The translations under genes were made by a program, and so were the position numbers. Source: Oopsacas minuta (lineage: Eukaryota > Animalia > Porifera). From it: DNA of 64,000 nucleotides. The first letter of the stretch is position 1. Every line of letters begins with the position of its first letter. The stretch lies in assembly GCA_024704765.1 (NCBI GenBank), contig JAKMXF010000221.1, positions 186,001 to 250,000 of the forward strand. The letters are read 5' to 3'. Shown piece by piece: positions 1-64,000 of the stretch. Below the pieces are notes generated by a model. That model had not been told where the DNA came from. It made no database searches and saw nothing but the letters and a program-made list of their open reading frames with translations.

Positions 1-2
1 TT

Positions 3-3000
3 TCTATTCTCTCAAATATTTGTTATTCTGAATGTTCGTTCCTGCAGCAACTCGCTGGTCTTGAAGAATCATTTGCTCATGGATTACAGAAACTCCTCAG
101 GAGTGCTTCTTACACGCTACACTCCAACACTCTCATGCAGTGGTTAGGACAAGATCCTTTCGAAGAGACAGGGTGATCACAATTAAATACTTTAAGCTCA
201 AATGACTGTTTTGAATACCGTTATATTATTTTTAGTACTTTAAAAGAAGCTTGGAATTTAATTGGAGAATGCCTTTCTCTCACTGCTAAGCATCATCTCG
301 AGAAGGTAGCTACGAATATACATGTTACTGGTACAAGAATTATAGAAATAAGAAATATATTAATTGATATTATTCAGGCTTATTTATTGAAACAAACTGT
401 CGCAGAACCTCTCAGTGAGACCAAACAACAGTTAGATGATATTAAGAAGCAAGTATGTTATATATTACTGAACGGATAATTTGTGTTACTTTTCCGTTTC
501 GTTAGAATCTTAAAGAAACAAAGTTTGCATCGACAAAGAAACTAAAGCAACAGTTGAAAACAGTGAGTATAATTGTATAATATATTACTCCTGATGTTAT
601 GCATCTGTCAATCTAGGAAAAATTAAAGTTTGAGGCGATTACTACAGAGTATAGCAAACTGAGAGGACAACTTGATTTCCCAGGTAAATCCATTTTATAT
701 TTGATTACTTGCTAGCTAGAGTGAACACGTTATTTTCTTCACTTCTTTCCAAAGAAAGAGTGGACAGGATGTCATCTAAGAATCCTCAGAAGGTTTGATC
801 TACTATACATATAATTATATTTTATATTGCATCTTTCTTTTTCCCTTTGAATGTGTTAATTGTACGTTTACACGTATTTTATTGCTACATATTCTGGGGA
901 AATTGGGAGAAGGTGACCCTGTTCATTATATTTGAACCGCATTAGCTTGAAGAGCAGATTAATGTTATTGAAGCACAGCTCCAAGATCAAGAACATCTGT
1001 AAGTTTATTATACGCACACATCTGATGTTTACTGTAATAATTATTATATGGATGTTTTGTTAGATGTACAAAATTGAAACAAGAATACATCATAGCGGAA
1101 AGAGGGGCTAATCTCCAACTTGAATATGTTTACAATGTGAGTGGGCTATTTTTGCATAAGATATCATATCTTATCAGTATATGAGTAATATCACAGTATA
1201 AGAGTAATATCAAAGTACATAAGTAATATCATATAAGTAATATCTTTGAAATAGTTATCACATGTAACTCCCAATTACATAAGAGAAATTTGTGATTATA
1301 ATTATTACCACAGCATGTAATCAAATTACTTTACGATTTTTCCCTTTTCAATGTTGTATATATGATAAATCATATAACTATTCTATCGATTTTTAGCTCA
1401 GAATGAATTATACACGAATCCACCCTAAAATAATTTTGACAGTATTCTCAATTTCTCTTATTATATGTATCGTATTATTAATATTTTATCTTTTCTGGTT
1501 TGTTTATTTCGCGAACGAGGTGCGTTACTTGAAGAAGAAGTTGTGGAGGATAAAACAGGGACGTAGCAATTATGAAAATGACACTCTTTTTATCAAATAC
1601 GAATCTGAATATATTAAGAACAGACTCATGTTATTCGTGACTATTCTTGAACCATTATCCTTTCTTCCAACATTCATAGAAATATTAACTCAGGAATTTT
1701 TTATGGATCCTCTGGAGCAAAGAGAAATTCTAATTAAATGGGTGTTAATTTTAAGTCAGAATGTTTGGTTTTCTCTCACATCCATCATCTACTTAACTTC
1801 GATCTACTTACTCAATCTGCTAACATTTTACCAGATTAACCTACTGCAGAACACGAATGATATAACTTTATTAAAACGAAAACTACGACATTTATTAATA
1901 TTTTCAATTATCCTCGTAGTCATGGCTTTTAGTGTAATTGCCTCCATTATCTCACAGTTTATTGCCGTAGTCCTTATTTCATACTATACGGTTACTCTGA
2001 TCAGGAAAGCGAAGTGTCTTTATACCTTGTTGAAGTTCCGTTACAAAGATTCACTCTTGCATCATAATAATATCCCTCTCCAGAGAGCTCAGATGAAGAT
2101 TGCATTCCGTTATAAGTACTTCAATATCCTCTTACTGACTGGCTTCTGTATTTTATTCGTTTCACTTTGGGTGAATTTCTTCACCGCTTTATTATCCGTT
2201 TTCAGATATCCCTCTTTTCATAGATTCATTAAAATACATAGTCCTGAGACCATTAAAGTAATGATTGATCTTATAGAAGTAATTCGCATGCTTAATGTAA
2301 CTATAGATTTTCTAGCTTTTTCAATACTAATACCCACATTGATTGTATTTACTATTATTTTTATATCAAAAAGTTTTAAGAAAACTTATTATTGATTTGC
2401 TGTTTGTTTGGATATTAACTGAATTAAATTATATTAATAGACAATACATGATTCTGAGTGGATTAGAATATCGAAAATTAGGACTTCTCTAGTTGAATTT
2501 TCAAAGTGAGTTCTTAACAATTTGTACTATTTATGAAATATTTATTTATTAACAAAAACAATAGGGTCTATTCAAATACTGGTCCTGTCTACCTTCAATA
2601 TTGTCAGAAACTTGCTCTACGTATGTATGACATAGATGCAGGCAAAGACATTCATGAATTTGTACTGGCTCATGAACAGTTTATTTATTCTCAAAACTCA
2701 GAAACTAATAATTTTGAGGTAATATTATTCTAGAATTCATTTATTATATTATTTATTTCCGTTTGCATAAAATTTGTTCATTTTAGGATTTGAACAGTCA
2801 TCCAACAGGTAAATAATAAATATACACAAATTGGTTAGGTGTTATGTGTATTTATTTCTAATTAAACAGATTGCATTATTAAGAAATCTCCAAAGAATGT
2901 TTCCAGCTCTAATTCTCATCCGCTGACTCATTCTGATAAAAGAGATTTCTCTCCAAAGGAGGACACACCTGGTAATACAATTTCTAAGAAACCACCATCT

Positions 3001-3991
3001 CCTCCAAAAACACTCCCAACACCACCAAAACCTAATATAACGAAGTCTGGCAGGCAAATAACTCATCCCATACAACCTAGTGAGCCTCCAGCCTCTGTAT
3101 TCTCTTCTACTGTATTACCCAAGCCACCATCTCCTGCACCTGCACCTACTCCTGCCCCTCCCCCTTCTCGCATACTACACACATCTACTGTAGACAGTAG
3201 CAAAAGCGATATTCCACCTCCTAACACTACACAGAATGAGACTTGTAGACATAATGCAGATACTGATTCGGTTAAGTCTAAGATAGAGGCTCCTACTCCC
3301 TATCCAGATTTACCTATCTTACACAAAGAGCTAAAAGGAACTGAGTCTAACATTAATGAGAGTTAGTTACTATAATAATTATATTTATCTTAGCATTTAA
3401 TTGCATTATATTCAGTTGTATTGATGCAAGAAAAGTTAATAAAGATGAGTGAAGCTAATGACTACTATAGGATCATTAATGGGAGTCCTGAAGATGAATT
3501 AGAACATTTAGATGAATTGAGACGTAATATTACTAAGAGATTACATCCTGATCAATTTGCAGAACAGCCTGAACTACAACGCAAGTAAAATATCTTTAAT
3601 TCTTTGTTTTAATACTTAAAATATTCATTTATTTATTTATTTATTTATTCATTTATTTATTGTAGAGCAAATAGCAAACTTAGCTATCTAAACACAATAT
3701 TTACAGATGTTCTATCTAAGGAAGAAATCCGTAAGATATATAACATTCTATGTCAGTATCGAAAGGTAACAGAAATATCTATTAAAATTTTGGAATTTTT
3801 ACTACTTTTATTTACAACTGTAGGCATACTCCCAGATCACCTCGCAAGACATGAACTCTCTTAAAGTAGCAATGGAAAAGTTCCAAAAGATTTACAGGTT
3901 CTTCAAGAAGAATGAAGTTCCCGTTCAACTTATCCAAGAGGTAGAAATGGCTCTTAAGCTCCTCAATGCTTGTATTAAGAAAGTCAGGTAA
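3..3991 (+). CDS. F-BAR (NOSTRIN/PSTPIP-like) + proline-rich linker + DnaJ-domain protein, 5'-partial, multi-exon
   Basis: Phase-consistent GT-AG exon chain assembled by hand: 3-172, 236-305, 378-452, 506-562, 617-683, 755-792, 946-998, 1064-1136, 2441-2505, 2565-2718, 2787-2808, 2870-3361, 3416-3584, 3666-3765, 3824-3991. F-BAR-like motifs GTLKEAW, LEYVYNTIHDSEWIRISKI and DIDAGKDIHEFV. J-domain DYYRII...KRLHPDQF...VLSKEEIRKIYN. Confidence 0.75.
1179..1245. repeat. Imperfect intronic minisatellite with core AGTAATATC, 4 copies
   Basis: agtaatatc recurs four times at 13-19 nt spacing. Confidence 0.7.
1403..2395 (+). CDS. Intronless 330-aa protein with about 7 TM helices (GPCR-like topology, no recognisable family motif), nested in the F-BAR gene intron 1137-2440
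   Basis: Long open ORF with seven hydrophobic stretches separated by basic loops. No DRY or NPxxY motif. Confidence 0.7.
   Translation: MNYTRIHPKIILTVFSISLIICIVLLIFYLFWFVYFANEVRYLKKKLWRIKQGRSNYENDTLFIKYESEYIKNRLMLFVTILEPLSFLPTFIEILTQEFFMDPLEQREILIKWVLILSQNVWFSLTSIIYLTSIYLLNLLTFYQINLLQNTNDITLLKRKLRHLLIFSIILVVMAFSVIASIISQFIAVVLISYYTVTLIRKAKCLYTLLKFRYKDSLLHHNNIPLQRAQMKIAFRYKYFNILLLTGFCILFVSLWVNFFTALLSVFRYPSFHRFIKIHSPETIKVMIDLIEVIRMLNVTIDFLAFSILIPTLIVFTIIFISKSFKKTYY
3626..3660. repeat. (ATTT)n intronic microsatellite
   Basis: Run of atttatttattt in intron 3585-3665. Confidence 0.85.
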
Positions 3992-4181
3992 CAATACTAT
4001 TACAGCAACTTGAATACTTGTAGAGTTATTTTTCCATTCAAGACATAGATTTGTGTAATAATTATTACAGATATTTTACAACTGGTATATTATTTTTAAC
4101 TAAAATATACGTATTTGCTTGTATTTTATGTTTGAGCCTTTCTGCGCATCATAATACATATACTATAACCTCAGTTTATAT

Positions 4182-4982
4182 ATGACTACAAAATCAGAGC
4201 AAGTACTAAGCGTAGAGCATGAAGAGGTTATCCCAGATTTAGCCGGAGAACTACTGACTGCTTACAATGCACAAGATGTTGCTATAAAGAACAAGCAACA
4301 GCTGATTAGAAGTACAAATGAAGAGACTGTAAGAGAGACTGTACGGTGTCGTGAGTTAGAGAGTGAGCTCGCTACTATTAACAGGAAAGTTTACTGTGCT
4401 GTAGAGGAGAACAAGGGGTATGAAGCAAAATGTGCTGAGCTATGGGAAGGATTGAATGTAGCATTGAAGAGGAAATTAGATTCAAATCAGTTATTGAGTG
4501 ATATGAAACAAGAAATTTTGGAGAAGAAGAGAAAATTTGAGGATTATACTAAAAAAATGGAAGAGTATGAGAGATGTCTAGAAATTGTTGAAAGAAAGAG
4601 CAGTGAGTATAAAATGTTGGAGGAAGCTAAAATAGAGTTAGAAAATATTACAAACGAGATTCATAGCAAAAATGAGATCAACTTAGATGAGAAAATTGAA
4701 AAGTTGAAAAGTAGAATTTTGGAAGAGGAAAATAAAGAAACAGAGCTGGATGTTAGAAAATCCCAGCTAGATGAAAGGATTGTGGAGATGGAAAGTAAAA
4801 TTGAAAGTATTGAAAGGGAAAAATATATTTATGTAAGAAGAAATCAAGCACAGCTGATTCTTATGCAGAGACAGCTACAAGAGGGTAACCTCAGTTTAGA
4901 GAAGAAGTCGGATCAGCTGAGACAGCTGACTAGACAGAGAAATCAGCTGAGAGGAGGTTACCAGCAGGAAATGAACAGCTGA
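4182..4982 (+). CDS. 266-aa intronless coiled-coil protein of unknown function (weak resemblance to CCDC122-like proteins)
   Basis: E/K-rich heptad pattern along most of the ORF. Confidence 0.7.
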   Translation: MTTKSEQVLSVEHEEVIPDLAGELLTAYNAQDVAIKNKQQLIRSTNEETVRETVRCRELESELATINRKVYCAVEENKGYEAKCAELWEGLNVALKRKLDSNQLLSDMKQEILEKKRKFEDYTKKMEEYERCLEIVERKSSEYKMLEEAKIELENITNEIHSKNEINLDEKIEKLKSRILEEENKETELDVRKSQLDERIVEMESKIESIEREKYIYVRRNQAQLILMQRQLQEGNLSLEKKSDQLRQLTRQRNQLRGGYQQEMNS

Positions 4983-5154
4983 GAAGTATGCAAATGTTGA
5001 TTATATATAATAATGGAGTATATCACTTTCATGGAAGATTGTAAGTAATTATAATAATAAAATACTCATATACCAATCTAGATAATACTGACACATTAAA
5101 ATATGTATTTGTGTTATGAAATTAATAGTGAGAAAATATATTAGAACACCATAA

Positions 5155-6087
5155 ATGGCAACAAGTGAAACAACTAATCCAATGCCTGTATTCACTGAGC
5201 CAGTGAAATGTGTGCTAACAGAGCCTGACATTGACAAGTGGAAAGAATCAACAGGCTACCAGGACCTGATTAGCTTCATACAGTACTTAGGTAAAGCAGT
5301 TGAGAGTAAGAAAATATCAAACGATTGCACTGAATCACCAGGAGTAAAGGGAATAATGACAATATTAGATAAACTCAATTTGTGGGTGAGTGAGATCCCA
5401 CCAGAAGATCAGCCTCAGAGATTCGGGAATAAATCATATCGTGTTTGGCATGCTAGATTAACTGACTCGTCTACAGAGCTAATACAATCTATCCTACCTG
5501 AATCTTTACAGCCTGCTCTAATTGAGTTAAGACCCTACCTCCTAGATTCTTTCGGAAATCCTACTCGGATAGATTACGGTACTGGTCATGAAGCTTCATT
5601 TACAATTTTTGTATTATGTCTAATGAAGCTTGGCGTGTTACTGCAATCTGATGCACAGGCTGTGGTTACTCGTATATTCTACAAATATCTCTCCTTAATG
5701 AGATTGCTACAGAGTACATATCGCATGGAACCAGCTGGATCACAGGGCGTATGGGGCTTAGACGATTTCCAGTTTCTCTCATTCATATGGGGTGCATGGC
5801 AACTGGTGGGACAGTCAGATCTTAAGCCAGAATCCTTCCTGGACAAAGTTATATGCAGAGATATGGCTGATGAATATTTATTCTTCGGTTGCATTGATTC
5901 TATTAACAAGACTAAGAGTGGACCATTCTATGAGCACTCTAACTCATTGTGGGGAATTAGCAGTGTTACTGAGTGGAAAAAGGTCAGCTCAGGGCTACTA
6001 CAGATGTATAAATCAGATGTACTATGCAAATACCCTGTTATTCAACACATCCCATTTGGTACTCTCTTTTCTTTTCAGAAATCGTAA
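5155..6087 (+). CDS. PTPA: Serine/threonine-protein phosphatase 2A activator (PTPA/PPP2R4)
   Basis: Motifs QPQRFGNKSYRVWH, SFGNPTRIDYGTGHE, YRMEPAGSQGVWGLDDFQFL, KYPVIQH. Confidence 0.97.
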   Translation: MATSETTNPMPVFTEPVKCVLTEPDIDKWKESTGYQDLISFIQYLGKAVESKKISNDCTESPGVKGIMTILDKLNLWVSEIPPEDQPQRFGNKSYRVWHARLTDSSTELIQSILPESLQPALIELRPYLLDSFGNPTRIDYGTGHEASFTIFVLCLMKLGVLLQSDAQAVVTRIFYKYLSLMRLLQSTYRMEPAGSQGVWGLDDFQFLSFIWGAWQLVGQSDLKPESFLDKVICRDMADEYLFFGCIDSINKTKSGPFYEHSNSLWGISSVTEWKKVSSGLLQMYKSDVLCKYPVIQHIPFGTLFSFQKS

Positions 6088-6382
6088 TTAATTACAATGT
6101 TGTTTTCTGTATTATTGCGATATATATTATATTTCTGCACTGGTACATATGATATACGCATTACTATAAAGTAAATAAACCTATTCACTTACCGTTACCC
6201 GTACACACAAATTAATCCTTCTAATATCTGATTCCTCTCATAATACAAATCGACACACAATAATATTCGTACATAAATATAATATAAAAACAAATTCTCA
6301 TCTCTAACTCTAAACCCAATGAGTGCTTATATATAACATGAGAATCTACGGATAAACTACAACTATCAAGACAGAGAGGACA

Positions 6383-9300
6383 CTATAATACTACGTCATC
6401 AGGATTCACAAAATCTTCACTTAAGATTTTCTCCCATCCCACTCTATCCGCTAGTTTGACTGTGAAACTAAGTTTATCGTTAAAGAGGGGAGTCTGGAAT
6501 AGTTTAACTGACTGAGACCGACTTTGTCGACTTTTCTTTAGTAACCTCATATAGCTCAATAAGCTCGTCGTTTTCTCCTGTAGATTAGTACAGTTTTGGT
6601 TAGCCCAGTTAAAGTTGTACTTGGGGGTGAGGTTAATGCCTGGTAGAAATGAGTACGTTTTATCAACAGTAATCATCCGTTCATTATCCAAATCATGTGT
6701 AGCCATGCCACTGCTGATAGCTTCAAAGTAATCATTGAATCCTAGCTTCTCTACGTCCAGATGAAAGCTCTCGTCTGAGTCTTCCAAAGGAACAAGGAAT
6801 GAGGGAGAAAATGAATCATTGAAATTGACTTTAGCTAGTCCATCCCAATCATCTATCTCCAATCCGTAATCTTGAAATATGTATTCTCTATCCTGGCTAG
6901 GATATACAAAAATACGTTTAGTATAGAATTCTTCGATTATATCTGTTGCTAATTGAAGGGTAGCATCCAAATCTTGCTTTACCATCCTGATTCTGCCATA
7001 ACCAATAGATGGAGACACTAAATGGAAGTTTCTTCTTCTCTTTTCCATCTTCTTATCTAAAACTGTGTTCAGACTATCCATCTGGTTTCTAATCAGTGAC
7101 ACACTTTCATTATGATTACTCAGATTCGCACTATAACCCAATGGCACTAATATATTGTCAATAAAGTGGTTGTATGTGTTGCCAGGCTGTGATAGAAGTG
7201 TTTTCATAAACTGATTATATAATTGTATCTCCTTCAGCTCCAGGTCATATTCCAACTTTATCAATGCTTGAGATGGATTGATTTGATAATAATAATCCGT
7301 GGCTAAGCCTGGTCCAGAGGTTCTCCTTGCTACGAATGAATTAGTGACAGGAACACGAGCTCTTGGTTTGATGACAACAATATACATAAATAGGTCCCAC
7401 ATATACCGTGCACTTCTACGTATACACGCGAGCAGCACTGTGCTAATAGATAATATAGGCATCAATAGTATGATAAGTATTGCAACGATTAGTTGCAAGG
7501 CTACTCGTATTCCCAGTTTGTATATTGCGAAATAAAACAATGGAAAGACCTTTCCCTTAGGGTTACGATCAGTCCCATCTTCATACTGCCAATCGTATAT
7601 CAGAGTCCTTACCAGGATGATGAGGAGAGAGACGAGTAAGTACCATATCGGATATGTGATTATCAGTACTATCCCCAGTAATATTACGATAATGCATAAC
7701 AATGGGAAGAATATGGAAATGAGGAGAGTCCCAAAACATCCGTAAATCACATACAAATAGAATCTGTTGACAAAACGAGTCATGTTCTTTGGGAGAAATC
7801 CACTATCTGGTTGTCTCTCGAAATTTAACCTCCTCTTCGCGATATTCTCCCACAAAGATCGTATCTTAGTGACGTATGTGCCTCCAAAGCTACTTGCATA
7901 GATATTACCAGTTCTTTGGTCTAGTGAGTATCCATTAGGATATTTATACCAGAGGAAGAGTGCGCTTAAGCTGAATGGGCCTTTTAATACCATTCCTACT
8001 AGCAAGAAAAATAGAAGATTCATGAACCAGGTGTAGAACGAAACGAAATACTTACGCCATCTCCAACCAGGATACTTACTCGTTACTGTCAGTCTTTGCC
8101 ATTTGTCAATGTTATAATTGTTACTTGAAGTACTAATGTAATTTGGAGGAGCATCTAGGATTTGAATATCCGTTTTCCTTTCTCCAGTTTTTCTATTTGT
8201 AATAATATAGTTCTTTGGATTCCAAATCATTCTTTTGAATTCTGTATTAACGGTGGTATAGTTCTCTTTAGAGAGCCGAACTATCAATTGCGGGAGAGTA
8301 TTGTGGAAATCTTCTCCTCGTTTTATAAAGTATTTCCATTCTGGTCCAATAGATTCATCTTCTCCCAACTTATTTAATAAATTTACGAATGTATTTTCAT
8401 TTCTTGTGACCACTTGTCTTGCTGCTAACATTCTTTCTTCTAACCATTGATCACATTTTGATCTGATAGTATTATTCTCTTTCAGTGAATTCCTTATTCT
8501 AGCCAAAGCTGATTCTATCCTCTCTTTCTCGTTCTTTATTTCCTCTTGGATAACACTGAGGCCTCTTAAATACGTTTCAATTACTTTAGATTCTTGTCGA
8601 GAAACAGTAGACCAAGCAGTGCCTGCATTTTGCTTCAAGGCAGTAATGAGACTGGTTAGGTATTCTTCATCAAATGTTCTTTGAATAGTCTCCACTATCT
8701 CACCATCTTCCATTCCCTTCTCTCGATACTCCTTTATGAGTCCCTGAACTCTTTTGGGTGGATAACCAGATTTGATTTCTACTGCTACAGTTCTGAATAT
8801 ATCTTGTTGATTTGTATCTAACCACCAGGAAGTGACTGCCAATAAATTCAATTTATCATCGTTTTCATTTGAATAGACATGTGGACATTTGTTCCTTACG
8901 TCTAATCTCTGGACATCAGTCAATGGGAGACTAACATGAATGTTTTTCGTTTTGAAGAAATTCTCGAATTTATAAGATTCGGATAAATTCTTGAATTTCA
9001 ATCCCAGTGCCTTTAATTGATTCGGATCAGACACCTGTATCCCAGCTGTCAGAGCATTGAACATCTCATTTTCGATATTAAAATTCGGATTACGAATTTG
9101 CCCCCCAATCAGTGAATTGTAGACAAAGTGGAAAGCGTAACCCAAGTTTTCTATTGCATCTCTAATACTCAATCCTTTTCCTATGATGCGATCTCTAGCA
9201 ATAATGAAGCTAAAGTAGTATGCTCTCGCCAGAAAATTCTTGAAATCATTATTGGATGGTTCATTACCCCTTTGAAGTAATTGTGTAAGCTTCCAGACAT

Positions 9301-9992
9301 GTTTAGCTCCCGGGAAGTTCTTTGAGAGGACAGAGAATGTTCCATTTCTTCTGATTTCTTGTAGTTGGTCTTGATTGAGCTTTTTAAGGTTCCCATCCTC
9401 TCCAGTTGCTAATTGTCTGATTTCGTTTGGGTCTGGAGCAATGAAGACGTTCAATTCTGCTGACTTCTCTTCTCCTGTGAATAATCTCTCTTTCAATTGT
9501 GAGCTAGGAGGGATGATAGGCAATATATTGTAGAGCCAAAGTTTCCCGTCTGAGAGATCTTCTATCTGTCACAAACAATTAATATGTATTACTGAAAGTA
9601 TATTTTAACATAACTTGACCTACCTGGCTAAGAACTGGATGAAACTCAGGCAGTGATTTCGCAAAGCTGACCTCCATCCTGAGTGGTTTCACAAGATGAT
9701 CTCCTCCAGCTTCTCTTCCGTGTGACGTCATATCTTTATACTCTGCATGTATATTTGGTTCTGCGATTGCACTCATGAGAGCATCTGGTAGATTGAGGCT
9801 AGGAGGACCAGATACTCTGAACAGCTTATGTTTCTTGGGATGTATTTCATCTTCTTCGGGTACTGTTTCTTCTCTCCTACTTGTCTCATCTTTTATTGTC
9901 CGGATTTCCTTCTCCACGTCTACTGCAGGAGGAGACTTATCTTCCAAATCATCTTCTGTTCTTAACAATTCGTAATCAGTTGAAGCAGACAT
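6383..9992 (-). CDS. Uncharacterised 1183-aa protein with a central multi-TM block; exons 9992-9624 and 9565-6383
   Basis: The two ORFs join in phase 0 across a 58-nt GT-AG intron (9623-9566). Hydrophobic helices flank the motifs KYPGWRWRK and RRTSGPGLATDYYYQI. Confidence 0.8.
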
Positions 9993-10221
9993 TCTAAACA
10001 CTGCTAAGTTCGAATAGTTTATATTTTAACAAATACTTTGAATGGACACTGACAACATATATCATATATCCAAGCCATATACATACTACAACTGAGACTA
10101 ATACTCGGCTAATTAATTAATTCACACTTTGTTACAAATTGCAACCTAATATCTAAATCTCACCCCTAAGACAAATTCAAATTCTAGTCCAGCCAATACA
10201 AAGAGACAAAGGAGTTCTGAA
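9993..10221. promoter_or_regulatory. Probable bidirectional promoter
   Basis: 229-nt head-to-head gap between the ATG at 9992 (-) and the ATG at 10222 (+). Confidence 0.45.
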
Positions 10222-13200
10222 ATGGCAGAAGTTAGTGGAGACAGGAGACGTATCCTCATTAAGGGGGGTACCGTTGTAAATGATACTCACATGAAGAAAG
10301 CAGATGTGTTTTGCGAAGATGGACTCATCAAACAAGTCGGAGAGATAGGTAACCATTATTTAATTGAAGCTCACTATTTATGGTGTTAATTGTATGATTC
10401 ATTTAGGTGATGTCCCTTCAGATACTCAGGTAATAGATGCAGCTGGTAAATGGGTGATACCAGGAGGTATAGACACCCATACTCATATGCAGCTACCCTT
10501 CATGGGGACAGTTGCTGTGGATGATTTCTATATCGGAACTCGTGCTGCTCTGGCTGGAGGAACTACTTTCTTGATTGACTTCGCTATCCCAATGAAAGGT
10601 GTCCGTCCATTGGATGCGTTCAAGCAGTGGAAGGGATGGGCAACCCCTAAGGTGTGCTGTGACTACTCGCTACATGTTGCCATCACTTGGTGGAGTGATC
10701 AAGTAGGGAAGGACATGGAAGTGTTGGTACGAGAAGAAGGGGTTAACTCTTTCAAGATGTTCCTCGCATATAAAGATGTGTTCCAGCTCAGCGATCATGA
10801 GCTTATACAAGCATTCAAAGCGTACGTTAATCTTACTTAGAAAACACAATATTAAATATTCGATACTACAGTGCCGGTCAAAAAGAATTGCTCAGAATAA
10901 ATTTACCCCAAATTCTTATATCTATGACTGATTTTAACAATAATGCTTTATTATAATCAAGTAAATTGTTGTTAGTATTTAGTAGTACCTCCTCTTGCTT
11001 GAATTACAGCTTTACATCTTTGCGGCATACTCTCAATTAGAGTATGGAGCCTGTTAATGTCGATGCTATCCCAAGTGCTTAATATGGCATTCCACAACTC
11101 TGAGTGGTTGGATGGGCTTTTCTCTTGAATTCTGAGGGAGATGTGATCCCAGAGATTCTCAATCGGATTTAGATCAGGTGACTGAGCAGGCCAATTCATA
11201 ACCTCTATTTTTTGCTCACCAAACCATTGCTTAGTACCCTTTGACTTATGGCATGGGGCGTTGTCTTGCTGAAAGGTCCAGTCAGAATGTAGAGAATGCA
11301 AATCAACGCTTGGGATTAGTGCATTTTCCAATATATCAATGTAGGAATTTGTCTTGAGGTTCCCAGATACTTTCCACAAGAGTCCTACGCCACTCCAGCA
11401 AAAGCATCCCCAAACCATGATGCCACCTCCACCAAACTTGCAAGTTTTTTGAAGACACCTCTCTGAGAACTCCTCCCCTTTCATCCTCCTGACGTAGGCT
11501 CTCCCGTCATTAGTATACAGAAGGAACCTAGATTCGTCACTGAACACCACTCTTGCCCATTCTTCAGTATTCCAATTCTTGTGCGATCTTGCGAAGGAAA
11601 GTCGGTCTCTTTTGTGCTTGGTAGTAAGGCGGGGCTTCCTTCGCGGTTTTCGTCCGAACAGTCCAGCCCCTCGTAACCTTCTCTGAACTGTTGAAGTGGA
11701 AAGTTTTATCGAATATTCTGATAACACTTCAGCTTTGATCTGAGTAGCAGTCTTAAATCGATCCTTTTTGCATTTTCTGACCAATAAATTGTCTTGCCTT
11801 TTGGTTGTGACACGAGGCCTACCCGGAATAGCGAGGTCTCTTACCGTGCCAGTCAGCCTGTGTTTCTTAAGGATCTCGGCTACACTTTTTTGGCTACACC
11901 CAACCATTTTAGCTACCTCCCTCTGAGTATGGCCACTTTCTGAAAGTAGGATCAGGTTGGCTCGATTTTCAATGGAAATTCGGGGTTTAGAAGGTATTGA
12001 AAATTCGATAAAAACAGATAAATTGGAAAAAAAAGAATACAAAATAAAAACTGTAAGTTGTGCAAATATAATGAATGGATTAGCTGTGTTGGTGTGTTAC
12101 TTGTCAAAATACATACGGCTGAGTATGGTTTCGCAAGAATTCAACTATCTGGTCAGTGTATACAATTTGACATTTACTATACTGTATACATTCATTTTGA
12201 GCAATTCTTTTTGACCGGCACTGTATATTATTTTGCTATTTCCTTAGATGCAAATCAGTAGGTGCTTTGGCACAGGTTCACGCAGAGAATGGAGATTTGA
12301 TTGCAGAGCAAGCAGAGAAAATGGTGAAGTTAGGGATAACAGGTCCAGAAGGTCATGAGATGTGTAGGCCTGAAGAAGTAGAGGGCGAAGCTACCAACAG
12401 AGCTATAGTCATTGCACATGAGGTCAGATTTTCTTATTTTATCAATTATTCAGTCTTTTGTAGTGATTATGCAATATTACAAGAGTACATGTTCTAATTG
12501 TAATTATTCAGAACTATTAAGTAGCTAGTAGACACAATTCCATGATTACATGTACGTTTGTATGAACTATTGTAATTATGCACTATTGAGTCTAACCAAA
12601 AGATAGGCGAGTTGATTTTGGCGTTCAGCATTTGTAGCTTGTTTGTGCTGAGCTAGTCACTATGAAGACATATACCTATGTAGGTCAATAGGTCGTTAAT
12701 TATTTATCCCAAACTAAATAAATAATAACATGTTTGTATAATTATTGTTTTCGATAAGTGATATTGGTTGCCATCAAATATCCAAGAAATAATCGAGAAA
12801 CAAAATAACAGCCGTTACAAGATAATAGTTTATCTGTTACACTCTCTCTTCACTGTTCCATTTTCTTCAGATAAGCTCCAAGATTTCAGCTGTGTACGAT
12901 TGTCTGACTGTATATTAGTCAGTTTCTTTCAGCCTTATCCTTATCTGTTGTTCGTGTGGAGTGACAATTGAACGTTACAGATCCGTTATAATTGATTGAT
13001 GCTACATCTCTAACTTCCATGTAATACATGAGAGAAGTTTATGCATAAACTTCGTTCTGATTTGATCCTATTTATACTCTTTCCAGAGTTTCCAATGCTA
13101 TTGTGATTGAATAACAACAATTGACAGTTTGACTATTACAATAATACACTTTACTCAGACACCCATGCGCGAATCTATTCTTTAAAGTATTAAGACATAA

Positions 13201-15287
13201 TCATCCCTATTATCCTGTAACCTGATGAATATAAACAATATCTTTCTATTGATTAATATTTGGAGGATTTTTAATTTATTTAGCACTAGAAACCGCACGG
13301 AGTAATATTTATAATATTGTATAATATTCTATGTAAGTACTTGACAGCCATTTTCAGTGATAAGGACTGCTCTCTCGTATTGTGCAGACTTCTTACCATC
13401 TATGCTTACCACGCTCCATTCGTCACTTAATAGTGTTATACCTTCTTTCCCGCTCATTACTGCTGGCTCTATAGTGAAACACATTCCAACTTCCATCTCA
13501 CTCTCGTCCCAATTCACATGGTGCATAACATTAGGCCACAAGTGTAACTCTCTTCCTAAACCATGTCCGCAGTAGTGTTTACATATCCTGAATCCCTCGC
13601 TAGTCACGATGCTCTCTATAGTAGATCCGATCTTATTCATTTTAGCACCAGGCTTGCATATACTAATTGCTGCGTTAACAGCTCTTCGTACGGTCAGCAC
13701 TAAACGCTTACTCTCTTCATCTCCCTCTCCAATCATAAATGTGTCAGATACGTCTCCATAGTAACCACAGTGATACACTGTTATGTCTACGTTTACAATA
13801 TCTCCGTTATTAAGTACTTTAGATCTACAGGGAATACCATGCAGCAGCACTTCATTAACTGACGTGCATACAGACTTGGGAAACCGGTGAAAGTTAAGGG
13901 GTACCGGATAAGCATTTGCTTCTATTATTTTGTTAAACACAAGATCGTCTATGTCACCTGTTGAGATCCCAATCTTCAACTGAGTTTCTACGAAGTCTAA
14001 AACATTTTTCGCAATTTTACATGCTTCCTTTAGCTTGTTTATTTCTTCTATTCTAGAGATAAGGTGAATTCCTGGTGGCTTAGTTTTGAGCACTCCTGAT
14101 TTAGCGTAATAGGGTGTTTCTATGTGTTCTGGGATGTGACGGCCCCAAACAGTGAGTGCACGGACACTCTGTGAGGCTTGTTTGCATATTCGGGTTTGTA
14201 CAGCTATCAACATGTCAATGTCGGACAAGATTATATATGTATATATTTGATATGTATAATATTACTGACATATTTGATGATTACTGTCTGTTATTAAATG
14301 CTCTAAAACTGCTAATTATTGTGTTTGCATTTTATTTTATAGTTAAACTGCCCGTTGTATGTGGTACACGTGATGAGTAAGAGTGCTGCTAACGCTATAA
14401 TCCGAGCTAAAGAGAGAGGTTGTGTGGTGTTTGGAGAACCAATAGCAGCTGGCCTAGGCACGGACGGTACTCACTACTGGAGCACGTGTTGGAGACATGC
14501 TGCTGCCCATGTGATGGGTCCCCCACTCCGTCCTGATCCAACTACTCCTGCTGTAAGATGATAATTTATAGAGTTACTATTCCTAGAGTCATATGTTGCT
14601 ACCATTTTATTTCTATTATTCTAGCTTCTAATCAATAATTTACTCCTCCTTAGTTTCTAATGGACTTGTTAGCCAATGGATACTTAGATTGCACTGGTAC
14701 AGATAACTGCACATTCAATGCTAACCAGAAAGCGATGGGAAAGGATGATTTCAGGAAAATCCCTAATGGAGTGAATGGAATTGAAGATAGAATGTCAATT
14801 GTCTGGGAGAAAGGTTATATGACTGGAAAGTTAGATCCTTGCAAGTTTGTAGCAGCGACTAGTGCTACAGCAGCAAAGATATTCAATGTATATCCCCAGA
14901 AAGGTATATCACTTCTCTACAGTTCAAGGAATTTAATTATTGTTTGTATGTTATGTAGGCTGTATAGCAGTAGGATCAGATGCTGACATTGTCGTGTGGG
15001 ATGGCGAGGGATCACGAGTGATCTCTGCCAAAACACATCACCATGCTGTAGACTTCAATATATTTGAGGGGATGGAGGTACATGGTATCCCAATTTATGT
15101 TATATCTCAGGGACGAGTCTGTCTTGACAATGGAAAACTGACTGTGGAGAAAGGAGTTGGTCGGTATATCCCACGTCCCCTACACGCCCCCCACGCTTAT
15201 GAACGCATCCTGCAGAGAGACAAGTTCTGCCAGCCCAAAAAGGTGGAACGTGAGCCCTATACAGGCCCTGTTATCCAGCTAAAATAA
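10222..15287 (+). CDS. DPYS: Dihydropyrimidinase (about 501 aa); exons 10222-10348, 10407-10821, 12248-12422, 14343-14552, 14654-14903, 14959-15287
   Basis: Phase-consistent exons. Metal-binding GGIDTHTH, carbamylated-Lys [21 protein letters not shown] and GTDNC motifs are all intact. Confidence 0.93.
10869..12223 (-). mobile_element. Tc1/mariner DD34E transposon, 1355 bp, inside DPYS intron 2
   Basis: Perfect 26-bp TIRs CAGTGCCGGTCAAAAAGAATTGCTCA (10869-10894 and 12198-12223), with TA target-site duplication at 10867-68 and 12224-25. Confidence 0.97.
10972..11997 (-). CDS. Tc1 transposase; open frame, but the expected start codon reads ATA
   Basis: HTH region, [16 protein letters not shown] and [11 protein letters not shown] motifs with 34 residues between the second D and E. 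The ORF-track start at 12042 is TTG. Confidence 0.85.
   Translation of the reverse strand: MPSKPRISIENRANLILLSESGHTQREVAKMVGCSQKSVAEILKKHRLTGTVRDLAIPGRPRVTTKRQDNLLVRKCKKDRFKTATQIKAEVLSEYSIKLSTSTVQRRLRGAGLFGRKPRRKPRLTTKHKRDRLSFARSHKNWNTEEWARVVFSDESRFLLYTNDGRAYVRRMKGEEFSERCLQKTCKFGGGGIMVWGCFCWSGVGLLWKVSGNLKTNSYIDILENALIPSVDLHSLHSDWTFQQDNAPCHKSKGTKQWFGEQKIEVMNWPAQSPDLNPIENLWDHISLRIQEKSPSNHSELWNAILSTWDSIDINRLHTLIESMPQRCKAVIQARGGTTKY
13329..14213 (-). CDS. METAP1D: Mitochondrial-type methionine aminopeptidase 1D, intronless, antisense-nested in DPYS intron 3
   Basis: [35 protein letters not shown] and SAQYE motifs. First in-frame ATG at 14213 (the track start 14228 is TTG), followed by an Arg-containing, acid-free N-terminus resembling a transit peptide. 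Confidence 0.9.
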   Translation of the reverse strand: MLIAVQTRICKQASQSVRALTVWGRHIPEHIETPYYAKSGVLKTKPPGIHLISRIEEINKLKEACKIAKNVLDFVETQLKIGISTGDIDDLVFNKIIEANAYPVPLNFHRFPKSVCTSVNEVLLHGIPCRSKVLNNGDIVNVDITVYHCGYYGDVSDTFMIGEGDEESKRLVLTVRRAVNAAISICKPGAKMNKIGSTIESIVTSEGFRICKHYCGHGLGRELHLWPNVMHHVNWDESEMEVGMCFTIEPAVMSGKEGITLLSDEWSVVSIDGKKSAQYERAVLITENGCQVLT

Positions 15288-15480
15288 TTCTAATAGGACC
15301 CTATCTCTATTCTTCTAGATACTAGATACTTATAGACCAGCTAATTCTATTTTTTACTTCAATATATTTTTCTCGAATTATTATTATTATATAATAATAT
15401 TTCTCCATCTATATTACGAATAGTTGAGATTTAAGCTAGGCAATGCTTTAATATATACCTCAAATATTTGCAGAAGTTGT

Positions 15481-15520
15481 TTAACAGGCTATAACAGGCT
15501 ATAACAGGCTATAACAGGCT
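15481..15520. repeat. 10-bp tandem repeat (ATAACAGGCT) x4
   Basis: ttaacaggct ataacaggct ataacaggct ataacaggct. Confidence 0.9.
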
Positions 15521-16679
15521 GATAACGTATGTATGAGGAGAATTTTTAGGATTAACTTCCAATTAATGTAGACCATATATTCCTTTTAGTATGTATTATC
15601 TAATTATGTTATCCTGCAGGCCTGCATTAAATTCTACATAATTACCCCTACCTTTAACTAACATGTATATGGTTTTGCTCCAGTATGACTTTACTTGAAC
15701 AAATGAAATTACAATATTGTCTATCAATGCATTAATCTCATTATTGGAGCATATTTCATAGAGGATCACCCTAATAACGTACTATCATCTCAATTATCCA
15801 ACGTAGTTTTCCTTAATTTACCTCTTTTTTGAATTATATTATTACCGACATTTCGGTTATAGGAAAAATATCAACTGTACTTCTAATATTTGAAGCGAAT
15901 ACCCTGAAAGATATGTAGAGCGGTTCGTTTATAATATTGTTCTTTGTTAAGCCCCCGAAAATTTGGCTGGAGAGTTTTGACAATTTTGTGTTGTTTAATA
16001 TGACGTAATGGATTTTACCGTTAATATTACTAGGAAATGATATGGTCATACAATAATAGAACCTCCCGAAGCAGGAAGATTGGGTCCCAAGATTTGGTCC
16101 CCCCTTTCTCCGCATTCAGAGGTTCATTTGCATGAAAATTGATGTAGTTGAAGCCTATTTTACCATCCACTTATAACCAATTCCACTGTACCTCAAATTT
16201 CCTAGCGACTGGCTTGATTAGAAAATTACAAAAGTATCAGATAATTACCGCTGTTTCTCTTATTAATTCTGAATGACACTTGTCATCTGAATATACGTAG
16301 TATAAATTCAATTTCATCAATGAGTCAGTATTGTAAAATCATAATTCTCTAATTATTTCAGATTTTGTTAAATATATTTACGTTACTCATATTTTATTAA
16401 ACATCAAATATTTATTACATTTATAAGAATATGCAGTTACAGTGTATGCAAAACAATCTGCTGGTCAAAAGACAAAACACGTGAACAATCACAGTAAATA
16501 AAAAAAAACGTAATATGTGCAAAAGAACGATAGCAGCCGTCCAGCAGTGTACAAAGATCATTTTTGCTAAATATGCTAGCTGCTGATAAAAATAATATTT
16601 AGTGTAGAGCTAATATATTATTTTAACAATTGCAAACCAGTAAACACATACGGATTTGTTAGTTTTGGATTCTCTCTCT

Positions 16680-16982
16680 TTATAACATCCTGATTAGATG
16701 GTTAGCCATATCATTTAGAGAGAAACACTCTTTCCGAAGCACTATTAATTCATCCTGGAGCAATTGCTTCATTTCCTCCAAGCGTTCGATCTCTCGGTTT
16801 GTTTCATCCCTCTTTGCTGCATCGTACATTTTGGCCCTTTCAATTCTGCGGAGGTTTTTTATCGCGTGCTTTTTCTCCTTGGAGAGCTCCGACTTTTTCA
16901 ACTCTTGGTTAAGTGATTTAATCCTGAGATGTACAATATCGTATCTTGATATTGGATATTCTGCGTTTCCTCTCCCTGACAT
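16680..16982 (-). CDS. 100-aa small Maf/CNC-like bZIP with a degenerate basic region
   Basis: Extended homology region DIVHLRIKSLNQELKK, RR...Y...R basic region, and five Leu in perfect heptad register (LEEMKQL LQDELIV LRKECFS LNDMANH L). Confidence 0.7.
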   Translation of the reverse strand: MSGRGNAEYPISRYDIVHLRIKSLNQELKKSELSKEKKHAIKNLRRIERAKMYDAAKRDETNREIERLEEMKQLLQDELIVLRKECFSLNDMANHLIRML

Positions 16983-17262
16983 TTACAAGACTTTATTCTA
17001 GCAATTTTTTTAACTATTGCTCATTTGAACACACAATGAGTTAATTCACTTTGCAGAGATTCTGTGCCTTTTATATAATACACATTTCTTGATCTAAATG
17101 AGTAAAGGACTTACTATTTGTACTTGTATTGATTTGATAGATGTGTATGGAATGCAAAAATGTGTGTTTATTTATAGGAGAATAGTTTGATTTTCATGTG
17201 ACTTGCTGGAAGAGGGAATGAATAACAAAACATTCCTTGGGTACTCGAATTATTTAGCTATT

Positions 17263-17394
17263 CAATAGAACCTCGTTAATACGTACGCGTACGTCCACGA
17301 ACGAGCAAACGAAATGTGTACGTATAACGGAGCAATATAAATTGAAAAATCCAGAAATTCGTATTTCTGTGCTCGTACTAACGAGGTTCTATTG
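17263..17394. mobile_element. 132-bp MITE with pogo/Tigger-like TIRs
   Basis: CAATAGAACCTCGTTAATACG (17263-17283) matches the reverse complement of 17374-17394 at 20/21 positions. TA follows the right end. Confidence 0.8.
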
Positions 17395-18618
17395 TAAATT
17401 CCGATCATTACGCACACTCACTGATTCTGATAATTATAATTATTTAGACTCTTGAGTATTTTGTGTCTAAATTTGAAATATTTATACTTATACTTTTGCT
17501 TGTGTGTCTTTTTAATATTGTCGACATCCTTTCAAAACAATTTGGGTTCCATTTCTATCGTTTGGGTGAAAGTACTGAGCAAATATTCATATCATTGCTG
17601 AGAACTTAGAATGGAGCATAGTACAGGTCAGGCAATGTAGTGATAATTATGTATTAATTACGAACTTTACTCCGAGAATATGTTGGCCCAATTATCCTAA
17701 ATAATATTTGCAATAATTATTGTTGAATTATTGATAGGCACGAATTGACCAAATTTAACAGAGTCTATTGTAGTTATCATTGAATTTTCATAAATGTTTA
17801 ACTAGAGGGAAGAATCCTTGGTAGAAGTTGATTCGGTGAGATTTCCTGGGATCTACAATTTTGGAAAATATTAAAGAAATAAACAAATTCGACTGTACGT
17901 CTGGGCAGCTTTGTTAGTCTCCATATTAGTTAATTTACAAAGGAGACTATATAACAATTGTGAACACGTCTGTGCTCTGGTATCAGGCATCTCAACTTTA
18001 AAGCTACCATTACGACCCTATACATTGCATATAATGATGTATTTGTTACACCCATTGCACATTTATTACTGTCCTATTATGCTCACTTCACTTTCTGTAT
18101 GGTTTATTTTTAGCTGAATTGCTTGAAACATTATTATGCAACATTACACTCCACATCCAATTACGGTAATACATAATTATAGGTAATGTAGCGTCCCTTA
18201 TGAATTATTTTTTAGTTCAAAGCACTTTTGTGTAGTTACTGATTACGCAAATACTGTAATTACTTTACAGCATCCCTGACAATCAGCATTTCCGCAACCT
18301 GTCGGATTTTCCTTTATTAGTCCTTGCCGAGGTTCAATATAATTATTTCTTATTGATAATGTATTGCAAATGAGCCTTCTAGTTTGGTTTATTATCACTA
18401 ATTAAATCTACACATTACAGCTTACGCATCTATAGTAATTATTTTGTTATTAATACAAGTGCTGTTAATTTGTGAAATATGATTACCATTCGTAAATAAT
18501 ATTTGAAAATCTGATATCACTTCTCTTAACTTCTAAGTAATGTGTGTATTGATATCTATATGTCTATTACTTGATATATTTGCTGGAGTTTTGTATATAT
18601 ATAGGAATTATCCAGTTA

Positions 18619-19725
18619 ATGGCAACTAATCTCTCTAGTGAGAGTTCAAGTATCGACACAACCTCGTTCTCAATTTTTTACGGACGTGGGAACACCCTAA
18701 TCACCTCTTCTAATACTGTTGTCTCTGTTATTTTACAGAACCGTCCTCATCCAACATCTCTCATTATTGATTGTAATTTGACAGATTTTCAATGTATTTT
18801 GGATTTATCAAATGTTGAATTATCTAATTACATTTCACCTGAAGGAAGAATAGATTATGAATTTCCTGTAGAAATAAATACGAAAAATTTTTTCAAACAG
18901 CAAATGTGCGTATTTTCTGAAGAATATGAGAGTTTGCTTAATACCAATTCACCATTGTCTCTAAAATATTTGTGCCGTGAATATATTCTTAACATATTTT
19001 CGCCTCCTACTAGAAGTAAGCAGTTTCAGATGGATAATTTTAAAGATTTGAATTTAATTGAATTGTATTATCAGGATTTGCTTATTAGTCAATGTTATTG
19101 GAAACGAATCCCTCTACCAATTTCCGTCAAGTTATATCTTAATGGCGTTATGCCTATCTCCACACAAATGAAACTACTCATTAAAAGTAACGGAAACCCT
19201 GTGTTGGGTTCTCCTTATGTTATACGTGTACTGCCTAATGTAGATATTGTAACGATCGGAGGAGGTCAAGGAGGATTAGTTTCTGTTAAATTCGGTCATC
19301 CTGAACCCACCAATTTTGAAGACTATATAATTCTCCCCTATAAGGGTACTAATACCAACATTCATACGTATTGGATTATGATTACTATTGCTCCTAATCA
19401 TTTCGTGTTTGAATCTCTTGTTATTAAGAATCGTTATATATTTGCATCTAACCCTACAGGCAAGACTTATTCACCAAATTCTACTCTCTTCCTGAGTAGG
19501 CCCCATTATGTTGGACCTGAAAATGTATTCACTCTTGTCGAAGGTGATCATTCCTACGCATGGGTTGGTTTCCGAGGTACATCTTATGGTATAAAGAGCG
19601 TTAAATGGAGTACAGCTGATTGTGGGATATTTTGGAGATGGCAGCCTGATCATTACCATCTGGCTGCGAAGAAATTTGACGCTTTTCGTGGTGACGAGTG
19701 CTACTGGATAAACTATAATGTATAA
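18619..19725 (+). CDS. Orphan protein with a degenerate filamin-type Ig repeat and a possible beta-trefoil C-terminus
   Basis: First ATG at 18619 (the track start is TTG). NGNPVLGSPYVIRVLP resembles a filamin-repeat end, and VGPENVFTLV resembles a fascin repeat. Confidence 0.6.
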   Translation: MATNLSSESSSIDTTSFSIFYGRGNTLITSSNTVVSVILQNRPHPTSLIIDCNLTDFQCILDLSNVELSNYISPEGRIDYEFPVEINTKNFFKQQMCVFSEEYESLLNTNSPLSLKYLCREYILNIFSPPTRSKQFQMDNFKDLNLIELYYQDLLISQCYWKRIPLPISVKLYLNGVMPISTQMKLLIKSNGNPVLGSPYVIRVLPNVDIVTIGGGQGGLVSVKFGHPEPTNFEDYIILPYKGTNTNIHTYWIMITIAPNHFVFESLVIKNRYIFASNPTGKTYSPNSTLFLSRPHYVGPENVFTLVEGDHSYAWVGFRGTSYGIKSVKWSTADCGIFWRWQPDHYHLAAKKFDAFRGDECYWINYNV

Positions 19726-19827
19726 AAGTACAATATACATAGTTTGTTTATTGGATCTATAATTTAAAATACAATAAACGTTTATTCTCCTTGCCAAAAT
19801 TTTATATATTAAGCATTAAACATATTG

Positions 19828-19910
19828 GGGGCACTTGGATTAGTGAGGCCCGCCGAGTTCTCCAAATAACTAAATGTGCCCCACAGAGGGCAAAAGGTTG
19901 GCCACCCCTG
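19828..19910 (-). mobile_element. Solo terminal fragment of a hAT-type element
   Basis: The minus strand starts CAGGGGTGGCCAACCTTTT (19910-19892), a typical hAT/MITE terminus. The segment is GC-rich against the AT-rich background, and no partner end was seen. Confidence 0.55.
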
Positions 19911-20152
19911 TTATACATTATAGTTCTTTTTAGAAAATACTCATTAGTATTACATCGTGTATAGAAAAAGAGTCACATTTGCTGTGTTGTAAACTCGTAA
20001 GTTAAGCTATTATCTTATCAACTCTTTGTTAGTAGGTTATAGTCACAGTATGATTATTTATAGACTTATAGTGTTATTTTCCTATACTCGAAAGTCGATA
20101 AATTAACAAGTGTATCACGTATTAGATAGGAGTCTAAAGTAGCCAAGTTTAA

Positions 20153-23100
20153 ATGTCCCGGATAATTCTATGTGGAGCGAATTCAGTTGGTAAGACAACT
20201 CTTGCCCAAGACTGGTGTTCTATGAACAAGAATTATCAAATTTGTTGTAAGGTTAGAAGAGATGTTATGGTTGAACACAAAATATCTTCAGAAGATATCC
20301 ACAATTCTTTAAGATCATGTAAGAAGATTTTCTTTAAACTTCAGAGATTAATATTTGAGGAACAGTATAGGAGAGAGAGTCAGCTAGGAGATGCTCTATA
20401 TATTTGTTCCCGAGGACCAGAGCCTCTAGTTGATGCATTCTTAGAAAACTCTCGGAAAGCAGACATTCTCTCTGAGCAAGAGATTGTGAAGAAATGTCTA
20501 GATCGTTATCGAGCTAGTTTAGTAGTCCTCTTGTGTCCGCTAGAGAATGCTCCTGAACACGAGATACTGCCAGACTCTACGAAAACTATGCCTATCTCCC
20601 TGTTTGAGGAGCAGAAGCGTTTCACAAAAGGGCTACATGACACGATGACAACTTTCGGTATACCTTATATGTATATGGACGAGAGGGATCGCGAGAAGCG
20701 AGTTGAGATACTCAAGTTAGCTGTTGAAGGTACAGTCCCGATCCCCATAGAACAGTTCATGGATCAGCGCTGTCTCTCATTCTTCCTCGATACTGGAACT
20801 AAGAGACGAGCTACTTTTCCACCGCCTCTACTCCCTCTTCCCAAACAAGGTAAAGAAGATCGAGTTCGTACATTCGACTTAAATCCAGGTGAAATTCTCT
20901 TGAGTTACCCTCCAATGGATAGTTTCCAGACAAACAGAATGGTAGACAGGTATGGAGAGGATAATTTCGTTCTCCTTCAGTTCCACTCAAAGTTACCTAA
21001 CAGTTACATCAGAGATGTCCTCCGTAAAGGAGTATATGTGAACGGAGATGAGTTCCAATTCCTGGGCTGTAGCTCCAGCGGATTGAAAGGCAGGAAATGT
21101 TATCTCCTGAAAGGTAATATAGAAGATGTACGAGTTGTTCTGGAACAGTGTGGGAACTTCTCTAAGATTAAAATGGTGTCCAAGAGACTGAAGAGGATTA
21201 GTCAGCTGTTCTCTGTAGCTATGAAAACGGGTGTAATGGTCCCTGATGATAAAGTGGAAGATATTGAGGACATAGAGACATCAGGGGGGAACTTTACAGA
21301 TGGGTGTGGATTAGTTGGACTAAATCTTGCATCAAAACTTGCTAAAGGCTGCAATGCACTAATTGAGTGTCCAGAAGATGGAGTACCCACCGTTTTCCAA
21401 ATACGATTTCTTGGCTGTAAGGGTATTCTAACGAAGAGCCCGCATATTGATACAGATTCTATGAAAGTCAGAAAATCTATGAGGAAGTTTAGCTCTGGGA
21501 CAGAGCCTTTCCCTGAAGTCTGGGTATGTGAACATTCTCGCCCATACTCCTATGGACATCTCAATAAACAGTACATAATGTTGTTATCTGGACTAGGGAT
21601 ACGTGATGAAGTATTCCTCACTAAACAAGCTGACTATTTGAAAGCGCTAGAGAGTATGTTGATTGACCCTAGCTTTGCTATCACAATACTTAATTGGCGG
21701 AATCGTCCTGATTTAGCTGCATTTGTTGCAGAACGTGAAACCTTTGCAGAATTCAGGCGAGAAGATATTCAGAATCAGCTGAGATATATTAGAAGCAAGC
21801 TAATCCTCAAGTTAGAGAAATTGAGTATACCTATCCTTGATTCTCGTACCCTGTTCGGTGTATGTGACCCTCTTAATCTGATGGAGTATGGTGAGTGTTT
21901 TATTAGAATTTCAGTTCAGGGTAAGCCTCAAACTCTACATCCCGGTACTAAAGTAACTGTCGGCAAGAATCCATGCTATCTCCTTGGTGACGTCAGAGTT
22001 CTCACAGCTGTAGATCATCCAGAACTCAATCACCTGATTGATTGTATGGTATTCCCAGTTAAAGGTAGAAGTCCTCATTCAGCAGAGATAGCTGGTTCGG
22101 ATCTGGACGGTGACCAGTATTTCGTGTGCTGGGATAAAGATCTCATCCCTCCCCACACAGTTGAACCCTACGACTACCCATCAGTAGAGGCTCACCCCTC
22201 TGACACTGTCACCCGGGAAATGATGATAGACTACTTTTCGGGACAGAAGAACATGATGGGTAAAATAAATGACTACTATGAGTATTGGGCAGATATTGAG
22301 GGGCCAGGGTGTTTTCAATGTGAACAACTTGGAGCTTGGTTCTCAAGGAGTGTAGACTCCTCTAAAACTGGAGATATCGTACGTATTCCACGTCACCTCA
22401 TCCCTCCTCAGCGTGAGAGAAAATCTGATAAAGTTTGGGTGAGGATGCAAGAGATCGCAGCTGATTGTAAAGAAAGGCTGAGTGGAGATACAGCTGATGA
22501 AATTTTAGAAAATTCAAGTTCTGCTTATGTCATTGAAGAGGATTTTATCAGGAATCTCTTAGAGAATACAAAAAGAGGAATTTCTGAATACAAACTATTC
22601 TCTTTGTTATATAAATGGTGCGACGCACAGAAAATCTCTAGAGATGAAAGGAGGGAAAAGCTGATCGAACTTTCTGATTATATCAACTTTGGTTTGTTGA
22701 CAATGAAAGAGAGAGAAGAAGCTATTCAATTGGGTATACCTGTTGCTAATGTCATGAATGCATTGAGTAAGTCTCGACTCCTCAATAAAGAGATGTTACA
22801 ACCTTTCTATCTGGACATTCCTACTTGTGGATGGAAATTTTACTTCCGAGGAAGTACAGCTAATCTTGACTGGAGACATATCTTCTATGCAATGACAAGT
22901 TATCCCGAAACTTTGCTAGTATTAAAACTCCCATATTATGGCGAAAGATTAGCTTTTCATTTAATCGGGACATTTGAAGATGGAGAGTCTATAATCCCTA
23001 AAGGATCAATCATTTCCTACTTTTTCTCCCCTCCATTTGGGTATAATCTAAGATATGTCACTGAGTGTGATTATAATTTGAATCTCACCCCACATATGAT

Positions 23101-26100
23101 ACAAATCTATCGCAGTGATGTTAGAAACACATTTTTGTGGCTAAAAAATGAATGTAGAAGTGATTCAGGTTCAGAATATGATAGAATCAGTATTGATCTA
23201 ACGAGATTTAAGAGAACTATTAGACGAGTAGATAAACACCCTCTTATTCTAAAACTTAATTTCCATTCTGTGGAGGTATTCGTCAAGAGTAATAATATTG
23301 AAGATACGGTATACTTTGATATACTAGAAACAGATCAAGTTGAGCATATAGTTACTACTGGTATTGAGTCATCTGATATTCTCGAAGAGTTACCTAGTGA
23401 TTCTGAAGAGGAAAGAGAAGAAGTTGATCCCTCTAAGTATACGCCATATGCACCTGAAACTTCACTATTAGCTCTTAAGGAATTTGCTAAGAAAGGAGAC
23501 TCTGTGAATTTCCGCAAAGTAATCACAATAATTCCCTCACCTACTCCTGAAATACCACAATTCCCTCGTACTTTATTAACCGAAGAGATCCTTTCTCTCC
23601 TGACTAATATGGTAATTCACCAATCCCATAGAAAAACATCAGAATCAACAATTGAGGATTTGTACGCAATATTTAAATCCGATCATATAGCTATCCCATC
23701 TGCCAAAGACTTACTATTCCTGTTCACTTGTCTTAGCAAGTTACAGCTATTCGATATGGCCACACAACTATCTGATAAACTTATTAGCAAAGTTGACTTG
23801 TCAGGGATTGCTCAGTATTTTGATACTATTTTCCATTGGGAATGGTGGTGTTTCTTATCGCTAAATCTAGCTTGTGAACTGTCAGATAAACTGTATCTTA
23901 TATCTTGTAAACTTGATGCTGGTAAGAAACCAGCTGAGAACACACAGAACACTGATGATTTCGAAACTAACCCCGATCTACTCCAGAATTTAGCTGTAGC
24001 AGCTAATGATGATCCTCCACCTTTAGAAGAGATAGAGCTCAATAACTACAAGCGTTATTATGCATATCTTATGTTAAAACATTTATTAGAGGAAACTCCT
24101 GGAAGAGAAGAAAATGAGAAAGTAAAAGACACTGAAGACAGTGTGTGTATGTTACGAGTACTGCATTCAGAAGATAGACGTGTTAATGTAGAGATAGATA
24201 GTAGTAGTAGTAGTAGTAATGAAGAAGAGAACGAGGAAACTGTTCCAGTTAAACAAGTCAAGAAGAAAAAGAAGAAAAAGTCTAAAACCTGGAAAGCATG
24301 TTTTTCTAGAATCAATAAAGTAACATCCAATAAATTTTCAATAGGTTCATTTGTAAAGATCCGTCTAATGAACAGACTTGCTACAACTCACTCCGGTGAG
24401 CCTATAGCTCTCGGATCTATCTCTGTATATCACAAGAGCCCGGCGGATATCATCGTTGATATACTGGAGCCTGTACCCGAGGCTATTAAGAGAGCTGCTC
24501 GCCTCAAGAAGGGATTCTGGTGTCTGACTCTACTAGGTAATATCACAAGCTTTAAGAGATCAAGCAAAGCTTTACAGAACTTATACACTCCTGGTATTCT
24601 TTCAATCCTAACCTCTCCTCAAGCATTTCCTCCCACAATAGCACCTAAAGATTATGAAGTGGACTTCTTAGCTGTCTCTCCTGATCCCGTAGAGTTACCT
24701 GACAAGAGCACCCCAATACATAACCCCTACCACTCATACAAGGGTTGTACTGCTTGTGAGCGTAGAGATAAAACCCGCTACAATCAGAGTCAAGAGAATG
24801 CGATCCAAGCAGCCCTCACTCAACGACTGATATTAATACATGGCCCCCCTGGTACAGGTAAGACATTTGTTGCTTGTGAGATTGTACATCAGTTATTTCA
24901 TGAAATGAATAAGCAGCCGGATAAAGATGAGAAGTGTAAGATCTTAGTAGCAGCTGAAACCAATAATGCCGTAGATAACCTCACGTATAATCTCGTTAAG
25001 TTAAACATGCGTGTAGTACGTGTTGGCAATAAGAATCAAATTGGTAAGCATTTACATGATTACTCATTGGCTCATCAAGTAGAGATGAAGCGGATTCAGC
25101 TGGGTCAAGACAAGAAAGGAGAGTATCAGTGCCCAAAGTTGAAAAAGGAGATCTTGAATTCAGTGGACATAATAGCTACAACCTGCACTGGGGCAGGTGA
25201 TAATGATCTTAAAACTCTTCAATTTTCTTGTATACTTATCGATGAGGCTACTCAAGCAATAGAGCCAGTTTCGCTGATCTCAATAGCTAAGTCTTGTAAG
25301 AAACTTATACTTATTGGAGATCCTAAACAACTTGCACCGATACTCCCTAGTAACCGTGAATCTCGAGGGCATACTTGTCCTGTAGAAGTTCCTCGCTTTG
25401 AGGCTTTGTGTGAGACTTTGTTTCATAGACTCCACAAAAATATAAAAACATACTTTTTGGATGAACAACACCGCATGCATCCTTATATAGCTGATTTCCC
25501 TTCTAAAGTATTCTATTCAGGAAAGCTGAAAACAGCTGTGAGGAAGGAAGACAGGATAGCACCCAAGCTAGGATTCATGACTTCAAACAAACCTATCGTA
25601 TTTATAGATGTAGACCACCCAGAGCATCGTACTGGATCATCAATCAGGAATGAAAGGGAAGCTGATATTATAGTGGATATTATCAAACAGCTGACTGGAC
25701 TAGCGAAATATAAAGATACAGAAATCGCAATTCTAACTCCCTACACAGCTCAGGTTAAATGCTTAAAAGAGAAACTAGCTTTAGTTTCTAAAGTTGAGGT
25801 ATCTTCTATTGACGCATTCCAAGGCAAGGAGAAAGAAGTTATTGTATTCAGTACAGTAAGGAACAATGATAATGGAGTATTAGGCTTCACAGATAGTCCA
25901 TATCGGATTAATGTACTGCTAACCAGAGCTAAATGTGGTCTTATAGGAGTAGGTAATAGAGATACCCTTAGAGGTTCAAATATTTGGTCAGAATGGACTT
26001 TTCAACACACTCTTTTGACTGTAAGGGAGTTTTATGAGAATGCAACTGTAAATGTAAATGAGGATGATGAAATTCCTAACCAAAATAACAATAACTCTAG

Positions 26101-26338
26101 GAGAGGTACACGATCTAGAGGCAGACCTCAGGGCTACCAGAATTCCTCCAGAGACAGAAATTTGACCCATGTACACCAGAGACATAGACCTAATATTGGT
26201 TGCTTTGTATCGGATACACTACGCTCACATAGACGTTTTAGAGATAACTACCGTGAAGATATCCATTGGAGAGATGTCCCTGTAGATTATTATAAGACTC
26301 CACGCAAGAGCGAGGATAAAGACTGGGAAAAGAATTAG
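20153..26338 (+). CDS. 2061-aa fusion: AAA_28/NadR-like P-loop domain + cellular RNA-dependent RNA polymerase + BACK-like helical region + Upf1-like SF1B helicase; intronless
   Basis: Walker A GANSVGKT (aa 8-15). RdRP motifs FTDGCG, QIRFLGCKG, KNPC, GSDLDGD (DLDGD at 22100-22114). Helicase motifs GPPGTGKT (24842-24865), TNNAVD, IDEATQ, GDPKQL, QHRMHP, TPYTAQ, FQGKEK, NVLLTRAK. Confidence 0.93.
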   Translation: MSRIILCGANSVGKTTLAQDWCSMNKNYQICCKVRRDVMVEHKISSEDIHNSLRSCKKIFFKLQRLIFEEQYRRESQLGDALYICSRGPEPLVDAFLENSRKADILSEQEIVKKCLDRYRASLVVLLCPLENAPEHEILPDSTKTMPISLFEEQKRFTKGLHDTMTTFGIPYMYMDERDREKRVEILKLAVEGTVPIPIEQFMDQRCLSFFLDTGTKRRATFPPPLLPLPKQGKEDRVRTFDLNPGEILLSYPPMDSFQTNRMVDRYGEDNFVLLQFHSKLPNSYIRDVLRKGVYVNGDEFQFLGCSSSGLKGRKCYLLKGNIEDVRVVLEQCGNFSKIKMVSKRLKRISQLFSVAMKTGVMVPDDKVEDIEDIETSGGNFTDGCGLVGLNLASKLAKGCNALIECPEDGVPTVFQIRFLGCKGILTKSPHIDTDSMKVRKSMRKFSSGTEPFPEVWVCEHSRPYSYGHLNKQYIMLLSGLGIRDEVFLTKQADYLKALESMLIDPSFAITILNWRNRPDLAAFVAERETFAEFRREDIQNQLRYIRSKLILKLEKLSIPILDSRTLFGVCDPLNLMEYGECFIRISVQGKPQTLHPGTKVTVGKNPCYLLGDVRVLTAVDHPELNHLIDCMVFPVKGRSPHSAEIAGSDLDGDQYFVCWDKDLIPPHTVEPYDYPSVEAHPSDTVTREMMIDYFSGQKNMMGKINDYYEYWADIEGPGCFQCEQLGAWFSRSVDSSKTGDIVRIPRHLIPPQRERKSDKVWVRMQEIAADCKERLSGDTADEILENSSSAYVIEEDFIRNLLENTKRGISEYKLFSLLYKWCDAQKISRDERREKLIELSDYINFGLLTMKEREEAIQLGIPVANVMNALSKSRLLNKEMLQPFYLDIPTCGWKFYFRGSTANLDWRHIFYAMTSYPETLLVLKLPYYGERLAFHLIGTFEDGESIIPKGSIISYFFSPPFGYNLRYVTECDYNLNLTPHMIQIYRSDVRNTFLWLKNECRSDSGSEYDRISIDLTRFKRTIRRVDKHPLILKLNFHSVEVFVKSNNIEDTVYFDILETDQVEHIVTTGIESSDILEELPSDSEEEREEVDPSKYTPYAPETSLLALKEFAKKGDSVNFRKVITIIPSPTPEIPQFPRTLLTEEILSLLTNMVIHQSHRKTSESTIEDLYAIFKSDHIAIPSAKDLLFLFTCLSKLQLFDMATQLSDKLISKVDLSGIAQYFDTIFHWEWWCFLSLNLACELSDKLYLISCKLDAGKKPAENTQNTDDFETNPDLLQNLAVAANDDPPPLEEIELNNYKRYYAYLMLKHLLEETPGREENEKVKDTEDSVCMLRVLHSEDRRVNVEIDSSSSSSNEEENEETVPVKQVKKKKKKKSKTWKACFSRINKVTSNKFSIGSFVKIRLMNRLATTHSGEPIALGSISVYHKSPADIIVDILEPVPEAIKRAARLKKGFWCLTLLGNITSFKRSSKALQNLYTPGILSILTSPQAFPPTIAPKDYEVDFLAVSPDPVELPDKSTPIHNPYHSYKGCTACERRDKTRYNQSQENAIQAALTQRLILIHGPPGTGKTFVACEIVHQLFHEMNKQPDKDEKCKILVAAETNNAVDNLTYNLVKLNMRVVRVGNKNQIGKHLHDYSLAHQVEMKRIQLGQDKKGEYQCPKLKKEILNSVDIIATTCTGAGDNDLKTLQFSCILIDEATQAIEPVSLISIAKSCKKLILIGDPKQLAPILPSNRESRGHTCPVEVPRFEALCETLFHRLHKNIKTYFLDEQHRMHPYIADFPSKVFYSGKLKTAVRKEDRIAPKLGFMTSNKPIVFIDVDHPEHRTGSSIRNEREADIIVDIIKQLTGLAKYKDTEIAILTPYTAQVKCLKEKLALVSKVEVSSIDAFQGKEKEVIVFSTVRNNDNGVLGFTDSPYRINVLLTRAKCGLIGVGNRDTLRGSNIWSEWTFQHTLLTVREFYENATVNVNEDDEIPNQNNNNSRRGTRSRGRPQGYQNSSRDRNLTHVHQRHRPNIGCFVSDTLRSHRRFRDNYREDIHWRDVPVDYYKTPRKSEDKDWEKN

Positions 26339-26550
26339 TTCACAATGATACAGTCAACATTTTAAAGGTATGCTTCCTTCTTGGATAAATTTCTTAGTGT
26401 GTAGACTATAAATTGGTATTTATATATTATTTCATAAATTTCATAAATTATCTTCAGACTGTATAGTTTTACTCCTGCAATCAGGAACTTAGAAATGCCT
26501 TACCAACTTAGCCTCAATTTCTACATTAATTTAGCTAATAATTAATTAGA

Positions 26551-27939
26551 ATGCAACTACATACGTTCCTTACACTTCTTTTGGTATGTCAAACACTGAG
26601 CTTATCAACTGGTGCCAAGCCTGTTTCTAACTCTAAGCTCTCCAGCTCGAATAACTGTTCCATTAATAATGGAGACTGTTCAAGTTGTCTCAGTCAGCTC
26701 AACTCGCAACATCTTGGCCTATGCGGTTATTGTCAAGCATCAGATGGTAACTGCTCTGACCCCTCTCGTTGTCCTTGTTTAGCAGGAAGCTTGTATGGAC
26801 CGAAGGATTCCAATTGCGAAGAATCCATATCCATTTGGTACTATGAAGCTTGTCCCGACCAGCCTACAGACCAAACATCTACCTACACAGTCTCACTACG
26901 ACTCCTAAACGTAGCTGCAGTAGATCTTATCGCTGGTACCTTTGGTGCAGATTTTCTGATCTACTTCGAGGGTAATCGGGTTGCGTACACAGATAGAGAA
27001 TGCAATTCAGACAATGGTGTATGTTTCAATATTCTTAACTCAGTAGGAGCTCCTATAATCGTAAAGTATCAAACTTATTTCCATATACAAGGCACGTTCT
27101 CATTTGAAGTTGATCTAGCAGATTATCCGTTTGACAATCAGACTCTACCTCTATTGATACAGGACTCATATAGTTCTGCATTAAAATTACAATGGAAATT
27201 GCCTAAAGATGATAAGACGGGAATTGATTCACATCTCACTCTTTCAAGCTGGTATTATGACAGTAACTCATGGGATGACTCTTTGTATCAGCGATACAAC
27301 CCAATCCTGGATGAGAACTTTTCAACTTTCGTCTTCAAGTTCCTAATACAGAGACCTCGGGCAGTTGGATTTATCAAGGGACTACTACCCCCTCTATTTA
27401 TAGTTTTGGTGATTTGTGCATCTTTCTCACTACCAGCTAAAGAGATGAGCAGTCGTATCTGGATAGGAGGTTCTCTACTTATATCTGTTGTCTTGTTCCA
27501 CTCTACCTTAGCAGAAGAAACTCCACGAAAAGGACAGCTAACGTTTGCTGATAACTTTATAATATCAGTCTATGTATTCATATTCATTTCACTTGCAGTT
27601 AACATCGTTATTATAAGGCTGTTCCGGTCTGGAGCAGAGAAACTAGCTAGCAAAATTCAACACTTGACTGAGATCATCTCATGGCCTGCTTTGTTCATTT
27701 TCTTCTTTGGACATTTCTACCTAAAATGGAATACATTCCTTGTTCTCTTTCTTGTTGCTATGTCCTCTCTGCTTATACTATTGTGTATATTTGTCATAAA
27801 GATAGTATCCTCAAGGACTAAACTAAAATGGCGCAAGTCATGTTTGAGAATGAGACAGAATCAAAATAAATACAAAGATAAGGAAGGAATCGTGAATGAG
27901 GGAACTTCTTCCTTCCTGCGAGAAGGGAATGTCCTCTGA
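26551..27939 (+). CDS. Cys-less (Pro-loop) pentameric ligand-gated ion channel subunit with signal peptide, Cys-rich PSI-like N-terminal module and five predicted TM helices
   Basis: Signal peptide, then CSSCL...CGYC...C. Ligand-binding-domain strands VDLIAGTFGADF and GTFSFEVDLADYPFDNQTL. M1 LLPPLFIV, M2 SRIWIGGSLLISVVLFH, loop TPRKGQLTFAD, then M3, M4 and an extra TM. Confidence 0.8.
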   Translation: MQLHTFLTLLLVCQTLSLSTGAKPVSNSKLSSSNNCSINNGDCSSCLSQLNSQHLGLCGYCQASDGNCSDPSRCPCLAGSLYGPKDSNCEESISIWYYEACPDQPTDQTSTYTVSLRLLNVAAVDLIAGTFGADFLIYFEGNRVAYTDRECNSDNGVCFNILNSVGAPIIVKYQTYFHIQGTFSFEVDLADYPFDNQTLPLLIQDSYSSALKLQWKLPKDDKTGIDSHLTLSSWYYDSNSWDDSLYQRYNPILDENFSTFVFKFLIQRPRAVGFIKGLLPPLFIVLVICASFSLPAKEMSSRIWIGGSLLISVVLFHSTLAEETPRKGQLTFADNFIISVYVFIFISLAVNIVIIRLFRSGAEKLASKIQHLTEIISWPALFIFFFGHFYLKWNTFLVLFLVAMSSLLILLCIFVIKIVSSRTKLKWRKSCLRMRQNQNKYKDKEGIVNEGTSSFLREGNVL

Positions 27940-28080
27940 TAAACTATTTGTACAAATTGACCTAAGCTTTTTGATGTTAAACTTTGATTATTCATGGAAT
28001 GCTCTTGCTATAAATTAGGATTATTCCTTATTTTCATTTATTTATATAATTTGGAATATTTATACGGGTTATGATTAGTA

Positions 28081-28806
28081 ATGCCACGAACTCACATCTC
28101 CAAATCACATACCAGAATATACTACCTATTGTTATACTTGTACAATCTACTGATACTCAGACCTATTCACTATCTCCTTCTCCTACACAAGAGGCATATA
28201 TTACAATTTCAGCCTGTGACGTATCATTGCCCTCCTCCCTCAAAATTATGTCTCTCTCAACTCAGGAAACTCCCAATAAAGACTTTGGTATTAGATTTAG
28301 ATGAAACTCTCATACACTCACAACACAATTGTATAATACCTTATGACTTTTCTATAAATGTTAAAATAGACGGAATTCCTACTCAGTTCTATGTGTACAA
28401 GCGACCTCATTTAGATTTCTTTTTGAAAATGGTGAGCGAATGGTACTACGTGGTATTATTCACGGCTAGCTTGGAAACATATGCTAATGCTATCGCTACA
28501 CAAATAGACCCAACACAGAAGTATATAAAGAAGCGATATTTCAGACATAACTGCAGTGTAGACTTTACAGGGTATACGAAAGATCTTAAAATTATTCAAA
28601 AAGATTTATCTCGTATTTTCATAATTGATAATTCTCCTACAGCTTATAAAGGTAACCCAGATAATGCTATTCCCATCAAATCATGGTATGCTGACAATAA
28701 TGACCAATGTCTGTTAGAATTGCTGCCTATACTAGATGCACTGAGATTCACAAAAGATGTAAGATCTGTTCTTAAGAGGAACATCCACTTACACTCGTTG
28801 TGGTAA
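28081..28806 (+). CDS. CTDNEP1: CTD nuclear envelope phosphatase 1 (Dullard)
   Basis: N-terminal hydrophobic anchor, LVLDLDETLIHS (DxDxT), KRPHLDFFL, FTAS, IIDNSP, PDNAIPIKSW. Confidence 0.9.
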   Translation: MPRTHISKSHTRIYYLLLYLYNLLILRPIHYLLLLHKRHILQFQPVTYHCPPPSKLCLSQLRKLPIKTLVLDLDETLIHSQHNCIIPYDFSINVKIDGIPTQFYVYKRPHLDFFLKMVSEWYYVVLFTASLETYANAIATQIDPTQKYIKKRYFRHNCSVDFTGYTKDLKIIQKDLSRIFIIDNSPTAYKGNPDNAIPIKSWYADNNDQCLLELLPILDALRFTKDVRSVLKRNIHLHSLW

Positions 28807-28982
28807 ATTCAATATATCGGATATACAAGAGAGTTGTAAGAGTTTTTAAATATATTTGTAATATAATATATAAATAAATTTATCATATATCTTTAATTTG
28901 AATTGTATCAATTGGTTGTTCAACACAGATATTATATTATGCTTGATTATTGTAGTATACTTATTAGAAATAAGCTACTCCA

Positions 28983-30890
28983 ATGATTCTATTGTTATCA
29001 GGTTTTGTTGTTGGAGCAATATCAGCTGCATTTGTGTTTCCTCTTCTCTGCTCTGTGGTGAAGGCTCTATTGGGTATTGGACCTTCCGGCAAGGTACAAG
29101 TAGCTCCTCCTATCCAGGAGGTGATTGATGCAGGAGGTGGTGAGTATCGCAGTGAGGAGCATTTTGCTCCTAAATTAACAGGGAAGTTGTTTTTATGGTT
29201 TAGTAACTTCATGTGGACTCCATTTGGTAAAGAATGGGTATTAAGTAAGTTAATGCGAGACAATCATCTGTTTGATGCTAGAGAACGCTATCTGCCTGAA
29301 GCAGCTACTTTCTATCCCACTCCTCCGTTTATTCCCTTCCCTGAACAAAGTGTGAGGGAGGATGGGAAGAGTGAGAAAGATGAGATTGATACTCTGATTG
29401 GTTGTGTTCCTTCTCGTTCCAAAGATTCCTCTGCTGAGACTGATGAGTTTGTATTCCCTAGTATCCTGGATTATCTACATGCATATAGATGTGGTCGTGT
29501 GACACCTGTAATAGTAGCAGAACGGATAATTGAAAGTATTCGAGCATCTGATTCTCTATCTCCTCCTCTGCGTGCCTTTGTTCAGTGGAATGAGACTGAG
29601 ATTCGTAAACAAGCAGAAGAGTCTACACGGAGATACAGAGATAAGGATAACATCCGTCCTTTGGAAGGAATACCTGTTGGAGTAAAAGAGAGTATACCAA
29701 CTAAACCTTACATCCTCAGAGTTGGATCTAGTTTCCTACCAATAGGTGCACAAGCTATCTCAAACTGGGAAGAGGCTGAGGTTGTGTTAAGACTGAGACA
29801 AGCTGGCGCTATAATTATTGGAGTTACTAATCTGCATGAATTTGGTGTGGGACCTTCTGGATCTAATGTAAATAAGCTGCATCAAACAGCTCGTAATCCT
29901 TATGACATGAGTAGATATCCAGGAGGGAGTAGTAGTGGATCTGGTGCAGCTGTAGCTTCTGGATTAATCCCTCTTGCTTTGGGGACAGATGGAGGAGGAT
30001 CTATCCGTATTCCTTCTTCTATTTCCGGTCTTGTGGGCCTCAAAGCTACATTTGGTAGAGTTACGGAAGGTAAAATGATAAGCAGTGCTCCCACAATCAC
30101 TAACATAGGACCCTTGTGTACTTCAGTTGTAGACACAGCTCTGTCATATCTTTTATTAGCAGGCCCTGGTCCTAATGATCCTAACGGTCTCCAACAAGGT
30201 CCTGTCACTATTGGCAACTTTCTAACTGCTAAAGATAATGCTAAGGGAATGAAGGTTGGTATTTATCGAGCTTGGTTTAATCACTGTGAACCTGATGTGT
30301 CCAAAGTGTGTCAGGAAGCTCTGAAGTGGATTACAGATGCTGGCGCTGAATTGGTAGATATACATATTCCAGAAATGAATGCTACTTATATATCTCTTGT
30401 TTCTATTTTCCTAAGTGAATTAACCAGCGCTTACAAATACGATTTTTATGACCATTTCAAAGATATCAATAGTGACACTAAACAGAATCTAGCAATTGGT
30501 GATGCTATCTCATCTGCGGACTATACAGTAGCGAGTAGGCAAAGAACACGGGCTATACAGGTTCTGAAGAGTGTATTTTCTAAGGTTGATATACTCGTTA
30601 CCCCCACTACTGCTTGTACTGCTCATATTATGAGTCCCAGCCACTTATCTCATGGCTGTGCAAATATTAAGACTACTACGAAACTAAGTAGATTCACTGT
30701 AATAGGAAATCTGACAGGAGCGCCTGCAATAGCTATACCAGTGGGATATGACTCAAACAACCTTCCTGTCTCTCTGCAACTTATGACTAGGTGGTGGAGG
30801 GAAGATCTATTGTTCATGTTAGCTAGTCAGATCGAGAAGAGAGTAGCTAAAAGGAAACCAAAGATATTTTATGATATTCTGCAACTATAA
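28983..30890 (+). CDS. Fatty-acid amide hydrolase-like amidase, copy 1
   Basis: Amidase-signature triad: PVGVKE (Lys), GGSSSGS, GTDGGGSIRIP. The start may instead use a short upstream exon (acceptor at 29001). Confidence 0.9.
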   Translation: MILLLSGFVVGAISAAFVFPLLCSVVKALLGIGPSGKVQVAPPIQEVIDAGGGEYRSEEHFAPKLTGKLFLWFSNFMWTPFGKEWVLSKLMRDNHLFDARERYLPEAATFYPTPPFIPFPEQSVREDGKSEKDEIDTLIGCVPSRSKDSSAETDEFVFPSILDYLHAYRCGRVTPVIVAERIIESIRASDSLSPPLRAFVQWNETEIRKQAEESTRRYRDKDNIRPLEGIPVGVKESIPTKPYILRVGSSFLPIGAQAISNWEEAEVVLRLRQAGAIIIGVTNLHEFGVGPSGSNVNKLHQTARNPYDMSRYPGGSSSGSGAAVASGLIPLALGTDGGGSIRIPSSISGLVGLKATFGRVTEGKMISSAPTITNIGPLCTSVVDTALSYLLLAGPGPNDPNGLQQGPVTIGNFLTAKDNAKGMKVGIYRAWFNHCEPDVSKVCQEALKWITDAGAELVDIHIPEMNATYISLVSIFLSELTSAYKYDFYDHFKDINSDTKQNLAIGDAISSADYTVASRQRTRAIQVLKSVFSKVDILVTPTTACTAHIMSPSHLSHGCANIKTTTKLSRFTVIGNLTGAPAIAIPVGYDSNNLPVSLQLMTRWWREDLLFMLASQIEKRVAKRKPKIFYDILQL

Positions 30891-31050
30891 ATTATGATAT
30901 TTATTTATCGTTTGTAAATTGAATGTGGAATGTTGTGGTACAAAGTTTATTGTATACAATTATTAGCTTTCTCATCTTTATTGCATTTTTGAGTCCAAAT
31001 TATGATTAAAAAAGTTGTATATTTTAACGAAAATATTATTAGCTTTTGAT

Positions 31051-32955
31051 ATGGGGCAGTATATGTCATTTGTTGTTGGAGCAATATCAGCTGCATTTGT
31101 GTTTCCTCTTCTCTGCTCTGTGGTGAAGGCTCTATTAGGTATTGGGCCTTCCGGTAAGGTACAAGTAGCTCCTCCTATCCAGGAGGTGATTGATGCAGGA
31201 GGTGGTGAGTATCGCAGTGAGGAGCATTTTGCTCCTAAATTAACAGGGAGGTTGTTATTGTTTTTAAGCCGTTTCTTGTGGACTCCATTTGGTAAAGAAT
31301 GGGTATTAAGTAAGTTAATGCGAGACAATCATCTGTTTGATGCTAGAGAACGCTATCTGCCTGAAGCAGCTACTTTCTATCCCACTCCTCCGTTTATTCC
31401 CTTCCCTGAACAAAGTGTGAGGGAGGATGGGAAGAGTGAGAAAGATGAGATTGATACTCTGATTGGTTGTGTTCCTCCTCGTTCCAAAGATTCCTCTGCT
31501 GAGACTGATGAGTTTGTATTCCCTAGTATCCTGGATTATCTACATGCATATAGATGTGGTCGTGTGACACCTGTAATAGTAGCAGAACGGATAATTGAAA
31601 GTATTCGAGCATCTGATTCTCTATCTCCTCCTCTGCGTGCCTTTGTTCAGTGGAATGAGACTGAGATTCGTAAACAAGCAGAAGAGTCTACACGGAGATA
31701 CAGAGATAAGGATAACATCCGTCCTTTGGAAGGAATACCTGTTGGAGTTAAAGAGCACTTTCTCACTAAACCATATATTCTTCGAATTGGTTGTGAATTT
31801 GTTCCGACAGCAGCTCATTGCTTGGACGGTAAACCTGACAGTGCAGCTGTTATACTAATGCGAAATGCTGGAGCTATAATAGTTGGTGTTACTAACATCC
31901 ATGATAATGGGATTGGAGCTACAGGTTCGAATCCTAACAGTCTGCATCTAACCACCCGTAATCCATATGATCTACACAAGTACTCAGGAGGTAGTAGCAG
32001 TGGGTCTGGTGTCGCTGTGGCTTCTGGACTCGTTCCCCTCACACTGGGGACAGATGGAGGAGGGTCAGTTCGTATCCCTGCTGCTCTTTGTGGGATTGTA
32101 GGACTCAAACCAACTTTTGGAAGGATTTCCGAGGTACGCATGGTGCCTGCTGCATTTACCTTGGCTCATCCCGGACCAATGTGTACCTCCGTTGTAGACA
32201 CAGCTCTATCATATCTTCTGTTAGCAGGCCCTGATCTTAATGAACCATACGGTCTCCAACAAGGTCCTGTCACTATTGGTAAGTTTTTGACAGCCACAGA
32301 TAGCGTGAAAGGAATGAAGGTTGGAATTTATCGAGCTTGGTTTAATCACTGTGATCCTGATGTGTCCAGAGTGTGCCAGGAAGCTCTGAAGTGGATTACA
32401 GATGCTGGAGCTGAATTGGTAGATATACATATTCCAGAAATGAATGCTACTATTCCTGCATGCGTTTCCACTTTTTTGACAGAAATATTGAGTGTGTATC
32501 GCTATGATTTACCAACAAGGTTCAAACAGTTATTTGGGGAAACACTGACTAGTATGGGTGTTGCTAGTCAAGTTTCAGCGGCAGATTACACTGTAGCAGG
32601 TAGACAGAGAACTCGTGCTATCAAAACGCTAGAACATGTTTTCAAACAAGTTGACTTTATAGTTACTCCTACTACTGCTGGGACTGCTCACACTATCGCT
32701 TTGAAAGCTGTTGCATATGGTGAGAGTAATATCGATTTCATAGCCAAATTAACTAGGTTCACTATGCTAGGAAATCTGACAGGAGCGCCTGCAATAGCTA
32801 TACCAGTGGGATATGACTCTAGCAATCTTCCTGTCTCTCTGCAGCTGATGACTAGGTGGTGGAGAGAAGATCTATTATTCATGTTAGCTAGTCAGATCGA
32901 AAAGAGAGTAGCTAAAAGGAAACCAAAGATATTTTATGATATTCTACACTCATGA
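31051..32955 (+). CDS. Fatty-acid amide hydrolase-like amidase, copy 2
   Basis: Same triad intact. First ATG at 31051, alternative at 31063 (the track start is TTG). Confidence 0.9.
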   Translation: MGQYMSFVVGAISAAFVFPLLCSVVKALLGIGPSGKVQVAPPIQEVIDAGGGEYRSEEHFAPKLTGRLLLFLSRFLWTPFGKEWVLSKLMRDNHLFDARERYLPEAATFYPTPPFIPFPEQSVREDGKSEKDEIDTLIGCVPPRSKDSSAETDEFVFPSILDYLHAYRCGRVTPVIVAERIIESIRASDSLSPPLRAFVQWNETEIRKQAEESTRRYRDKDNIRPLEGIPVGVKEHFLTKPYILRIGCEFVPTAAHCLDGKPDSAAVILMRNAGAIIVGVTNIHDNGIGATGSNPNSLHLTTRNPYDLHKYSGGSSSGSGVAVASGLVPLTLGTDGGGSVRIPAALCGIVGLKPTFGRISEVRMVPAAFTLAHPGPMCTSVVDTALSYLLLAGPDLNEPYGLQQGPVTIGKFLTATDSVKGMKVGIYRAWFNHCDPDVSRVCQEALKWITDAGAELVDIHIPEMNATIPACVSTFLTEILSVYRYDLPTRFKQLFGETLTSMGVASQVSAADYTVAGRQRTRAIKTLEHVFKQVDFIVTPTTAGTAHTIALKAVAYGESNIDFIAKLTRFTMLGNLTGAPAIAIPVGYDSSNLPVSLQLMTRWWREDLLFMLASQIEKRVAKRKPKIFYDILHS

Positions 32956-33211
32956 AGTTATTACCAAATCACTCTATGCACTGAATTGAACCTTTGTAGA
33001 ATTGTTACTAACTCATTAGTAACTAACTTCTATATCGAAATTGGATGTATTTATTTATTTTTTATGATATATATTGTATTTTGTATTATCTTTTGAATAT
33101 TCAGTTCTGCTTCACTTCATTAATATAATATACTATAAGTTATGATAATTATGAAATTTGATTCTCAATCTCAGATATTCAACACAGGTAAATATATTTC
33201 AGAGCTCATTT

Positions 33212-35119
33212 ATGATATTCTACATTTCATTTGTTGTTGGAGCAATATCAGCTGCATTTGTGTTTCCTCTTCTCTGCTCTGTGGTGAAGGCTCTATTGGG
33301 TATTGGACCTTCCGGTAAGATACAAGTAGCTCCTCCTATCCAGGAGGTGATTGATGCAGGAGGTGGTGAGTATCGCAGTGAGGAGCATTTTGCTCCTAAA
33401 TTAACAGGGAAGTTGTTTTTATGGTTTAGTAACTTCATGTGGACTCCATTTGGTAAAGAATGGGTATTAAGTAAGTTAATGCGAGACAATCATCTGTTTG
33501 ATGCTAGAGAACGCTATCTGCCTGAAGCAGCTACTTTCTATCCCACTCCTCCGTTTATTCCCTTCCCTGAACAAGGTGTGAGGGAGGATGGGAAGAGTGA
33601 GAAAGATGAGATTGATACTCTGATTGGTTGTGTTCCTTCTCGTTCCAAAGATTCCTCTGCTGAGACTGATGAGTTTGTATTCCCTAGTATCCTGGATTAT
33701 CTACATGCATATAGATGTGGTCGTGTGACACCTGTAATAGTAGCAGAACGGATAATTGAAAGTATTCGAGCATCTGATTCTCTATCTCCTCCTCTGCGTG
33801 CCTTTGTTCAGTGGAATGAGACTGAGATTCGTAAACAAGCAGAAGAGTCTACACGGAGATACAGAGATAAGGATAACATCCGTCCTTTGGAAGGAATACC
33901 TGTTGGAGTTAAAGAGGAATATCTAGCGAGTAATTACAGACTTTTGAATGGTTTGTCATTTTTGCCAGTTTGTGCTCAGAATCTAGACAGAAAACGACAA
34001 GATAGTGAGCCTGTTGCCAGACTTAAGAATGCTGGAGCAGTCCTTATAGGCATTACTAACATGCATGAGATTGGTATAGGTTCTTCTGGATCTAATGTAA
34101 ATAAGCTGCATCAAACAGCTCGTAATCCTTATGACATGAGTAGATATCCAGGAGGGAGTAGCAGTGGATCTGGTGCAGCTGTAGCTTCTGGATTAATCCC
34201 TCTTGCTTTGGGGACAGATGGAGGAGGATCTATCCGTATTCCTTCGTCGCTGTGTGGAATTGTTGGGCTGAAGCCAACTTTTGGGAGAATATCTTGTGCT
34301 AGAATGTGTCCAGTTGGAATGACTGTCGTTAATGCTGGTCCCATGTGTAACTCAATACAAGATGCAGCTCTCGCATATTTGTTGTTATCAGGACGTGACC
34401 CTGAAGATGTGAACACTGTACAACAAGGACCTGTATCCCTAGACCAGTATCTAGACCACAGTCCTGATTTAACTGGCCTGAAAGTAGGCGTGTATGATAC
34501 ATGGTTCAATCACTCTGATCAAGAGGTGAGGTCTGGATGCAGGACTGCTCTCACTTGGCTGCAAGAAGCTGGTGCTGAGATTGTAGAGATTAAGATTCCA
34601 GAGATTTCTCAGTCTCAAAACGCTCATCTTGTTGCACTGTTATCAGAGTTACTCGCTGCTTATAGATATGACTTCCCTGAACATTTCAAGGCATTCAATA
34701 GAGAGTCTATCCTGGGTTTATCATTGGGTACAACTTTGTCAGCAGCTGATTATGTAGTAGCAGGACGCCAGAGAACAAGAGCTATAAAGGTTTATGACCA
34801 TTTATTTAAGCGAGTTGATATCATTGCTACACCTACCACTGCTCGCACTGCCCCAGTTATCCCTCAAGGAGCTGACCTATACGGAGAAAGTAACCTACAG
34901 AATACTCTTAAGATTGCTCGTTATACTATACAATCTAACTTAACTGGTGTGCCTGCTATTTGTCTACCCGTGTCTTACGATGCTAATAACATGCCTATCT
35001 CCCTCCAGCTGATGTCAAGTTGGTGGAAAGAAGATCTCCTATTGCATGTTGCAAGTGTAGTAGAGAATCGAGCTAGGAAGATGAAACCTAAGCTCTACTA
35101 TGATATTCTTAACATGTAG
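33212..35119 (+). CDS. Fatty-acid amide hydrolase-like amidase, copy 3
   Basis: Same triad intact. First ATG at 33212 (the track start is TTG). Confidence 0.9.
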   Translation: MIFYISFVVGAISAAFVFPLLCSVVKALLGIGPSGKIQVAPPIQEVIDAGGGEYRSEEHFAPKLTGKLFLWFSNFMWTPFGKEWVLSKLMRDNHLFDARERYLPEAATFYPTPPFIPFPEQGVREDGKSEKDEIDTLIGCVPSRSKDSSAETDEFVFPSILDYLHAYRCGRVTPVIVAERIIESIRASDSLSPPLRAFVQWNETEIRKQAEESTRRYRDKDNIRPLEGIPVGVKEEYLASNYRLLNGLSFLPVCAQNLDRKRQDSEPVARLKNAGAVLIGITNMHEIGIGSSGSNVNKLHQTARNPYDMSRYPGGSSSGSGAAVASGLIPLALGTDGGGSIRIPSSLCGIVGLKPTFGRISCARMCPVGMTVVNAGPMCNSIQDAALAYLLLSGRDPEDVNTVQQGPVSLDQYLDHSPDLTGLKVGVYDTWFNHSDQEVRSGCRTALTWLQEAGAEIVEIKIPEISQSQNAHLVALLSELLAAYRYDFPEHFKAFNRESILGLSLGTTLSAADYVVAGRQRTRAIKVYDHLFKRVDIIATPTTARTAPVIPQGADLYGESNLQNTLKIARYTIQSNLTGVPAICLPVSYDANNMPISLQLMSSWWKEDLLLHVASVVENRARKMKPKLYYDILNM

Positions 35120-35344
35120 GATTAACTATAATTCCCCATTGAATTTATGGACACGGGATATATTGTAGATATATTTATTTTCGTAGCTCAAGTACAAGAC
35201 AATTGTATTACCTTTTCTTGTAATTCATATGCACTCATTTGTGTTGGTGTATCTAATTACTGATTTACTTATGGATTATTCTGTCCCGCACATTCATATA
35301 TGTCCAGACAGAATACCATGCTATAATTATAACTAATCTGAATT

Positions 35345-36400
35345 ATGTATTTCAATTTATATTCCGTTTTCCAATCCACTCAGAATTCCACAGACATCCA
35401 AACTACTCTAATCAACTATGCGCTATCTGTAGTATCTGTAGTGTTCTACAGTTCATCTAATATACCAATAAAGAGCCATGAGTGTGGAGACGGTGTGTAT
35501 TTTGTTTGGCTAACCTCAATCTCAATGTTCATCTCTGGATTTATCCTGAATTCGATTAGAAATTATCCTTCATTTCATTACGAGCCAGTTATAGGAGGTG
35601 TGTTATTGTGCATTGGTCAAATTCTTAACGTAGCAATAATCAGATTATTCGGATTAGGAGTACCCACACTGGTATACAGTATTATTGTTGTAATGGTGGG
35701 CTGGATAATGTCTGTGGTTGGATTTTTGGGTATGCAGAAAGCTGTTTTCTATGAAGCTTACTTGAACTATATCGGTTTAGCATTTTGTTTGATAAGTATT
35801 GTTGCATTTTCATTCATAAAGCTAAATGTAAAGCAAGATTTAACCGATCAAAACACTGGCAATGATATAAATGGGATTGTTGTTTCGAAACCGGACAACT
35901 CCTTTCTGAGAGCAGTTGGTTTAAAGCTAATTGCCTTTCTACTAGCTATAGCGATTGGCCTTTGTTTCGGCACTCAATTTCTACCCACTTATATTCTCCT
36001 AGGGAGGAGTGAGAATGATCCTAGTTTATCCAGCGATCCACTTGACTATATATTCCCTCAAACAGTAGGAATGCTAGTTGGAGGTACAACTATATTGTTT
36101 CTATATTGTTTGTTCAAGATGAATAGACCCTTTGTAAATCCTAAGCTGGTGCTTCCTGGTTTTTTAAGCGGTGCTCTGTTAGGGGCAGGGACAGTCTTCT
36201 GGGGTTATTCCAGCTATAAACTCAGTCCAGCTGTTTCGTATCCTCTCGTATCAGTGGGTTCCCCTGCTCTCAGCACTTTATATGGGATCTGTTTTTTCAG
36301 GGAAATTAAAGGAAAGAGGAATTATATCATTTTAGCCTCTGGGCTCATACCAATGACTATAGGAGTTATTCTAGTAGGATTATCACGAATACAGATATAG
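35345..36400 (+). CDS. TMEM144: Transmembrane protein 144 (DMT-fold transporter)
   Basis: SNIPIKSHECGDGVYFVW, FGLG, FGTQFLP and FREIKGKRNY motifs, about 10 TM. Confidence 0.85.
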   Translation: MYFNLYSVFQSTQNSTDIQTTLINYALSVVSVVFYSSSNIPIKSHECGDGVYFVWLTSISMFISGFILNSIRNYPSFHYEPVIGGVLLCIGQILNVAIIRLFGLGVPTLVYSIIVVMVGWIMSVVGFLGMQKAVFYEAYLNYIGLAFCLISIVAFSFIKLNVKQDLTDQNTGNDINGIVVSKPDNSFLRAVGLKLIAFLLAIAIGLCFGTQFLPTYILLGRSENDPSLSSDPLDYIFPQTVGMLVGGTTILFLYCLFKMNRPFVNPKLVLPGFLSGALLGAGTVFWGYSSYKLSPAVSYPLVSVGSPALSTLYGICFFREIKGKRNYIILASGLIPMTIGVILVGLSRIQI

Positions 36401-36540
36401 TCCTTTAATTCAAATTATACAAATTGTATTCCATATTCTTACATATTTATTGACTTTTATTAAATTTTGTAACCACGTTGTTCATGATTATTTATAAATA
36501 GTGTAGAGACATGCTTTATATGAACTAGGAAATCGATAGA

Positions 36541-39500
36541 ATGACAGAACACGAATTTCCTTGTAAGTCGTCTCTATTAGATGCTAGTACTGACCCAGCG
36601 AGTAATGAGGTTAGGATCTATCAGCTGCTCAAGCGCCTGTGTATCACTGCTTGTCCTCCTATTCCTAGGACAGCGTCAGCTGACGTGAAACAACAACAAC
36701 AACAACTTATTGACTTTATGTTTAACCACTCTCTCCAGCAGCTCACCCTAGGTTCACGTCTCCCTCGTACTCTAGCCGATGAAGGAGCTGTAGTGCGTCG
36801 TGTACAGAAGAACCTCATCCAGCAGAAGAGAGACTCCACAACTGCTCTGTTCTCCGAGAGCGTTTCTAAGTTAGACAAACGTATGAAAAGTCCAGAGATG
36901 AGATATTCTCTTCTCTCCTTCCTGCTACGTATGATGGATGACGCAATTACTTACCACAACTCTACAATAATCCCAGGTAATGTAAATATTAACATACCGT
37001 ATCTTTATCATTATTATATCGTTTATTCTCTCAGATCTTTCCTCTACTCTATCAATACACAAGATGGGAATACTGTCAGATATAAACTTATCAAATGTAA
37101 CAAGTGGTATATCATTGGGATTTGATTCTACAGCTTCTACTACCATGCATCAACAGTCCTCCCGCTCTATCTCCTACAAACCTGAGGAATCACATACGTC
37201 TTCTGTAAATAACACACGTAACCGTAGTAACCGTAACCGTAACCGTTCCTCCCCTAAGAGACTAGACGGACTATCTTGGTACATGGCACCCTTCTCTCAC
37301 CTGGAGTACGGACCCACCTGGAAGATTTGTGAACAGGACTTAGTCAGAGATCTGATATTTATATTTCAAGGAGCATCTGGTACTCATATCCTATGGGAGA
37401 ATACCACCCATAGATTCTACTTTATAGAGGAAATAAGGCTTCCTACTCCTATCCACTGTATCTGCATGAAGCTAGCAGAGCTGGGGAAGTTATATCAGAA
37501 AGTACGAATATATATTCATTTGTTATTGTTTGTTTTTGAGAGAGATATTTTCTAGGTAAACTTATTTGTAACGGACAACATGAAAGATCCACAAAAGCCT
37601 GGTAAGCCGGCGGAGCTACTGGTCCATGCTTTCAAGACAGCCCTCAAGGATCATTTATTTGAGTATTACCGCTTTATATCAGTGCTAGACGAGAAGCTAC
37701 ATAGAGAAGCTGCTAACCCTGAAGAGCCTCCTCTCTTGTCACTCAAGAGACTAATGGTGTGGTCTTATGAGCCTTTACAGTGCTTTCAAATGTTATCTAA
37801 GGTATTGGATGAGTGCTATAGTAAGTTATATTATAAATACTGTATGTAGATTAGACTCATATCGTTTATCTTAAATATATATCATAGATTTGAGTGGGTG
37901 CAAATTGATGAACAAAGTATACGAGTTTTCACGTACTGGACATCCAGAGCATGCTATATTGCTGAATAGCATTTTAGGGAAACTCTTCTCTCCCTTCAAA
38001 TCAGTGCTAGACAAATGGCTATACGAGGGAGATCTACCAAATAGAGCTATTTCTCAATTCTTTATTATGGAAAATCAAGCAAATCTCCCCAGTGAAGACA
38101 TATGGGAAAAGAAATACGAACTTCTAAAGGACCAAGTCCCATCCTTCATATCAGATGAACTAGCATTGAAGGTATTGTGATTTCTAACATATTTGATAGA
38201 AACATATTTATTATTTGAGAATTTACAGGTGATGGTGACTGGTAAATCCATTAACTTCCTGAAGGAGAAGTGTCAAGAACATAAACTAGACGTGATATTT
38301 AATCTGGTGGATACTCTGAAGAATGCTGAAGATGAGACATTTGATTCCCTCATAGATGGTCGTGTAGAGAATAGAATTAGAGAAGCTTATGAACAGACAT
38401 GTTTCTATCTGCTCAATGTACTAAAGGATAAGTTTCACTTCTATGAGCATCTCAAAGCTATGCGTCGATACTTGCTACTGGGGCAAGGAGACTTCATTAG
38501 GATGTTAATGGAGCTGTTATATGATGATCTGGAAAGAGATGGGAAACACATACTCAAACACAATTTAATGACGTTAATGGGAGATGCTGTACGAGCTACC
38601 AACGCTAGATTCGATGAATCTTATATAATAGATCAATTGGATATTACACTGATGCCATCTACTGGTGGAGAGAAGGGCTGGGATATATTCTCACTGTTCT
38701 ACCATTTTAAACCTGGTGGCCCTCTCATTTGTATATTCTCGATGAAGGTTAGTATAAATACGTATTATTATTGACTTAATTGTAATTAGAATAAATAATT
38801 CGCTTATATTAGGTGATGATAAGTTATTTGAAAATATTCAACTTTATATGGAGGGCACAGCGCACAGAGTTTCTTCTGTCTAAAGCTTGGAAGAATCTAC
38901 AGGCTTGTGATAGGAAATGGGCACAGAGTCTGGACCTTGGCGAAGTGTTTCATTTGAGTCATAAGCTAATCAGTGCTATGATCCACTTCACCAGACAAGT
39001 ACACTATTATCTTTCATCTGAGGTACTCGCCTGTAGCTGGGAAGAGTTACAGGCTAGACTTCTTAAAGCTACTGATTTGGATCAGCTGAGAGAAGCACAC
39101 CAATCGTTCCTTACTACTGTATCCACACATTGTTTCGTGAAAATACCTTCAATGACTGAAGAGGAGTGCTACACAGATAACGAGCTGTCAATCCGTCACA
39201 GAGGGATATCAGATGAAGTAGTTAAATATATTTCTATACTAGATGACTTATATGTACGTTGTGAAGCTGAGAAGCATCGTAGACATAATTTTAGACTGAA
39301 AGCAAATATTGGTAGCAGGAGTGGAGTAATTGATGTAGAAGAGAGAGAAGAAAGACTTAAATTTCATATAGCCATTGAAGAGAACATTTCTCCTAATCTA
39401 CGAATAATCAGCAGTGCTTTAATGCGGTTTCTCTGGGGGTTTGTCCGCGGATTGAAAGGACATAGAAATCCTAACATGCGGCTATTTGCTACGCGACTTG

Positions 39501-39544
39501 ATTTTAATGGATTTTTCCAAAGATTCGATCCTGATGCAGACTAG
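36541..39544 (+). CDS. TUBGCP3: Gamma-tubulin complex component 3; exons 36541-36976, 37035-37501, 37556-37820, 37888-38171, 38229-38747, 38813-39544
   Basis: Phase-consistent GT-AG exons. Motifs LVRDLIFIFQG, YYRFISVL, YLLLGQGDFI, GWDIFSLFY, RLDFNGFF. Confidence 0.88.
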
Positions 39545-39642
39545 TCCTGTTGTGTGTAAGTAAGCAATTATCTCATTTATACAGTGTTTGATTTTATTGC
39601 ATTTAATTACTCTAAATTCTCCTTTGATTTCTATTACACATA

Positions 39643-39727
39643 CAGTGGAAACTCGTTAATACGAACACCAACAGACGGTCAAATTTTGTCCTCCTTTTCC
39701 TGAGTTGATATTAATAAGAGTCCAAAG
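39643..39727. mobile_element. Degenerate Tigger-like MITE remnant
   Basis: TA followed by CAGTGGAAACTCGTTAATACGAAC, related to the 17263 TIR. A degenerate right end lies near 39708-39729 (about 15/22 match). Confidence 0.45.
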
Positions 39728-39768
39728 TAATTATAATGTATTGCTTATAATAGCTAGATTACTATAGT

Positions 39769-41100
39769 ATGGATACGGACCCAATTATAACTGACAGGTG
39801 GAGAGACATCAACAGCCTCCTGATAGCTGGTAACCCTCTGACAACCCCACATTCAGAAGCTAGTCCAGACACTCTCTCTTTCCTCAGGGACACCTGTAAA
39901 ATATTGGTTATAGGGGCGGGTGGGCTTGGTTGTGAGTTGTTGAAGAACATAGCTCTGCTAGGTATAAAGGATATACACGTCATCGATATGGATATTATTG
40001 ACGAGTCTAATCTCAACAGACAATTTCTATTCAGACCCAAAGATGTGTCACGTCCTAAGGCGTTAGTAGCCGCAGAATTTATAAACAAGAGAATACCAGG
40101 GGCTAATGTGACAGGGTATTATAAGAAAATTCAAGATTTTGACGTAGCATTCTACACGAAGTTCCACATCATCGTGTGTGGTCTGGATTCTATAGTAGCA
40201 CGTAGATGGATTAACAGTCTCGTTATTGGTCTGCTTAAGTACAATGCAGAGGGAGAATTGGACCAGGGAAGTATCATCCCAATTGTAGATGGAGGTACAG
40301 AGGGGTTCAAAGGTAACGCCCGCGTGATAATCCCGAGTATAACAGCCTGTCTAGAGTGTACCCTGGACCTGTATCCTCCTCAGGTGACATATCCTCTATG
40401 TACCATAGCAACCAATCCTCGTCTCCCTGAGCACTGTATAGAGTATGTCAAGCTATTTAGATGGAAGAAGGAGGAACCGTTTGGAGCTAATGTCCAAATA
40501 GACGGAGATAACCCAGAACATATCCAATGGGTATGCGACCAGTCAGAAAAGAGAGCTAATGAGTACCGCATAGAAGGTGTTAACTACCGATTAACTCAGG
40601 GAGTTATTAAGCATATTATACCAGCTGTTGCCTCTACTAACGCTGTTATAGCAGCAGCATGTGCTACTGAAGTGTTTAAAATCGCGACTAGTTGCGCTGC
40701 CTACATGGATAACTACATGGTGATCAATGATACTGATGGCATATACTCATTCACATACGCTCCCGAGAAGAAGGATAATTGTATTGTCTGCTCAGGGAGG
40801 AAAGAGCTTTTGAAATTCTCAGAGGATGCTAAGCTTCGAGAAGTTGTAGAGTATCTCTGTGACAATCCTAAGTTCTCTCTCAAGAGTCCTGGCATAACTA
40901 CCATTATTAATGGACATGACAAGACGCTATACATGAAAACTAAAGCTCTGGAACAGCTGACTAAACCTAACTTGGATCTAACATTAAAAGAACTAGGACT
41001 ATCAGATGGACATGAGATCTATGTAGGAGATCCCAATCTATCTCGTACTGTTGTATTCATAATCAACTTTATTTCTGAGATGGAAGTGAATAGGAATTGA
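39769..41100 (+). CDS. UBA3: NEDD8-activating enzyme E1 catalytic subunit
   Basis: [29 protein letters not shown], catalytic [26 protein letters not shown]. Confidence 0.97.
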
Positions 41101-41264
41101 TTCTATATTCTATGTGTACAGTCTGAGTTTAGACATATTTATATTTAGAATTTAGTAGTTATAAAAGTATAGTTTTTGAGATTTGAGTACGTATGATTTA
41201 TCGTTGTCATTTAATATGTTAGTTAATTTGTCATTTCTCTTGGCTATTTGGCTAGATACTACCG

Positions 41265-43041
41265 ATGGATCGTATAAAGAAGGTAAGCATTCTTAGAAAG
41301 GATTCTGCACCTCCTCTACCTGAACCCCGCCCTCTCAAAGATTTCCCTCGTCTGGCCAAGAATCCATTCCCTCTTCACGCAGCTGCCTACTCCGGAAACC
41401 TATCGGTACTGATGCATATTCTAGGAGAGGACAACTTCTTGGACAAGTATCCTCCGTTTGATCCCCATGGTGCATCTGTTATTCATCTAGCAGCTCAAAG
41501 TAACTCTGTTGAGACTCTACGCTGGCTCCTGGCTCAGAAGGACTACGAGCGAGTGAGTGGTGTCTACTGGTTGTCTGCTCTAGCTGTGGGGAGTGGTGGT
41601 GACACACCTGCACACGTAGCAGCTGTACGCGGTAATCTGGAGAGTTTCCAGGCCCTGTGGGAGAGCACTGAAGAGAAAATACTTCTAATGAAACCTGACA
41701 CTAACGGATTCTCTCCTCTACATCTAGCAGCTAGCAAGGGTCATGACAAAGTAAGATTAATTACTTATGTCTTTGAACATTTATATTATATTATTTGTAA
41801 AGATAGTAAGTTGGTTGATTAAACAGCTAAAACCAGATGCTTCTGACTTCTTCAAATCGGGGACTATTACAGCTTCACATATAGCAGCTATCAGAGGCTA
41901 TGTATCAGTAATAGCTGCTATAACAAAACACTACAAGCATCATTCTAACTTGAGAGATCAGAGTGGCTGTACTCCTGTATACTTTTCAGCTCAGGAGGGA
42001 CACTATGACTGTGTTAAACTGATGCTAGAGGAGTCAAAGGCAGATCCCACCATAGCCTCTGCTGACGGGATGACTTCTCTGCATGCTGCGGCTCAAGGAG
42101 GCAGTACTGAGGTCTGAAATCAAATTATGGTTTATTTTACAAATTTTATGACTATACATTTCAGGTTCTGCGGTATTTGACAAAGAAATGTGGCCAAGAG
42201 GCTCTCACTGTTCCCAGCTATAACGGCTCTACTGTTCTCCACTTTGCTTCATCTGGAGGTCACGAGGAAACTGTGAAGTACATTCTAGGAGCTGATAAGT
42301 CCGCTAAGCTACTACACACCAGGGACGTAGAGTCTGGTACTCCAGCTCATGACGCAGCTGAGAACGGACATGTGAACGTGCTTAGAATGCTGGTAGCAGC
42401 TGGCGCAGATATAAATGCTGTGGATAAGACCAAGGTATCTCCTTACCAGCTGGCAACACGGTGAGTACATCAATCTTAAAATAATAGTGCGAATGTAATT
42501 TACAATTCCACTCTAAAGTGATCGTGAGAATCCATGCTTCGATTTCGCTACCCAAGAAAAGCAGAGGATAGAAGCAATACATTTTCAGGATATAGTAGAA
42601 ACTACCACAGAGAGAGTTGTGGTTGCAGAAGGGAATAAGATTGATATCAAGAGTCGTAACAAGAGGAAATCAGCTGGAGATTATTACGAAGCTATTGTTA
42701 GGAAGCCTAAGAAAGATAGCGTAAGAGACAAAAGGAAATCTGCTCGTATGACAATTATGGCAGAGAGTGAGCTCACCTCTGAGAAGACGGAGTCTTTGCC
42801 TAAAGCTGTTCGTATCCGTCCTCTTTCTGTTCCGACGGGAGTAGCGCCTACCAAGGACGAACTGAGTAATGTATTCGACAAGATTCGTGGGAAGAAGAGA
42901 GACATCACTGCCCCTCAATTCCGGTCAGAGTCTGAAAGACACGGACTAGAAGGAGCTGGAAATGAGCTGAAAGATGTGCTCAGTAACAGGACCAAGAAAG
43001 CAGAGGTTCGTGGTGATACTGAACCAATTCCTGAGCAATGA
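41265..43041 (+). CDS. Espin/forked-like ankyrin-repeat protein; exons 41265-41750, 41803-42111, 42165-42460, 42519-43041
   Basis: About 9 ankyrin repeats including the espin-like GTPAHDAAENG. Phase-consistent introns and a charged C-terminal tail. Confidence 0.7.
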
Positions 43042-43448
43042 ATCGATAATTGTAACCCTAGCACTTAGTCATGTTATTTTTATCCTTTTTTACTCTTTAT
43101 TTTATTTATTTTATATGTCTTTTCTATTATTGACATCATCATAACGCCTATTATAAGTCGTTTGATTGCCAAGTAGCCTAAGAGTATGCCATTATTGCCA
43201 AATACAGTTTACTTTTTCATAGTAACGTACGTAACTCTTCTTTGCAATTATACCATATATGCATTTACCATATATCATGGAGTATAAGACTTACATGGAG
43301 AATACTACTTTCATTTTCCGCATATACATAATTCTAATACTTTTATATGTTATTAATACATAATATTAATTTTCAATTAGGCCAAGTGCTCTAATTATAT
43401 AAATTGTCGATTATGTTTGATTGAATTGAAATAACAAACTGAATCATA

Positions 43449-45281
43449 ATGTTCCTTCTAAGAGCTAAGAATACATACGGAGAGAAGAAGCAACCTGTCT
43501 ATCAAGTAAAAAAATATTCATGCTTGTATATTGCTTCTGTTGAAATGTTTATAAACCTAGGAGAGGATGTGTCTGTTATCAAGAAGACAGTTGATAGGAC
43601 TGTGCATAATCTTAACCTTAAAACTCTTACGGGTGAACCTGTCCAACTCGTACTAAATGAGAACGGTATTATAGTGCAAGAACACAAATATAAAGACAGT
43701 CAAGCTAATGACGTATTGATGGCACACGCTCTAAAGCGTATTTGTTACACAACCTCTTTTCCTAAGAAAAGGATTTATGTGTTTGTATCACGTCTACCTC
43801 AAGAGGAGCGGGTCTTCTCTCACTTCTTCTTAATGCAAGACAAAAGTACTGGAGATAAAATCATTAAAGAGCTTTCCAATGCATTCACGAATGCTTTTAA
43901 AACAAAGAAGAGAAAAACTCTTGAAAAAGACCATCGTCGTAACCTGCGTGCTAAACATCCAGTAGCTCCTGCTCCACTACCTCTACAAGCTCCTAAACCA
44001 CAAGCATCTCCTAAGAAGAAGAAGAATAATCCTCCACCTCAAGATCAATTCGTCCCTCCTCCCCCTTATGTAGATGTTCTCTCTAATCAGGATCAAATGT
44101 TCCAGGAGTTTGATATAATCAGTCCAGTTAACACCCCGTCTGCTCCTCCTCTATCTATTACACCAACTGGACCTGGCGCTTTCTTTATAGACAACGCCTT
44201 CCCTCTACAGCAAGCACAAGCTCTTCCTGCATATCGTAATGACCCATTTATTCCACAACATGCTGAACCTCTCTATGTCGATGATCCATTCGTATCCCAA
44301 CAGGATCCTTTCGCACCCCAGCGGGACCCTTTCGCTCCCCAACGGGAGAATTTCGCTCAAATTGACATCCAACAGGACCCATTTTCACAGTTTCAAATAT
44401 TTCCTGATTCTCCTAACCGCAATGGTTGTGATGCAATGGAAGCTTCAGATGGCTTACCTTCTTATAATAGTTATAATAAAGAATTCCATCTGGGGCATCA
44501 GGTATCTAAGGATGACTTACTTATAGATCTCACATCACCAGAACACATACCAGCTCCCTCCGGTAGATTATTGAGATCTCTCTCTACCTCTAATGTACTA
44601 GAAGAAGTTAGAAGTGATAGTCCCCCTTTCTTACCTCCTGCTTATCAACCTCCAGAACATGTAGAACCTATTCCCGATATCCCTACTAACCATCAGGAGA
44701 CAGCTGCTTCTCATTTCAGATCTCGTATAGGTAATCAAAATGAACAAGCTACCAGACCTAAATCTGGAATATATCCCTCTCTTTCAGCTGGTTTGGAAAG
44801 GAATAGCTTCGTAGAACCATTCAATGCTGCTGATCAGTCTCATGGATTTTCTTACCAAGATGAGCATTACGCGTTGGCCAATGAACCCTGGTTCCAAGAG
44901 GGTCTCCCCCGCGATATTATCATTGAACTCCTTAAAGATCAGAAACAGGGTGCGTTCTTCATTCGAGAGTCTCTTTCCCAACCCGGCAAACTTGCCCTCT
45001 CAGTCAAAGGGAGTAACAATGTAATCCACTTCCTTATTGATAAGTCTAGGAAAGGCTACAGTGTTGAAAACGATAAGCTCTTCTTTCCTAGCATATCTCT
45101 ATTAGTTATGCACCACTCTATTAACAGAGGAGTTCTGCCTTGCACCTTAACTGTTGGTGATTCTAATCCCGCTTATCTGAGGGCTGACCATCTGGAGAGT
45201 TCAGACTCCGAGGCTGAGGGGGAGGATCCTATCTACACCACCTACGCACTTACTGGCTCTATGAATGTACAGCAACACTAG
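43449..45281 (+). CDS. PTB-domain + proline/DPF-rich linker + SH2-domain adaptor (SH2D5-like)
   Basis: N-terminal PTB-like fold (YSCLYIASV...ALKRICY...VFSHFF...LSNAF) and C-terminal SH2 (EPWFQEGLPRDI...GAFFIRES...ALSV). Confidence 0.8.
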   Translation: MFLLRAKNTYGEKKQPVYQVKKYSCLYIASVEMFINLGEDVSVIKKTVDRTVHNLNLKTLTGEPVQLVLNENGIIVQEHKYKDSQANDVLMAHALKRICYTTSFPKKRIYVFVSRLPQEERVFSHFFLMQDKSTGDKIIKELSNAFTNAFKTKKRKTLEKDHRRNLRAKHPVAPAPLPLQAPKPQASPKKKKNNPPPQDQFVPPPPYVDVLSNQDQMFQEFDIISPVNTPSAPPLSITPTGPGAFFIDNAFPLQQAQALPAYRNDPFIPQHAEPLYVDDPFVSQQDPFAPQRDPFAPQRENFAQIDIQQDPFSQFQIFPDSPNRNGCDAMEASDGLPSYNSYNKEFHLGHQVSKDDLLIDLTSPEHIPAPSGRLLRSLSTSNVLEEVRSDSPPFLPPAYQPPEHVEPIPDIPTNHQETAASHFRSRIGNQNEQATRPKSGIYPSLSAGLERNSFVEPFNAADQSHGFSYQDEHYALANEPWFQEGLPRDIIIELLKDQKQGAFFIRESLSQPGKLALSVKGSNNVIHFLIDKSRKGYSVENDKLFFPSISLLVMHHSINRGVLPCTLTVGDSNPAYLRADHLESSDSEAEGEDPIYTTYALTGSMNVQQH

Positions 45282-45596
45282 CAGACTAGATTAGCCCTGC
45301 ATTCATTATAGAAATTTCCCTTCCCTGAAGATTCTTACTGAGTGTTGATTACTCATTATTTATATGTAGATTTAGCATATATAGTGTATATCTGTTAAGA
45401 AGCCTCTGATAATTGTATATAGTTATTTCAGTCTAGCATGGTTGTATATGTCGATAGTTAATTAATGTATTGACAACTTTTATTATTTATTTCACAGCTG
45501 ATAGAGCCTCACAAACGGTAACTTACTCGGCTACTATTTATCGAATAATAATATTTTTAGTATTTTATTAAATTCTAAAATTCTATTACTGGCCCG

Positions 45597-48500
45597 ATGG
45601 ATTACACTTCGGATCGAGCTCGTGTTGAACAACATGTTGCTCGGATGATGAATACCGTACAGACTGCAGAAGAACGTACTCAGCGAGCTTATGCTATTGC
45701 TCAAATGTATGCAAAAGTAGAGGACTACGACAAGGCTCTATCATATGTTGACATGTATCTGACAACTCACCATAATGAAGCTGGTGCATTCTATTTCAGA
45801 GGAGTTATTCTGGAGAAGCAGGGTAGACTACAAGACGCTGTTGCAGCATTTACGAACTCGCTAAGTTTGAAACCAAAACAAAAAGAAATAATTCTCAAGG
45901 TAGGAATTAGTTGAATACGAAAATCCGTATATTCTTTTGAACGTTTATATACGTTACACTCTTCTCTTAGATATGTGAAGTGGTTTGCTGTCTTGACAAG
46001 CCTTCAGAGGTACAGCTCTCTAAGTGGTTTGAACAGGCAAAACTTGTCGGAGCTCCTCTGAGATTACTCCAGTCTCTGGAAGAAAAACTAGCTCAATGTC
46101 GACAAGACGTACACACACTAGATAGACTATATCAAGAGCAACATAAGAAAGCTCCTGATAACCTACATGTTATTGAGAAGATGGTTAATCTTAAACTATC
46201 TCTGGGAGACCTCAAGGCCGCTAAGCTCCTGGTGGACCATATTAATTCACGAATCTCTCAGGCATCTGATAATCTAACTTGGATTCAGCTGAGCTATGGA
46301 GTATATTACAGAGCATACGTTAGGTACTGGTCTTTGTAGATTTATTTAATACTTCTAGAATGTTTTATGTGTTTATTTTTATTTATTAGTTGTCAGGCAG
46401 AAGGCATGTTAGCAGAACAAGTATCGCTCTTATTTGGGATGTTAACTTTCTTGAGCAGTATATTTTTCATAAAACTATCTATTTCAGACGATAAAGAGGT
46501 GAGAGATGATTTGCGACGTTTTGACTCTCACCTCTCAGCCCTGCACTCTGCTCTTGAGAAGTTTCCTAGTTCTCCTCAGAGACAGCCCTATCAGCTGAGA
46601 TTCATAGAGAAATTCGCTCTCTTCTATCAGATGGCGGCTTTTTTGCTATTTAAACTAGCTTATGATCAGATTCTAAATCTTGATGAGATGTTACAACTAG
46701 CAGCTGTTTGTCTATCTATATCATTTTCTATCACACCCCCGACTACACACGAAGATTCACCAGACGGACTACTTAGAGTAACTAAAGCTAACTGTAGGAT
46801 GTGTATAGTAGGTTATCTACTGGCAGCTCTCACCAGACTTAATGGACAAGATTGGCTTAAGAGGATAGTAAAGCCTAAAATTAGTAGTGAAGGTTTATCC
46901 AGGATTATTGAGGTAAGTACAACTCATTACATACTTTATTATCACATTCATTTAGCATAATTATTTCCTTATACTCTCAGGTATTACAACTACAGGTAAC
47001 TAGACAGACTCCTAGTTGCATACGTCTTCTTATGATTGATATCACACAAGTTTCATGTGCCCCTCCCTCACGTAGTCATCTCTCTCGGTACCATGAGGCA
47101 TATATCAGAGATAATTTGTCTCAGCTCCCCTCTCTTATGTGGCTGTGTCTAGCAGAGATTTCTGCATATGGAGGTTTCCCTTCTTTGCCTCAACTGTTTG
47201 CTTACTCTGAGCAAAGATGCAAATCTTTCCCTGATGGGAGTGAAGATCTTAGCAGGTCGGATTTCTCCAGTTGTTCACGAATGGATATTGAAGCATTTTT
47301 ATACTTGTCTTTGTATGAAACGCGACAGTTTGACACTACAGTTGGGGATAGTAATATTGTCTTACTCCCTATTGTCCTACACAAGCTAAAAGTTCTTGAG
47401 TCTAGATGTAACTTCTGGAATTCTCTCCACATCCTTGACAGAGCTAGTAGTAATCCTCTTTTAATGATTAAAGAAGCATCAAAACATAAAACAACAGTAG
47501 AGAAGGGACTTGTGTCTATCCGATGCCTCAAGAAGATGGAACTCTCTACTCCAATCATTTTCAATATGGCAAAAGCCTTTGAACACCGACTCTCTAATTG
47601 TTCCATTGGCTCTCCTGGCTATTCAGAAGACAGACAAACCATGCTATTAGCTAGAAGTGAGTTGTATTGGAATGAGGCATTGAGACGTGTACAATTGAAT
47701 GAGGCTGGAGTAAGCTCTCTCAGAGATGATTCTATACCTGAGCATCTAGCTACTAAGTTATTGTCCCTTCAGGGGAAGCAGGCTGGAGAGGGTTTGAGTG
47801 AGGAGGATAGGAATAAGATAAAATCACAAGCTGAAATGGCTTTAGCTGATATTGCTCTGCACAGGAATCACATACTGAAAGCTATCACTCTATATGAGAA
47901 AGTAGACCTGCCTTCTGCCGGATTTAATCATGCACAACTCCTTAAACACATTGCTCTGTTAGGGAACCCGCATATCTTATCCGGTGCACATGCCCCTCCT
48001 CCTACCACATACGATCTCCTCGTTAGGGCCCAATCAATACTCGCTGAGTGGAGTTGCAGAAATGAAGTGAAACAAGACACTCAACTTTTGCAGCGATTTC
48101 AAACAGAATTAGAGAATTTGGATAAATCTATTCAGGACCATAAACCTATAGAACCAAAGACAGACTACATTAATAACAGATTCCCTGAAGATGAGAGCTT
48201 TAAGGAATTAAGTAATAATTATCATTCAAACAGTTTTAACCAAGCATATGAACAAGCATCTGCTCCTCCCTTCCCCTTTCCTCCTCAATCAGCTGGGCCA
48301 ATCATTTCCACCTCATCTCCCAAAAAAATGGCGAATGGGACTACTTCTGGTCTTGTTGAGAGCACTATGAGTAAAGACGACCAAATCTTACAGTTGCAGT
48401 TAAAGTACGAAAGGACGTTACTGTGTCTGAAACAGCGTGATGATGTCATCTCAGATTTGTCTAAGATGAATGTAGAGTTGAGAGGAATTGTACAGAATTT

Positions 48501-51500
48501 ACAATACTACTTCACTGACCAGAAGGTATTATTCAAGAATCCTAAAGACCCAGAGAATGCTATCCTCCGTCCAGAGGATCTAGATAATTTGCCGACCCCT
48601 GATGTCCCTTCTACTGTCCACAATCTGAGTGGACGGAACCTCTCTATCTCAAATAACAGTCCGCAATACCCATTTAACAACTCATCCTCCTCTAACAAGA
48701 CTCCTATAAATACTTCCCATAGATCATTAATAGACAGCTATCATCCTGGTATGAATCAAGATTCTCACGTATCTCCTCGATCCCTAGCGAATCAATCAAA
48801 CAGAGATTTTGATTTTGGATACGACGATTCACCTCAATCTGCTAGACAGATGTTATCCCTTAAGACTAAACCACAACCACAAATAGTAGAACCAGCTAAT
48901 CCATTTGCTAACCTACAGTTAGTGGGCGGATCTAATCCCAAACCTGGAGCACCAAATACATCAGCTCCCTTCCGACTAAATTTTCAAACTCCTGGCACTC
49001 GTGGGTCTGACACAGACAGCAAACAGTCTCCTATAAAACAAGCTAGCTCCCCGGCTAGAGGAGAGAAAAATACGAATAGATCAACAGACGAATTTGTGTG
49101 CACTGCTGAGCACGAGGCCTTGGTAGATCTACCGCTAATTAAGACAGAGACTGGAGAGGAAAATGAAGATATTTTGTTCTGTAAAAGAGGTAAACTGTTC
49201 AGATTCAGAGATGGAAAGTGGGCAGAGAAGGGAACTGGAGATATGAAAGTTCTCAAAAAACATCACGAGCATAAATTTAGATTGCTTATGCGACGTGACG
49301 TAGTTATGAAGGTATGCTGTAATCATCTGATTCTGACAACTTTAGATTTGAAGCCTCAGTCACAATCTGAAAGAAGTGTAACTTGGACAACCCATGCAGA
49401 CTTTTCTGAGGAAGGACCTCCAGAATCTATTACTCTAGCTATCCGATTCAAAACTTCTGAGATAAGGGATGAGTTCATTAAAGTTGTTGACAAGTGTAAA
49501 CAAACTCTTAAGAACTCATTACTACCTCGATCATCTCCTAATAGCGTCACACAATCTGTCAAGTCAACAGCCAGCAGTACACCAAAGCAACATGTAACTA
49601 CAACTGGTCCTCAGACAGCTAGCCGTCCTGTGTGTATGGAATTTGGTCCTCAATTAGAAATTCCTCAAACTATCGACCGCCCACAAAAAAATTACTCTGA
49701 TTCAGATTCAGATTCGGACACAGAATATCTTTCCAATTCAGATAACGAGGCTACTGACGTCTTAAAGGGCCCTTTAAAAATAGCTAGTAGCTCTGAAGAA
49801 CAGATTCTCTTCCAGGAAAAAGCGTCTATTATCGTGAGCCAGTCTGGAGAAATAAAAGATCTAAAACGTATGCAGGTTAGAGTAACAGGAGACCCAGACA
49901 TAGCAAAGTACAGGCTCCTTATTCACGAGCAAGATAATAGCGATATGTTGTGTGACCATGAAATACGTAGTAATATCGATCTCAAACCGTACGCCACTCA
50001 AAAGGGCGACAAGTCTTGGTGTTTAGCTGTGAATCAAATTAATGATCCATCGAAAAAGAGTAGATTCATTCTGCGTTTTACTTCTTCTGCTGTATCAGCT
50101 AAATTTAACGGTGTCATACAAGAGTGTATTAATGAAATTAAGAGTACGACAAAGTCTAATTCATTAGCAAACATATCAGAGAAAGAAATACTATTTTCTA
50201 ATAATGAATTTGGAACGCAATCAAATACGAGTACAATATTCGGAATGGAAGCACTTCCTGGATTCACGTTTGGTAGTAGTTTTCATGATTCTATTCCACT
50301 CGTGACTAGTAGTGGGAGTAATTTTGGTTCATTCGTCACTCCATCTATTCCTGCTGTTCCTACAGCAACTAGCAAAGATAAGGAAGAGATAAATACATCG
50401 CAAGGGAACAATTCTTATGAAGCAGATCCCTATTTCGAGCCTGTTGTGGTCCTTCCTACACTAACTGAGTTGAAGACTGGTGAAGAGGGAGAGGTAGTCC
50501 TGTTTTTCCAGAGAGCTAGGCTATTCCGTTTGATAAATAAAGAGTGGAAAGAGAGAGGTGTAGGGGAGCTTAAAATCTTACATACTCCAAACACAGGGAA
50601 GCATAGGATAATAATGAGAAGAGACGTAGTTAAGAAATTGTGTTGCAACCATTATATAACTTCTGAGATGGCAGTGAAGAAGAATCAGAAAAATGAGAAA
50701 ATATGCAATTGGTTCACCACAGCTGACTATTCTGAAGAAACTCCACAGCCCCAACAACTCGCTGCTCGGTTCAAAACAGTGGAAATCGCAGCTGAGTTCA
50801 TAGAGATGTTCCAGAAATGTTTAACTGAGATAAAGACAGCTCCTTCTCCCAAACTTCATTCCCCTTATACAGAATCCAAACCCAAGCCTCCTGTAATTGA
50901 CCCTAAGTCTGAACCTAGTAAAGAATTAGATGATGTAATTATAATTTCAGTAAGTCAACCCACAGAAGATCAAGTGAGGAAAGCAAGGGAACTGATGCTA
51001 CCTGATTATTTCTATTTATATGAGAATAAGCCTGCCTGTCCAGGGTGTCGTGGTTGTGAGGAAGAAGATGATCCTATTCAACACTCTACTGCGGTAGAAG
51101 CAGAAGTTATTAAGCCAATATTTAACCAAGCCAGAGTAGAACCGCGAGCTGATATTCCTTATCAAGCTGGTTCTATATTTAGAGGGAATTTGAACCTAAA
51201 CCTAAGTTCATTCTCTTCTATTGTTTCCACTGAATCATCAAGCTTTAAGACAAGTTCTGGAAATCCTTTTGCTAAATGTGCTAAGCCGTTATTTAATCAA
51301 GATAAACAGGCAGATACAGACTCGGCTCCTTATGAACCTGATGCTCACTACAAGCCATTGGTACAATTACCGGAGTTGGAAGAGAGAAAAACTGGAGAAG
51401 AAGATGATAAAGTCTTATACACCAATAGATGTATACTGTTTAGATACGTGGATAAGGAATGGAAGGAGAGAGGCAGGGGAGAGATTAAGATTCTGCATAA

Positions 51501-52812
51501 TCCTGATACAAACAAATATAGAGTATTAATGCGTAGAGATATTGTAAAGAAAATATGTTGTAATCACAATATCACTAATGAAATGAAGCTAAAGTATCTT
51601 ATGAATAATGATAAAACCTTGCTATGGCAGACATATGCAGACTACAGTGAAGGGTCACCCCAGAGTGAGCAACTCAGTGCTCGATTTAAGAAACCTGCAA
51701 TTGCTAATGAGTTCAAGGAAATATTTGAAAACTGTCAGGAAGAAATAATGAATCAGACATTGATCCCTTCTCAGACATTAGCCCCAACACAACAACCAGA
51801 TAGTGCTGATGTATCTCCTGTAGAAGATGTAATTGAGAGTAAACAAGAGTCTCATACAGAATCTACTACCAATGGACTTACCTGTAGTACTGATAGCAAA
51901 TCTGCCTCTGATAAAATTGAAACAGTTGAAAGTGAATCAGAGCAAGATGATGACGTCATATTTATCCCTCCTAAGGAACCAACACCTGAACAGATTGCCT
52001 TAATAGAAGAGTTCAAATTACCCAGATACTTCTATTCGTATGAAGATAAGCCTGATTGCAAGGGCTGTCGTGGCTGTGAGAGTAACTACGAGATTGTATA
52101 TGAGAAAGATAGACCTGATCAATGTCGAGCTACTGACGATGTCGTGCAAGCACTTAGAGATGCTAGTGAGGATATATCTCTCCCTAAGATAGGAGCTGCC
52201 GAGACGTCTATTTTCGGTCCTCAGCCTGATGGTCTAGTCTCTTTCACAGATGTAGCTCAATCAACCTCTGTACAAGGGTTTACTGGGCAAGGAAACCATT
52301 TTAAATCTTTTGCTAGACCACTTTTTGTACATACCTCTAAGGAGGGAGAGGAATCTGGACAGTACGAACCAGATGCTCACTTTAAACCTATTGTAGATTT
52401 GCCAGAAATTCAAGACATTAAAACTGGAGAAGAAGGAGAAAATATTATTTTTAAAGGTCGTACTACTCTATACAGGTTCACGGATAGTCAATGGAAAGAG
52501 AAAGGGAAAGGAGAGATGAAGATCCTCCACAACAAGGAGACTGATAAGTATCGACTACTTATGCGTCGTGATAAAGTAAAGAAGATTTGTTGTAATCATT
52601 TTATCGCACAAGGAATGGTTCTAAATCCCCTTCAGAAATCTGAGAGCAGCTGGGTATGGTATACTAATGCAGACTTTTCAGAGGAGACTCATCGCCCTGA
52701 AACTCTTACTGTTCGGTTTAGTAAGGCTGAAGTAGGGAAAGAGTTCAAAGAAGTATTTGATAGATGCGTTGCCATACTTAACCAAAGGAGAAATGATTCC
52801 TTAAGCATTTGA
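45597..52812 (+). CDS. RANBP2: RanBP2/Nup358-like nucleoporin; exons about 45597-45899, 45971-46323, 46390-46912, 46981-52812
   Basis: N-terminal TPR, leucine-rich region, FG-type segments, four canonical Ran-binding domains (KTGEE.E...LFR...WKERG.G...RRD...CCNH), one degenerate one, and two CxGCRGC motifs. Confidence 0.9.
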
Positions 52813-53483
52813 ATTTTAAATCTTTTATTCTTTACAGTAGCTTACTTATATCGCTCTTTTCTCGATTTCCTTCTTAATTAACCAATAGGATGAATCTTAC
52901 GTTCACCTCCTCCATCCCCTTATCAACATTCTTGATTCACTCTTAGGAAACTTCATACAGTTCATATATGCTTGTAGATTAATTTTGAAGTTTAATTAAC
53001 AGACTTTAATAAACTACACATTTCCACGGAAGTCCGTGACATTTATAATTAGATTCAGAATGATAATTCTCAGGTAATTCATCTATATTGAGTCAAATGG
53101 TTTTGTTTTGTTAATGTATTGATATCTTAGACTTTGGGTAATAGCGTATTTGTAAGTTACTGATGCTCTTTACATTATCTATATTAGTGAATAGTTTCGA
53201 TTACAGCCGCAGTTGATTTAGATTTCTAAAAATCCGCAATCACAGCCTAGTTACATATAAGTAAGCCTATTGATACTCATTTATGGTATTTATCTGAGCT
53301 GAGTTAATAATTTTGATTTGTTTACTTTCCATTATACTTTCTCAATTTGTGAGATTATTTGTGTAATTTACTAGCTTTCATAAGTGTTGATATTTTGCGA
53401 AAGAAGTCTTCAACTGGTAAGTTCATTGTTTATATTACATTGTATTTGAATTATTTTGTCGAATTGTTCACTTTAGTTTGAGT

Positions 53484-56400
53484 ATGACGACTGCGGCTAG
53501 CTCTGACCGTCTTGACTTCGTGAAGCAATTCGTGCTAAAATCGATGAAAATAAAGTCTGATAAATGGGAGAAGATGAAGAGCATTGAGGACAATGAGTTG
53601 ATACTCAACGATTTTTTGGAGAAGGGAGATTCTATTTTTCTGATTTTCTATATCAATTCTGCTGGTCAACTCACACCGATGAACCAGTTCCCCCCTTCAT
53701 CCAAGAATAAAACTATATACTTTATCAAACACAAACATGAAGCGGTACAGCCAGGAAAGCTGCAACAGATTTGTTTCTATGGGGATCTATCCTACGCCCC
53801 ACTGGACCACCTAGCAGGACTTGTGGATCAGGTACCCATTTATAATAACAGTTTCGAAAATTTATGCTTATCTGTAGGGACTTGCTTATCTAGCTATTGC
53901 CTATTGGCCCAATTCTATCAGATCTATAGAATACCTGTACATTTGAAATGATTGCTGTTAGATATTCTAATTTTCGAATATCCCCGTCTATTTCTCTTCC
54001 TGTTATTTTCTTTAGATTCTTCTTCCTTTGCTTGGAAATAAATCAAATCACAATAAATGGCCATCTGTTGTAGCCACAGATGTAATGAGACATGTTCACG
54101 CCCTCAAGAACTCAGTATATGTTGTTTGCGGTCAGGTCAAAGGGCGTACCCTGCTACCCTTGCCCCCTGGTACAGAGCAGATTGTTGAGAGAGTCACTGC
54201 CTTAGAAGAGAGGTGAGTAATTAGATTTGTATTACCCTGAACTAAATAGTTAAGTTGCCACAAATATATTTCTTATACACTTTTCCATATATTCTTGAAT
54301 AACCAGAATAGAAAGAGCTTCTCAATTACCCATCTACAAATAATATTTAAATTTTTCTCTGCTACGCTAAAAATGGAGAGCAAAACTGTTCTGGCTCTAG
54401 GCTGGAATCCAAATCTGAATGAGAAGAGTGAGCTTCCTATGTCCATTAAAACTGAACCCTCCCTTAACAAACCTAAGCTCCAGATTCAGTTACCACCACG
54501 TACATTATGGACCCGTTGCATTGAGTCTGTAATGGAATATTCGCGAGTTGTGTTTGATCTGTTCTACGGTGAACACTTCCTCAGTGTTGTGTGTGCAGAC
54601 CATCTGGATAACAAGAAGAAAACTATGATTAATTGGGAGCTAGGAGACCAGAGGATCAGTCAGCTGCACTCTGCTCTCATGTCTTATGAATGTCCTTATT
54701 TAGACCCACAAGTCATGTCAACTCATCAGAACTTAGGATTCATGAACAGTCTGAATGAGAGTCTTAAACTGATATTTCAACCTACTCCGAGTGAGCTTCA
54801 GAATCCTTCAAAACCTCACGTAAATCGTATTATTATTATTTCCAGTATCTCCAGTGATACTCAACTCTCTGAGATACAGAAGCATCTAACCGTATATCTC
54901 TGCTCACAAACTGTGTTGCCTCCTCACTCCGCTCAGTTAGATATAACACTTATAAACGTACATGTTGATTGTTGTCCTCGTTCTCTTCCTAAGTCTATGC
55001 TGACTCCTGACTGCTCTTTCTGCTGCATAGCCTGTCCTGGGAGTCAGATCACAGAGCAGTTAATGGCTCTCTGTAGAAGTTTCTACACACTTAGCACTAC
55101 AATAATAAAAGGTATTCCTATGAAAGAAGAGCAGAGCAAGCCTGCACCCTCTCAGAACTATGACGTAGAATTGTACCATTCTCAAGAGGCTCAAAGAGAC
55201 TTCTCTAGGACTTATGGGTGTATCCCTCCCCCAAGTGTTATGGTACATCAAAGGAATCTTGTGTTTGACTTCAAGTGGTGTACACCCAAAAAGAGTAATA
55301 GTTTAGATTTCCGTCTTTGCTCTGGTTCCTGGCGTATCTCACCTGTACAGGTATCCCATCGTCCTACAGCTTGTCTATTCACCTTTCTCCAGTCAGGTAA
55401 CCAGGTAGTCTTGGAGCATCAAGTCTCCCCTACAGATGCTGGATCTAGTTCTATCTCATTCACTCTAATCTCTCATAACAATGCTGCCTTTCTCCATAGT
55501 ATTCCCTATATCCCACACACACATATCGAAGATACTGTAACTACTGGTATGCATGCAGGAGGACGTGTTACTGACTACAGAGTAGATGAGTTTATCCGAA
55601 TAATCGATCACAATACACTTGTCCCGATATCAATCGATCTTCACACTCTAGGGTTTGCACCTCCTCCCTGTGACCAATCTCTACGTAATCTCCTCCTACG
55701 TACACACTTCCTACCCCTAATTCATGGTGAGTCTCTCCTCCATCACCTCTCCGACAGGTTTGATCCTATCCTCTCCACTCAAGAGCTTCCTGTCATTTCA
55801 GAAGATAAGATATCTGCTTGTAAAGATCTGTTGTCAGAGTTAGATACAATGATGCGTAAAGGAGAGCCTCTTATCCAGACCAGAACCATACCTAAAGGCA
55901 AGCGTGAGGACAATTATCTGCAAGTGTGGAGAGACCTGATATATCTCTTGGATGGTACCCGATATCTGTGTGAGGGGGCTCAACAGGTCTATACACATAT
56001 GTGTTCTCTGCTGGGTAACATCCCTCAGGAACACATCAAGACATCTTTGTTACACACTGTAGAAGAAGCTAATACAGAAAATAAGAGACATATGAATAGA
56101 TTACAGAAAACACACGTGCCTCAGTCTGACCCCAGGCTAAGGAGAATTCTATCTAGCAGTTTGCCGCATTTGGAACCAGTTGGTATAAAAAGGAAATTGG
56201 ATGGTTCTCCATCTCAGCCTTCTATCCCTCTCTCTAGAACAATTCTCCAATCAACTCGGCAACCGATATCTCTCATCTCCTCCTGGACTATTAAAATGGA
56301 GAAGGAAGCTAAATCTCGTCATGTTGAGTTTGCTGGTCGTCTTAACTCTATTTCTAATAAGGCTGAGTTGTATAGTCTTAGAGCTCCTACACAGGCGGAA

Positions 56401-58791
56401 TCCTCTTATAACCTATAGCTCTCAGGAATATATCCTCCTTCTTGTGTCTAGTATTACTTTATTTCATTGTGAATTGATTCCTTCATTCATTATTGAGAAT
56501 TGATTTATGTGTATCAGTTGGCTGACTGGGCAATACATGGTATTTATCATATAATCATATTTAACACTTTATTATCTATAATCTTAGACTTTACCAATTT
56601 GTTGACTGACATTGTATTTGTTTTCTATTTCTTTTAGGGGCGAATCAATTGATAAACAAGTTGTCCATGCATTTGAAACAGTTGTGATAGAGTGGGCACA
56701 CCAGATACAAGATGTACTCAAGCAGAAATCAGACCAACAGCTGGTACAGGGACTGCACCCTGATCCTATGGTGGAGCTAGAATTCTGGAAAGATAGATGT
56801 GCTAACGTGGAGTATATTTATGAGCAGGTAGATACCTTATAATTAATGCATTAGTCTTATTTCTTACTTGTTTCATATATATAGCTGACCAGTGAGAAAG
56901 TATTAAAGATTGCTCAGTTGCTGGAATGGTCCGAGAGTACTTATTTCCAAGCCTTTAATCAGATGGTAGGTCACGTAGAGGAAGCTCTCGAAGAGGCACA
57001 GGACATATGGATGCATTTGAAGCTAATACAGCGATACTTTGAGGATATGGAGAGCACTGCTTACCCCGAACTTGAGCAAGTTGTTGCCGCCACAATACAT
57101 ATAGTATGTCTTATTTGGGCTAATTCAGTCCACTATAGACAGCCTGCTTATATTGTAACACTATTTCGAGAGTTTTCTAACTACATGATTGAGCTGGTAT
57201 GTTAATATATGTAATTTTAATTATTAATAATTAATGATTTACACTATGTATTTCTCAGACAAGAACATTCGTATGCCCAGATGAAATACTCAATCTTGAA
57301 CCTGGAGAAGCAATAGAGAAAATACAGATAGCACTTAGGACCTGTAATGCTTACATTACTCTCTTCAACCAAAAACGTCACAGCCTTAAGGACTACTTCA
57401 AAGAGGGGAACGGGTATATTGCTTGGGAGTTTGCTAGTGATATGATATTCTCTCGACTTAACCGTTTCATAGAAAAGTTGGAAACTCTGGAGGGGTTCAT
57501 CAACACTGTGATAGAGCTGCTAAAACTGGAGAAGGTAGAGATTGGGGGTTTGAAGGGACGAGCGCTTTCTGAAGAAGTTTTAGTATTATTCGAGAGTTTC
57601 AGCAATATGTATGCAGAATTCCAAAGCAAAGGATATGACAGCCTGTCACTAAATAACAATGAGTTTGAGGTAGCATACGAGAAGTTCTCTCAAGCAGTGA
57701 TGGGTATTGACAAGAAGCTGGGTAGCATTGCTTGTCTTGCATTTGATGAATGCTCTAACTGTGATCAAGCTTACAAGTTGATTGTTATTCTCGGATCGCT
57801 TGTGGAACGAACAGAAATAAAGAAAAATTTCCAAAGCAAATACCCAATTTTTATTGAAATGTACAGAAAAGATCTTGACACTTGTAAACTCATTTTTGAT
57901 ACAATGACCAGTCGTCCTGAAGGGCCTATTCTGCATAAGAACATGCCTCCAGTGTCAGGAGCTCTACGCTGGGCACAAGATCTCAGAGAGAGGATATCTA
58001 CCTCAATGATCAACATACGAGCTTTACACAGTATTAATCAAGATATGCCAGAAGTAACACTTGTTGCTTCAAAGTACGAAGAAATGTCACAGCTTATTGA
58101 CAAGTAAGTCATAACGACATAATACAAACTAATGTAAATTTGTATATAACATTTACTCTCATATAGATATGAAGAGAGACAGTATATGCAGTGGTCACAG
58201 GGAGTGAATGCTATTTGTAAAGAGAATCTAGATCGTCCACTTTTGATTAGGAATCCTCAAACCAATTTAGTTACTCTAAACTTCAGTCCTGAGCTAGTAG
58301 CTGTATTGAAAGAGGTTCACTACTTAAATCAGCGTAAGTACGGGCAAGAAGAGCATCCTGTCCCTGAGAGTGCTGTCAATATATACTCAGAGAACGAGAC
58401 CTTTCTCAAGTACGTACACAACTTAACTCTTATCCAGGACCTGTATAACAAGGTGAGAGAGACTATACTAGATGTAGAGTACCCTCTGATTGAACAGGAG
58501 CTGAGGGGCATTGATAAGAAGCTTAATCAAGCTATCAACAATATCAACTGGACTTCAGATGGTATTTACTATTTGTTCTGTATATATATGCAGGGATTAA
58601 TTAATAATTATTATACTACAGGTATTTGGGAATATATACAAGGAACACGAGACTCAGTGGTGGATTTAGAACAAAGAGTTAGACTTGCTAAACTGAATGT
58701 AGAACAGATCTCTAACGAGATGACTAAATGGTCTATATCTTCATTCTACTCTAGGAAGGATGGGAAAGATGCAAACTTATTCTATCCTGAG

Positions 58792-58845
<54 letters not shown>

Positions 58846-61800
58846 GCTTAAACATAATGTATAGCTAATTCATGGTAAAATTTATTGTATTGGGTTACAT
58901 AGGACCGTTCAGCTCAAGTAGAACCTCGCTACACCCAGATCCGCTCAGGAGCTGAAGTAATACATAGGCTGGTAGGAGAGAATCTGAAGCTGTTTGGAGG
59001 GCAAGAAGACTCAGAAACTTGGAAGAGTTATCTTGACTACCTTGATGAAATAATAGTAGACGGACTATTTGAATGTGTTGTATGTTCACTCAACTATCTG
59101 CTATTCAACTCAGACTCAACCAAGGATATCTTTCCGTTCATGCAAGTCAAGCTAGAGCTACAAGCTCCAGAGATAAGATTCGTGCCTACTCTGGACTCAG
59201 ATGATCCGAACAGTTTCTATGTAATAGTAGAAGGTCTAGTTGAAGACGTGTTTAAAGCAGCTTCTCTTGTTCCCCGCGTAGCAAATCACAATGGACAGGA
59301 GGGGTACCACTCAGACGTGGAGGAGATAGCTGAGCTATCTGATATCAGAGACGAGATCATCTCCCGAGTGCATAAAGGGATCAGTGCTGCTCTCCAATAC
59401 AAAGATACATTCAATACATATTCATATCTGTGGGTAGATGATAAGGAAGAGTTCATGCGACAGTTCTTGCTATATGGACACATGCTGACGTCAGAAGAGA
59501 TAGAACAGGTCAGCGATTGTTCACATTTATGTTATGTATCTGCTTTACTGTATGTTTATTTGATTTATGCGTAGTATGGTGATGATCCTATACCAGAGAA
59601 TAAGCCTCATCTATCCCAGTTTAAGTCTCAAATTGATAACTATGAGAAATTGTTCACAGAAATATCTAAGATGGAGAAAGCTGAGTTGTTTGACAAATGG
59701 TTCATAGCAGACAGTCATCCGTTTAAACAGGGATTACTGAATACAGTTAAGAGGTGGAGTCTCATGTTTAAGCAGCACCTCATTGATACCGTGCATAACT
59801 CTCTTAATAGCCTTGAGGAGTTCATAAAGGGTACTAAAGGGGGACTAGACGTAAGATATTGAATACTTTATTATTTAATTTCAACAATTGAAATCGTCTT
59901 ATGTAGCTATCAGTTGAGGATGGAGATTATGATGTTCTAATTAAGATAATGCACCATCTGTCAGATATAAAGGACCGTTCGTCTTCCACTGATGGAATGT
60001 TCGAGCCTCTTAAACATACCATAGAACTGCTTAAGGGATATGGTCAAGAGATGGGAGAGGAAGTATACGAGCAGCTACAGAGTCTCCCTGAGCAATGGGT
60101 GGACCTTAAGAAGCTATCTGTTGCGATGAAACAAAACGTAGCTCCTCTTCAAGCAGCTGAGGTTAATCTCATCAGGAGGAGATCTGCTAACTTTGACGTA
60201 CGACAACATGAGTTCAGAGAGAAGTTTCGTAAGGTCGCTCCCTTTTGGCTGGACTCACCTCTCCCCTATGCTACGCTAGACAAAATGTGCAGGGAAACTT
60301 GTGACATGGAGAAAGAGATGAAGACTCTGCAGGCATCCGCTGCTCTGTTTGAAGTTAGCTTCCCAGAATACAAACAGCTTAGGACTTGTAAGAAAGAGCT
60401 CAAAATGCTCAAAGATCTCTGGGATATGATAACTCTAGTGCAGAGCTCCTTTGAAGCCTGGAACTGCACCCGATGGAAGGAGATTAATGTGGAGCAGATG
60501 GAAATGGACTGTAAGCGATTCTCCAAAGACATCAGGGGGCTAGACAAGGAGTCTAGAGCATGGGATGCGTATTGTGGACTGGATGGAATGGTTAAGAATA
60601 TGCTGACGTCACTGAGAGCTGTTGGAGAATTACAGAATCCTTCAATAAGAGACAGACATTGGGAACAGCTTATGACCGCTGCTAAGGTTATTTCTAATTA
60701 TTTACTGCTACTAGTATGACGTGTTTATTTGTGTATTTACAGGTGACATTTGTGATGTCTAATGACACTTATCTAGCTGACCTATTGAAACTGAACCTAC
60801 ATAATTTTGAAGACGAGGTGCGGAATATCGTAGACAAGTCTAGCAAGGAACAGAAGATGGAGCAAGCTCTGAAAGATTTGGAGGTTACCTGGTCTCAAAT
60901 GGAGTTTGAATATGAAACTCACGAAAGGACAGGATTAAAACTTATAAAAGCTTCTGAAGATTTGATAGAAGTTCTGGAAGACAATCAAGTTCAATTACAG
61001 AATTATTTGTTGGATAAATTTGTTGCCTTCTTCTTAGACGAATTCACTTCTTGGCAGAAACGTCTTAGTATTGTAGACTCTGTTATAGCAGTATTGACTG
61101 AGGTACAACGTACTTGGTCACATCTTGAATCTATCTTCATCGGATCAGCTGATATCCGAGCTCAGCTGCCTAAAGAATCAGAATTGTTTGATGAAATTGA
61201 TTCTTTGTTTAAGAACACAATTATTGAGATGGTTAAGTATACGAATGTAGTAGAATCTTGTAATCTTCCTGACTTGTTAAAACGATACGAGGATATTCAA
61301 ACAAGACTCACTGTATGTGAGAAAGCACTGGCTGATTACCTAGACACGAAGAGACTTGCTTTCCCGCGCTTCTACTTTATATCATCTGTTGATCTGCTTG
61401 ACATCTTGTCAAAAGGGAACAATCCTCAGGCAGTTGCTAAACACTTGGCTAAGCTATTTGATAACATGGCTGCGCTTAAGTTTGAAGAAGAGGGTGGTAA
61501 TCAAACTAAGAATGCTATCGGCATGTATAGCAAAGAGAAAGAGTACGTAGACTTGTTTCAAATGTGCGAGTGTGTTGGTAGAGTAGAATTATGGTTGAAT
61601 AAACTGTTAGATCGTATGCAAGAGACTGTTCGAGAGACATTTGCGGATGGAGTTGTTTCATATGAAGAAAAGGCTAGAGAGCATTGGATATTTGATTACC
61701 CGGCTCAAGTTGCTCTAGCTGTAACTCAGATCTGGTGGACACTTGAGGTTGGAGTAGCCTTCTCACGAATGGAAGAAGGGTTTGAAAACGCGTTACGGGA

Positions 61801-64000
61801 TTATTTTAAGAAACAAGTGCAACAGCTACACACGTTAATCTCTATGCTACTCACAGACCTCAATAAGGGCGATAGGCAGAAGATCATGACTATATGTACC
61901 ATTGGTAAGTTAACTATAGACATTATTTTAATTATAAGGAAATTTATCGTATTTATATAGACGTACACGCTAGAGATGTTGTAGCTAAAATGATAGCTCA
62001 GAAGATTGAGAATGCTCAGGCATTTTTATGGCTTAGTCAGCTACGTCACAGATGGTCTGAAGAGAAAAAACATTGTTTTGCTAATATTTGTGATGCTGAA
62101 TTCAGATACTCTTATGAGTACCTTGGTAACACTGCTAGACTGGTGATCACTCCTCTCACTGACAGGTGAATTATTCACAAATATTTAGATAAACTAGCTA
62201 TTTATATACATATCTGTTACCATCTTATAGATGTTATATTACGCTTACTCAGTCACTTCATCTCACCATGAGTGGTGCTCCTGCCGGGCCAGCAGGAACT
62301 GGAAAGACAGAGACTACAAAAGATCTGGGTCGTGCTCTGGGAATAATGGTCTATGTGTTCAACTGCTCTGAACAGATGGATTATAAGTCTATTGGGAATA
62401 TTTACAAAGGTTTATCACAGACAGGTGCTTGGGGTTGTTTTGATGAGTTCAATAGAATTGCAGTAGAAGTGTTGTCTGTTGTCGCTGTGCAGGTGAAATG
62501 CATCCAAGATTCCCTGAGAGACAAGAAAACACGGTTTATGTTCTTAGGCGAGGAGATTAACCTTAACAGTACTGTAGGCATATTCATTACAATGAATCCG
62601 GGATATGCAGGACGAACTGAACTGCCCGAAAACTTAAAATCTCTATTCAGACCGTGTGCTATGGTAGTGCCAGACTTTGAGCTAATTTGTGAGATTATGT
62701 TAGTAGCCGAGGGCTTTATCGATGCACGCTTGTTGGCTCGTAAATTTATCACTCTCTACACTCTCTGTAAAGATCTGCTCTCCAAACAGCCTCATTACGA
62801 TTGGGGATTAAGAGCCATTAAATCTGTGTTGGTGGTAGCTGGTTCTCTCAAGAGAGGGGACAGAAGTCGACCTGAGGATCAGGTGTTGATGAGAGCTCTT
62901 AGAGATTTCAACATTCCTAAGATTATCACTGACGATCTGCCCGTGTTCATGGGTCTTATCAGTGATCTGTTCCCTGCTTTGGATGTTCCCAGAAAGAGAG
63001 ATTTAGTATTTGAGACTGATGTTAAGAAAGCTGTAACGGAATTAAAGTTGCAGCCAGAAGATAGTTTCTGTCTTAAAATTGTACAATTTGAGGAGATCTT
63101 AGTCGTGAGACATTCTGTGTTTGTTATAGGAGCTGCAGGAACTGGTAAGACTCAAATTATTAAATCTCTAAACAAGACATACCAAATAATGGGCATGAAG
63201 CCTTACATTAACTATATCAATCCGAAAGCTGTTACGACTGACGAGTTGTACGGAGTTATTAATCCCTCCACCAGAGAATGGAAAGATGGACTCTTCTCAA
63301 CTACTATGCGTGACTTGTCCAATATTCCCAATGAGAATCCTAAATGGATTGTACTCGATGGAGACATAGATCCCATGTGGATAGAGTCCCTCAATACAGT
63401 CATGGATGATAACAAGGTTCTCACTCTTGCGTCGAATGAACGAGTTCCTCTCAACCCTTCAATGAGACTAGTTTTTGAAATATCACATGTAAGAGAGGCT
63501 ACCCCTGCTACTGTGTCACGTGCTGGTATCCTATTTGTTAACTACGCAGATTTAGGATGGAATCCTCCGATAGCTTCTTGGATTGAGACTCGTCCAATTC
63601 AATCAGAGCGAGCTAACCTAACTATACTATTCGATAAATATGTACCGTTTTGCTTGGACACCCTCCGCACCAGATTCCGTAAGATCACACCAATTGTAGA
63701 TCAGTGCATGACACAAATGCTGTGTTACTTGTTGGAGTGTTTACTGACGAAAGAGAACACACCAGCTGATTGTCCTAAGGAATGGTATGAGCTTTATTTC
63801 GTATTCGCGTCTGTGTGGGCTTTTGGAGGGACAATGTTCCAGGATCAGCTGATTGACTGGCGTACAGAGTTCAGCAAGTGGTGGGTGAACGAGTTCAAAG
63901 TAATTAAATTCCCAACTCAAGGCACTGTATTCGACTACTACATAGATAATGAGCAACACAAATGGGTTCCATGGAGCGAGAAGGTGCCAAAATTCGCATA
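53484..64000 (+). CDS. Axonemal outer-arm beta-type dynein heavy chain (DNAH9/11/17 class), 3'-partial, multi-exon
   Basis: Exons from 53484-53831, 54016-54212, 56638-56827 onward. DHC-N1/N2 motifs, AFPRFYF, AAA1 [30 protein letters not shown]2 GAAGTGKT. Confidence 0.95.
54373..56418 (+). CDS. INTS13: Integrator complex subunit 13 (Asunder), intronless, nested on the same strand in dynein intron 54213-56637
   Basis: [54 protein letters not shown] and VEFAGRL motifs. First ATG at 54373 (the track start is TTG). Confidence 0.85.
   Translation: MESKTVLALGWNPNLNEKSELPMSIKTEPSLNKPKLQIQLPPRTLWTRCIESVMEYSRVVFDLFYGEHFLSVVCADHLDNKKKTMINWELGDQRISQLHSALMSYECPYLDPQVMSTHQNLGFMNSLNESLKLIFQPTPSELQNPSKPHVNRIIIISSISSDTQLSEIQKHLTVYLCSQTVLPPHSAQLDITLINVHVDCCPRSLPKSMLTPDCSFCCIACPGSQITEQLMALCRSFYTLSTTIIKGIPMKEEQSKPAPSQNYDVELYHSQEAQRDFSRTYGCIPPPSVMVHQRNLVFDFKWCTPKKSNSLDFRLCSGSWRISPVQVSHRPTACLFTFLQSGNQVVLEHQVSPTDAGSSSISFTLISHNNAAFLHSIPYIPHTHIEDTVTTGMHAGGRVTDYRVDEFIRIIDHNTLVPISIDLHTLGFAPPPCDQSLRNLLLRTHFLPLIHGESLLHHLSDRFDPILSTQELPVISEDKISACKDLLSELDTMMRKGEPLIQTRTIPKGKREDNYLQVWRDLIYLLDGTRYLCEGAQQVYTHMCSLLGNIPQEHIKTSLLHTVEEANTENKRHMNRLQKTHVPQSDPRLRRILSSSLPHLEPVGIKRKLDGSPSQPSIPLSRTILQSTRQPISLISSWTIKMEKEAKSRHVEFAGRLNSISNKAELYSLRAPTQAESSYNL
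58795..58845. repeat. (ATT)17 microsatellite at the 5' end of a dynein intron
   Basis: Perfect ATT run starting right after the donor GAG|GTT at 58792. Confidence 0.95.

Follow-up and report, generated by a model that had tools for sequence, protein, structure and literature searches.

The window, which is the whole stretch of 64,000 nucleotides of Oopsacas minuta DNA analysed in the present study, carries on its + strand a gene with 15 GT..AG exons at 48-3991, which give a single open frame of 575 residues with the TAA codon at 3989-3991. The preliminary description of this DNA had proposed 15 phase-consistent exons, and the stop-free 575-codon frame agrees with this proposal; the first exon end in the window, however, is at 172 and not at 142 (joint 171/172>235/236 in a contig of run X4). 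All of the peptides quoted in that description were found in the translation. The start of the gene lies outside the window, on the upstream side, because positions 3-47 are an intron with its acceptor at 47/48 and 147 extra letters are spliced onto position 48 in an X4 contig. Upstream of the window, the orthologues indicate two further exons for the N-terminus (18 codons and 25 codons), and the whole gene has 17 exons (15 inside the window) and approximately 610-630 residues. At the 3' end, the stop codon overlaps a GT, but a continuation of the gene by splicing after 3988 was rejected: no joint is present there, an unspliced contig crosses the site, and all orthologues end within two residues of this position.

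An all-helical domain of approximately 285 residues occupies the N-terminal part of the protein. Exon 1 in the window (48..172) is the third when the whole gene is counted. It encodes QLAGLEESFAHGLQKLL together with an invariant loop, WLGQDPFEETG, and is 98% identical to its counterpart in the related locus L001. Exon 2 (236..305, encoding TLKEAWNLIGECLSLTAKHHLEK) lies within an FCH-like core and is fused with the following exon in L002 and L003. Exons 3 (378..452), 4 (506..562), 5 (617..683), 6 (755..792), 7 (946..998) and 8 (1064..1136, ending with LQLEYVYN) follow, and a 1304-nt intron separates them from exon 9 (2441..2505, encoding TIHDSEWIRISKIRTSLVEFS; 95% identity to L001). The helical domain ends in exon 10 (2565..2718), with DIDAGKDIHEFV at 2647-2664; 34 of the 51 columns of this exon are invariant between the window and L001. 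A micro-exon of 22 nt (2787..2808), whose letters an X4 contig shows between 2719 and 2865 and which is present at the matching place in all orthologues, leads to a linker exon of 164 codons (2870..3361). Two exons assigned to a J-domain come next, the first (3416..3584) with helices I and II and the HPD codons at 3544-3552, and the second (3666..3765) with helices III and IV, including TDVLSKEEIRKIYN, and with borders conserved in all loci. The last exon (3824..3991) encodes a conserved C-terminal tail of 55 residues before the TAA codon, and an unspliced contig spans the stop.

The gene is expressed. Of the 14 junctions, 13 are carried or supported by spliced contigs of run X4, although contigs are no proof that a single molecule contains every junction. 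GT..AG joints were found at 172/236, 305/378, 452/506, 792/946, 998/1064, 1136/2441, 2505/2565, 3361/3416 and 3765/3824. The junctions 562/617 and 683/755 are backed by loose contig ends, namely those at 563 and 617 (exon 4) and at 617 and 683 (exon 5), which match the neighbouring exons, and those at 683 and 753 (exon 6), where the frame demands the acceptor 754/755. Only the joint 3584/3666 is not listed, because a simple repeat (3617-3665) was passed over. The intervals 1136-2441 and 3361-3416, for which the preliminary description had suggested a check of RNA junctions, are both crossed by spliced joints. These joints, together with conservation in six loci, show that the helical-domain and J exons belong to one gene and one frame.

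The 1304-nt intron (1137..2440), which is removed by the GT..AG joint 1136>2441 at an X4 depth of approximately 740, contains on the same strand a nested ORF of 330 aa with seven predicted helices (1403..2395). An unspliced contig at 1174-2470 has a depth of approximately 120, as in other introns. Sponge contigs contain 10 relatives of the nested ORF, and a Pfam search with it gave no match; its AF2 model has a pLDDT of 68, and its best Foldseek matches are GPCRs (E 0.4-1). It is a separate gene and no part of the protein described here, since an in-frame fusion is ruled out by its different frame, by the stop at 1181 that a read-through of exon 8 would reach, and by the splice joint 1136>2441. 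One might still suppose that the model joins two adjacent genes, one for a helical-domain protein and one for a small J-protein, or fuses the gene with the nested 7TM ORF, as the contigs do not prove that one molecule has them all and the 3584>3666 joint is missing from the list. This is highly improbable, because splices flank the linker exon on either side (by way of the micro-exon and by 3361>3416), a single stop-free frame runs across all exons in six loci, and the nested ORF is absent in L002 and L003, where the host gene is entire.

Five syntenic loci in related sponge assemblies contain the same gene, stop-free and 604-628 aa long, and the exon plan and the neighbours of the gene are alike among L001-L006. 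A chance origin of the frame is excluded, because the five related loci yield the same stop-free GT..AG models. Conservation of the gene extends over at least four related lineages, and the gene is under purifying selection: at dS of more than 1 relative to the window species, dN/dS is 0.07-0.09 for the N-terminal helical domain, 0.04-0.12 for the J-domain, approximately 0.07 for the C-terminal tail and 0.46-0.62 for the linker. With the J exon, a word search returned five ORFs, all of them orthologous, and a scan of JGI metagenomes with the same exon found no relative. The gene seems to be confined to glass sponges.

Comparison with known sequences supports the assignment of the C-terminal module to the J-domain family. 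The preliminary description had noted a complete J-domain with an intact HPD; in agreement with this, J-domains of the PDB are matched, the HPD is encoded at 3544-3552, and the helix III/IV block can be aligned. A two-sequence profile of the first J exon matched the CbpA J-domain (E 1e-4) and 3lz8 (E 2.5e-3) in register from DYY to HPD, and DNAJB12, DNAJC3 and DNAJA1 more weakly. The HPD, which aligns with those of CbpA and DnaJ, does not vary among the six loci and follows basic residues of helix II of the LRRNITKRL type. The first J exon of L001 matched positions 1-39 of 63 of Pfam DnaJ (PF00226) with 17.2 bits (E 0.0055), under the gathering score of 27.8 because an intron splits the J-domain; the first J exon of the window gave no row in the Pfam scan of single exons. 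Furthermore, an HMM of the six orthologues scored 17.7 bits on E. coli CbpA, against a best score of 9.6 among 9000 shuffled decoys. In the second J exon, DVLSKEEIRKIYN is in register with EVLSDEQRRAEYD of CbpA (the EVLSD...R..YD block), and the helix III/IV match to CbpA had shuffle p values of 0.002 (window), 0.004 (L004) and 0.03 (L001).

Support for helices III and IV is modest, as the second J exon alone gave no match in the PDB search. This divergence of the second half, together with a loop after the HPD that is 5 residues longer than that of E. coli DnaJ, would fit a module that keeps the J-like fold and the HPD but does no work with Hsp70, the function being carried by the 55-residue tail. 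In fact, the tail, described as helical, is the best-conserved part of the protein (87-89% identity to the orthologues), and searches with it found no Pfam family and no ESM Atlas look-alike. However, the HPD and the basic residues of helix II are invariant across lineages with saturated dS, the first half is in register with bona fide J-domains, and the VLS...R..Y pattern of helices III and IV is retained. We consider an inactive module improbable, and a J-domain capable of acting on Hsc70 is the reading followed below.

The linker of approximately 165 aa rich in PxxP that had been described is confirmed by the exon at 2870-3361. As a whole, the linker comprises approximately 185-200 residues and is disordered and rich in Pro and in Ser/Thr; in every orthologous linker, PxxP motifs of the SH3 type occur together with one or more of the form [RK]xxPxxP. 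It evolves fast (29-33% identity of the linker exon to the orthologues), and contains a conserved PTPYPDLPILHKE block at 3292-3330 with the pattern P.P.LPILH. An exhaustive search of 1.8 billion representatives with the linker exon found a sole relative, P0001, a 165-aa genomic ORF from a related sponge, in a library that contains no full-length spliced version of the protein. A regular-expression scan of the six orthologous linkers for clathrin box, DLL/DLF, DPF/W, FxDxF, WxxF and NPF found none of these motifs.

The preliminary description had also called the N-terminal domain F-BAR-like. The helical domain itself is borne out, whereas its F-BAR identity is not established, as no single exon gave an FCH or F-BAR match; we regard the domain as a putative F-BAR, a probable but unproven assignment. 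Single-exon pieces of 21-72 aa found no FCH or F-BAR match in Pfam and PDB sequence searches. These blanks weigh little, because a piece of 20-50 aa offers HMMER too little sequence and the F-BAR subfamilies are very divergent in sequence. Stop-free read-through of introns, examined in all six loci, gave no useful longer stretch, and none spanned more than two exons. In an ESM Atlas feature search with the 48-aa fused exon of L002 (L002:5950-6093), FCH (PF00611) led the named families, with 16 of the 30 named hits and a score of 0.91, and almost all of the remaining hits with a family name belonged to the BAR clan (BAR_4, BAR_3, IMD), in a result below the confidence marks of the tool (recognition 2125, mark 2300; shared features 160, mark 170). 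Exon 1 gave no look-alike in the ESM Atlas, and a word search with the profile of the fused FCH-like exon (A5) found nothing. By eye, several motifs fit the FCH/F-BAR pattern: LEESFAHGLQKLL, GTLKEAW..I..E......H, and an end of the form D..D..EF. Stretches free of Pro and Gly are 21-98 residues long. Among the orthologues, 32 columns are invariantly basic, yet the pI is 5.6-6.7, so that the domain is not net basic. Many lipid-binding F-BARs are net basic.

An alternative explanation sees in the N-terminal domain a generic coiled coil or some other helical dimerisation domain. The protein would then be an ordinary class C J-protein, one that takes Hsc70 to a partner protein, with no link to membrane curvature. 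The blank single-exon searches, the look-alike result under the confidence marks, the lack of any look-alike for exon 1 and the slightly acidic character of the domain all speak for it. However, given the divergence of F-BARs and the shortness of the pieces, the blanks count for little, and the sole family-level signal is that of FCH and the BAR clan, not of unrelated coiled coils. The length of approximately 285 aa, the positions of the conserved breaks and the motif pattern (a lead only) also fit an F-BAR. On this evidence, we consider the generic helical domain unlikely, while giving it real weight, and we return to the putative F-BAR.

The best explanation, which we hold to be rather probable, is that this is one expressed glass-sponge gene under purifying selection, encoding an Hsc70-recruiting protein with an F-BAR-like helical domain, a Pro-rich linker, a J-domain and a tail. 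The N-terminal domain may dimerise and bring the protein to a membrane or to a cortical scaffold, where the linker could recruit partners with SH3 domains. There, the J-domain would activate the ATPase of cytosolic Hsc70, and Hsc70 would remodel or disassemble a local protein assembly. Such a logic would be that of auxilin/GAK and RME-8 with a different targeting module. The present data show the gene model, its expression and conservation, and the homology of the J-domain; we infer the F-BAR fold, the membrane binding, the SH3 partners and the activation of Hsc70. A more specific possibility, which we put forward tentatively and would not presume, is a co-chaperone of Hexactinellida in which a curvature-sensing F-BAR dimer is fused to the J-domain, so that Hsc70 may be recruited by membrane shape and not by a coat-binding motif. 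The role in coat disassembly that had been suggested earlier does not find support in the linker, which has no clathrin-box, DPF/W, FxDxF or NPF motif, nor in the pI of the N-terminal domain; a role in uncoating is speculative, because the linker has no clathrin/AP-2 motifs and the domain is not net basic.

J-domain proteins determine where Hsp70 acts. The membrane J-proteins (auxilin/GAK, RME-8, Sec63 and DjlA) are few, and each has a different targeting device. If the J-domain is indeed attached to a BAR-superfamily domain, membrane shape or an F-BAR scaffold would be added to the signals that call in Hsc70. The tentative curvature-sensing co-chaperone would represent an independent, auxilin-like solution on another membrane module, so far in Hexactinellida only. 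The tissue of Hexactinellida is largely syncytial. The protein would likewise offer a natural system in which to ask whether Hsc70 contributes to taking apart F-BAR or endocytic assemblies. The practical weight of these possibilities is limited, because the gene seems to be restricted to glass sponges, the F-BAR fold is putative, and the function is one that we infer. Furthermore, this gene illustrates that the compact genomes of glass sponges contain conserved genes of many exons that escape ORF-based tracks.

The preliminary description knew of no characterised protein with both an F-BAR and a J-domain, and our search of the literature likewise found no paper describing such a fusion. Among known systems, auxilin and GAK (DNAJC6 and DNAJC26) have a matching order of parts, namely a module that targets a membrane or lattice, a long disordered linker and a J-domain with the HPD near the C-terminus, and the sponge protein would resemble them in switching on Hsc70 at a defined membrane site. 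However, the sponge exons have no Pfam match of the PTEN type, clathrin-box, DLL, DPF and FxDxF motifs are absent from the linker, and an extra conserved tail of 55 residues follows the J-domain. The sponge protein is no member of the auxilin/GAK family. RME-8 (DNAJC13) is a J-protein placed on the membrane by its own lipid-binding domain, and acts with Hsc70 on endosomal assemblies. The sponge protein may likewise be a J-protein with its own lipid-binding domain, whereas RME-8 has approximately 2200 residues, a PH-like domain that binds PI3P and an internal J-domain, and no sequence relation to it was seen. The resemblance to CbpA and DnaJ, which provide the best matches to the first J exon (DYY to HPD) and to the VLS...R..Y block, is one of the J-domain only, as there is no G/F or C-terminal substrate-binding domain in common. 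With PACSIN/syndapin, NOSTRIN, CIP4/FBP17/TOCA and FCHSD, the helical domain shares the N-terminal position, the length of approximately 285 aa and the all-helical character and, by eye, the FCH-core pattern and the D..D..EF end. However, these F-BAR proteins end in SH3, HR1 or muHD and bind proline-rich partners, whereas the arrangement in the sponge protein is the opposite, with a proline-rich region of its own and a J-domain as the final module.

Joining the open stretches of the three forward frames at GT..AG sites gave 15 host-gene exons in the window (48-3991, forward strand), in one stop-free frame that ends with TAA at 3989-3991 and encodes 575 residues. The host-gene stretch was present in four sequencing runs of one sample (X1-X4); three are DNA-like, with colinear contigs, and the fourth, X4, has 61% of the words of the stretch. 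We regard X4 as cDNA because its contigs are spliced (the library type is off record). GT..AG joints were found in X4 at 172/236, 305/378, 452/506, 792/946, 998/1064, 1136/2441, 2505/2565, 3361/3416 and 3765/3824, including the two (1136/2441 and 3361/3416) at which the preliminary description had proposed to look for transcript support. The letters of a 22-nt micro-exon (2787-2808) are found between 2719 and 2865 in an X4 contig, and loose ends at 563, 617, 683 and 753 match the adjoining exons. The sole junction absent from the X4 listing is 3584/3666, because the read tool skipped the simple repeat at 3617-3665. An (ATTT)n-type simple repeat occupies 3600-3665, within the intron that divides the J-domain.

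These data retain the 15 exons and single open frame described previously, with two corrections. The first exon in the window, formerly ended at 142, ends at 172 in the read data, which adds ...WLGQDPFEETG to the product. Furthermore, 147 additional letters are spliced onto position 48 in a cDNA-type X4 contig; thus 3-47, part of the span given earlier, is intronic, and the host gene starts upstream of the window. The contigs do not prove that all junctions lie on a single molecule; two separate genes instead of one are very unlikely, because the frame is continuous and the gene is conserved in orthologues.

Among 1.84 billion representatives, the linker exon had one relative, a 165-aa genomic ORF with 40% identity, and five further ORFs came from a word search that used the first J exon. 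The six contigs carry orthologous loci (L001 for the first ORF, L002-L006 for the others), for which complete, stop-free models with GT..AG at every intron were built: 611 aa in 17 exons (L001), 607 and 604 aa in 16 exons with one intron lost (L002 and L003, respectively), and 628 aa in 17 exons (L004 and L006); L005 is a truncated second copy of L004. Two N-terminal exons outside the window are known from these models (MVE..., then NSFDVVKGRFSNGLEILKCIYEFFL), and the loose end of an X4 contig (...KCIYEFF) matches the second. The intron lost in L002 and L003 is that between window exons 236-305 and 378-452, and its loss leaves a fused exon of 145 nt (L002 5949-6093, L003 5984-6128). The exon 5/6 junction is shifted (window 683/755, L001 7384/7498), these exons being 67 and 38 nt in the window species versus 68 and 34 nt in the other five loci, whose protein is one residue shorter there.

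In L001 the gene order is SRP68, the host gene, a coiled-coil ORF of about 265 aa, PTPA and, on the opposite strand, a Lips-family gene. The last three correspond in the window to 4182-4982 (weak DUF745 match, E 5.7e-4), 5155-6087 and, on the reverse strand, 6383-9523 (single exon, 1046 aa; PF25228, E 6.7e-181), and their order is the same across all related loci. AT-rich sequence (GC about 26-45% over the first 12 kb) and short GT..AG introns characterise the window. Glass sponges have compact genomes with many nested genes and strong microsynteny (PMC10282587), and the host-gene locus fits these published traits.

The 1304-nt intron (1137-2440) contains a forward-strand ORF of 330 aa with seven predicted helices (1403-2395). 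Its frame differs from that of exon 8, and read-through from exon 8 meets a stop at 1181. We read the ORF as a nested gene and reject a fusion with the host gene. Pfam gave no match to this nested ORF; its ten relatives (43-60% identity) are all on sponge contigs, and it belongs to a sponge-only multi-copy family. Its AlphaFold model has seven helices (pLDDT 68, pTM 0.64), and the Foldseek neighbours of the model are nearly all GPCRs, with weak E values of 0.4-1. The ORF occupies the same intron in L001, L004 and L006, with an extra upstream copy in L006 (3082-4065), and is absent in L002 (6817-7105) and L003 (6848-7136), in which this intron measures about 290 nt. Identity to the copy at the syntenic L001 locus is only 43%, whereas host exons are 80-98% identical. 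As judged from these loci, the putative nested gene shows presence/absence turnover between lineages, being missing from one and present in three others. An unspliced X4 contig covers it at a depth equal to that of other introns, a level that gives no support for expression of its own. Within the ORF, one X4 contig differs both from the window and from the DNA runs of that sample (C>T at 2078, A>G at 2268); these differences could reflect another allele or RNA editing.

With synonymous sites saturated relative to the window species (dS above 1), dN/dS was 0.07-0.09 in the helical N-domain (amino-acid identity 78-80%), 0.04-0.12 in the J-domain (81-82%), about 0.07 in the C-terminal tail (87-89%) and 0.46-0.62 in the linker (29-33%). 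This pattern is characteristic of two folded modules linked by a disordered spacer, retained as a unit in at least four lineages. The best-conserved part is the 55-residue tail after the J-domain (3824-3988), which matched no Pfam family and no ESM Atlas cluster.

We regard the identity of the J-domain as established from sequence comparison. When two sequences of the first J exon were combined into a profile, it matched CbpA (2kqx, 3ucs; E 1e-4) and 3lz8 (E 2.5e-3) in the PDB and, more weakly, DNAJB12, DNAJC3 and DNAJA1; the alignment with solved J-domains is in register from DYY to HPD. Pfam DnaJ matched the first J exon of L001 (E 0.0055, model positions 1-39 of 63); as the remainder of the domain is on the next exon, this match falls short of the gathering score. 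An HMM from the six spliced J-domains was run on E. coli DnaJ, CbpA and DjlA and 9000 shuffled decoys; CbpA ranked top with 17.7 bits, followed by DnaJ with 10.6, against 9.6 bits for the best decoy. The second J exon alone had no PDB match; its DVLSKEEIRKIYN nevertheless matches CbpA EVLSDEQRRAEYD, at the position expected downstream of HPD (shuffle p 0.002). Relative to E. coli DnaJ, the loop after HPD has five additional residues. HPD and the basic helix II residues are invariant across the orthologous loci, in agreement with the intact HPD described previously.

The N-domain had been described as an F-BAR domain. F-BAR subfamilies have little sequence in common, and this domain of about 285 residues is divided into 12 exons of 11-51 residues. 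Neither Pfam FCH nor any F-BAR chain in the PDB was matched by its exons, the 48-aa fused exon of L002 or a 72-aa stop-free read-through, all short pieces. In the ESM Atlas feature search, the fused exon had the FCH set (PF00611) in 16 of 30 named hits (score 0.91), and the remaining family-named hits were nearly all BAR_4, BAR_3 and IMD of the BAR clan; the match is weak by the marks of the tool (recognition 2125, below 2300; shared features 160, below 170). Exon 1 found nothing there. The length of the domain, its stretches without Pro or Gly, which reach 98 residues and are set apart by invariant G/P positions, and its 32 invariantly basic columns are indirect features that would fit an F-BAR domain. 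The blocks LEESFAHGLQKLL, G[ST]L..AW..I..E......H and D..D..EF resemble, as we presume and as a lead only, the FCH core and the F-BAR end of PACSIN-/NOSTRIN-type proteins. The net pI of 5.6-6.7 counts against a classical lipid-binding F-BAR. Taken together, the N-domain quite likely belongs to the F-BAR/BAR superfamily.

The linker contains 12-19% Pro and 21-25% Ser/Thr across orthologues, and in agreement with the earlier account each has several PxxP motifs, with at least one [RK]xxPxxP. A P.P.LPILH block directly before the J-domain is common to all. At window position 3100, in the linker exon, DNA runs X2 and X3 differ from X1 (T/C), probably a heterozygous site. No orthologous linker has a clathrin box, DLL/DLF, DPF/W, FxDxF, WxxF or NPF motif; the invariant DPF is in an N-domain loop. 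Therefore, the role in coat disassembly suggested previously has no sequence support as far as clathrin uncoating is concerned, and SH3-domain partners may be a more natural guess.

The best reading of the host protein is a class C J-protein. A dimeric N-terminal module would determine where the protein acts, probably on a curved membrane or F-BAR-type scaffold; the linker would recruit partners, and the J-domain would activate Hsc70 locally. All relatives found are on glass-sponge-like contigs, and a JGI metagenome scan found none; with exon-sized queries, relatives elsewhere may have been missed. No fusion of F-BAR and J-domain was described in the literature found by full-text search. The arrangement is the reverse of that in known F-BAR proteins, with a proline-rich region in place of the SH3 domain. 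The working principle of the proposed mechanism is like that of auxilin/GAK and RME-8; however, the host protein belongs to neither family. PTEN-like and PH-like modules are lacking, as are clathrin motifs, and the conserved tail, for which no match was found, is an additional part.

Follow-up and report, generated by a model that had tools for sequence, protein, structure and literature searches.

The window analysed here is a 64,000-nucleotide stretch of the genome of the glass sponge Oopsacas minuta (contig JAKMXF010000221.1, positions 186,001 to 250,000). A single-exon gene on its forward strand encodes a protein of 2061 amino acids that joins a cellular RNA-dependent RNA polymerase (RdRP) to a Upf1-like helicase of superfamily 1B (SF1B). 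The reading frame opens with ATG and contains no internal stops, and the locus is called as one gene on the record. The start codon is correct, since homologues open with the same MxxIxLCGxxSxGKT motif. The initial annotation had described one uninterrupted frame of this length; the list of open reading frames and its translation, contigs from several sequencing runs and the one-gene call all uphold that description. Its further proposal, that RdRP and SF1B helicase are fused in one frame in an early-branching animal, is borne out by the frame itself, by Pfam and by the motifs. The features are collected in Table 1.

Table 1. Features of the RdRP-helicase gene, with positions in the 64,000-nucleotide window
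Feature	Residues	Position	Strand	Basis or remark
Whole single-exon gene	1-2061	20153..26338	+	2061 codons plus stop; ORF list and translation
NadR/AAA_28 nucleoside-kinase-like P-loop domain	1-210	20153..20782	+	Pfam, Foldseek; omega 0.21
P-loop GANSVGKT	8-15	20174-20197		
Cellular RdRP core	235-885	20855..22807	+	PF05183; structure matches; omega 0.04
Catalytic loop SDLDGD	649-654			DLDGD: aa 650-654, 22100-22114
TLDc-like beta domain	886-1050	22808..23302	+	Foldseek, family profile, Atlas
Disordered acidic linker	1051-1095	23303..23437	+	pLDDT <50 in both models; includes SDSEEEREEVD
All-helical domain	1096-1329	23438..24139	+	High-confidence helices in model; omega 0.11
1B-type beta barrel	1330-1461	24140..24535	+	Predicted model; Upf1 stalk/1B alignment; omega 0.06
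Upf1-like SF1B helicase core	1531-1960	24743..26032	+	AAA_11 and AAA_12; Upf1 best by sequence and fold
Motif I GPPGTGKT	1564-1571	24842-24865		
Motif II DEATQ	1697-1701	25241-25255		
Motif III GDPKQL	1722-1727	25316-25333		
Motif V QGKEKEVIVFSTVR	1890-1903			
Motif VI VLLTRAK	1921-1927	25913-25933		
Basic Asn/Arg-rich disordered tail	1961-2061	26033..26335	+	pLDDT <50; omega 0.54
Tail segment NNNNSRRGTRSRGR	1978-1991			

The polymerase half matches the Pfam RdRP model over aa 247-752 with an E-value of 9e-109 (365 bits against a cutoff of 23.8). Among solved structures the best match is RDR2 (E 1e-34), with QDE-1 at 1e-27, and in the AFDB structure search the best matches are RDR1/2/6 and Rdp1. 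The DLDGD-type catalytic loop, which had been described as intact, is confirmed and is kept across the family. In the RdRP tree the fusion proteins fall, by their polymerase halves, into a single clade (SH-aLRT 99), separate from plant RDR1/2 and from a sponge RRM-RdRP; a glass-sponge subclade, supported at 100%, reflects vertical descent. Judged from the sequence, the active sites of both polymerase and helicase are intact and under strong purifying selection.

In the helicase half, AAA_11 (E 4e-45) and AAA_12 (E 3e-52) are matched over aa ~1544-1936. Motifs I, II, III, V and VI were all located and a 1B barrel was modelled, in agreement with the full SF1B set claimed at the outset; the barrel encloses a disordered Ser/Glu/Lys-rich loop at aa ~1345-1378. 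A confident model has barrel and stalk ahead of RecA1 and aligns with residues 223-870 of NAM7. Assignment to a 'Upf1/Hrr1/ZNFX1 class' stands at the level of the superfamily but not in its detail: the closest helicases are Upf1, which is best by sequence (2e-56, against 2e-39 for ZNFX1) and also by fold, and those of the IGHMBP2/HCS1 type, while the top 30 reviewed matches do not include Hrr1. The resemblance to UPF1/NAM7, the helicase of nonsense-mediated decay, extends to the 1B barrel and stalk, but identity is only 33-35%, the helicase tree places the sponge domain outside the UPF1 clade, which is itself supported at 97%, and the protein has no Pfam match to the CH zinc-knuckle domain (PF09416). 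Nor does Pfam match any zinc-finger domain in it, whereas ZNFX1 has zinc fingers of the NFX1 type.

The protein has more modules than the RdRP, helicase and tail of the initial annotation, all three of which stand; the TLDc-like domain had been missed, and AAA_28, named at that stage merely as a model to search with, is found by Pfam above its cutoff (aa 3-183, E 1.5e-8, 35.4 bits against 27). This N-terminal domain scores 0.96 to AAA_28 clusters in the Atlas, and Foldseek matches it to the kinase domain of NadR as well as to dAK, TMPK and shikimate kinases. Two motifs conserved in the family, SD(86) and the lid-like DDGxR(133-137), are replaced in O. minuta by CS and APEHE, and are variable in the closest orthologs. 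By these residues the domain is partly degenerate, its nucleotide-binding loop kept and other family motifs lost, and it looks catalytically impaired.

TLDc domains are known to bind the V-ATPase. Over aa ~886-1050 the sponge protein shares the fold of the TLDc proteins (OXR1/OXR2, NCOA7, TBC1D24/Skywalker, mEAK7), although similarity in sequence is marginal. Foldseek matches the OXR2 TLDc domain 4ACJ (TM by target 0.68, rmsd 4.3) and, at probability 1.0, NCOA7, OXR1 and Skywalker (TM by target 0.5-0.68 overall); in the Atlas, 98 of 100 matches are TLD. The family profile finds just three PDB sequences, all TLDc, at E 0.18-0.55. Pfam TLD (PF07534) is the top family, yet is matched in only 11 of 71 members (best E 0.0035) and not in the O. 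minuta protein itself. S1013 and E1041 do not vary within the family, and this TLDc-like variant is restricted to the present RdRP clade, with 238 cluster representatives in 1.84 billion proteins. No paper in the literature searched describes a NadR-like or TLDc-like module in a cellular RdRP, and within that literature both are new for these enzymes. The all-helical domain has no Pfam or NCBIfam match. A disordered tail had been anticipated and is present, basic and Asn/Arg-rich; it is the least constrained part of the protein, and ortholog tails are alike in composition and poorly conserved in sequence, with true RGG-rich tails in some relatives (e.g. P0017). Two confident structure models (pLDDT 85-86; pTM 0.80 and 0.86) match RDR2, Upf1, TLDc and NadR structures.

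Some 115 full-length homologues have the same architecture, and almost every one retains DLDGD, GPPGTGKT and DEA(T/S)Q. They occur in many fungi, other sponges, a sea anemone, a crinoid and diatoms, and the distribution also includes a green alga; the N-terminal NadR-like domain is carried by animal and diatom members and is absent from fungal ones. Diatom members nest beside animal ones in the trees of both halves. In the free helicase tree the fused helicases of sponge and fungal members are not sisters; a tree constrained to a single clade for all fused helicases is 2.8 lnL worse and is not rejected (AU p 0.43). A syntenic ortholog in another glass sponge (L006) keeps the reading frame with an overall dN/dS of ~0.07, and omega rises from the RdRP through the barrel, helical and N-terminal domains to the tail (Table 1).

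Two further explanations of the locus were weighed. One is that two adjacent genes were merged through faulty assembly, or through the loss of a stop codon to a sequencing error; no evidence was found in its favour, and it is refuted at the DNA level. The fusion is contiguous, with identical sequence, in independent contigs from four runs that look like DNA. An 8,959-nucleotide contig of run X1 spans the gene with no differences, contigs of runs X3 and X4 tile it, and in a ~96% identical relative in run X5 the indels all sum to multiples of three. The same domain order recurs in the ~115 homologues, the syntenic ortholog included, and folded domains of high model confidence occupy the stretch from polymerase to helicase, so that an artefact is scarcely credible. 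The other explanation, that the gene is no component of a host pathway but the cargo or remnant of an element that is mobile or was transferred horizontally, appeals to the patchy distribution over animals, fungi, diatoms and a green alga, to the position of the diatom members and to a Tc1/mariner transposase 8 kb upstream. We judge it very improbable, and at the O. minuta locus it is already refuted by synteny: the neighbouring Peptidase_M24, downstream unknown ORF, NIF and amidase genes are shared with the locus in the second glass sponge. The flanks have no direct or inverted repeats of note, nucleotide composition is similar to that of the neighbours, and the glass-sponge polymerase subclade follows vertical descent.

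RdRPs work with SF1 Upf1-like helicases in several systems: Rdp1 with Hrr1 and Cid12 in the RDRC of S. pombe, SAD-1 with SAD-3 in N. crassa, EGO-1 with ZNFX-1 in C. elegans and RDR6 with SDE3 in plants. As these partners are separately encoded, the Rosetta-stone logic of reading the sponge fusion as a functional pairing is reasonable. The sponge polymerase is closest in fold to Rdp1 and RDR1/2/6, but its helicase is part of the same chain and nearer to Upf1/IGHMBP2 than to ZNFX1, and unlike RDRC with its Cid12 the chain has no nucleotidyltransferase. Helicase and cellular RdRP are also joined in Dictyostelium RrpA-C, where the helicase is N-terminal and of the Dicer-type SF2 DExD/H family; the sponge helicase is C-terminal and SF1B, and the RdRP clade is different.

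The nearest characterised relative is FgRdRp5 of Fusarium graminearum (FGSG_09076; P0090), whose helicase domains were noted in the original report (PMC11237814). It and its fungal relatives belong to the same RdRP clade and share the order RdRP, TLDc-like, helical and Upf1-like helicase domains, lacking the NadR-like domain; its own DLDGD, GPPGTGKT and DEASQ are intact, and identity is ~30% over 37-39% of the sponge query. Deletion impairs ascospore maturation and discharge (PMC11237814). The knockout phenotype is partial. In amphioxus, the RdRP candidate BL02069 carries AAA_12 according to a figure legend (Pinzon et al. 2019, PMC6396948), and so by published label pairs an animal RdRP with the C-terminal half of a helicase of this type. 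The initial caveat that such architectures may exist in fungi or amphioxus was thus right, and novelty is not supported, because the architecture is common, a ground for refutation that the initial annotation had itself set, and one member is genetically characterised. The O. minuta gene is an intact, added member of an old, known, little-studied and patchily distributed RdRP clade, here termed the FgRdRp5 type.

The best overall explanation, in which our confidence is slightly better than even, is that this intact, vertically inherited single-exon gene of the FgRdRp5 type makes an RNA-copying and unwinding enzyme for endogenous small RNAs. To our knowledge, every known function of PF05183 enzymes lies in small-RNA pathways, and this counts against an active enzyme outside RNAi, in which Upf1-like translocation with synthesis or tailing would mark aberrant RNAs for surveillance, decay or remodelling and no Dicer-dependent small RNAs would be made. 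That alternative seems unlikely to us, the more so as deletion of FgRdRp5 does lower exonic siRNAs (PMC11237814), yet it has evidence on its side: the nearest helicases, UPF1 and the IGHMBP2/HCS1 type, act in RNA quality control, the RNAi helicases ZNFX1 and Hrr1 being less near; ribosome-biogenesis genes are changed in the FgRdRp5 mutant (PMC11237814); animal RdRPs have been argued to be functionally labile, and amphioxus showed no secondary siRNAs dependent on an RdRP (PMC6396948); and neither an RdRP-bearing demosponge nor a sea anemone yielded virus-derived small RNAs, even after polyphosphatase treatment capturing 5'-triphosphate RNAs (PMC6085071). The last result also weighs against the initial proposal of a dedicated antiviral or anti-transposon amplifier of secondary siRNAs, directed to RNA granules by an RG-rich tail. 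The intact RdRP and helicase, the basic disordered tail with its RGG-rich counterparts in relatives, and the analogy with EGO-1/ZNFX-1 and Rdp1/Hrr1 would suit such an amplifier; but the short tail is under weak constraint, many members of the family have a dissimilar one or none, and purifying selection is strong overall, unlike the arms-race pattern typical of antiviral factors. We regard this version as improbable. An equally doubtful possibility is that the FgRdRp5 type represents a fourth, hitherto undescribed kind of RdRP machine in eukaryotes, whose ancestor joined a nucleoside-kinase-like NTPase, a polymerase, a TLDc-like domain and a Upf1-like helicase, in which the TLDc-like module docks on V-ATPase-bearing endolysosomal membranes, and which glass sponges use as an active enzyme paired with a conserved paralog that has a dead polymerase site (P0016, same genome). 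If so, RNA would be copied at the point of entry of foreign or imported RNA into the cell.

Under the favoured reading of an endogenous small-RNA enzyme, the helicase would load onto a single-stranded target RNA and, moving 5'-to-3', spend ATP to strip structure or proteins, running toward the 3' end or freeing the product; the polymerase would then begin unprimed synthesis of the complementary strand. The two cannot simply travel together on one template, because the helicase, being Upf1-like, translocates 5'-to-3' and the polymerase reads its template 3'-to-5'; this counts against the reading, and the coupling proposed here is conjectural. The partial FgRdRp5 phenotype and the catalytically impaired look of the N-terminal domain likewise count against it. 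The double-stranded or antisense product would enter the Dicer/Argonaute machinery of the sponge and give rise to endogenous genic or transposon small RNAs, while the basic tail and TLDc-like domain probably direct the enzyme to RNA or to an organelle. The genetics of FgRdRp5 lean toward this small-RNA mechanism; published sponge and amphioxus small-RNA data are discouraging, giving amplification no support (PMC6085071, PMC6396948).

With so wide a distribution and an already studied member in the family, the architecture is not a new kind of system, and its description here is an advance at the level of annotation. It bears on an open question, the role of cellular RdRPs in the scattered animal lineages that have kept them and the reason for their persistence, for a glass sponge retains an intact, strongly constrained polymerase with its helicase partner in the same chain. 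The built-in helicase lends support to the view of Upf1-like helicases as obligate partners of RdRPs, and the TLDc-like and NadR-like modules are testable leads on localisation and regulation. The family thus offers a compact, one-protein system for the coupling of unwinding and RNA copying, and one that occurs in genetically tractable fungi.

The fusion gene of Oopsacas minuta is a single ATG-started open reading frame of 2061 codons that runs without interruption in the ORF list and in the translation, and every motif named in the initial annotation, which had described one ORF with an RdRP, a helicase and a tail, was found in the translated protein. Pfam searches matched all four of the families that it had listed for checking: cellular RdRP (PF05183; aa 247-752, E 9e-109), AAA_11 (E 4e-45) and AAA_12 (E 3e-52) over aa ~1544-1936 and, at the N-terminus, the P-loop domain AAA_28 (35.4 bits over aa 3-183, the cutoff being 27). 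The AAA_11/AAA_12 pair is typical of Upf1-like SF1B helicases. The predicted catalytic centres of polymerase and helicase are both shown to be intact, within one conserved chain. The record that carries the gene, JAKMXF010000221.1, is part of JAKMXF, the project that sequenced the whole genome of the glass sponge O. minuta (PMC10280926), which bears out the description of the host as an early-branching animal.

Features of the fusion protein and of its surroundings in the window
Feature	Residues (aa)	Window position (strand)
Fusion gene	1-2061	20153-26338 (+)
Nucleoside-kinase-like P-loop domain	1-210	20153-20782
RdRP	235-885	
RdRP loop DLDGD	650-654	
Beta-rich domain with TLDc fold	886-1050	
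Acidic disordered linker	1051-1095	
Helical domain	1096-1329	
1B-type barrel with disordered Ser/Glu/Lys loop	1330-1461	
Helicase core	1531-1960	
Helicase motif GPPGTGKT	1564-1571	
Helicase motif DEATQ	1697-1701	
Helicase motif GDPKQL	1722-1727	
Helicase motif VLLTRAK	1921-1927	
Basic tail	1961-2061	
Tail NNNNSRRGTRSRGR	1978-1991	
Tc1/mariner transposase ORF		10975-12042 (-)
462-aa downstream ORF		26551-27939 (+)
Three tandem amidase genes		28983-35119 (+)

The gene is a real, intact and well-conserved new member of a known, under-studied RdRP-helicase family. A full-length search returned 468 significant proteins, and nearly all of the best 120 combine RdRP with AAA_11/AAA_12, with AAA_28 also present in most of the animal proteins among these 120. 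Animal members include a second Oopsacas protein and those of Ephydatia and the sea anemone Actinostola; outside animals the family extends to the diatoms Seminavis and Amphora and to many asco- and basidiomycetes, Fusarium graminearum (FGSG_09076) among them. The crinoid Anneissia has RdRP with AAA_11/12, bdelloid rotifers have shorter AAA_28-RdRP forms, and DLDGD, GPPGTGKT and DEA(T/S)Q are kept in almost all members. FGSG_09076 is FgRdRp5, whose extra helicase domains were remarked upon in a 2024 study that placed it on a branch separate from SAD-1, RRP-3 and QDE-1, and in which its deletion reduced exonic siRNAs and impaired ascospore maturation and discharge (PMC11237814). Pinzon et al. 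(2019) noted that one RdRP candidate of amphioxus carries AAA_12, and detected no secondary siRNAs in the animal (PMC6396948). These mentions of FgRdRp5 and amphioxus were all that our literature searches found on the RdRP-helicase fusion as a family. The caveat in the initial annotation that fungi or amphioxus might have similar proteins was borne out (PMC11237814, PMC6396948). Its reading of the protein is supported in part, but its suggestion of novelty is not supported under the refuting condition that it had set itself, since the architecture is widespread among the best 120 of the 468 matches and FgRdRp5 is partly characterised (PMC11237814).

The fusion stretch is present in four sequencing runs of one sample, one of which contains it as a single 8,959-nt contig with 0 differences, while two more tile it; a fifth run, from a ~96% identical relative, differs only by substitutions and by indels summing to multiples of three. 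Both run searches returned these same five runs, and because their contigs cross intergenic DNA at flat depth, have Nextera adapter ends and reach up to 107 kb, they look like DNA and back the assembly only, not transcription. A poly(A) end was sought in L001, a Logan contig from a relative that has the size of a transcript (6,985 nt, complete 2097-aa ORF), and none was found, so it is unusable as cDNA evidence. P0002, the ortholog in a different glass sponge, is 75% identical across its full length and lies in a matching gene order (Peptidase_M24, fusion gene, unknown ORF, NIF, amidases). Misassembly, the danger that the initial annotation had foreseen, is contradicted by the contiguous runs and by this ortholog in the same order. 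Between the two orthologs omega (dN/dS) is ~0.07 overall, 0.04 in the RdRP, 0.06 in the barrel, 0.11 in the helical domain, 0.21 in the N-terminal domain and 0.54 in the tail, all rough values with dS near saturation; on this measure the fusion gene is under strong purifying selection.

The neighbours in the window are ordinary animal genes with one long ORF apiece: PTPA, a methionine-aminopeptidase-type peptidase, a NIF phosphatase, three amidases, TMEM144, UBA3, an SH2/PTB adaptor, RanBP2, Mat89Bb and dynein. The amidase genes (PF01425; 635-653 aa each) follow the NIF-type phosphatase gene in tandem, an order kept in the other glass sponge. A mobile-element origin was considered and rejected, meaningful flanking repeats not being found around the locus. 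Directly 3' of the fusion gene lies a 462-aa ORF, syntenic in the other glass sponge (12342-13901 of its stretch L006), which had no match in a Pfam search; Atlas features and structure weakly indicate a fold like that of pentameric ligand-gated ion channels (score 0.86; against prokaryotic pLGIC-like clusters, TM 0.55-0.61). A Tc1/mariner transposase ORF that looks intact (HTH_Tnp_Tc3_2 and DDE_3) is found ~8 kb upstream of the fusion gene.

Compared with the sequences of solved structures, the helicase scored best with Upf1/NAM7 (2e-56), ahead of ZNFX1 (2e-39), Sen1/SETX, IGHMBP2 and DNA2. Fold searches gave the same order, the top eleven reviewed proteins all being UPF1 orthologues; the best NCBIfam model was the IGHMBP2 family, with a score under cutoff, and the nearest standalone proteins were an HCS1/IGHMBP2-like group (36-37% identity) and UPF1 (33-35%). 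In the helicase-core tree the fusion helicases of animals and diatoms group together (98) outside the UPF1 clade (97), and those of fungi form a separate clade (98), with no resolution at the deep nodes; constraining all fused helicases to one clade costs only 2.8 log-likelihood units and is not rejected (AU p 0.43). Unlike UPF1, the O. minuta fusion has no CH zinc-knuckle domain detectable with Pfam, and this absence, together with the position outside the UPF1 clade, rules out UPF1 orthology; affinity with ZNFX1/Hrr1 is unsupported by sequence and fold searches. From the sequence and fold order, the tree and the missing CH domain, we classify the helicase as a Upf1-like SF1B enzyme that is neither UPF1 nor specifically of the ZNFX1/Hrr1 kind, which retains the Upf1-like SF1B part of the earlier 'Upf1/Hrr1/ZNFX1-class' assignment and leaves the Hrr1/ZNFX1 part valid at superfamily level only.

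By fold and HMMER score the RdRP is nearest to plant RDR1/2/6 and S. pombe Rdp1, with QDE-1 and RDR3-5 much more distant. In the polymerase-domain tree the fusion proteins and short forms make up one long-stemmed clade (99), apart from plant RDR1/2, a homoscleromorph-sponge RRM-RdRP and a coral RdRP, and the O. minuta fusion falls in a glass-sponge subclade with 100% support. Of the alpha, beta and gamma types the references covered the alpha type (plant RDR1/2), alongside animal RdRPs, and it is from these that the clade is shown to be separate. The simplest reading would be a single ancient fusion, with losses and fissions after it, which the trees support positively for the polymerase half only. 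In the RdRP tree as in the helicase tree, the diatom proteins of Seminavis and Amphora (P0084, P0085) group next to or within the animal clade, for which horizontal transfer, contamination and old paralogy are candidate readings.

Two confident structure models, built on 93-sequence alignments and covering aa 1-1150 (pLDDT 85, pTM 0.80) and aa 1000-1990 (pLDDT 86, pTM 0.86), divide the chain into eight parts and show folded domains, as modelled, to occupy the stretch between polymerase and helicase. The helical domain had no match in the Pfam and NCBIfam libraries, and NCBIfam likewise matched nothing in the N-terminal or middle regions. Past the end of canonical RdRPs sits the TLDc-like domain, whose model matched the TLDc of zebrafish OXR2 (TM 0.68 by target, rmsd 4.3), with NCOA7, OXR1 and Skywalker/TBC1D24 as further matches at probability 1.0. 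A family profile retrieved three chains only from all PDB sequences, all TLDc, at sub-threshold E values of 0.18-0.55; Pfam TLD was the commonest weak match (11/71 family members, best E 0.0035), TLD makes up 98 of the 100 nearest Atlas clusters, and S1013 and E1041 are invariant in the family alignment. V-ATPase binding is established for TLDc domains. This TLDc-like sequence family was found solely in the FgRdRp5-type RdRP clade, in 238 cluster representatives out of a set of 1.84 billion proteins. A large clade from other organisms (P0155-P0176, P0161, P0187; ~960-1000 aa) combines an RdRP of this type with the TLDc-like domain and lacks the helicase, so that within the FgRdRp5-type clade the module may predate the fusion to a helicase, the alternative being that these proteins lost theirs.

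The N-terminal domain resembles, in structure search of the model, the NadR kinase domain, deoxyadenosine kinase, thymidylate kinase and shikimate kinase, and its language-model features match AAA_28 'NadR/Ttd14' clusters. Most family members keep the P-loop, E75, an 'SD-GPDP' motif and a 'DDGxR' motif; in the O. minuta fusion the P-loop and E75 are kept, with CS replacing SD and APEHE replacing DDGxR. The same positions vary in its closest orthologs, and SD and DDGxR have been lost, with the P-loop retained, within its own glass-sponge subclade. The domain changes more quickly than the remainder of the protein, and in a close relative 11 of 16 listed codon changes within it are non-synonymous. 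Given the motif loss, higher omega and these changes, it is probably a nucleotide-binding or regulatory remnant in O. minuta, and a kinase no longer.

On another contig of the same genome lies a paralog, P0016, whose public name is 'Regulator of nonsense transcripts 1 [Oopsacas minuta]'. It has SSLGED in the polymerase loop and DDATQ as helicase motif II, and its orthologs in other glass sponges (P0025-P0027) have degenerate polymerase loops (PHYGGD, PHLDRD, PHSDGD); it looks like a conserved polymerase-dead partner. The full module map, the TLDc-like and NadR-like domains and this paralog with a dead polymerase site are what the present analysis adds, and we found no description of TLDc or NadR-like modules in the literature on cellular RdRPs.

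PF05183 enzymes use single-stranded RNA as template, starting unprimed or from a 3' end, and Upf1-like helicases translocate 5' to 3' on RNA, removing proteins and structure. The RdRPs of fission yeast, Neurospora, plants and nematodes require SF1 helicases that are encoded separately, whereas in O. minuta the helicase is in the same chain. The helicase might bind and clear target RNA and then bring the polymerase to the 3' end, or free the product, which would pass into a Dicer/Argonaute pathway; the fungal knockout of FgRdRp5 suggests, by analogy, that the output would be endogenous small RNAs (PMC11237814). A surveillance role independent of RNAi is the main rival and seems rather improbable, even with the kinship of the helicase to RNA quality-control enzymes, the finding that neither a demosponge nor a sea anemone had small RNAs derived from viruses (PMC6085071) and the lack of secondary siRNAs in amphioxus (PMC6396948) in its favour. 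The dedicated antiviral amplifier envisaged in the initial annotation is possible but improbable, as none of the present findings points to it in particular. On balance we lean, by a little, towards helicase-assisted RNA copying that would feed Dicer and Argonaute and supply the sponge with endogenous small RNAs.

What the first reader, a model, noticed from the sequence alone, without database searches (positions are those of the whole stretch)
26551..27939. Cys-less, bacterial-style pentameric ligand-gated ion channel with a Cys-rich PSI-like cap
Seen: signal peptide, a roughly 70-aa Cys-rich module (CSSCL..CGYC..C..C.C), then a short pLGIC ectodomain. Its signature loop (FSFEVDLADYPFDNQTL) keeps YPFD but lacks both Cys-loop cysteines, followed by a 4-TM pore module with a very short M3-M4 loop like GLIC/ELIC. 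Intronless. Established: Cys-less Pro-loop channels occur in bacteria and scattered eukaryotes, and classical Cys-loop receptors are generally reported absent from sponges. Inference: if the host is a nerveless early animal, this is a candidate chemosensory or excitability channel, possibly acquired horizontally or an ancient relic.
Basis: partly seen in the sequence, partly recalled or inferred. Interest (0 to 1): 0.75.

Follow-up and report, generated by a model that had tools for sequence, protein, structure and literature searches.

The report
Glass-sponge Cys-less pentameric channel gene
This intact gene, which appears to be transcribed, encodes a pentameric ligand-gated ion channel subunit in a glass sponge, a phylum usually said to lack such channels; its only close relatives are uncharacterised cnidarian proteins, and it has a cysteine-rich cap, a fifth membrane helix and a tryptophan in the pore.

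Summary
The ORF at 26551-27939 (+), 462 aa, is real and intact. [quoted passage not shown] The signature loop keeps YPFD but has Phe and Leu where the Cys-loop cysteines sit, and the M3-M4 link is only a few residues.

- The cysteine-rich cap (10 invariant Cys) gave no PSI match in any search.
- There are five hydrophobic helices, not four. An extra helix after M4 should put a basic tail in the cytoplasm.
- The gene is not a bacterial import. It lies in a eukaryote-only clade (support 100/99).

Its sister group (97/96) is a set of uncharacterised cnidarian proteins (Hydractinia, Nematostella, corals). These share the cap, the extra helix and an invariant Trp at pore position 2'.

Six related assemblies keep the gene; the three whose loci I fetched keep it in the same neighbourhood, under strong purifying selection. 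A run that behaves like RNA-seq covers it.

Best reading: an old animal Cys-less channel family kept in glass sponges and Cnidaria. Ligand, ion selectivity and conduction are unknown. Papers report no pLGIC in sponges, apart from Corticium (2026), and none surveyed a glass sponge. The species name comes from earlier scan notes, not from my own test.

The parts
26546..26549 (+). TTAG one base before the start codon: candidate spliced-leader acceptor
   Evidence: Sequence read. The same layout at 28075-28078 and 28952-28955 carries a foreign leader (AAAAAACTTAC) in contigs of run X4. No joint at the pLGIC gene itself appeared among the loose ends listed.
26551..27939 (+). Complete single-exon coding sequence, 462 aa plus stop: pLGIC subunit
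   Evidence: ORF. Six orthologs at 64-75% identity, with colinear single ORFs in the three loci fetched. No joints in laid contigs.
26551..26616 (+). Probable signal peptide (residues 1-22)
   Evidence: Hydrophobic N-terminal helix 2-21 in the model. Conserved N-x-S/T sequons downstream (N35, N67, N196 invariant) fit an extracellular location. No signal-peptide predictor was available.
26653..26856 (+). Cysteine-rich N-terminal cap (residues 35-102), ten invariant Cys, ending in the WYYE-x-CP motif
   Evidence: Shared only with the cnidarian orthologs among the 125 aligned relatives. No Pfam, PDB-profile or Atlas match. Model pLDDT is below 50 here, so the fold is unknown.
26863..27354 (+). 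Extracellular beta-sandwich domain (residues 105-268), including the conserved pair C151/C158 and the invariant RYNP hairpin at the loop C position (248-251)
   Evidence: Model pLDDT is mostly above 90. Aligned to the ectodomains of GluCl, GlyR, GABA-A, GLIC, ELIC and sTeLIC. Invariant residues.
27097..27147 (+). Pro-loop (residues 183-199), FSFEVDLADYPFDNQTL, without the Cys-loop cysteines
   Evidence: Phe185 and Leu199 occupy the cysteine positions. Pro193 is invariant in 125 of 125 and Asp195 is present in 111 of 125 relatives.
27358..27726 (+). M1-M4 pore module (residues 270-392). M2 is 296-323, with R302 at 0', W304 at 2', S308 at 6', I311 at 9', L315 at 13', E322 at 20' and P325 at 23'. 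The M3-M4 link is a few residues.
   Evidence: Helices. Ungapped M2 alignment to sTeLIC and GABA-A alpha1. Structural alignment runs to the end of M4 of the solved chains. Nonsynonymous difference is 0.05-0.11 against saturated synonymous sites.
27733..27813 (+). Extra fifth hydrophobic helix, 'M5' (residues 395-421)
   Evidence: Highest hydropathy of the protein, 3.11 over 19 residues. Lies beyond the part aligned to any solved pLGIC. All 21 rows of the eukaryotic clade have 51-123 residues after M4 with a hydrophobic stretch, whereas the 104 other rows have a median of 10 residues after M4.
27814..27939 (+). Basic C-terminal tail (residues 422-462, 11 K/R against 4 D/E) and stop codon; predicted cytoplasmic
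   Evidence: Composition. The topology is inferred from the positive-inside rule and the odd number of helices. It is the least conserved part of the protein.

Best explanation
The ORF encodes one subunit of a Cys-less pentameric ligand-gated ion channel (a Pro-loop receptor). It belongs to an old animal family now found in glass sponges and Cnidaria.

Shown:
- Residues 105-394 have the pLGIC fold.
- The Cys-loop cysteines and the cytoplasmic M3-M4 domain are absent.
- Six related assemblies keep the gene, and the three loci fetched show the same neighbourhood. It is under strong purifying selection and is covered by contigs of an RNA-like run.
- It lies in a eukaryote-only clade, sister to cnidarian orthologs.

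Inferred mechanism:
- Five copies assemble around a pore lined by M2. Only one such gene was found per assembly, which suggests a homopentamer.
- An extracellular signal acts on the beta-sandwich domain. It could be a small molecule, an ion or pH. The strictly conserved RYNP hairpin at the loop C position is the most likely site.
- The signal passes through the Pro-loop and the M2-M3 loop to the pore.
- Acidic residues at -4' (E298) and at 20'/21' (E322, E323), and the absence of the anion-channel Pro-Ala at -2'/-1', weakly favour cations.
- The disulfide-rich cap replaces the N-terminal helix of animal Cys-loop receptors and sits on top of the ectodomain. Its role (ligand capture, assembly or matrix contact) is open.
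- The fifth helix takes the chain back across the membrane. A basic tail is then cytoplasmic and could provide the trafficking or regulatory handle that the missing M3-M4 domain gives in other animal receptors.
For: - Fold: Foldseek's 50 listed best matches are all pLGICs, and at least 500 matches reach E 0.001 or better; E is about 1e-19 and TM is up to 0.79 by target. VIA Z is 22-23 and rmsd 2.1-2.8 Å over 266-278 residues. Model 105-394 spans whole chains of GluCl, GlyR, GABA-A, GLIC, ELIC and sTeLIC. The ESM Atlas model of the same protein matches prokaryotic-type pLGIC clusters at TM 0.71-0.84.
- Sequence: sTeLIC E 7e-10, GABA-A chimeras 5e-7, GLIC 1e-4.
- Family motifs: P193, R302, P325 and D334 are conserved in 114-125 of 125 relatives.
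- Conservation: M1-M3 are almost identical in 7 orthologs. Nonsynonymous difference is 0.05-0.11 in the membrane domain while synonymous sites are saturated.
- Synteny: the order RdRP-helicase, this gene, NIF phosphatase, amidases is kept in three other assemblies.
- Expression: run X4 shows depth steps at gene borders and a gap in the intergenic stretch 26404-26505, and it covers the ORF.
- Phylogeny: the 5-helix eukaryotic clade has support 100/99 against 49 prokaryote-sized rows. Neighbours of three protist members are eukaryotic genes such as PI3K, protein kinase and ALG-type glycosyltransferase.
- Sister group: named cnidarian orthologs are sister to the sponge clade at 97/96, and their internal topology matches the species tree. 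All ten cap cysteines, C151/C158, RYNP, W304 and E322 are invariant between the two phyla.
Against: - No functional datum exists for any member of this family, so ligand, selectivity and even conduction are inferred.
- Trp at the pore-lining 2' position is invariant in the family and absent from the other 115 aligned relatives. It could narrow or block the pore.
- Pfam's curated thresholds are not reached: Neur_chan_memb scores 19-26 bits against a cutoff of 28.1, and Neur_chan_LBD does not match.
- The cap is modelled at pLDDT below 50.
- The kind of run X4 is not on record, so expression is likely rather than proven.
- The species was not identified independently here.
- Canonical animal Cys-loop receptors and the lophotrochozoan Cys-less group were not in my trees.
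Confidence: 0.72

Rival explanations
1. Recent horizontal transfer from a bacterium, or contamination by symbiont DNA: the gene is simply a prokaryotic GLIC/sTeLIC-type channel sitting in, or assembled into, the sponge genome.
For: The build is prokaryote-like: no Cys-loop, no M3-M4 domain, single exon. The best PDB sequence match is the bacterial sTeLIC. The Atlas structural neighbours are bacterial and archaeal clusters.
Against: - The gene lies between eukaryotic genes (RdRP-helicase, NIF phosphatase) on a 700-kb contig. The same order is kept in three other assemblies.
- GC content is the same as its surroundings.
- It is separated from all 49 prokaryote-sized rows at support 100/99 and is sister to cnidarian genes.
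- The cap and the fifth helix are absent from the prokaryote-sized relatives.
- Most genes of glass sponges are single-exon anyway (PMC10282587).
Confidence: 0.03
2. Ancient lateral transfer among eukaryotes: glass sponges obtained the gene from a cnidarian-line donor or the reverse, or both phyla obtained it from a protist. It was not inherited from the first animals.
For: The distribution is patchy. Among 1.84 billion representatives, only the glass-sponge cluster and two cnidarian clusters reach E below 1e-40. No hit came from other sponge classes, ctenophores, placozoans or bilaterians at that level. Published work already considers lateral transfer for Cys-less metazoan channels and for the Corticium pLGICs (PMC4795631, PMC13335744).
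Against: - The two phyla are reciprocally monophyletic on long stems, so neither nests in the other.
- The cnidarian subtree matches the species tree, and sponge synteny is old, with saturated synonymous sites.
- Sponge-cnidarian identity (33-37%) is far below the 64-77% found within each phylum. This fits a split older than either crown group.
- The pattern can also be explained by losses, which are frequent in this superfamily (PMC4795631).
Confidence: 0.15
3. A pLGIC-fold protein that no longer works as an ion channel, for example a receptor or scaffold whose pore is closed by the ring of Trp at 2'.
For: W304 aligns without gaps to the pore-lining 2' residue of GABA-A alpha1 and sTeLIC. It is invariant in the family and absent elsewhere, where the position is G, A, T or S in 99 of 115 rows. 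Loop C is reduced to a four-residue turn.
Against: The pore-lining pattern is otherwise canonical and extremely conserved: R at 0', S at 6', a hydrophobic 9' gate, L at 13', P at 23' and D334. That level of constraint on M2 is what is expected of a working pore. The small residues at 4'/5' (GG or DG) next to the Trp may let it pack away from the lumen.
Confidence: 0.12
4. A classical neurotransmitter receptor (GABA, glycine, acetylcholine or serotonin type) of the kind used at synapses.
For: Solved GABA-A, glycine and GluCl receptors are among the best structural matches. The Oopsacas genome paper reports components for GABA and glutamate synthesis and signalling (PMC10280926).
Against: There is no Cys-loop, no M3-M4 domain and no long loop C. 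Identity to those receptors is only 13-16%. Animal Cys-loop receptors did not reach the top 150 of 1254 profile hits, while prokaryote-sized and protist rows did. The anion-channel Pro-Ala at -2'/-1' and the cation-channel Glu at -1' are both absent.
Confidence: 0.05

Closest known systems
Uncharacterised cnidarian proteins: Hydractinia symbiolongicarpus LOC130656852, the Nematostella vectensis 'predicted protein', Exaiptasia LOC110240897, Porites lutea 'proton-gated ion channel-like', and Xenia, Acropora and Paramuricea entries
   Same: Same architecture end to end: leader, cysteine-rich cap with all ten sponge cysteines conserved, Cys-less Pro-loop with DNQTL, the C151/C158 pair, the RYNP hairpin, Trp at 2', a very short M3-M4 link, and a hydrophobic stretch after M4 followed by a tail. 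Sister clade at support 97/96.
   Different: Identity to the sponge proteins is only 33-37%. The cnidarian cap has two more cysteines and an insert. Their tails are longer and end in a conserved KPCFPG...PNK-x-A motif that the sponge proteins lack. None has been studied functionally as far as the searched papers show.
Eukaryotic Cys-less 'Pro-loop receptors' of protists and invertebrates (Jaiteh, Taly and Henin 2016, PMC4795631)
   Same: No Cys-loop cysteines and the invariant Pro-loop proline. The gene groups with protist sequences (an MMETSP transcript and picoeukaryote-type contigs) apart from prokaryotes. That paper places 'an isolated sequence from Nematostella' in the Cys-less clade. It is probably the ortholog found here, but I did not check this.
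   Different: That survey found no hit in Porifera. It trimmed N- and C-terminal segments, so it reports neither the cap nor a fifth helix. I did not test how this family relates to the lophotrochozoan and deuterostome Cys-less groups.
Prokaryotic pLGICs: sTeLIC (6fl9), GLIC (3eam), ELIC
   Same: Compact subunit, no Cys-loop, M3-M4 link of a few residues, and the same fold (Z about 22, rmsd 2.2-2.6 Å, 18-20% identity). sTeLIC is the best sequence match in the PDB and also has an acidic residue at -4' and Arg at 0'.
   Different: The sponge protein is not in their clade (100/99). The prokaryotic chains end about 10 residues after M4, and none of the aligned prokaryote-sized relatives has a cysteine-rich cap. 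They have D or T at 2', not Trp. sTeLIC is gated by alkaline pH and GLIC by acid (bioRxiv 10.64898/2026.01.07.698087). Nothing shows that the sponge protein senses pH.
Animal Cys-loop receptors (nicotinic, 5-HT3, GABA-A, glycine, GluCl)
   Same: Same overall fold and the same coupling elements: the [FY]PFD loop, Arg at 0', the hydrophobic 9' gate and the M2-M3 proline.
   Different: The sponge protein has no Cys-loop disulfide, no N-terminal helix, no cytoplasmic M3-M4 domain and a minimal loop C. It has a fifth helix and a cytoplasmic C-terminus in place of an extracellular one.
PSI (plexin-semaphorin-integrin) domain, PF01437
   Same: The first half of the cap has a similar cysteine rhythm (C-x6-C-x2-C ... 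C-G-[YF]-C), which recalls the C-x-W-C core of PSI. This is my recollection of the motif, not a test.
   Different: No Pfam match at E up to 10 for any of 9 caps. No plexin, semaphorin, integrin or MET chain came up in a profile search of the PDB at E up to 10. The Atlas gave no PSI-bearing cluster. The cap has ten cysteines over 67 residues, against eight over about 50.

Membership tests
pLGIC / Pro-loop receptor superfamily | Subunit fold: extracellular beta-sandwich followed by a four-helix bundle M1-M4 | tested here: met
   AlphaFold2 model with a 125-row alignment: pLDDT 81, pTM 0.71. Foldseek's 50 listed best matches are all pLGICs, E about 1e-19. VIA Z 22-23, rmsd 2.1-2.8 Å, model 105-394 against whole chains.
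pLGIC / Pro-loop receptor superfamily | Invariant proline in the beta6-beta7 loop ([FY]-P-[FL]-D), and conserved coupling and pore residues (Arg 0', Pro 23', Asp in M3) | tested here: met
   Y192-P193-F194-D195. P193 is present in 125 of 125, R302 in 114 of 125, P325 in 122 of 125 and D334 in 125 of 125 aligned relatives.
pLGIC / Pro-loop receptor superfamily | Curated Pfam thresholds for Neur_chan_LBD (PF02931) and Neur_chan_memb (PF02932) | tested here: not met
   Neur_chan_memb scores 19.1-26.1 bits against a cutoff of 28.1. There is no LBD match even at E 10 on the isolated ectodomain. This explains why domain-based surveys would miss the gene. Fold and profile evidence override it.
pLGIC / Pro-loop receptor superfamily | Assembly as a pentamer and ligand-gated ion conduction | not testable with these tools
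   No multimer prediction or model coordinates were available, and there are no functional data for any family member.
Animal Cys-loop receptors | Disulfide-bonded Cys-loop (two Cys 13 residues apart flanking the FPFD motif) | tested here: not met
   Phe185 and Leu199 occupy the two positions, and no Cys occurs there in any ortholog. The conserved C151/C158 pair lies elsewhere in the ectodomain.
Animal Cys-loop receptors | Cytoplasmic domain between M3 and M4 | tested here: not met
   M3 ends at 359 and the next helix begins at 363. The stretch aligns residue for residue with the short link of sTeLIC.
Eukaryotic Cys-less Pro-loop clade (PMC4795631) | Groups with Cys-less eukaryotic sequences apart from prokaryotic pLGICs | tested here: met
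   A 17-row clade (7 sponge, 2 cnidarian-type, 8 protist-type) has support 100/99 against 49 prokaryote-sized rows. Protist members are flanked by eukaryotic genes or come from MMETSP. Canonical Cys-loop receptors and lophotrochozoan Cys-less sequences were not in the tree.
Sponge-cnidarian capped five-helix subfamily (defined here) | N-terminal ten-Cys cap, C151/C158 pair, RYNP hairpin, Trp at 2', and a hydrophobic helix after M4 | tested here: met
   All are invariant or present in 7 glass-sponge and 11 cnidarian-type sequences. The clade has support 97/96.
Prokaryotic pLGICs (GLIC/ELIC/sTeLIC type) | Membership of the prokaryotic clades, with the chain ending shortly after M4 | tested here: not met
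   Prokaryotic rows form one side of a branch at 100/99. Their median length after M4 is 10 residues, against 70 here.
PSI domain (PF01437) | Significant match to the PSI profile or to PSI-containing solved chains | tested here: not met
   No Pfam hit at E up to 10 for 9 caps. The profile search of the PDB returned only three chance-level hits, none with PSI. The Atlas gave none. The fold itself could not be tested because the model is below pLDDT 50 there.

The most novel reading that the evidence does not exclude
The gene may represent an unrecognised animal subfamily of pentameric channels. Its marks are a disulfide-rich cap, a fifth transmembrane helix with a cytoplasmic tail in place of the M3-M4 domain, and an aromatic ring at pore position 2'. 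On this reading the family dates to the first animals and survives only in glass sponges and cnidarians. In the glass sponge it would be the ligand-gated trigger or modulator of the syncytial action potential that arrests feeding. That action potential is a known behaviour whose receptor is not known.
Probability: 0.15. Interest if true: 0.85.

Novelty: new variant of a known kind. Interest (0 to 1): 0.62.

Why it matters
Reviews and surveys of nervous-system origins state that sponges lack pentameric ligand-gated channels. The 2016 inventory found none in Porifera. A 2026 survey of four sponges found them only in Corticium and could not tell inheritance from transfer. No glass sponge was examined. 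Here a glass sponge has one conserved gene that appears to be expressed, with orthologs in cnidarians. This argues that at least one Cys-less branch of the superfamily was present before sponges and cnidarians split and was later lost many times.

The gene falls below Pfam's thresholds, which may explain why domain-based surveys missed it.

The architecture also poses testable structural questions. What does a pLGIC do with a fifth helix and a cytoplasmic tail? What does a ten-cysteine cap add? Can a pore with Trp at 2' conduct? Glass sponges are the only sponges known to propagate action potentials (general knowledge of the field, not tested here). A ligand-gated channel is therefore an obvious candidate input, though nothing here links the two.

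Tried and rejected
- A first AlphaFold2 run on the 7 close orthologs alone failed (pLDDT 38). It worked only after distant relatives were added.
- PSI identity of the cap gave nothing in Pfam on the isolated cap and on 9 caps, in a profile search of the PDB, or in the Atlas by features and structure.
- A word-based search with the sponge protein, and another with a mixed alignment, found only the six orthologs and weak bacterial hits. The cnidarian relatives appeared only when the metatranscriptome sequence P0009 was used as query.
- I tried to name the source of P0009 and P0164 from run and sample accessions in papers and found nothing. The named Hydractinia hit later made a hydrozoan origin likely.
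- Bacterial origin and contamination were rejected on synteny, GC content and trees.
- The Oopsacas genome paper, including its supplements, has no mention of Cys-loop or ligand-gated channels. The Aphrocallistes paper was checked in its main text only and has none either. A search for 'fifth transmembrane' together with pLGIC found no paper.
- dN/dS ratios could not be given for most pairs because synonymous sites are saturated. I report proportions instead.
- I could not measure the pore radius or the C151-C158 distance, because model coordinates are not exposed to scripts.
- I did not identify the species independently. The name Oopsacas minuta is taken from earlier scan notes.
Full report
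**1. What is in the sequence**

The ORF listing gives a single uninterrupted ORF at 26551..27939 (+), 462 aa. It sits 212 bases after a 2061-aa RdRP-helicase gene. It lies 141 bases before a 241-aa NIF-type phosphatase gene, which is followed by three tandem amidase genes, all on the same strand. GC content is about 38% and does not change at the gene.

The protein starts with a hydrophobic leader. A module of ten cysteines follows (residues 35-102), and then the loop FSFEVDLADYPFDNQTL. In that loop, Phe185 and Leu199 occupy the places of the two Cys-loop cysteines.

**2. Is it a pentameric ligand-gated channel subunit?**

Pfam alone does not establish this. Neur_chan_memb scores 19-26 bits, below its 28.1 cutoff, and the ligand-binding-domain model does not match at all. 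A phmmer search of PDB sequences is clearer. The bacterial channel sTeLIC scores E 7e-10 over residues 187-384. GABA-A chimeras, GABA-A delta and GLIC follow.

A first AlphaFold2 model from seven close orthologs was useless (pLDDT 38). With 125 relatives from the exhaustive profile search, the model reached pLDDT 81 and pTM 0.71, with residues 100-440 mostly above 90.

- Foldseek's 50 listed best matches are all pLGICs, with E about 1e-19; at least 500 matches reach E 0.001 or better.
- VIA-align gives Z 22-23 and rmsd 2.1-2.8 Å over 266-278 residues.
- Model residues 105-394 cover whole chains of GluCl, GlyR, GABA-A, GLIC, ELIC and sTeLIC up to the end of their M4.
- The ESM Atlas's own model of this protein matches prokaryotic-type pLGIC clusters at TM 0.71-0.84.

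Pro193, Arg302 (0'), Pro325 (23') and Asp334 are conserved in 114-125 of 125 aligned relatives. The fold and the family are settled.

**3. Anatomy, with corrections**

(a) The cap. Its spacing is C-x6-C-x2-C-x11-C-x2-C-x6-C-x5-C-x-C-x12-C-x11-C, and it ends in WYYE-x-CP. No PSI match appears. Pfam gave nothing at E up to 10 on nine caps. A profile search of the PDB gave three chance-level hits without PSI. The Atlas gave nothing. The model is below pLDDT 50 there, so the fold is unknown and the PSI label is unsupported.

(b) The ectodomain (105-268). It is compact, lacks the N-terminal helix of animal receptors, and has only a four-residue turn where loop C sits. That hairpin (R248-Y249-N250-P251) is invariant across phyla. 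A second conserved cysteine pair, C151/C158, lies between beta2 and beta6.

(c) M1-M4 (270-392). Only a few residues separate M3 and M4, as in prokaryotic channels.

(d) A fifth helix. After M4 come a short turn and a helix at 395-421. It is the most hydrophobic segment of the protein (3.11 over 19 residues) and lies outside everything that aligns to solved channels. A tail with 11 K/R against 4 D/E follows. By the positive-inside rule the tail should be cytoplasmic, whereas ordinary pLGICs end outside the cell. All 21 rows of the eukaryotic clade have 51-123 residues after M4 with a hydrophobic stretch. The 104 other rows have a median of 10 residues.

(e) The pore. The M2 alignment to GABA-A alpha1 and sTeLIC is ungapped. 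It gives Ser at -2' and -1', Arg at 0', Trp304 at 2', Ser at 6', Ile at 9', Leu at 13' and Glu at 20' and 21'. Trp at 2' occurs in exactly the ten sponge and cnidarian-type rows of 125. The position is G, A, T or S in 99 of the other 115. I could not measure the model's pore because coordinates are not exposed.

**4. Is it a live gene of the host?**

Six orthologs at 64-75% identity come from six long-contig assemblies. Three of them, fetched with flanks, keep the order RdRP-helicase, this gene, NIF, amidases.

Synonymous sites are saturated (proportion 0.70 or more). Nonsynonymous proportions are 0.05-0.11 in M1-M4, 0.11-0.15 in the ectodomain and 0.20-0.27 in the cap. M1-M3 are almost identical in all seven proteins.

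Laid contigs show no joint in the gene. One run (X4, kind not on record) behaves like RNA-seq. Its depth changes stepwise at gene borders and nearly vanishes in the intergenic stretch 26404-26505, and it covers the ORF. The same run joins a foreign leader (AAAAAACTTAC) to TAG acceptors just upstream of the next two genes. The pLGIC start codon has the same TTAG one base upstream.

**5. Host**

Earlier notes of this scan name the glass sponge Oopsacas minuta. I did not verify the species. Several features fit what is published for glass-sponge genomes (PMC10282587, PMC10280926). The genome here is compact, with mostly single-exon genes. It shows spliced-leader trans-splicing, and it keeps strong microsynteny with relatives.

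**6. Relatives and origin**

The exhaustive profile search found 1254 hits. After the gene's own cluster comes P0009 (E 2e-86), which also has the cap. Protist-type sequences follow, and then many prokaryote-sized ones of about 300 aa.

- A careful tree (LG+C20) puts 7 sponge, 2 P0009-type and 8 protist-type rows in one clade at 100/99 against 49 other rows.
- Those other rows include sequences named from Bacillota, Anaerolineae and Woesearchaeota.
- Three protist members lie beside eukaryotic genes (PI3K, protein kinase, ALG-type glycosyltransferase), and two are MMETSP transcripts.

Searching with P0009 then gave named cnidarian proteins from Hydractinia, Nematostella, Exaiptasia, Porites, Xenia, Acropora and Paramuricea. 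They share the ten cap cysteines, C151/C158, DNQTL, RYNP, Trp at 2' and Glu at 20' with the sponge proteins, at 33-37% identity.

In a 38-row tree the sponge clade (100/100) is sister to the cnidarian clade (100/99), joined at 97/96. The cnidarian subtree follows the species tree, with hydrozoan-type sequences on one side. On the other side are Octocorallia, Actiniaria and Scleractinia.

This makes bacterial transfer or contamination very unlikely. It favours descent from an early animal ancestor followed by many losses. An old eukaryote-to-eukaryote transfer cannot be excluded.

**7. What is known**

- Jaiteh et al. 2016 (PMC4795631) described Cys-less eukaryotic Pro-loop receptors, including 'an isolated sequence from Nematostella'. 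They found none in Porifera, and they trimmed the termini.
- A 2026 study found pLGICs in only one of four sponges, Corticium, and left their origin open. No hexactinellid was included (PMC13335744).
- A 2026 preprint again reports none in Porifera.
- The main texts of the two glass-sponge genome papers do not mention such channels, and the Oopsacas supplements do not either.
- I found no paper on a fifth helix in pLGICs, and none on this cnidarian family other than Jaiteh et al. 2016.

**8. Verdict**

This is a glass-sponge member of the Cys-less branch of a known superfamily. It defines, with its cnidarian orthologs, a variant architecture (cap, fifth helix, Trp at 2') that I could not find described. 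Function, ligand, selectivity and cell type are open.

Noticed in passing
window 28075-28081 and 28952-28983: Contigs of run X4 carry the same foreign 5' letters (AAAAAACTTAC) joined at TAG acceptors just before the start codons of the NIF-phosphatase gene and the first amidase gene. This looks like spliced-leader trans-splicing. Earlier scan notes report it widely in this genome, and it is published for glass sponges.
   Followed up: partly
window 28983-30890, 31015-32955, 33158-35119: Three tandem genes encode amidase-signature (FAAH-like) proteins of 635, 646 and 653 aa. At least two tandem amidase genes follow in each of the three fetched relatives: three in L001 and L014, two within the stretch of L013.
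   Followed up: no
window 25300-29300 (run X5, organism B): A second organism label holds the whole locus at roughly 95-96% identity, with small indels only in intergenic stretches. It is a close relative or a divergent population of the host.
   Followed up: no
L002:1640-1690: The hydrozoan-type ortholog transcript, which is polyadenylated in L010, has a tRNA-like stretch in antisense in its 3' UTR, possibly a tRNA-derived SINE.
   Followed up: no
alignment A5, last 40 columns (cnidarian orthologs P0190-P0197, P0164): Most anthozoan orthologs and two medusozoan-type rows (P0190, P0164) end in a conserved cysteine-containing tail motif (KPCFPG ... C-x-KQ ... PNK-x-A). Hydractinia, P0009 and the glass-sponge proteins lack it. 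It may be a lipidation or docking signal on the predicted cytoplasmic tail.
   Followed up: no
window 20153-26338: The upstream neighbour is a 2061-aa single-exon RdRP fused to an SF1 helicase. It is kept next to the channel gene in all three fetched relatives. An earlier scan note already treats it.
   Followed up: no
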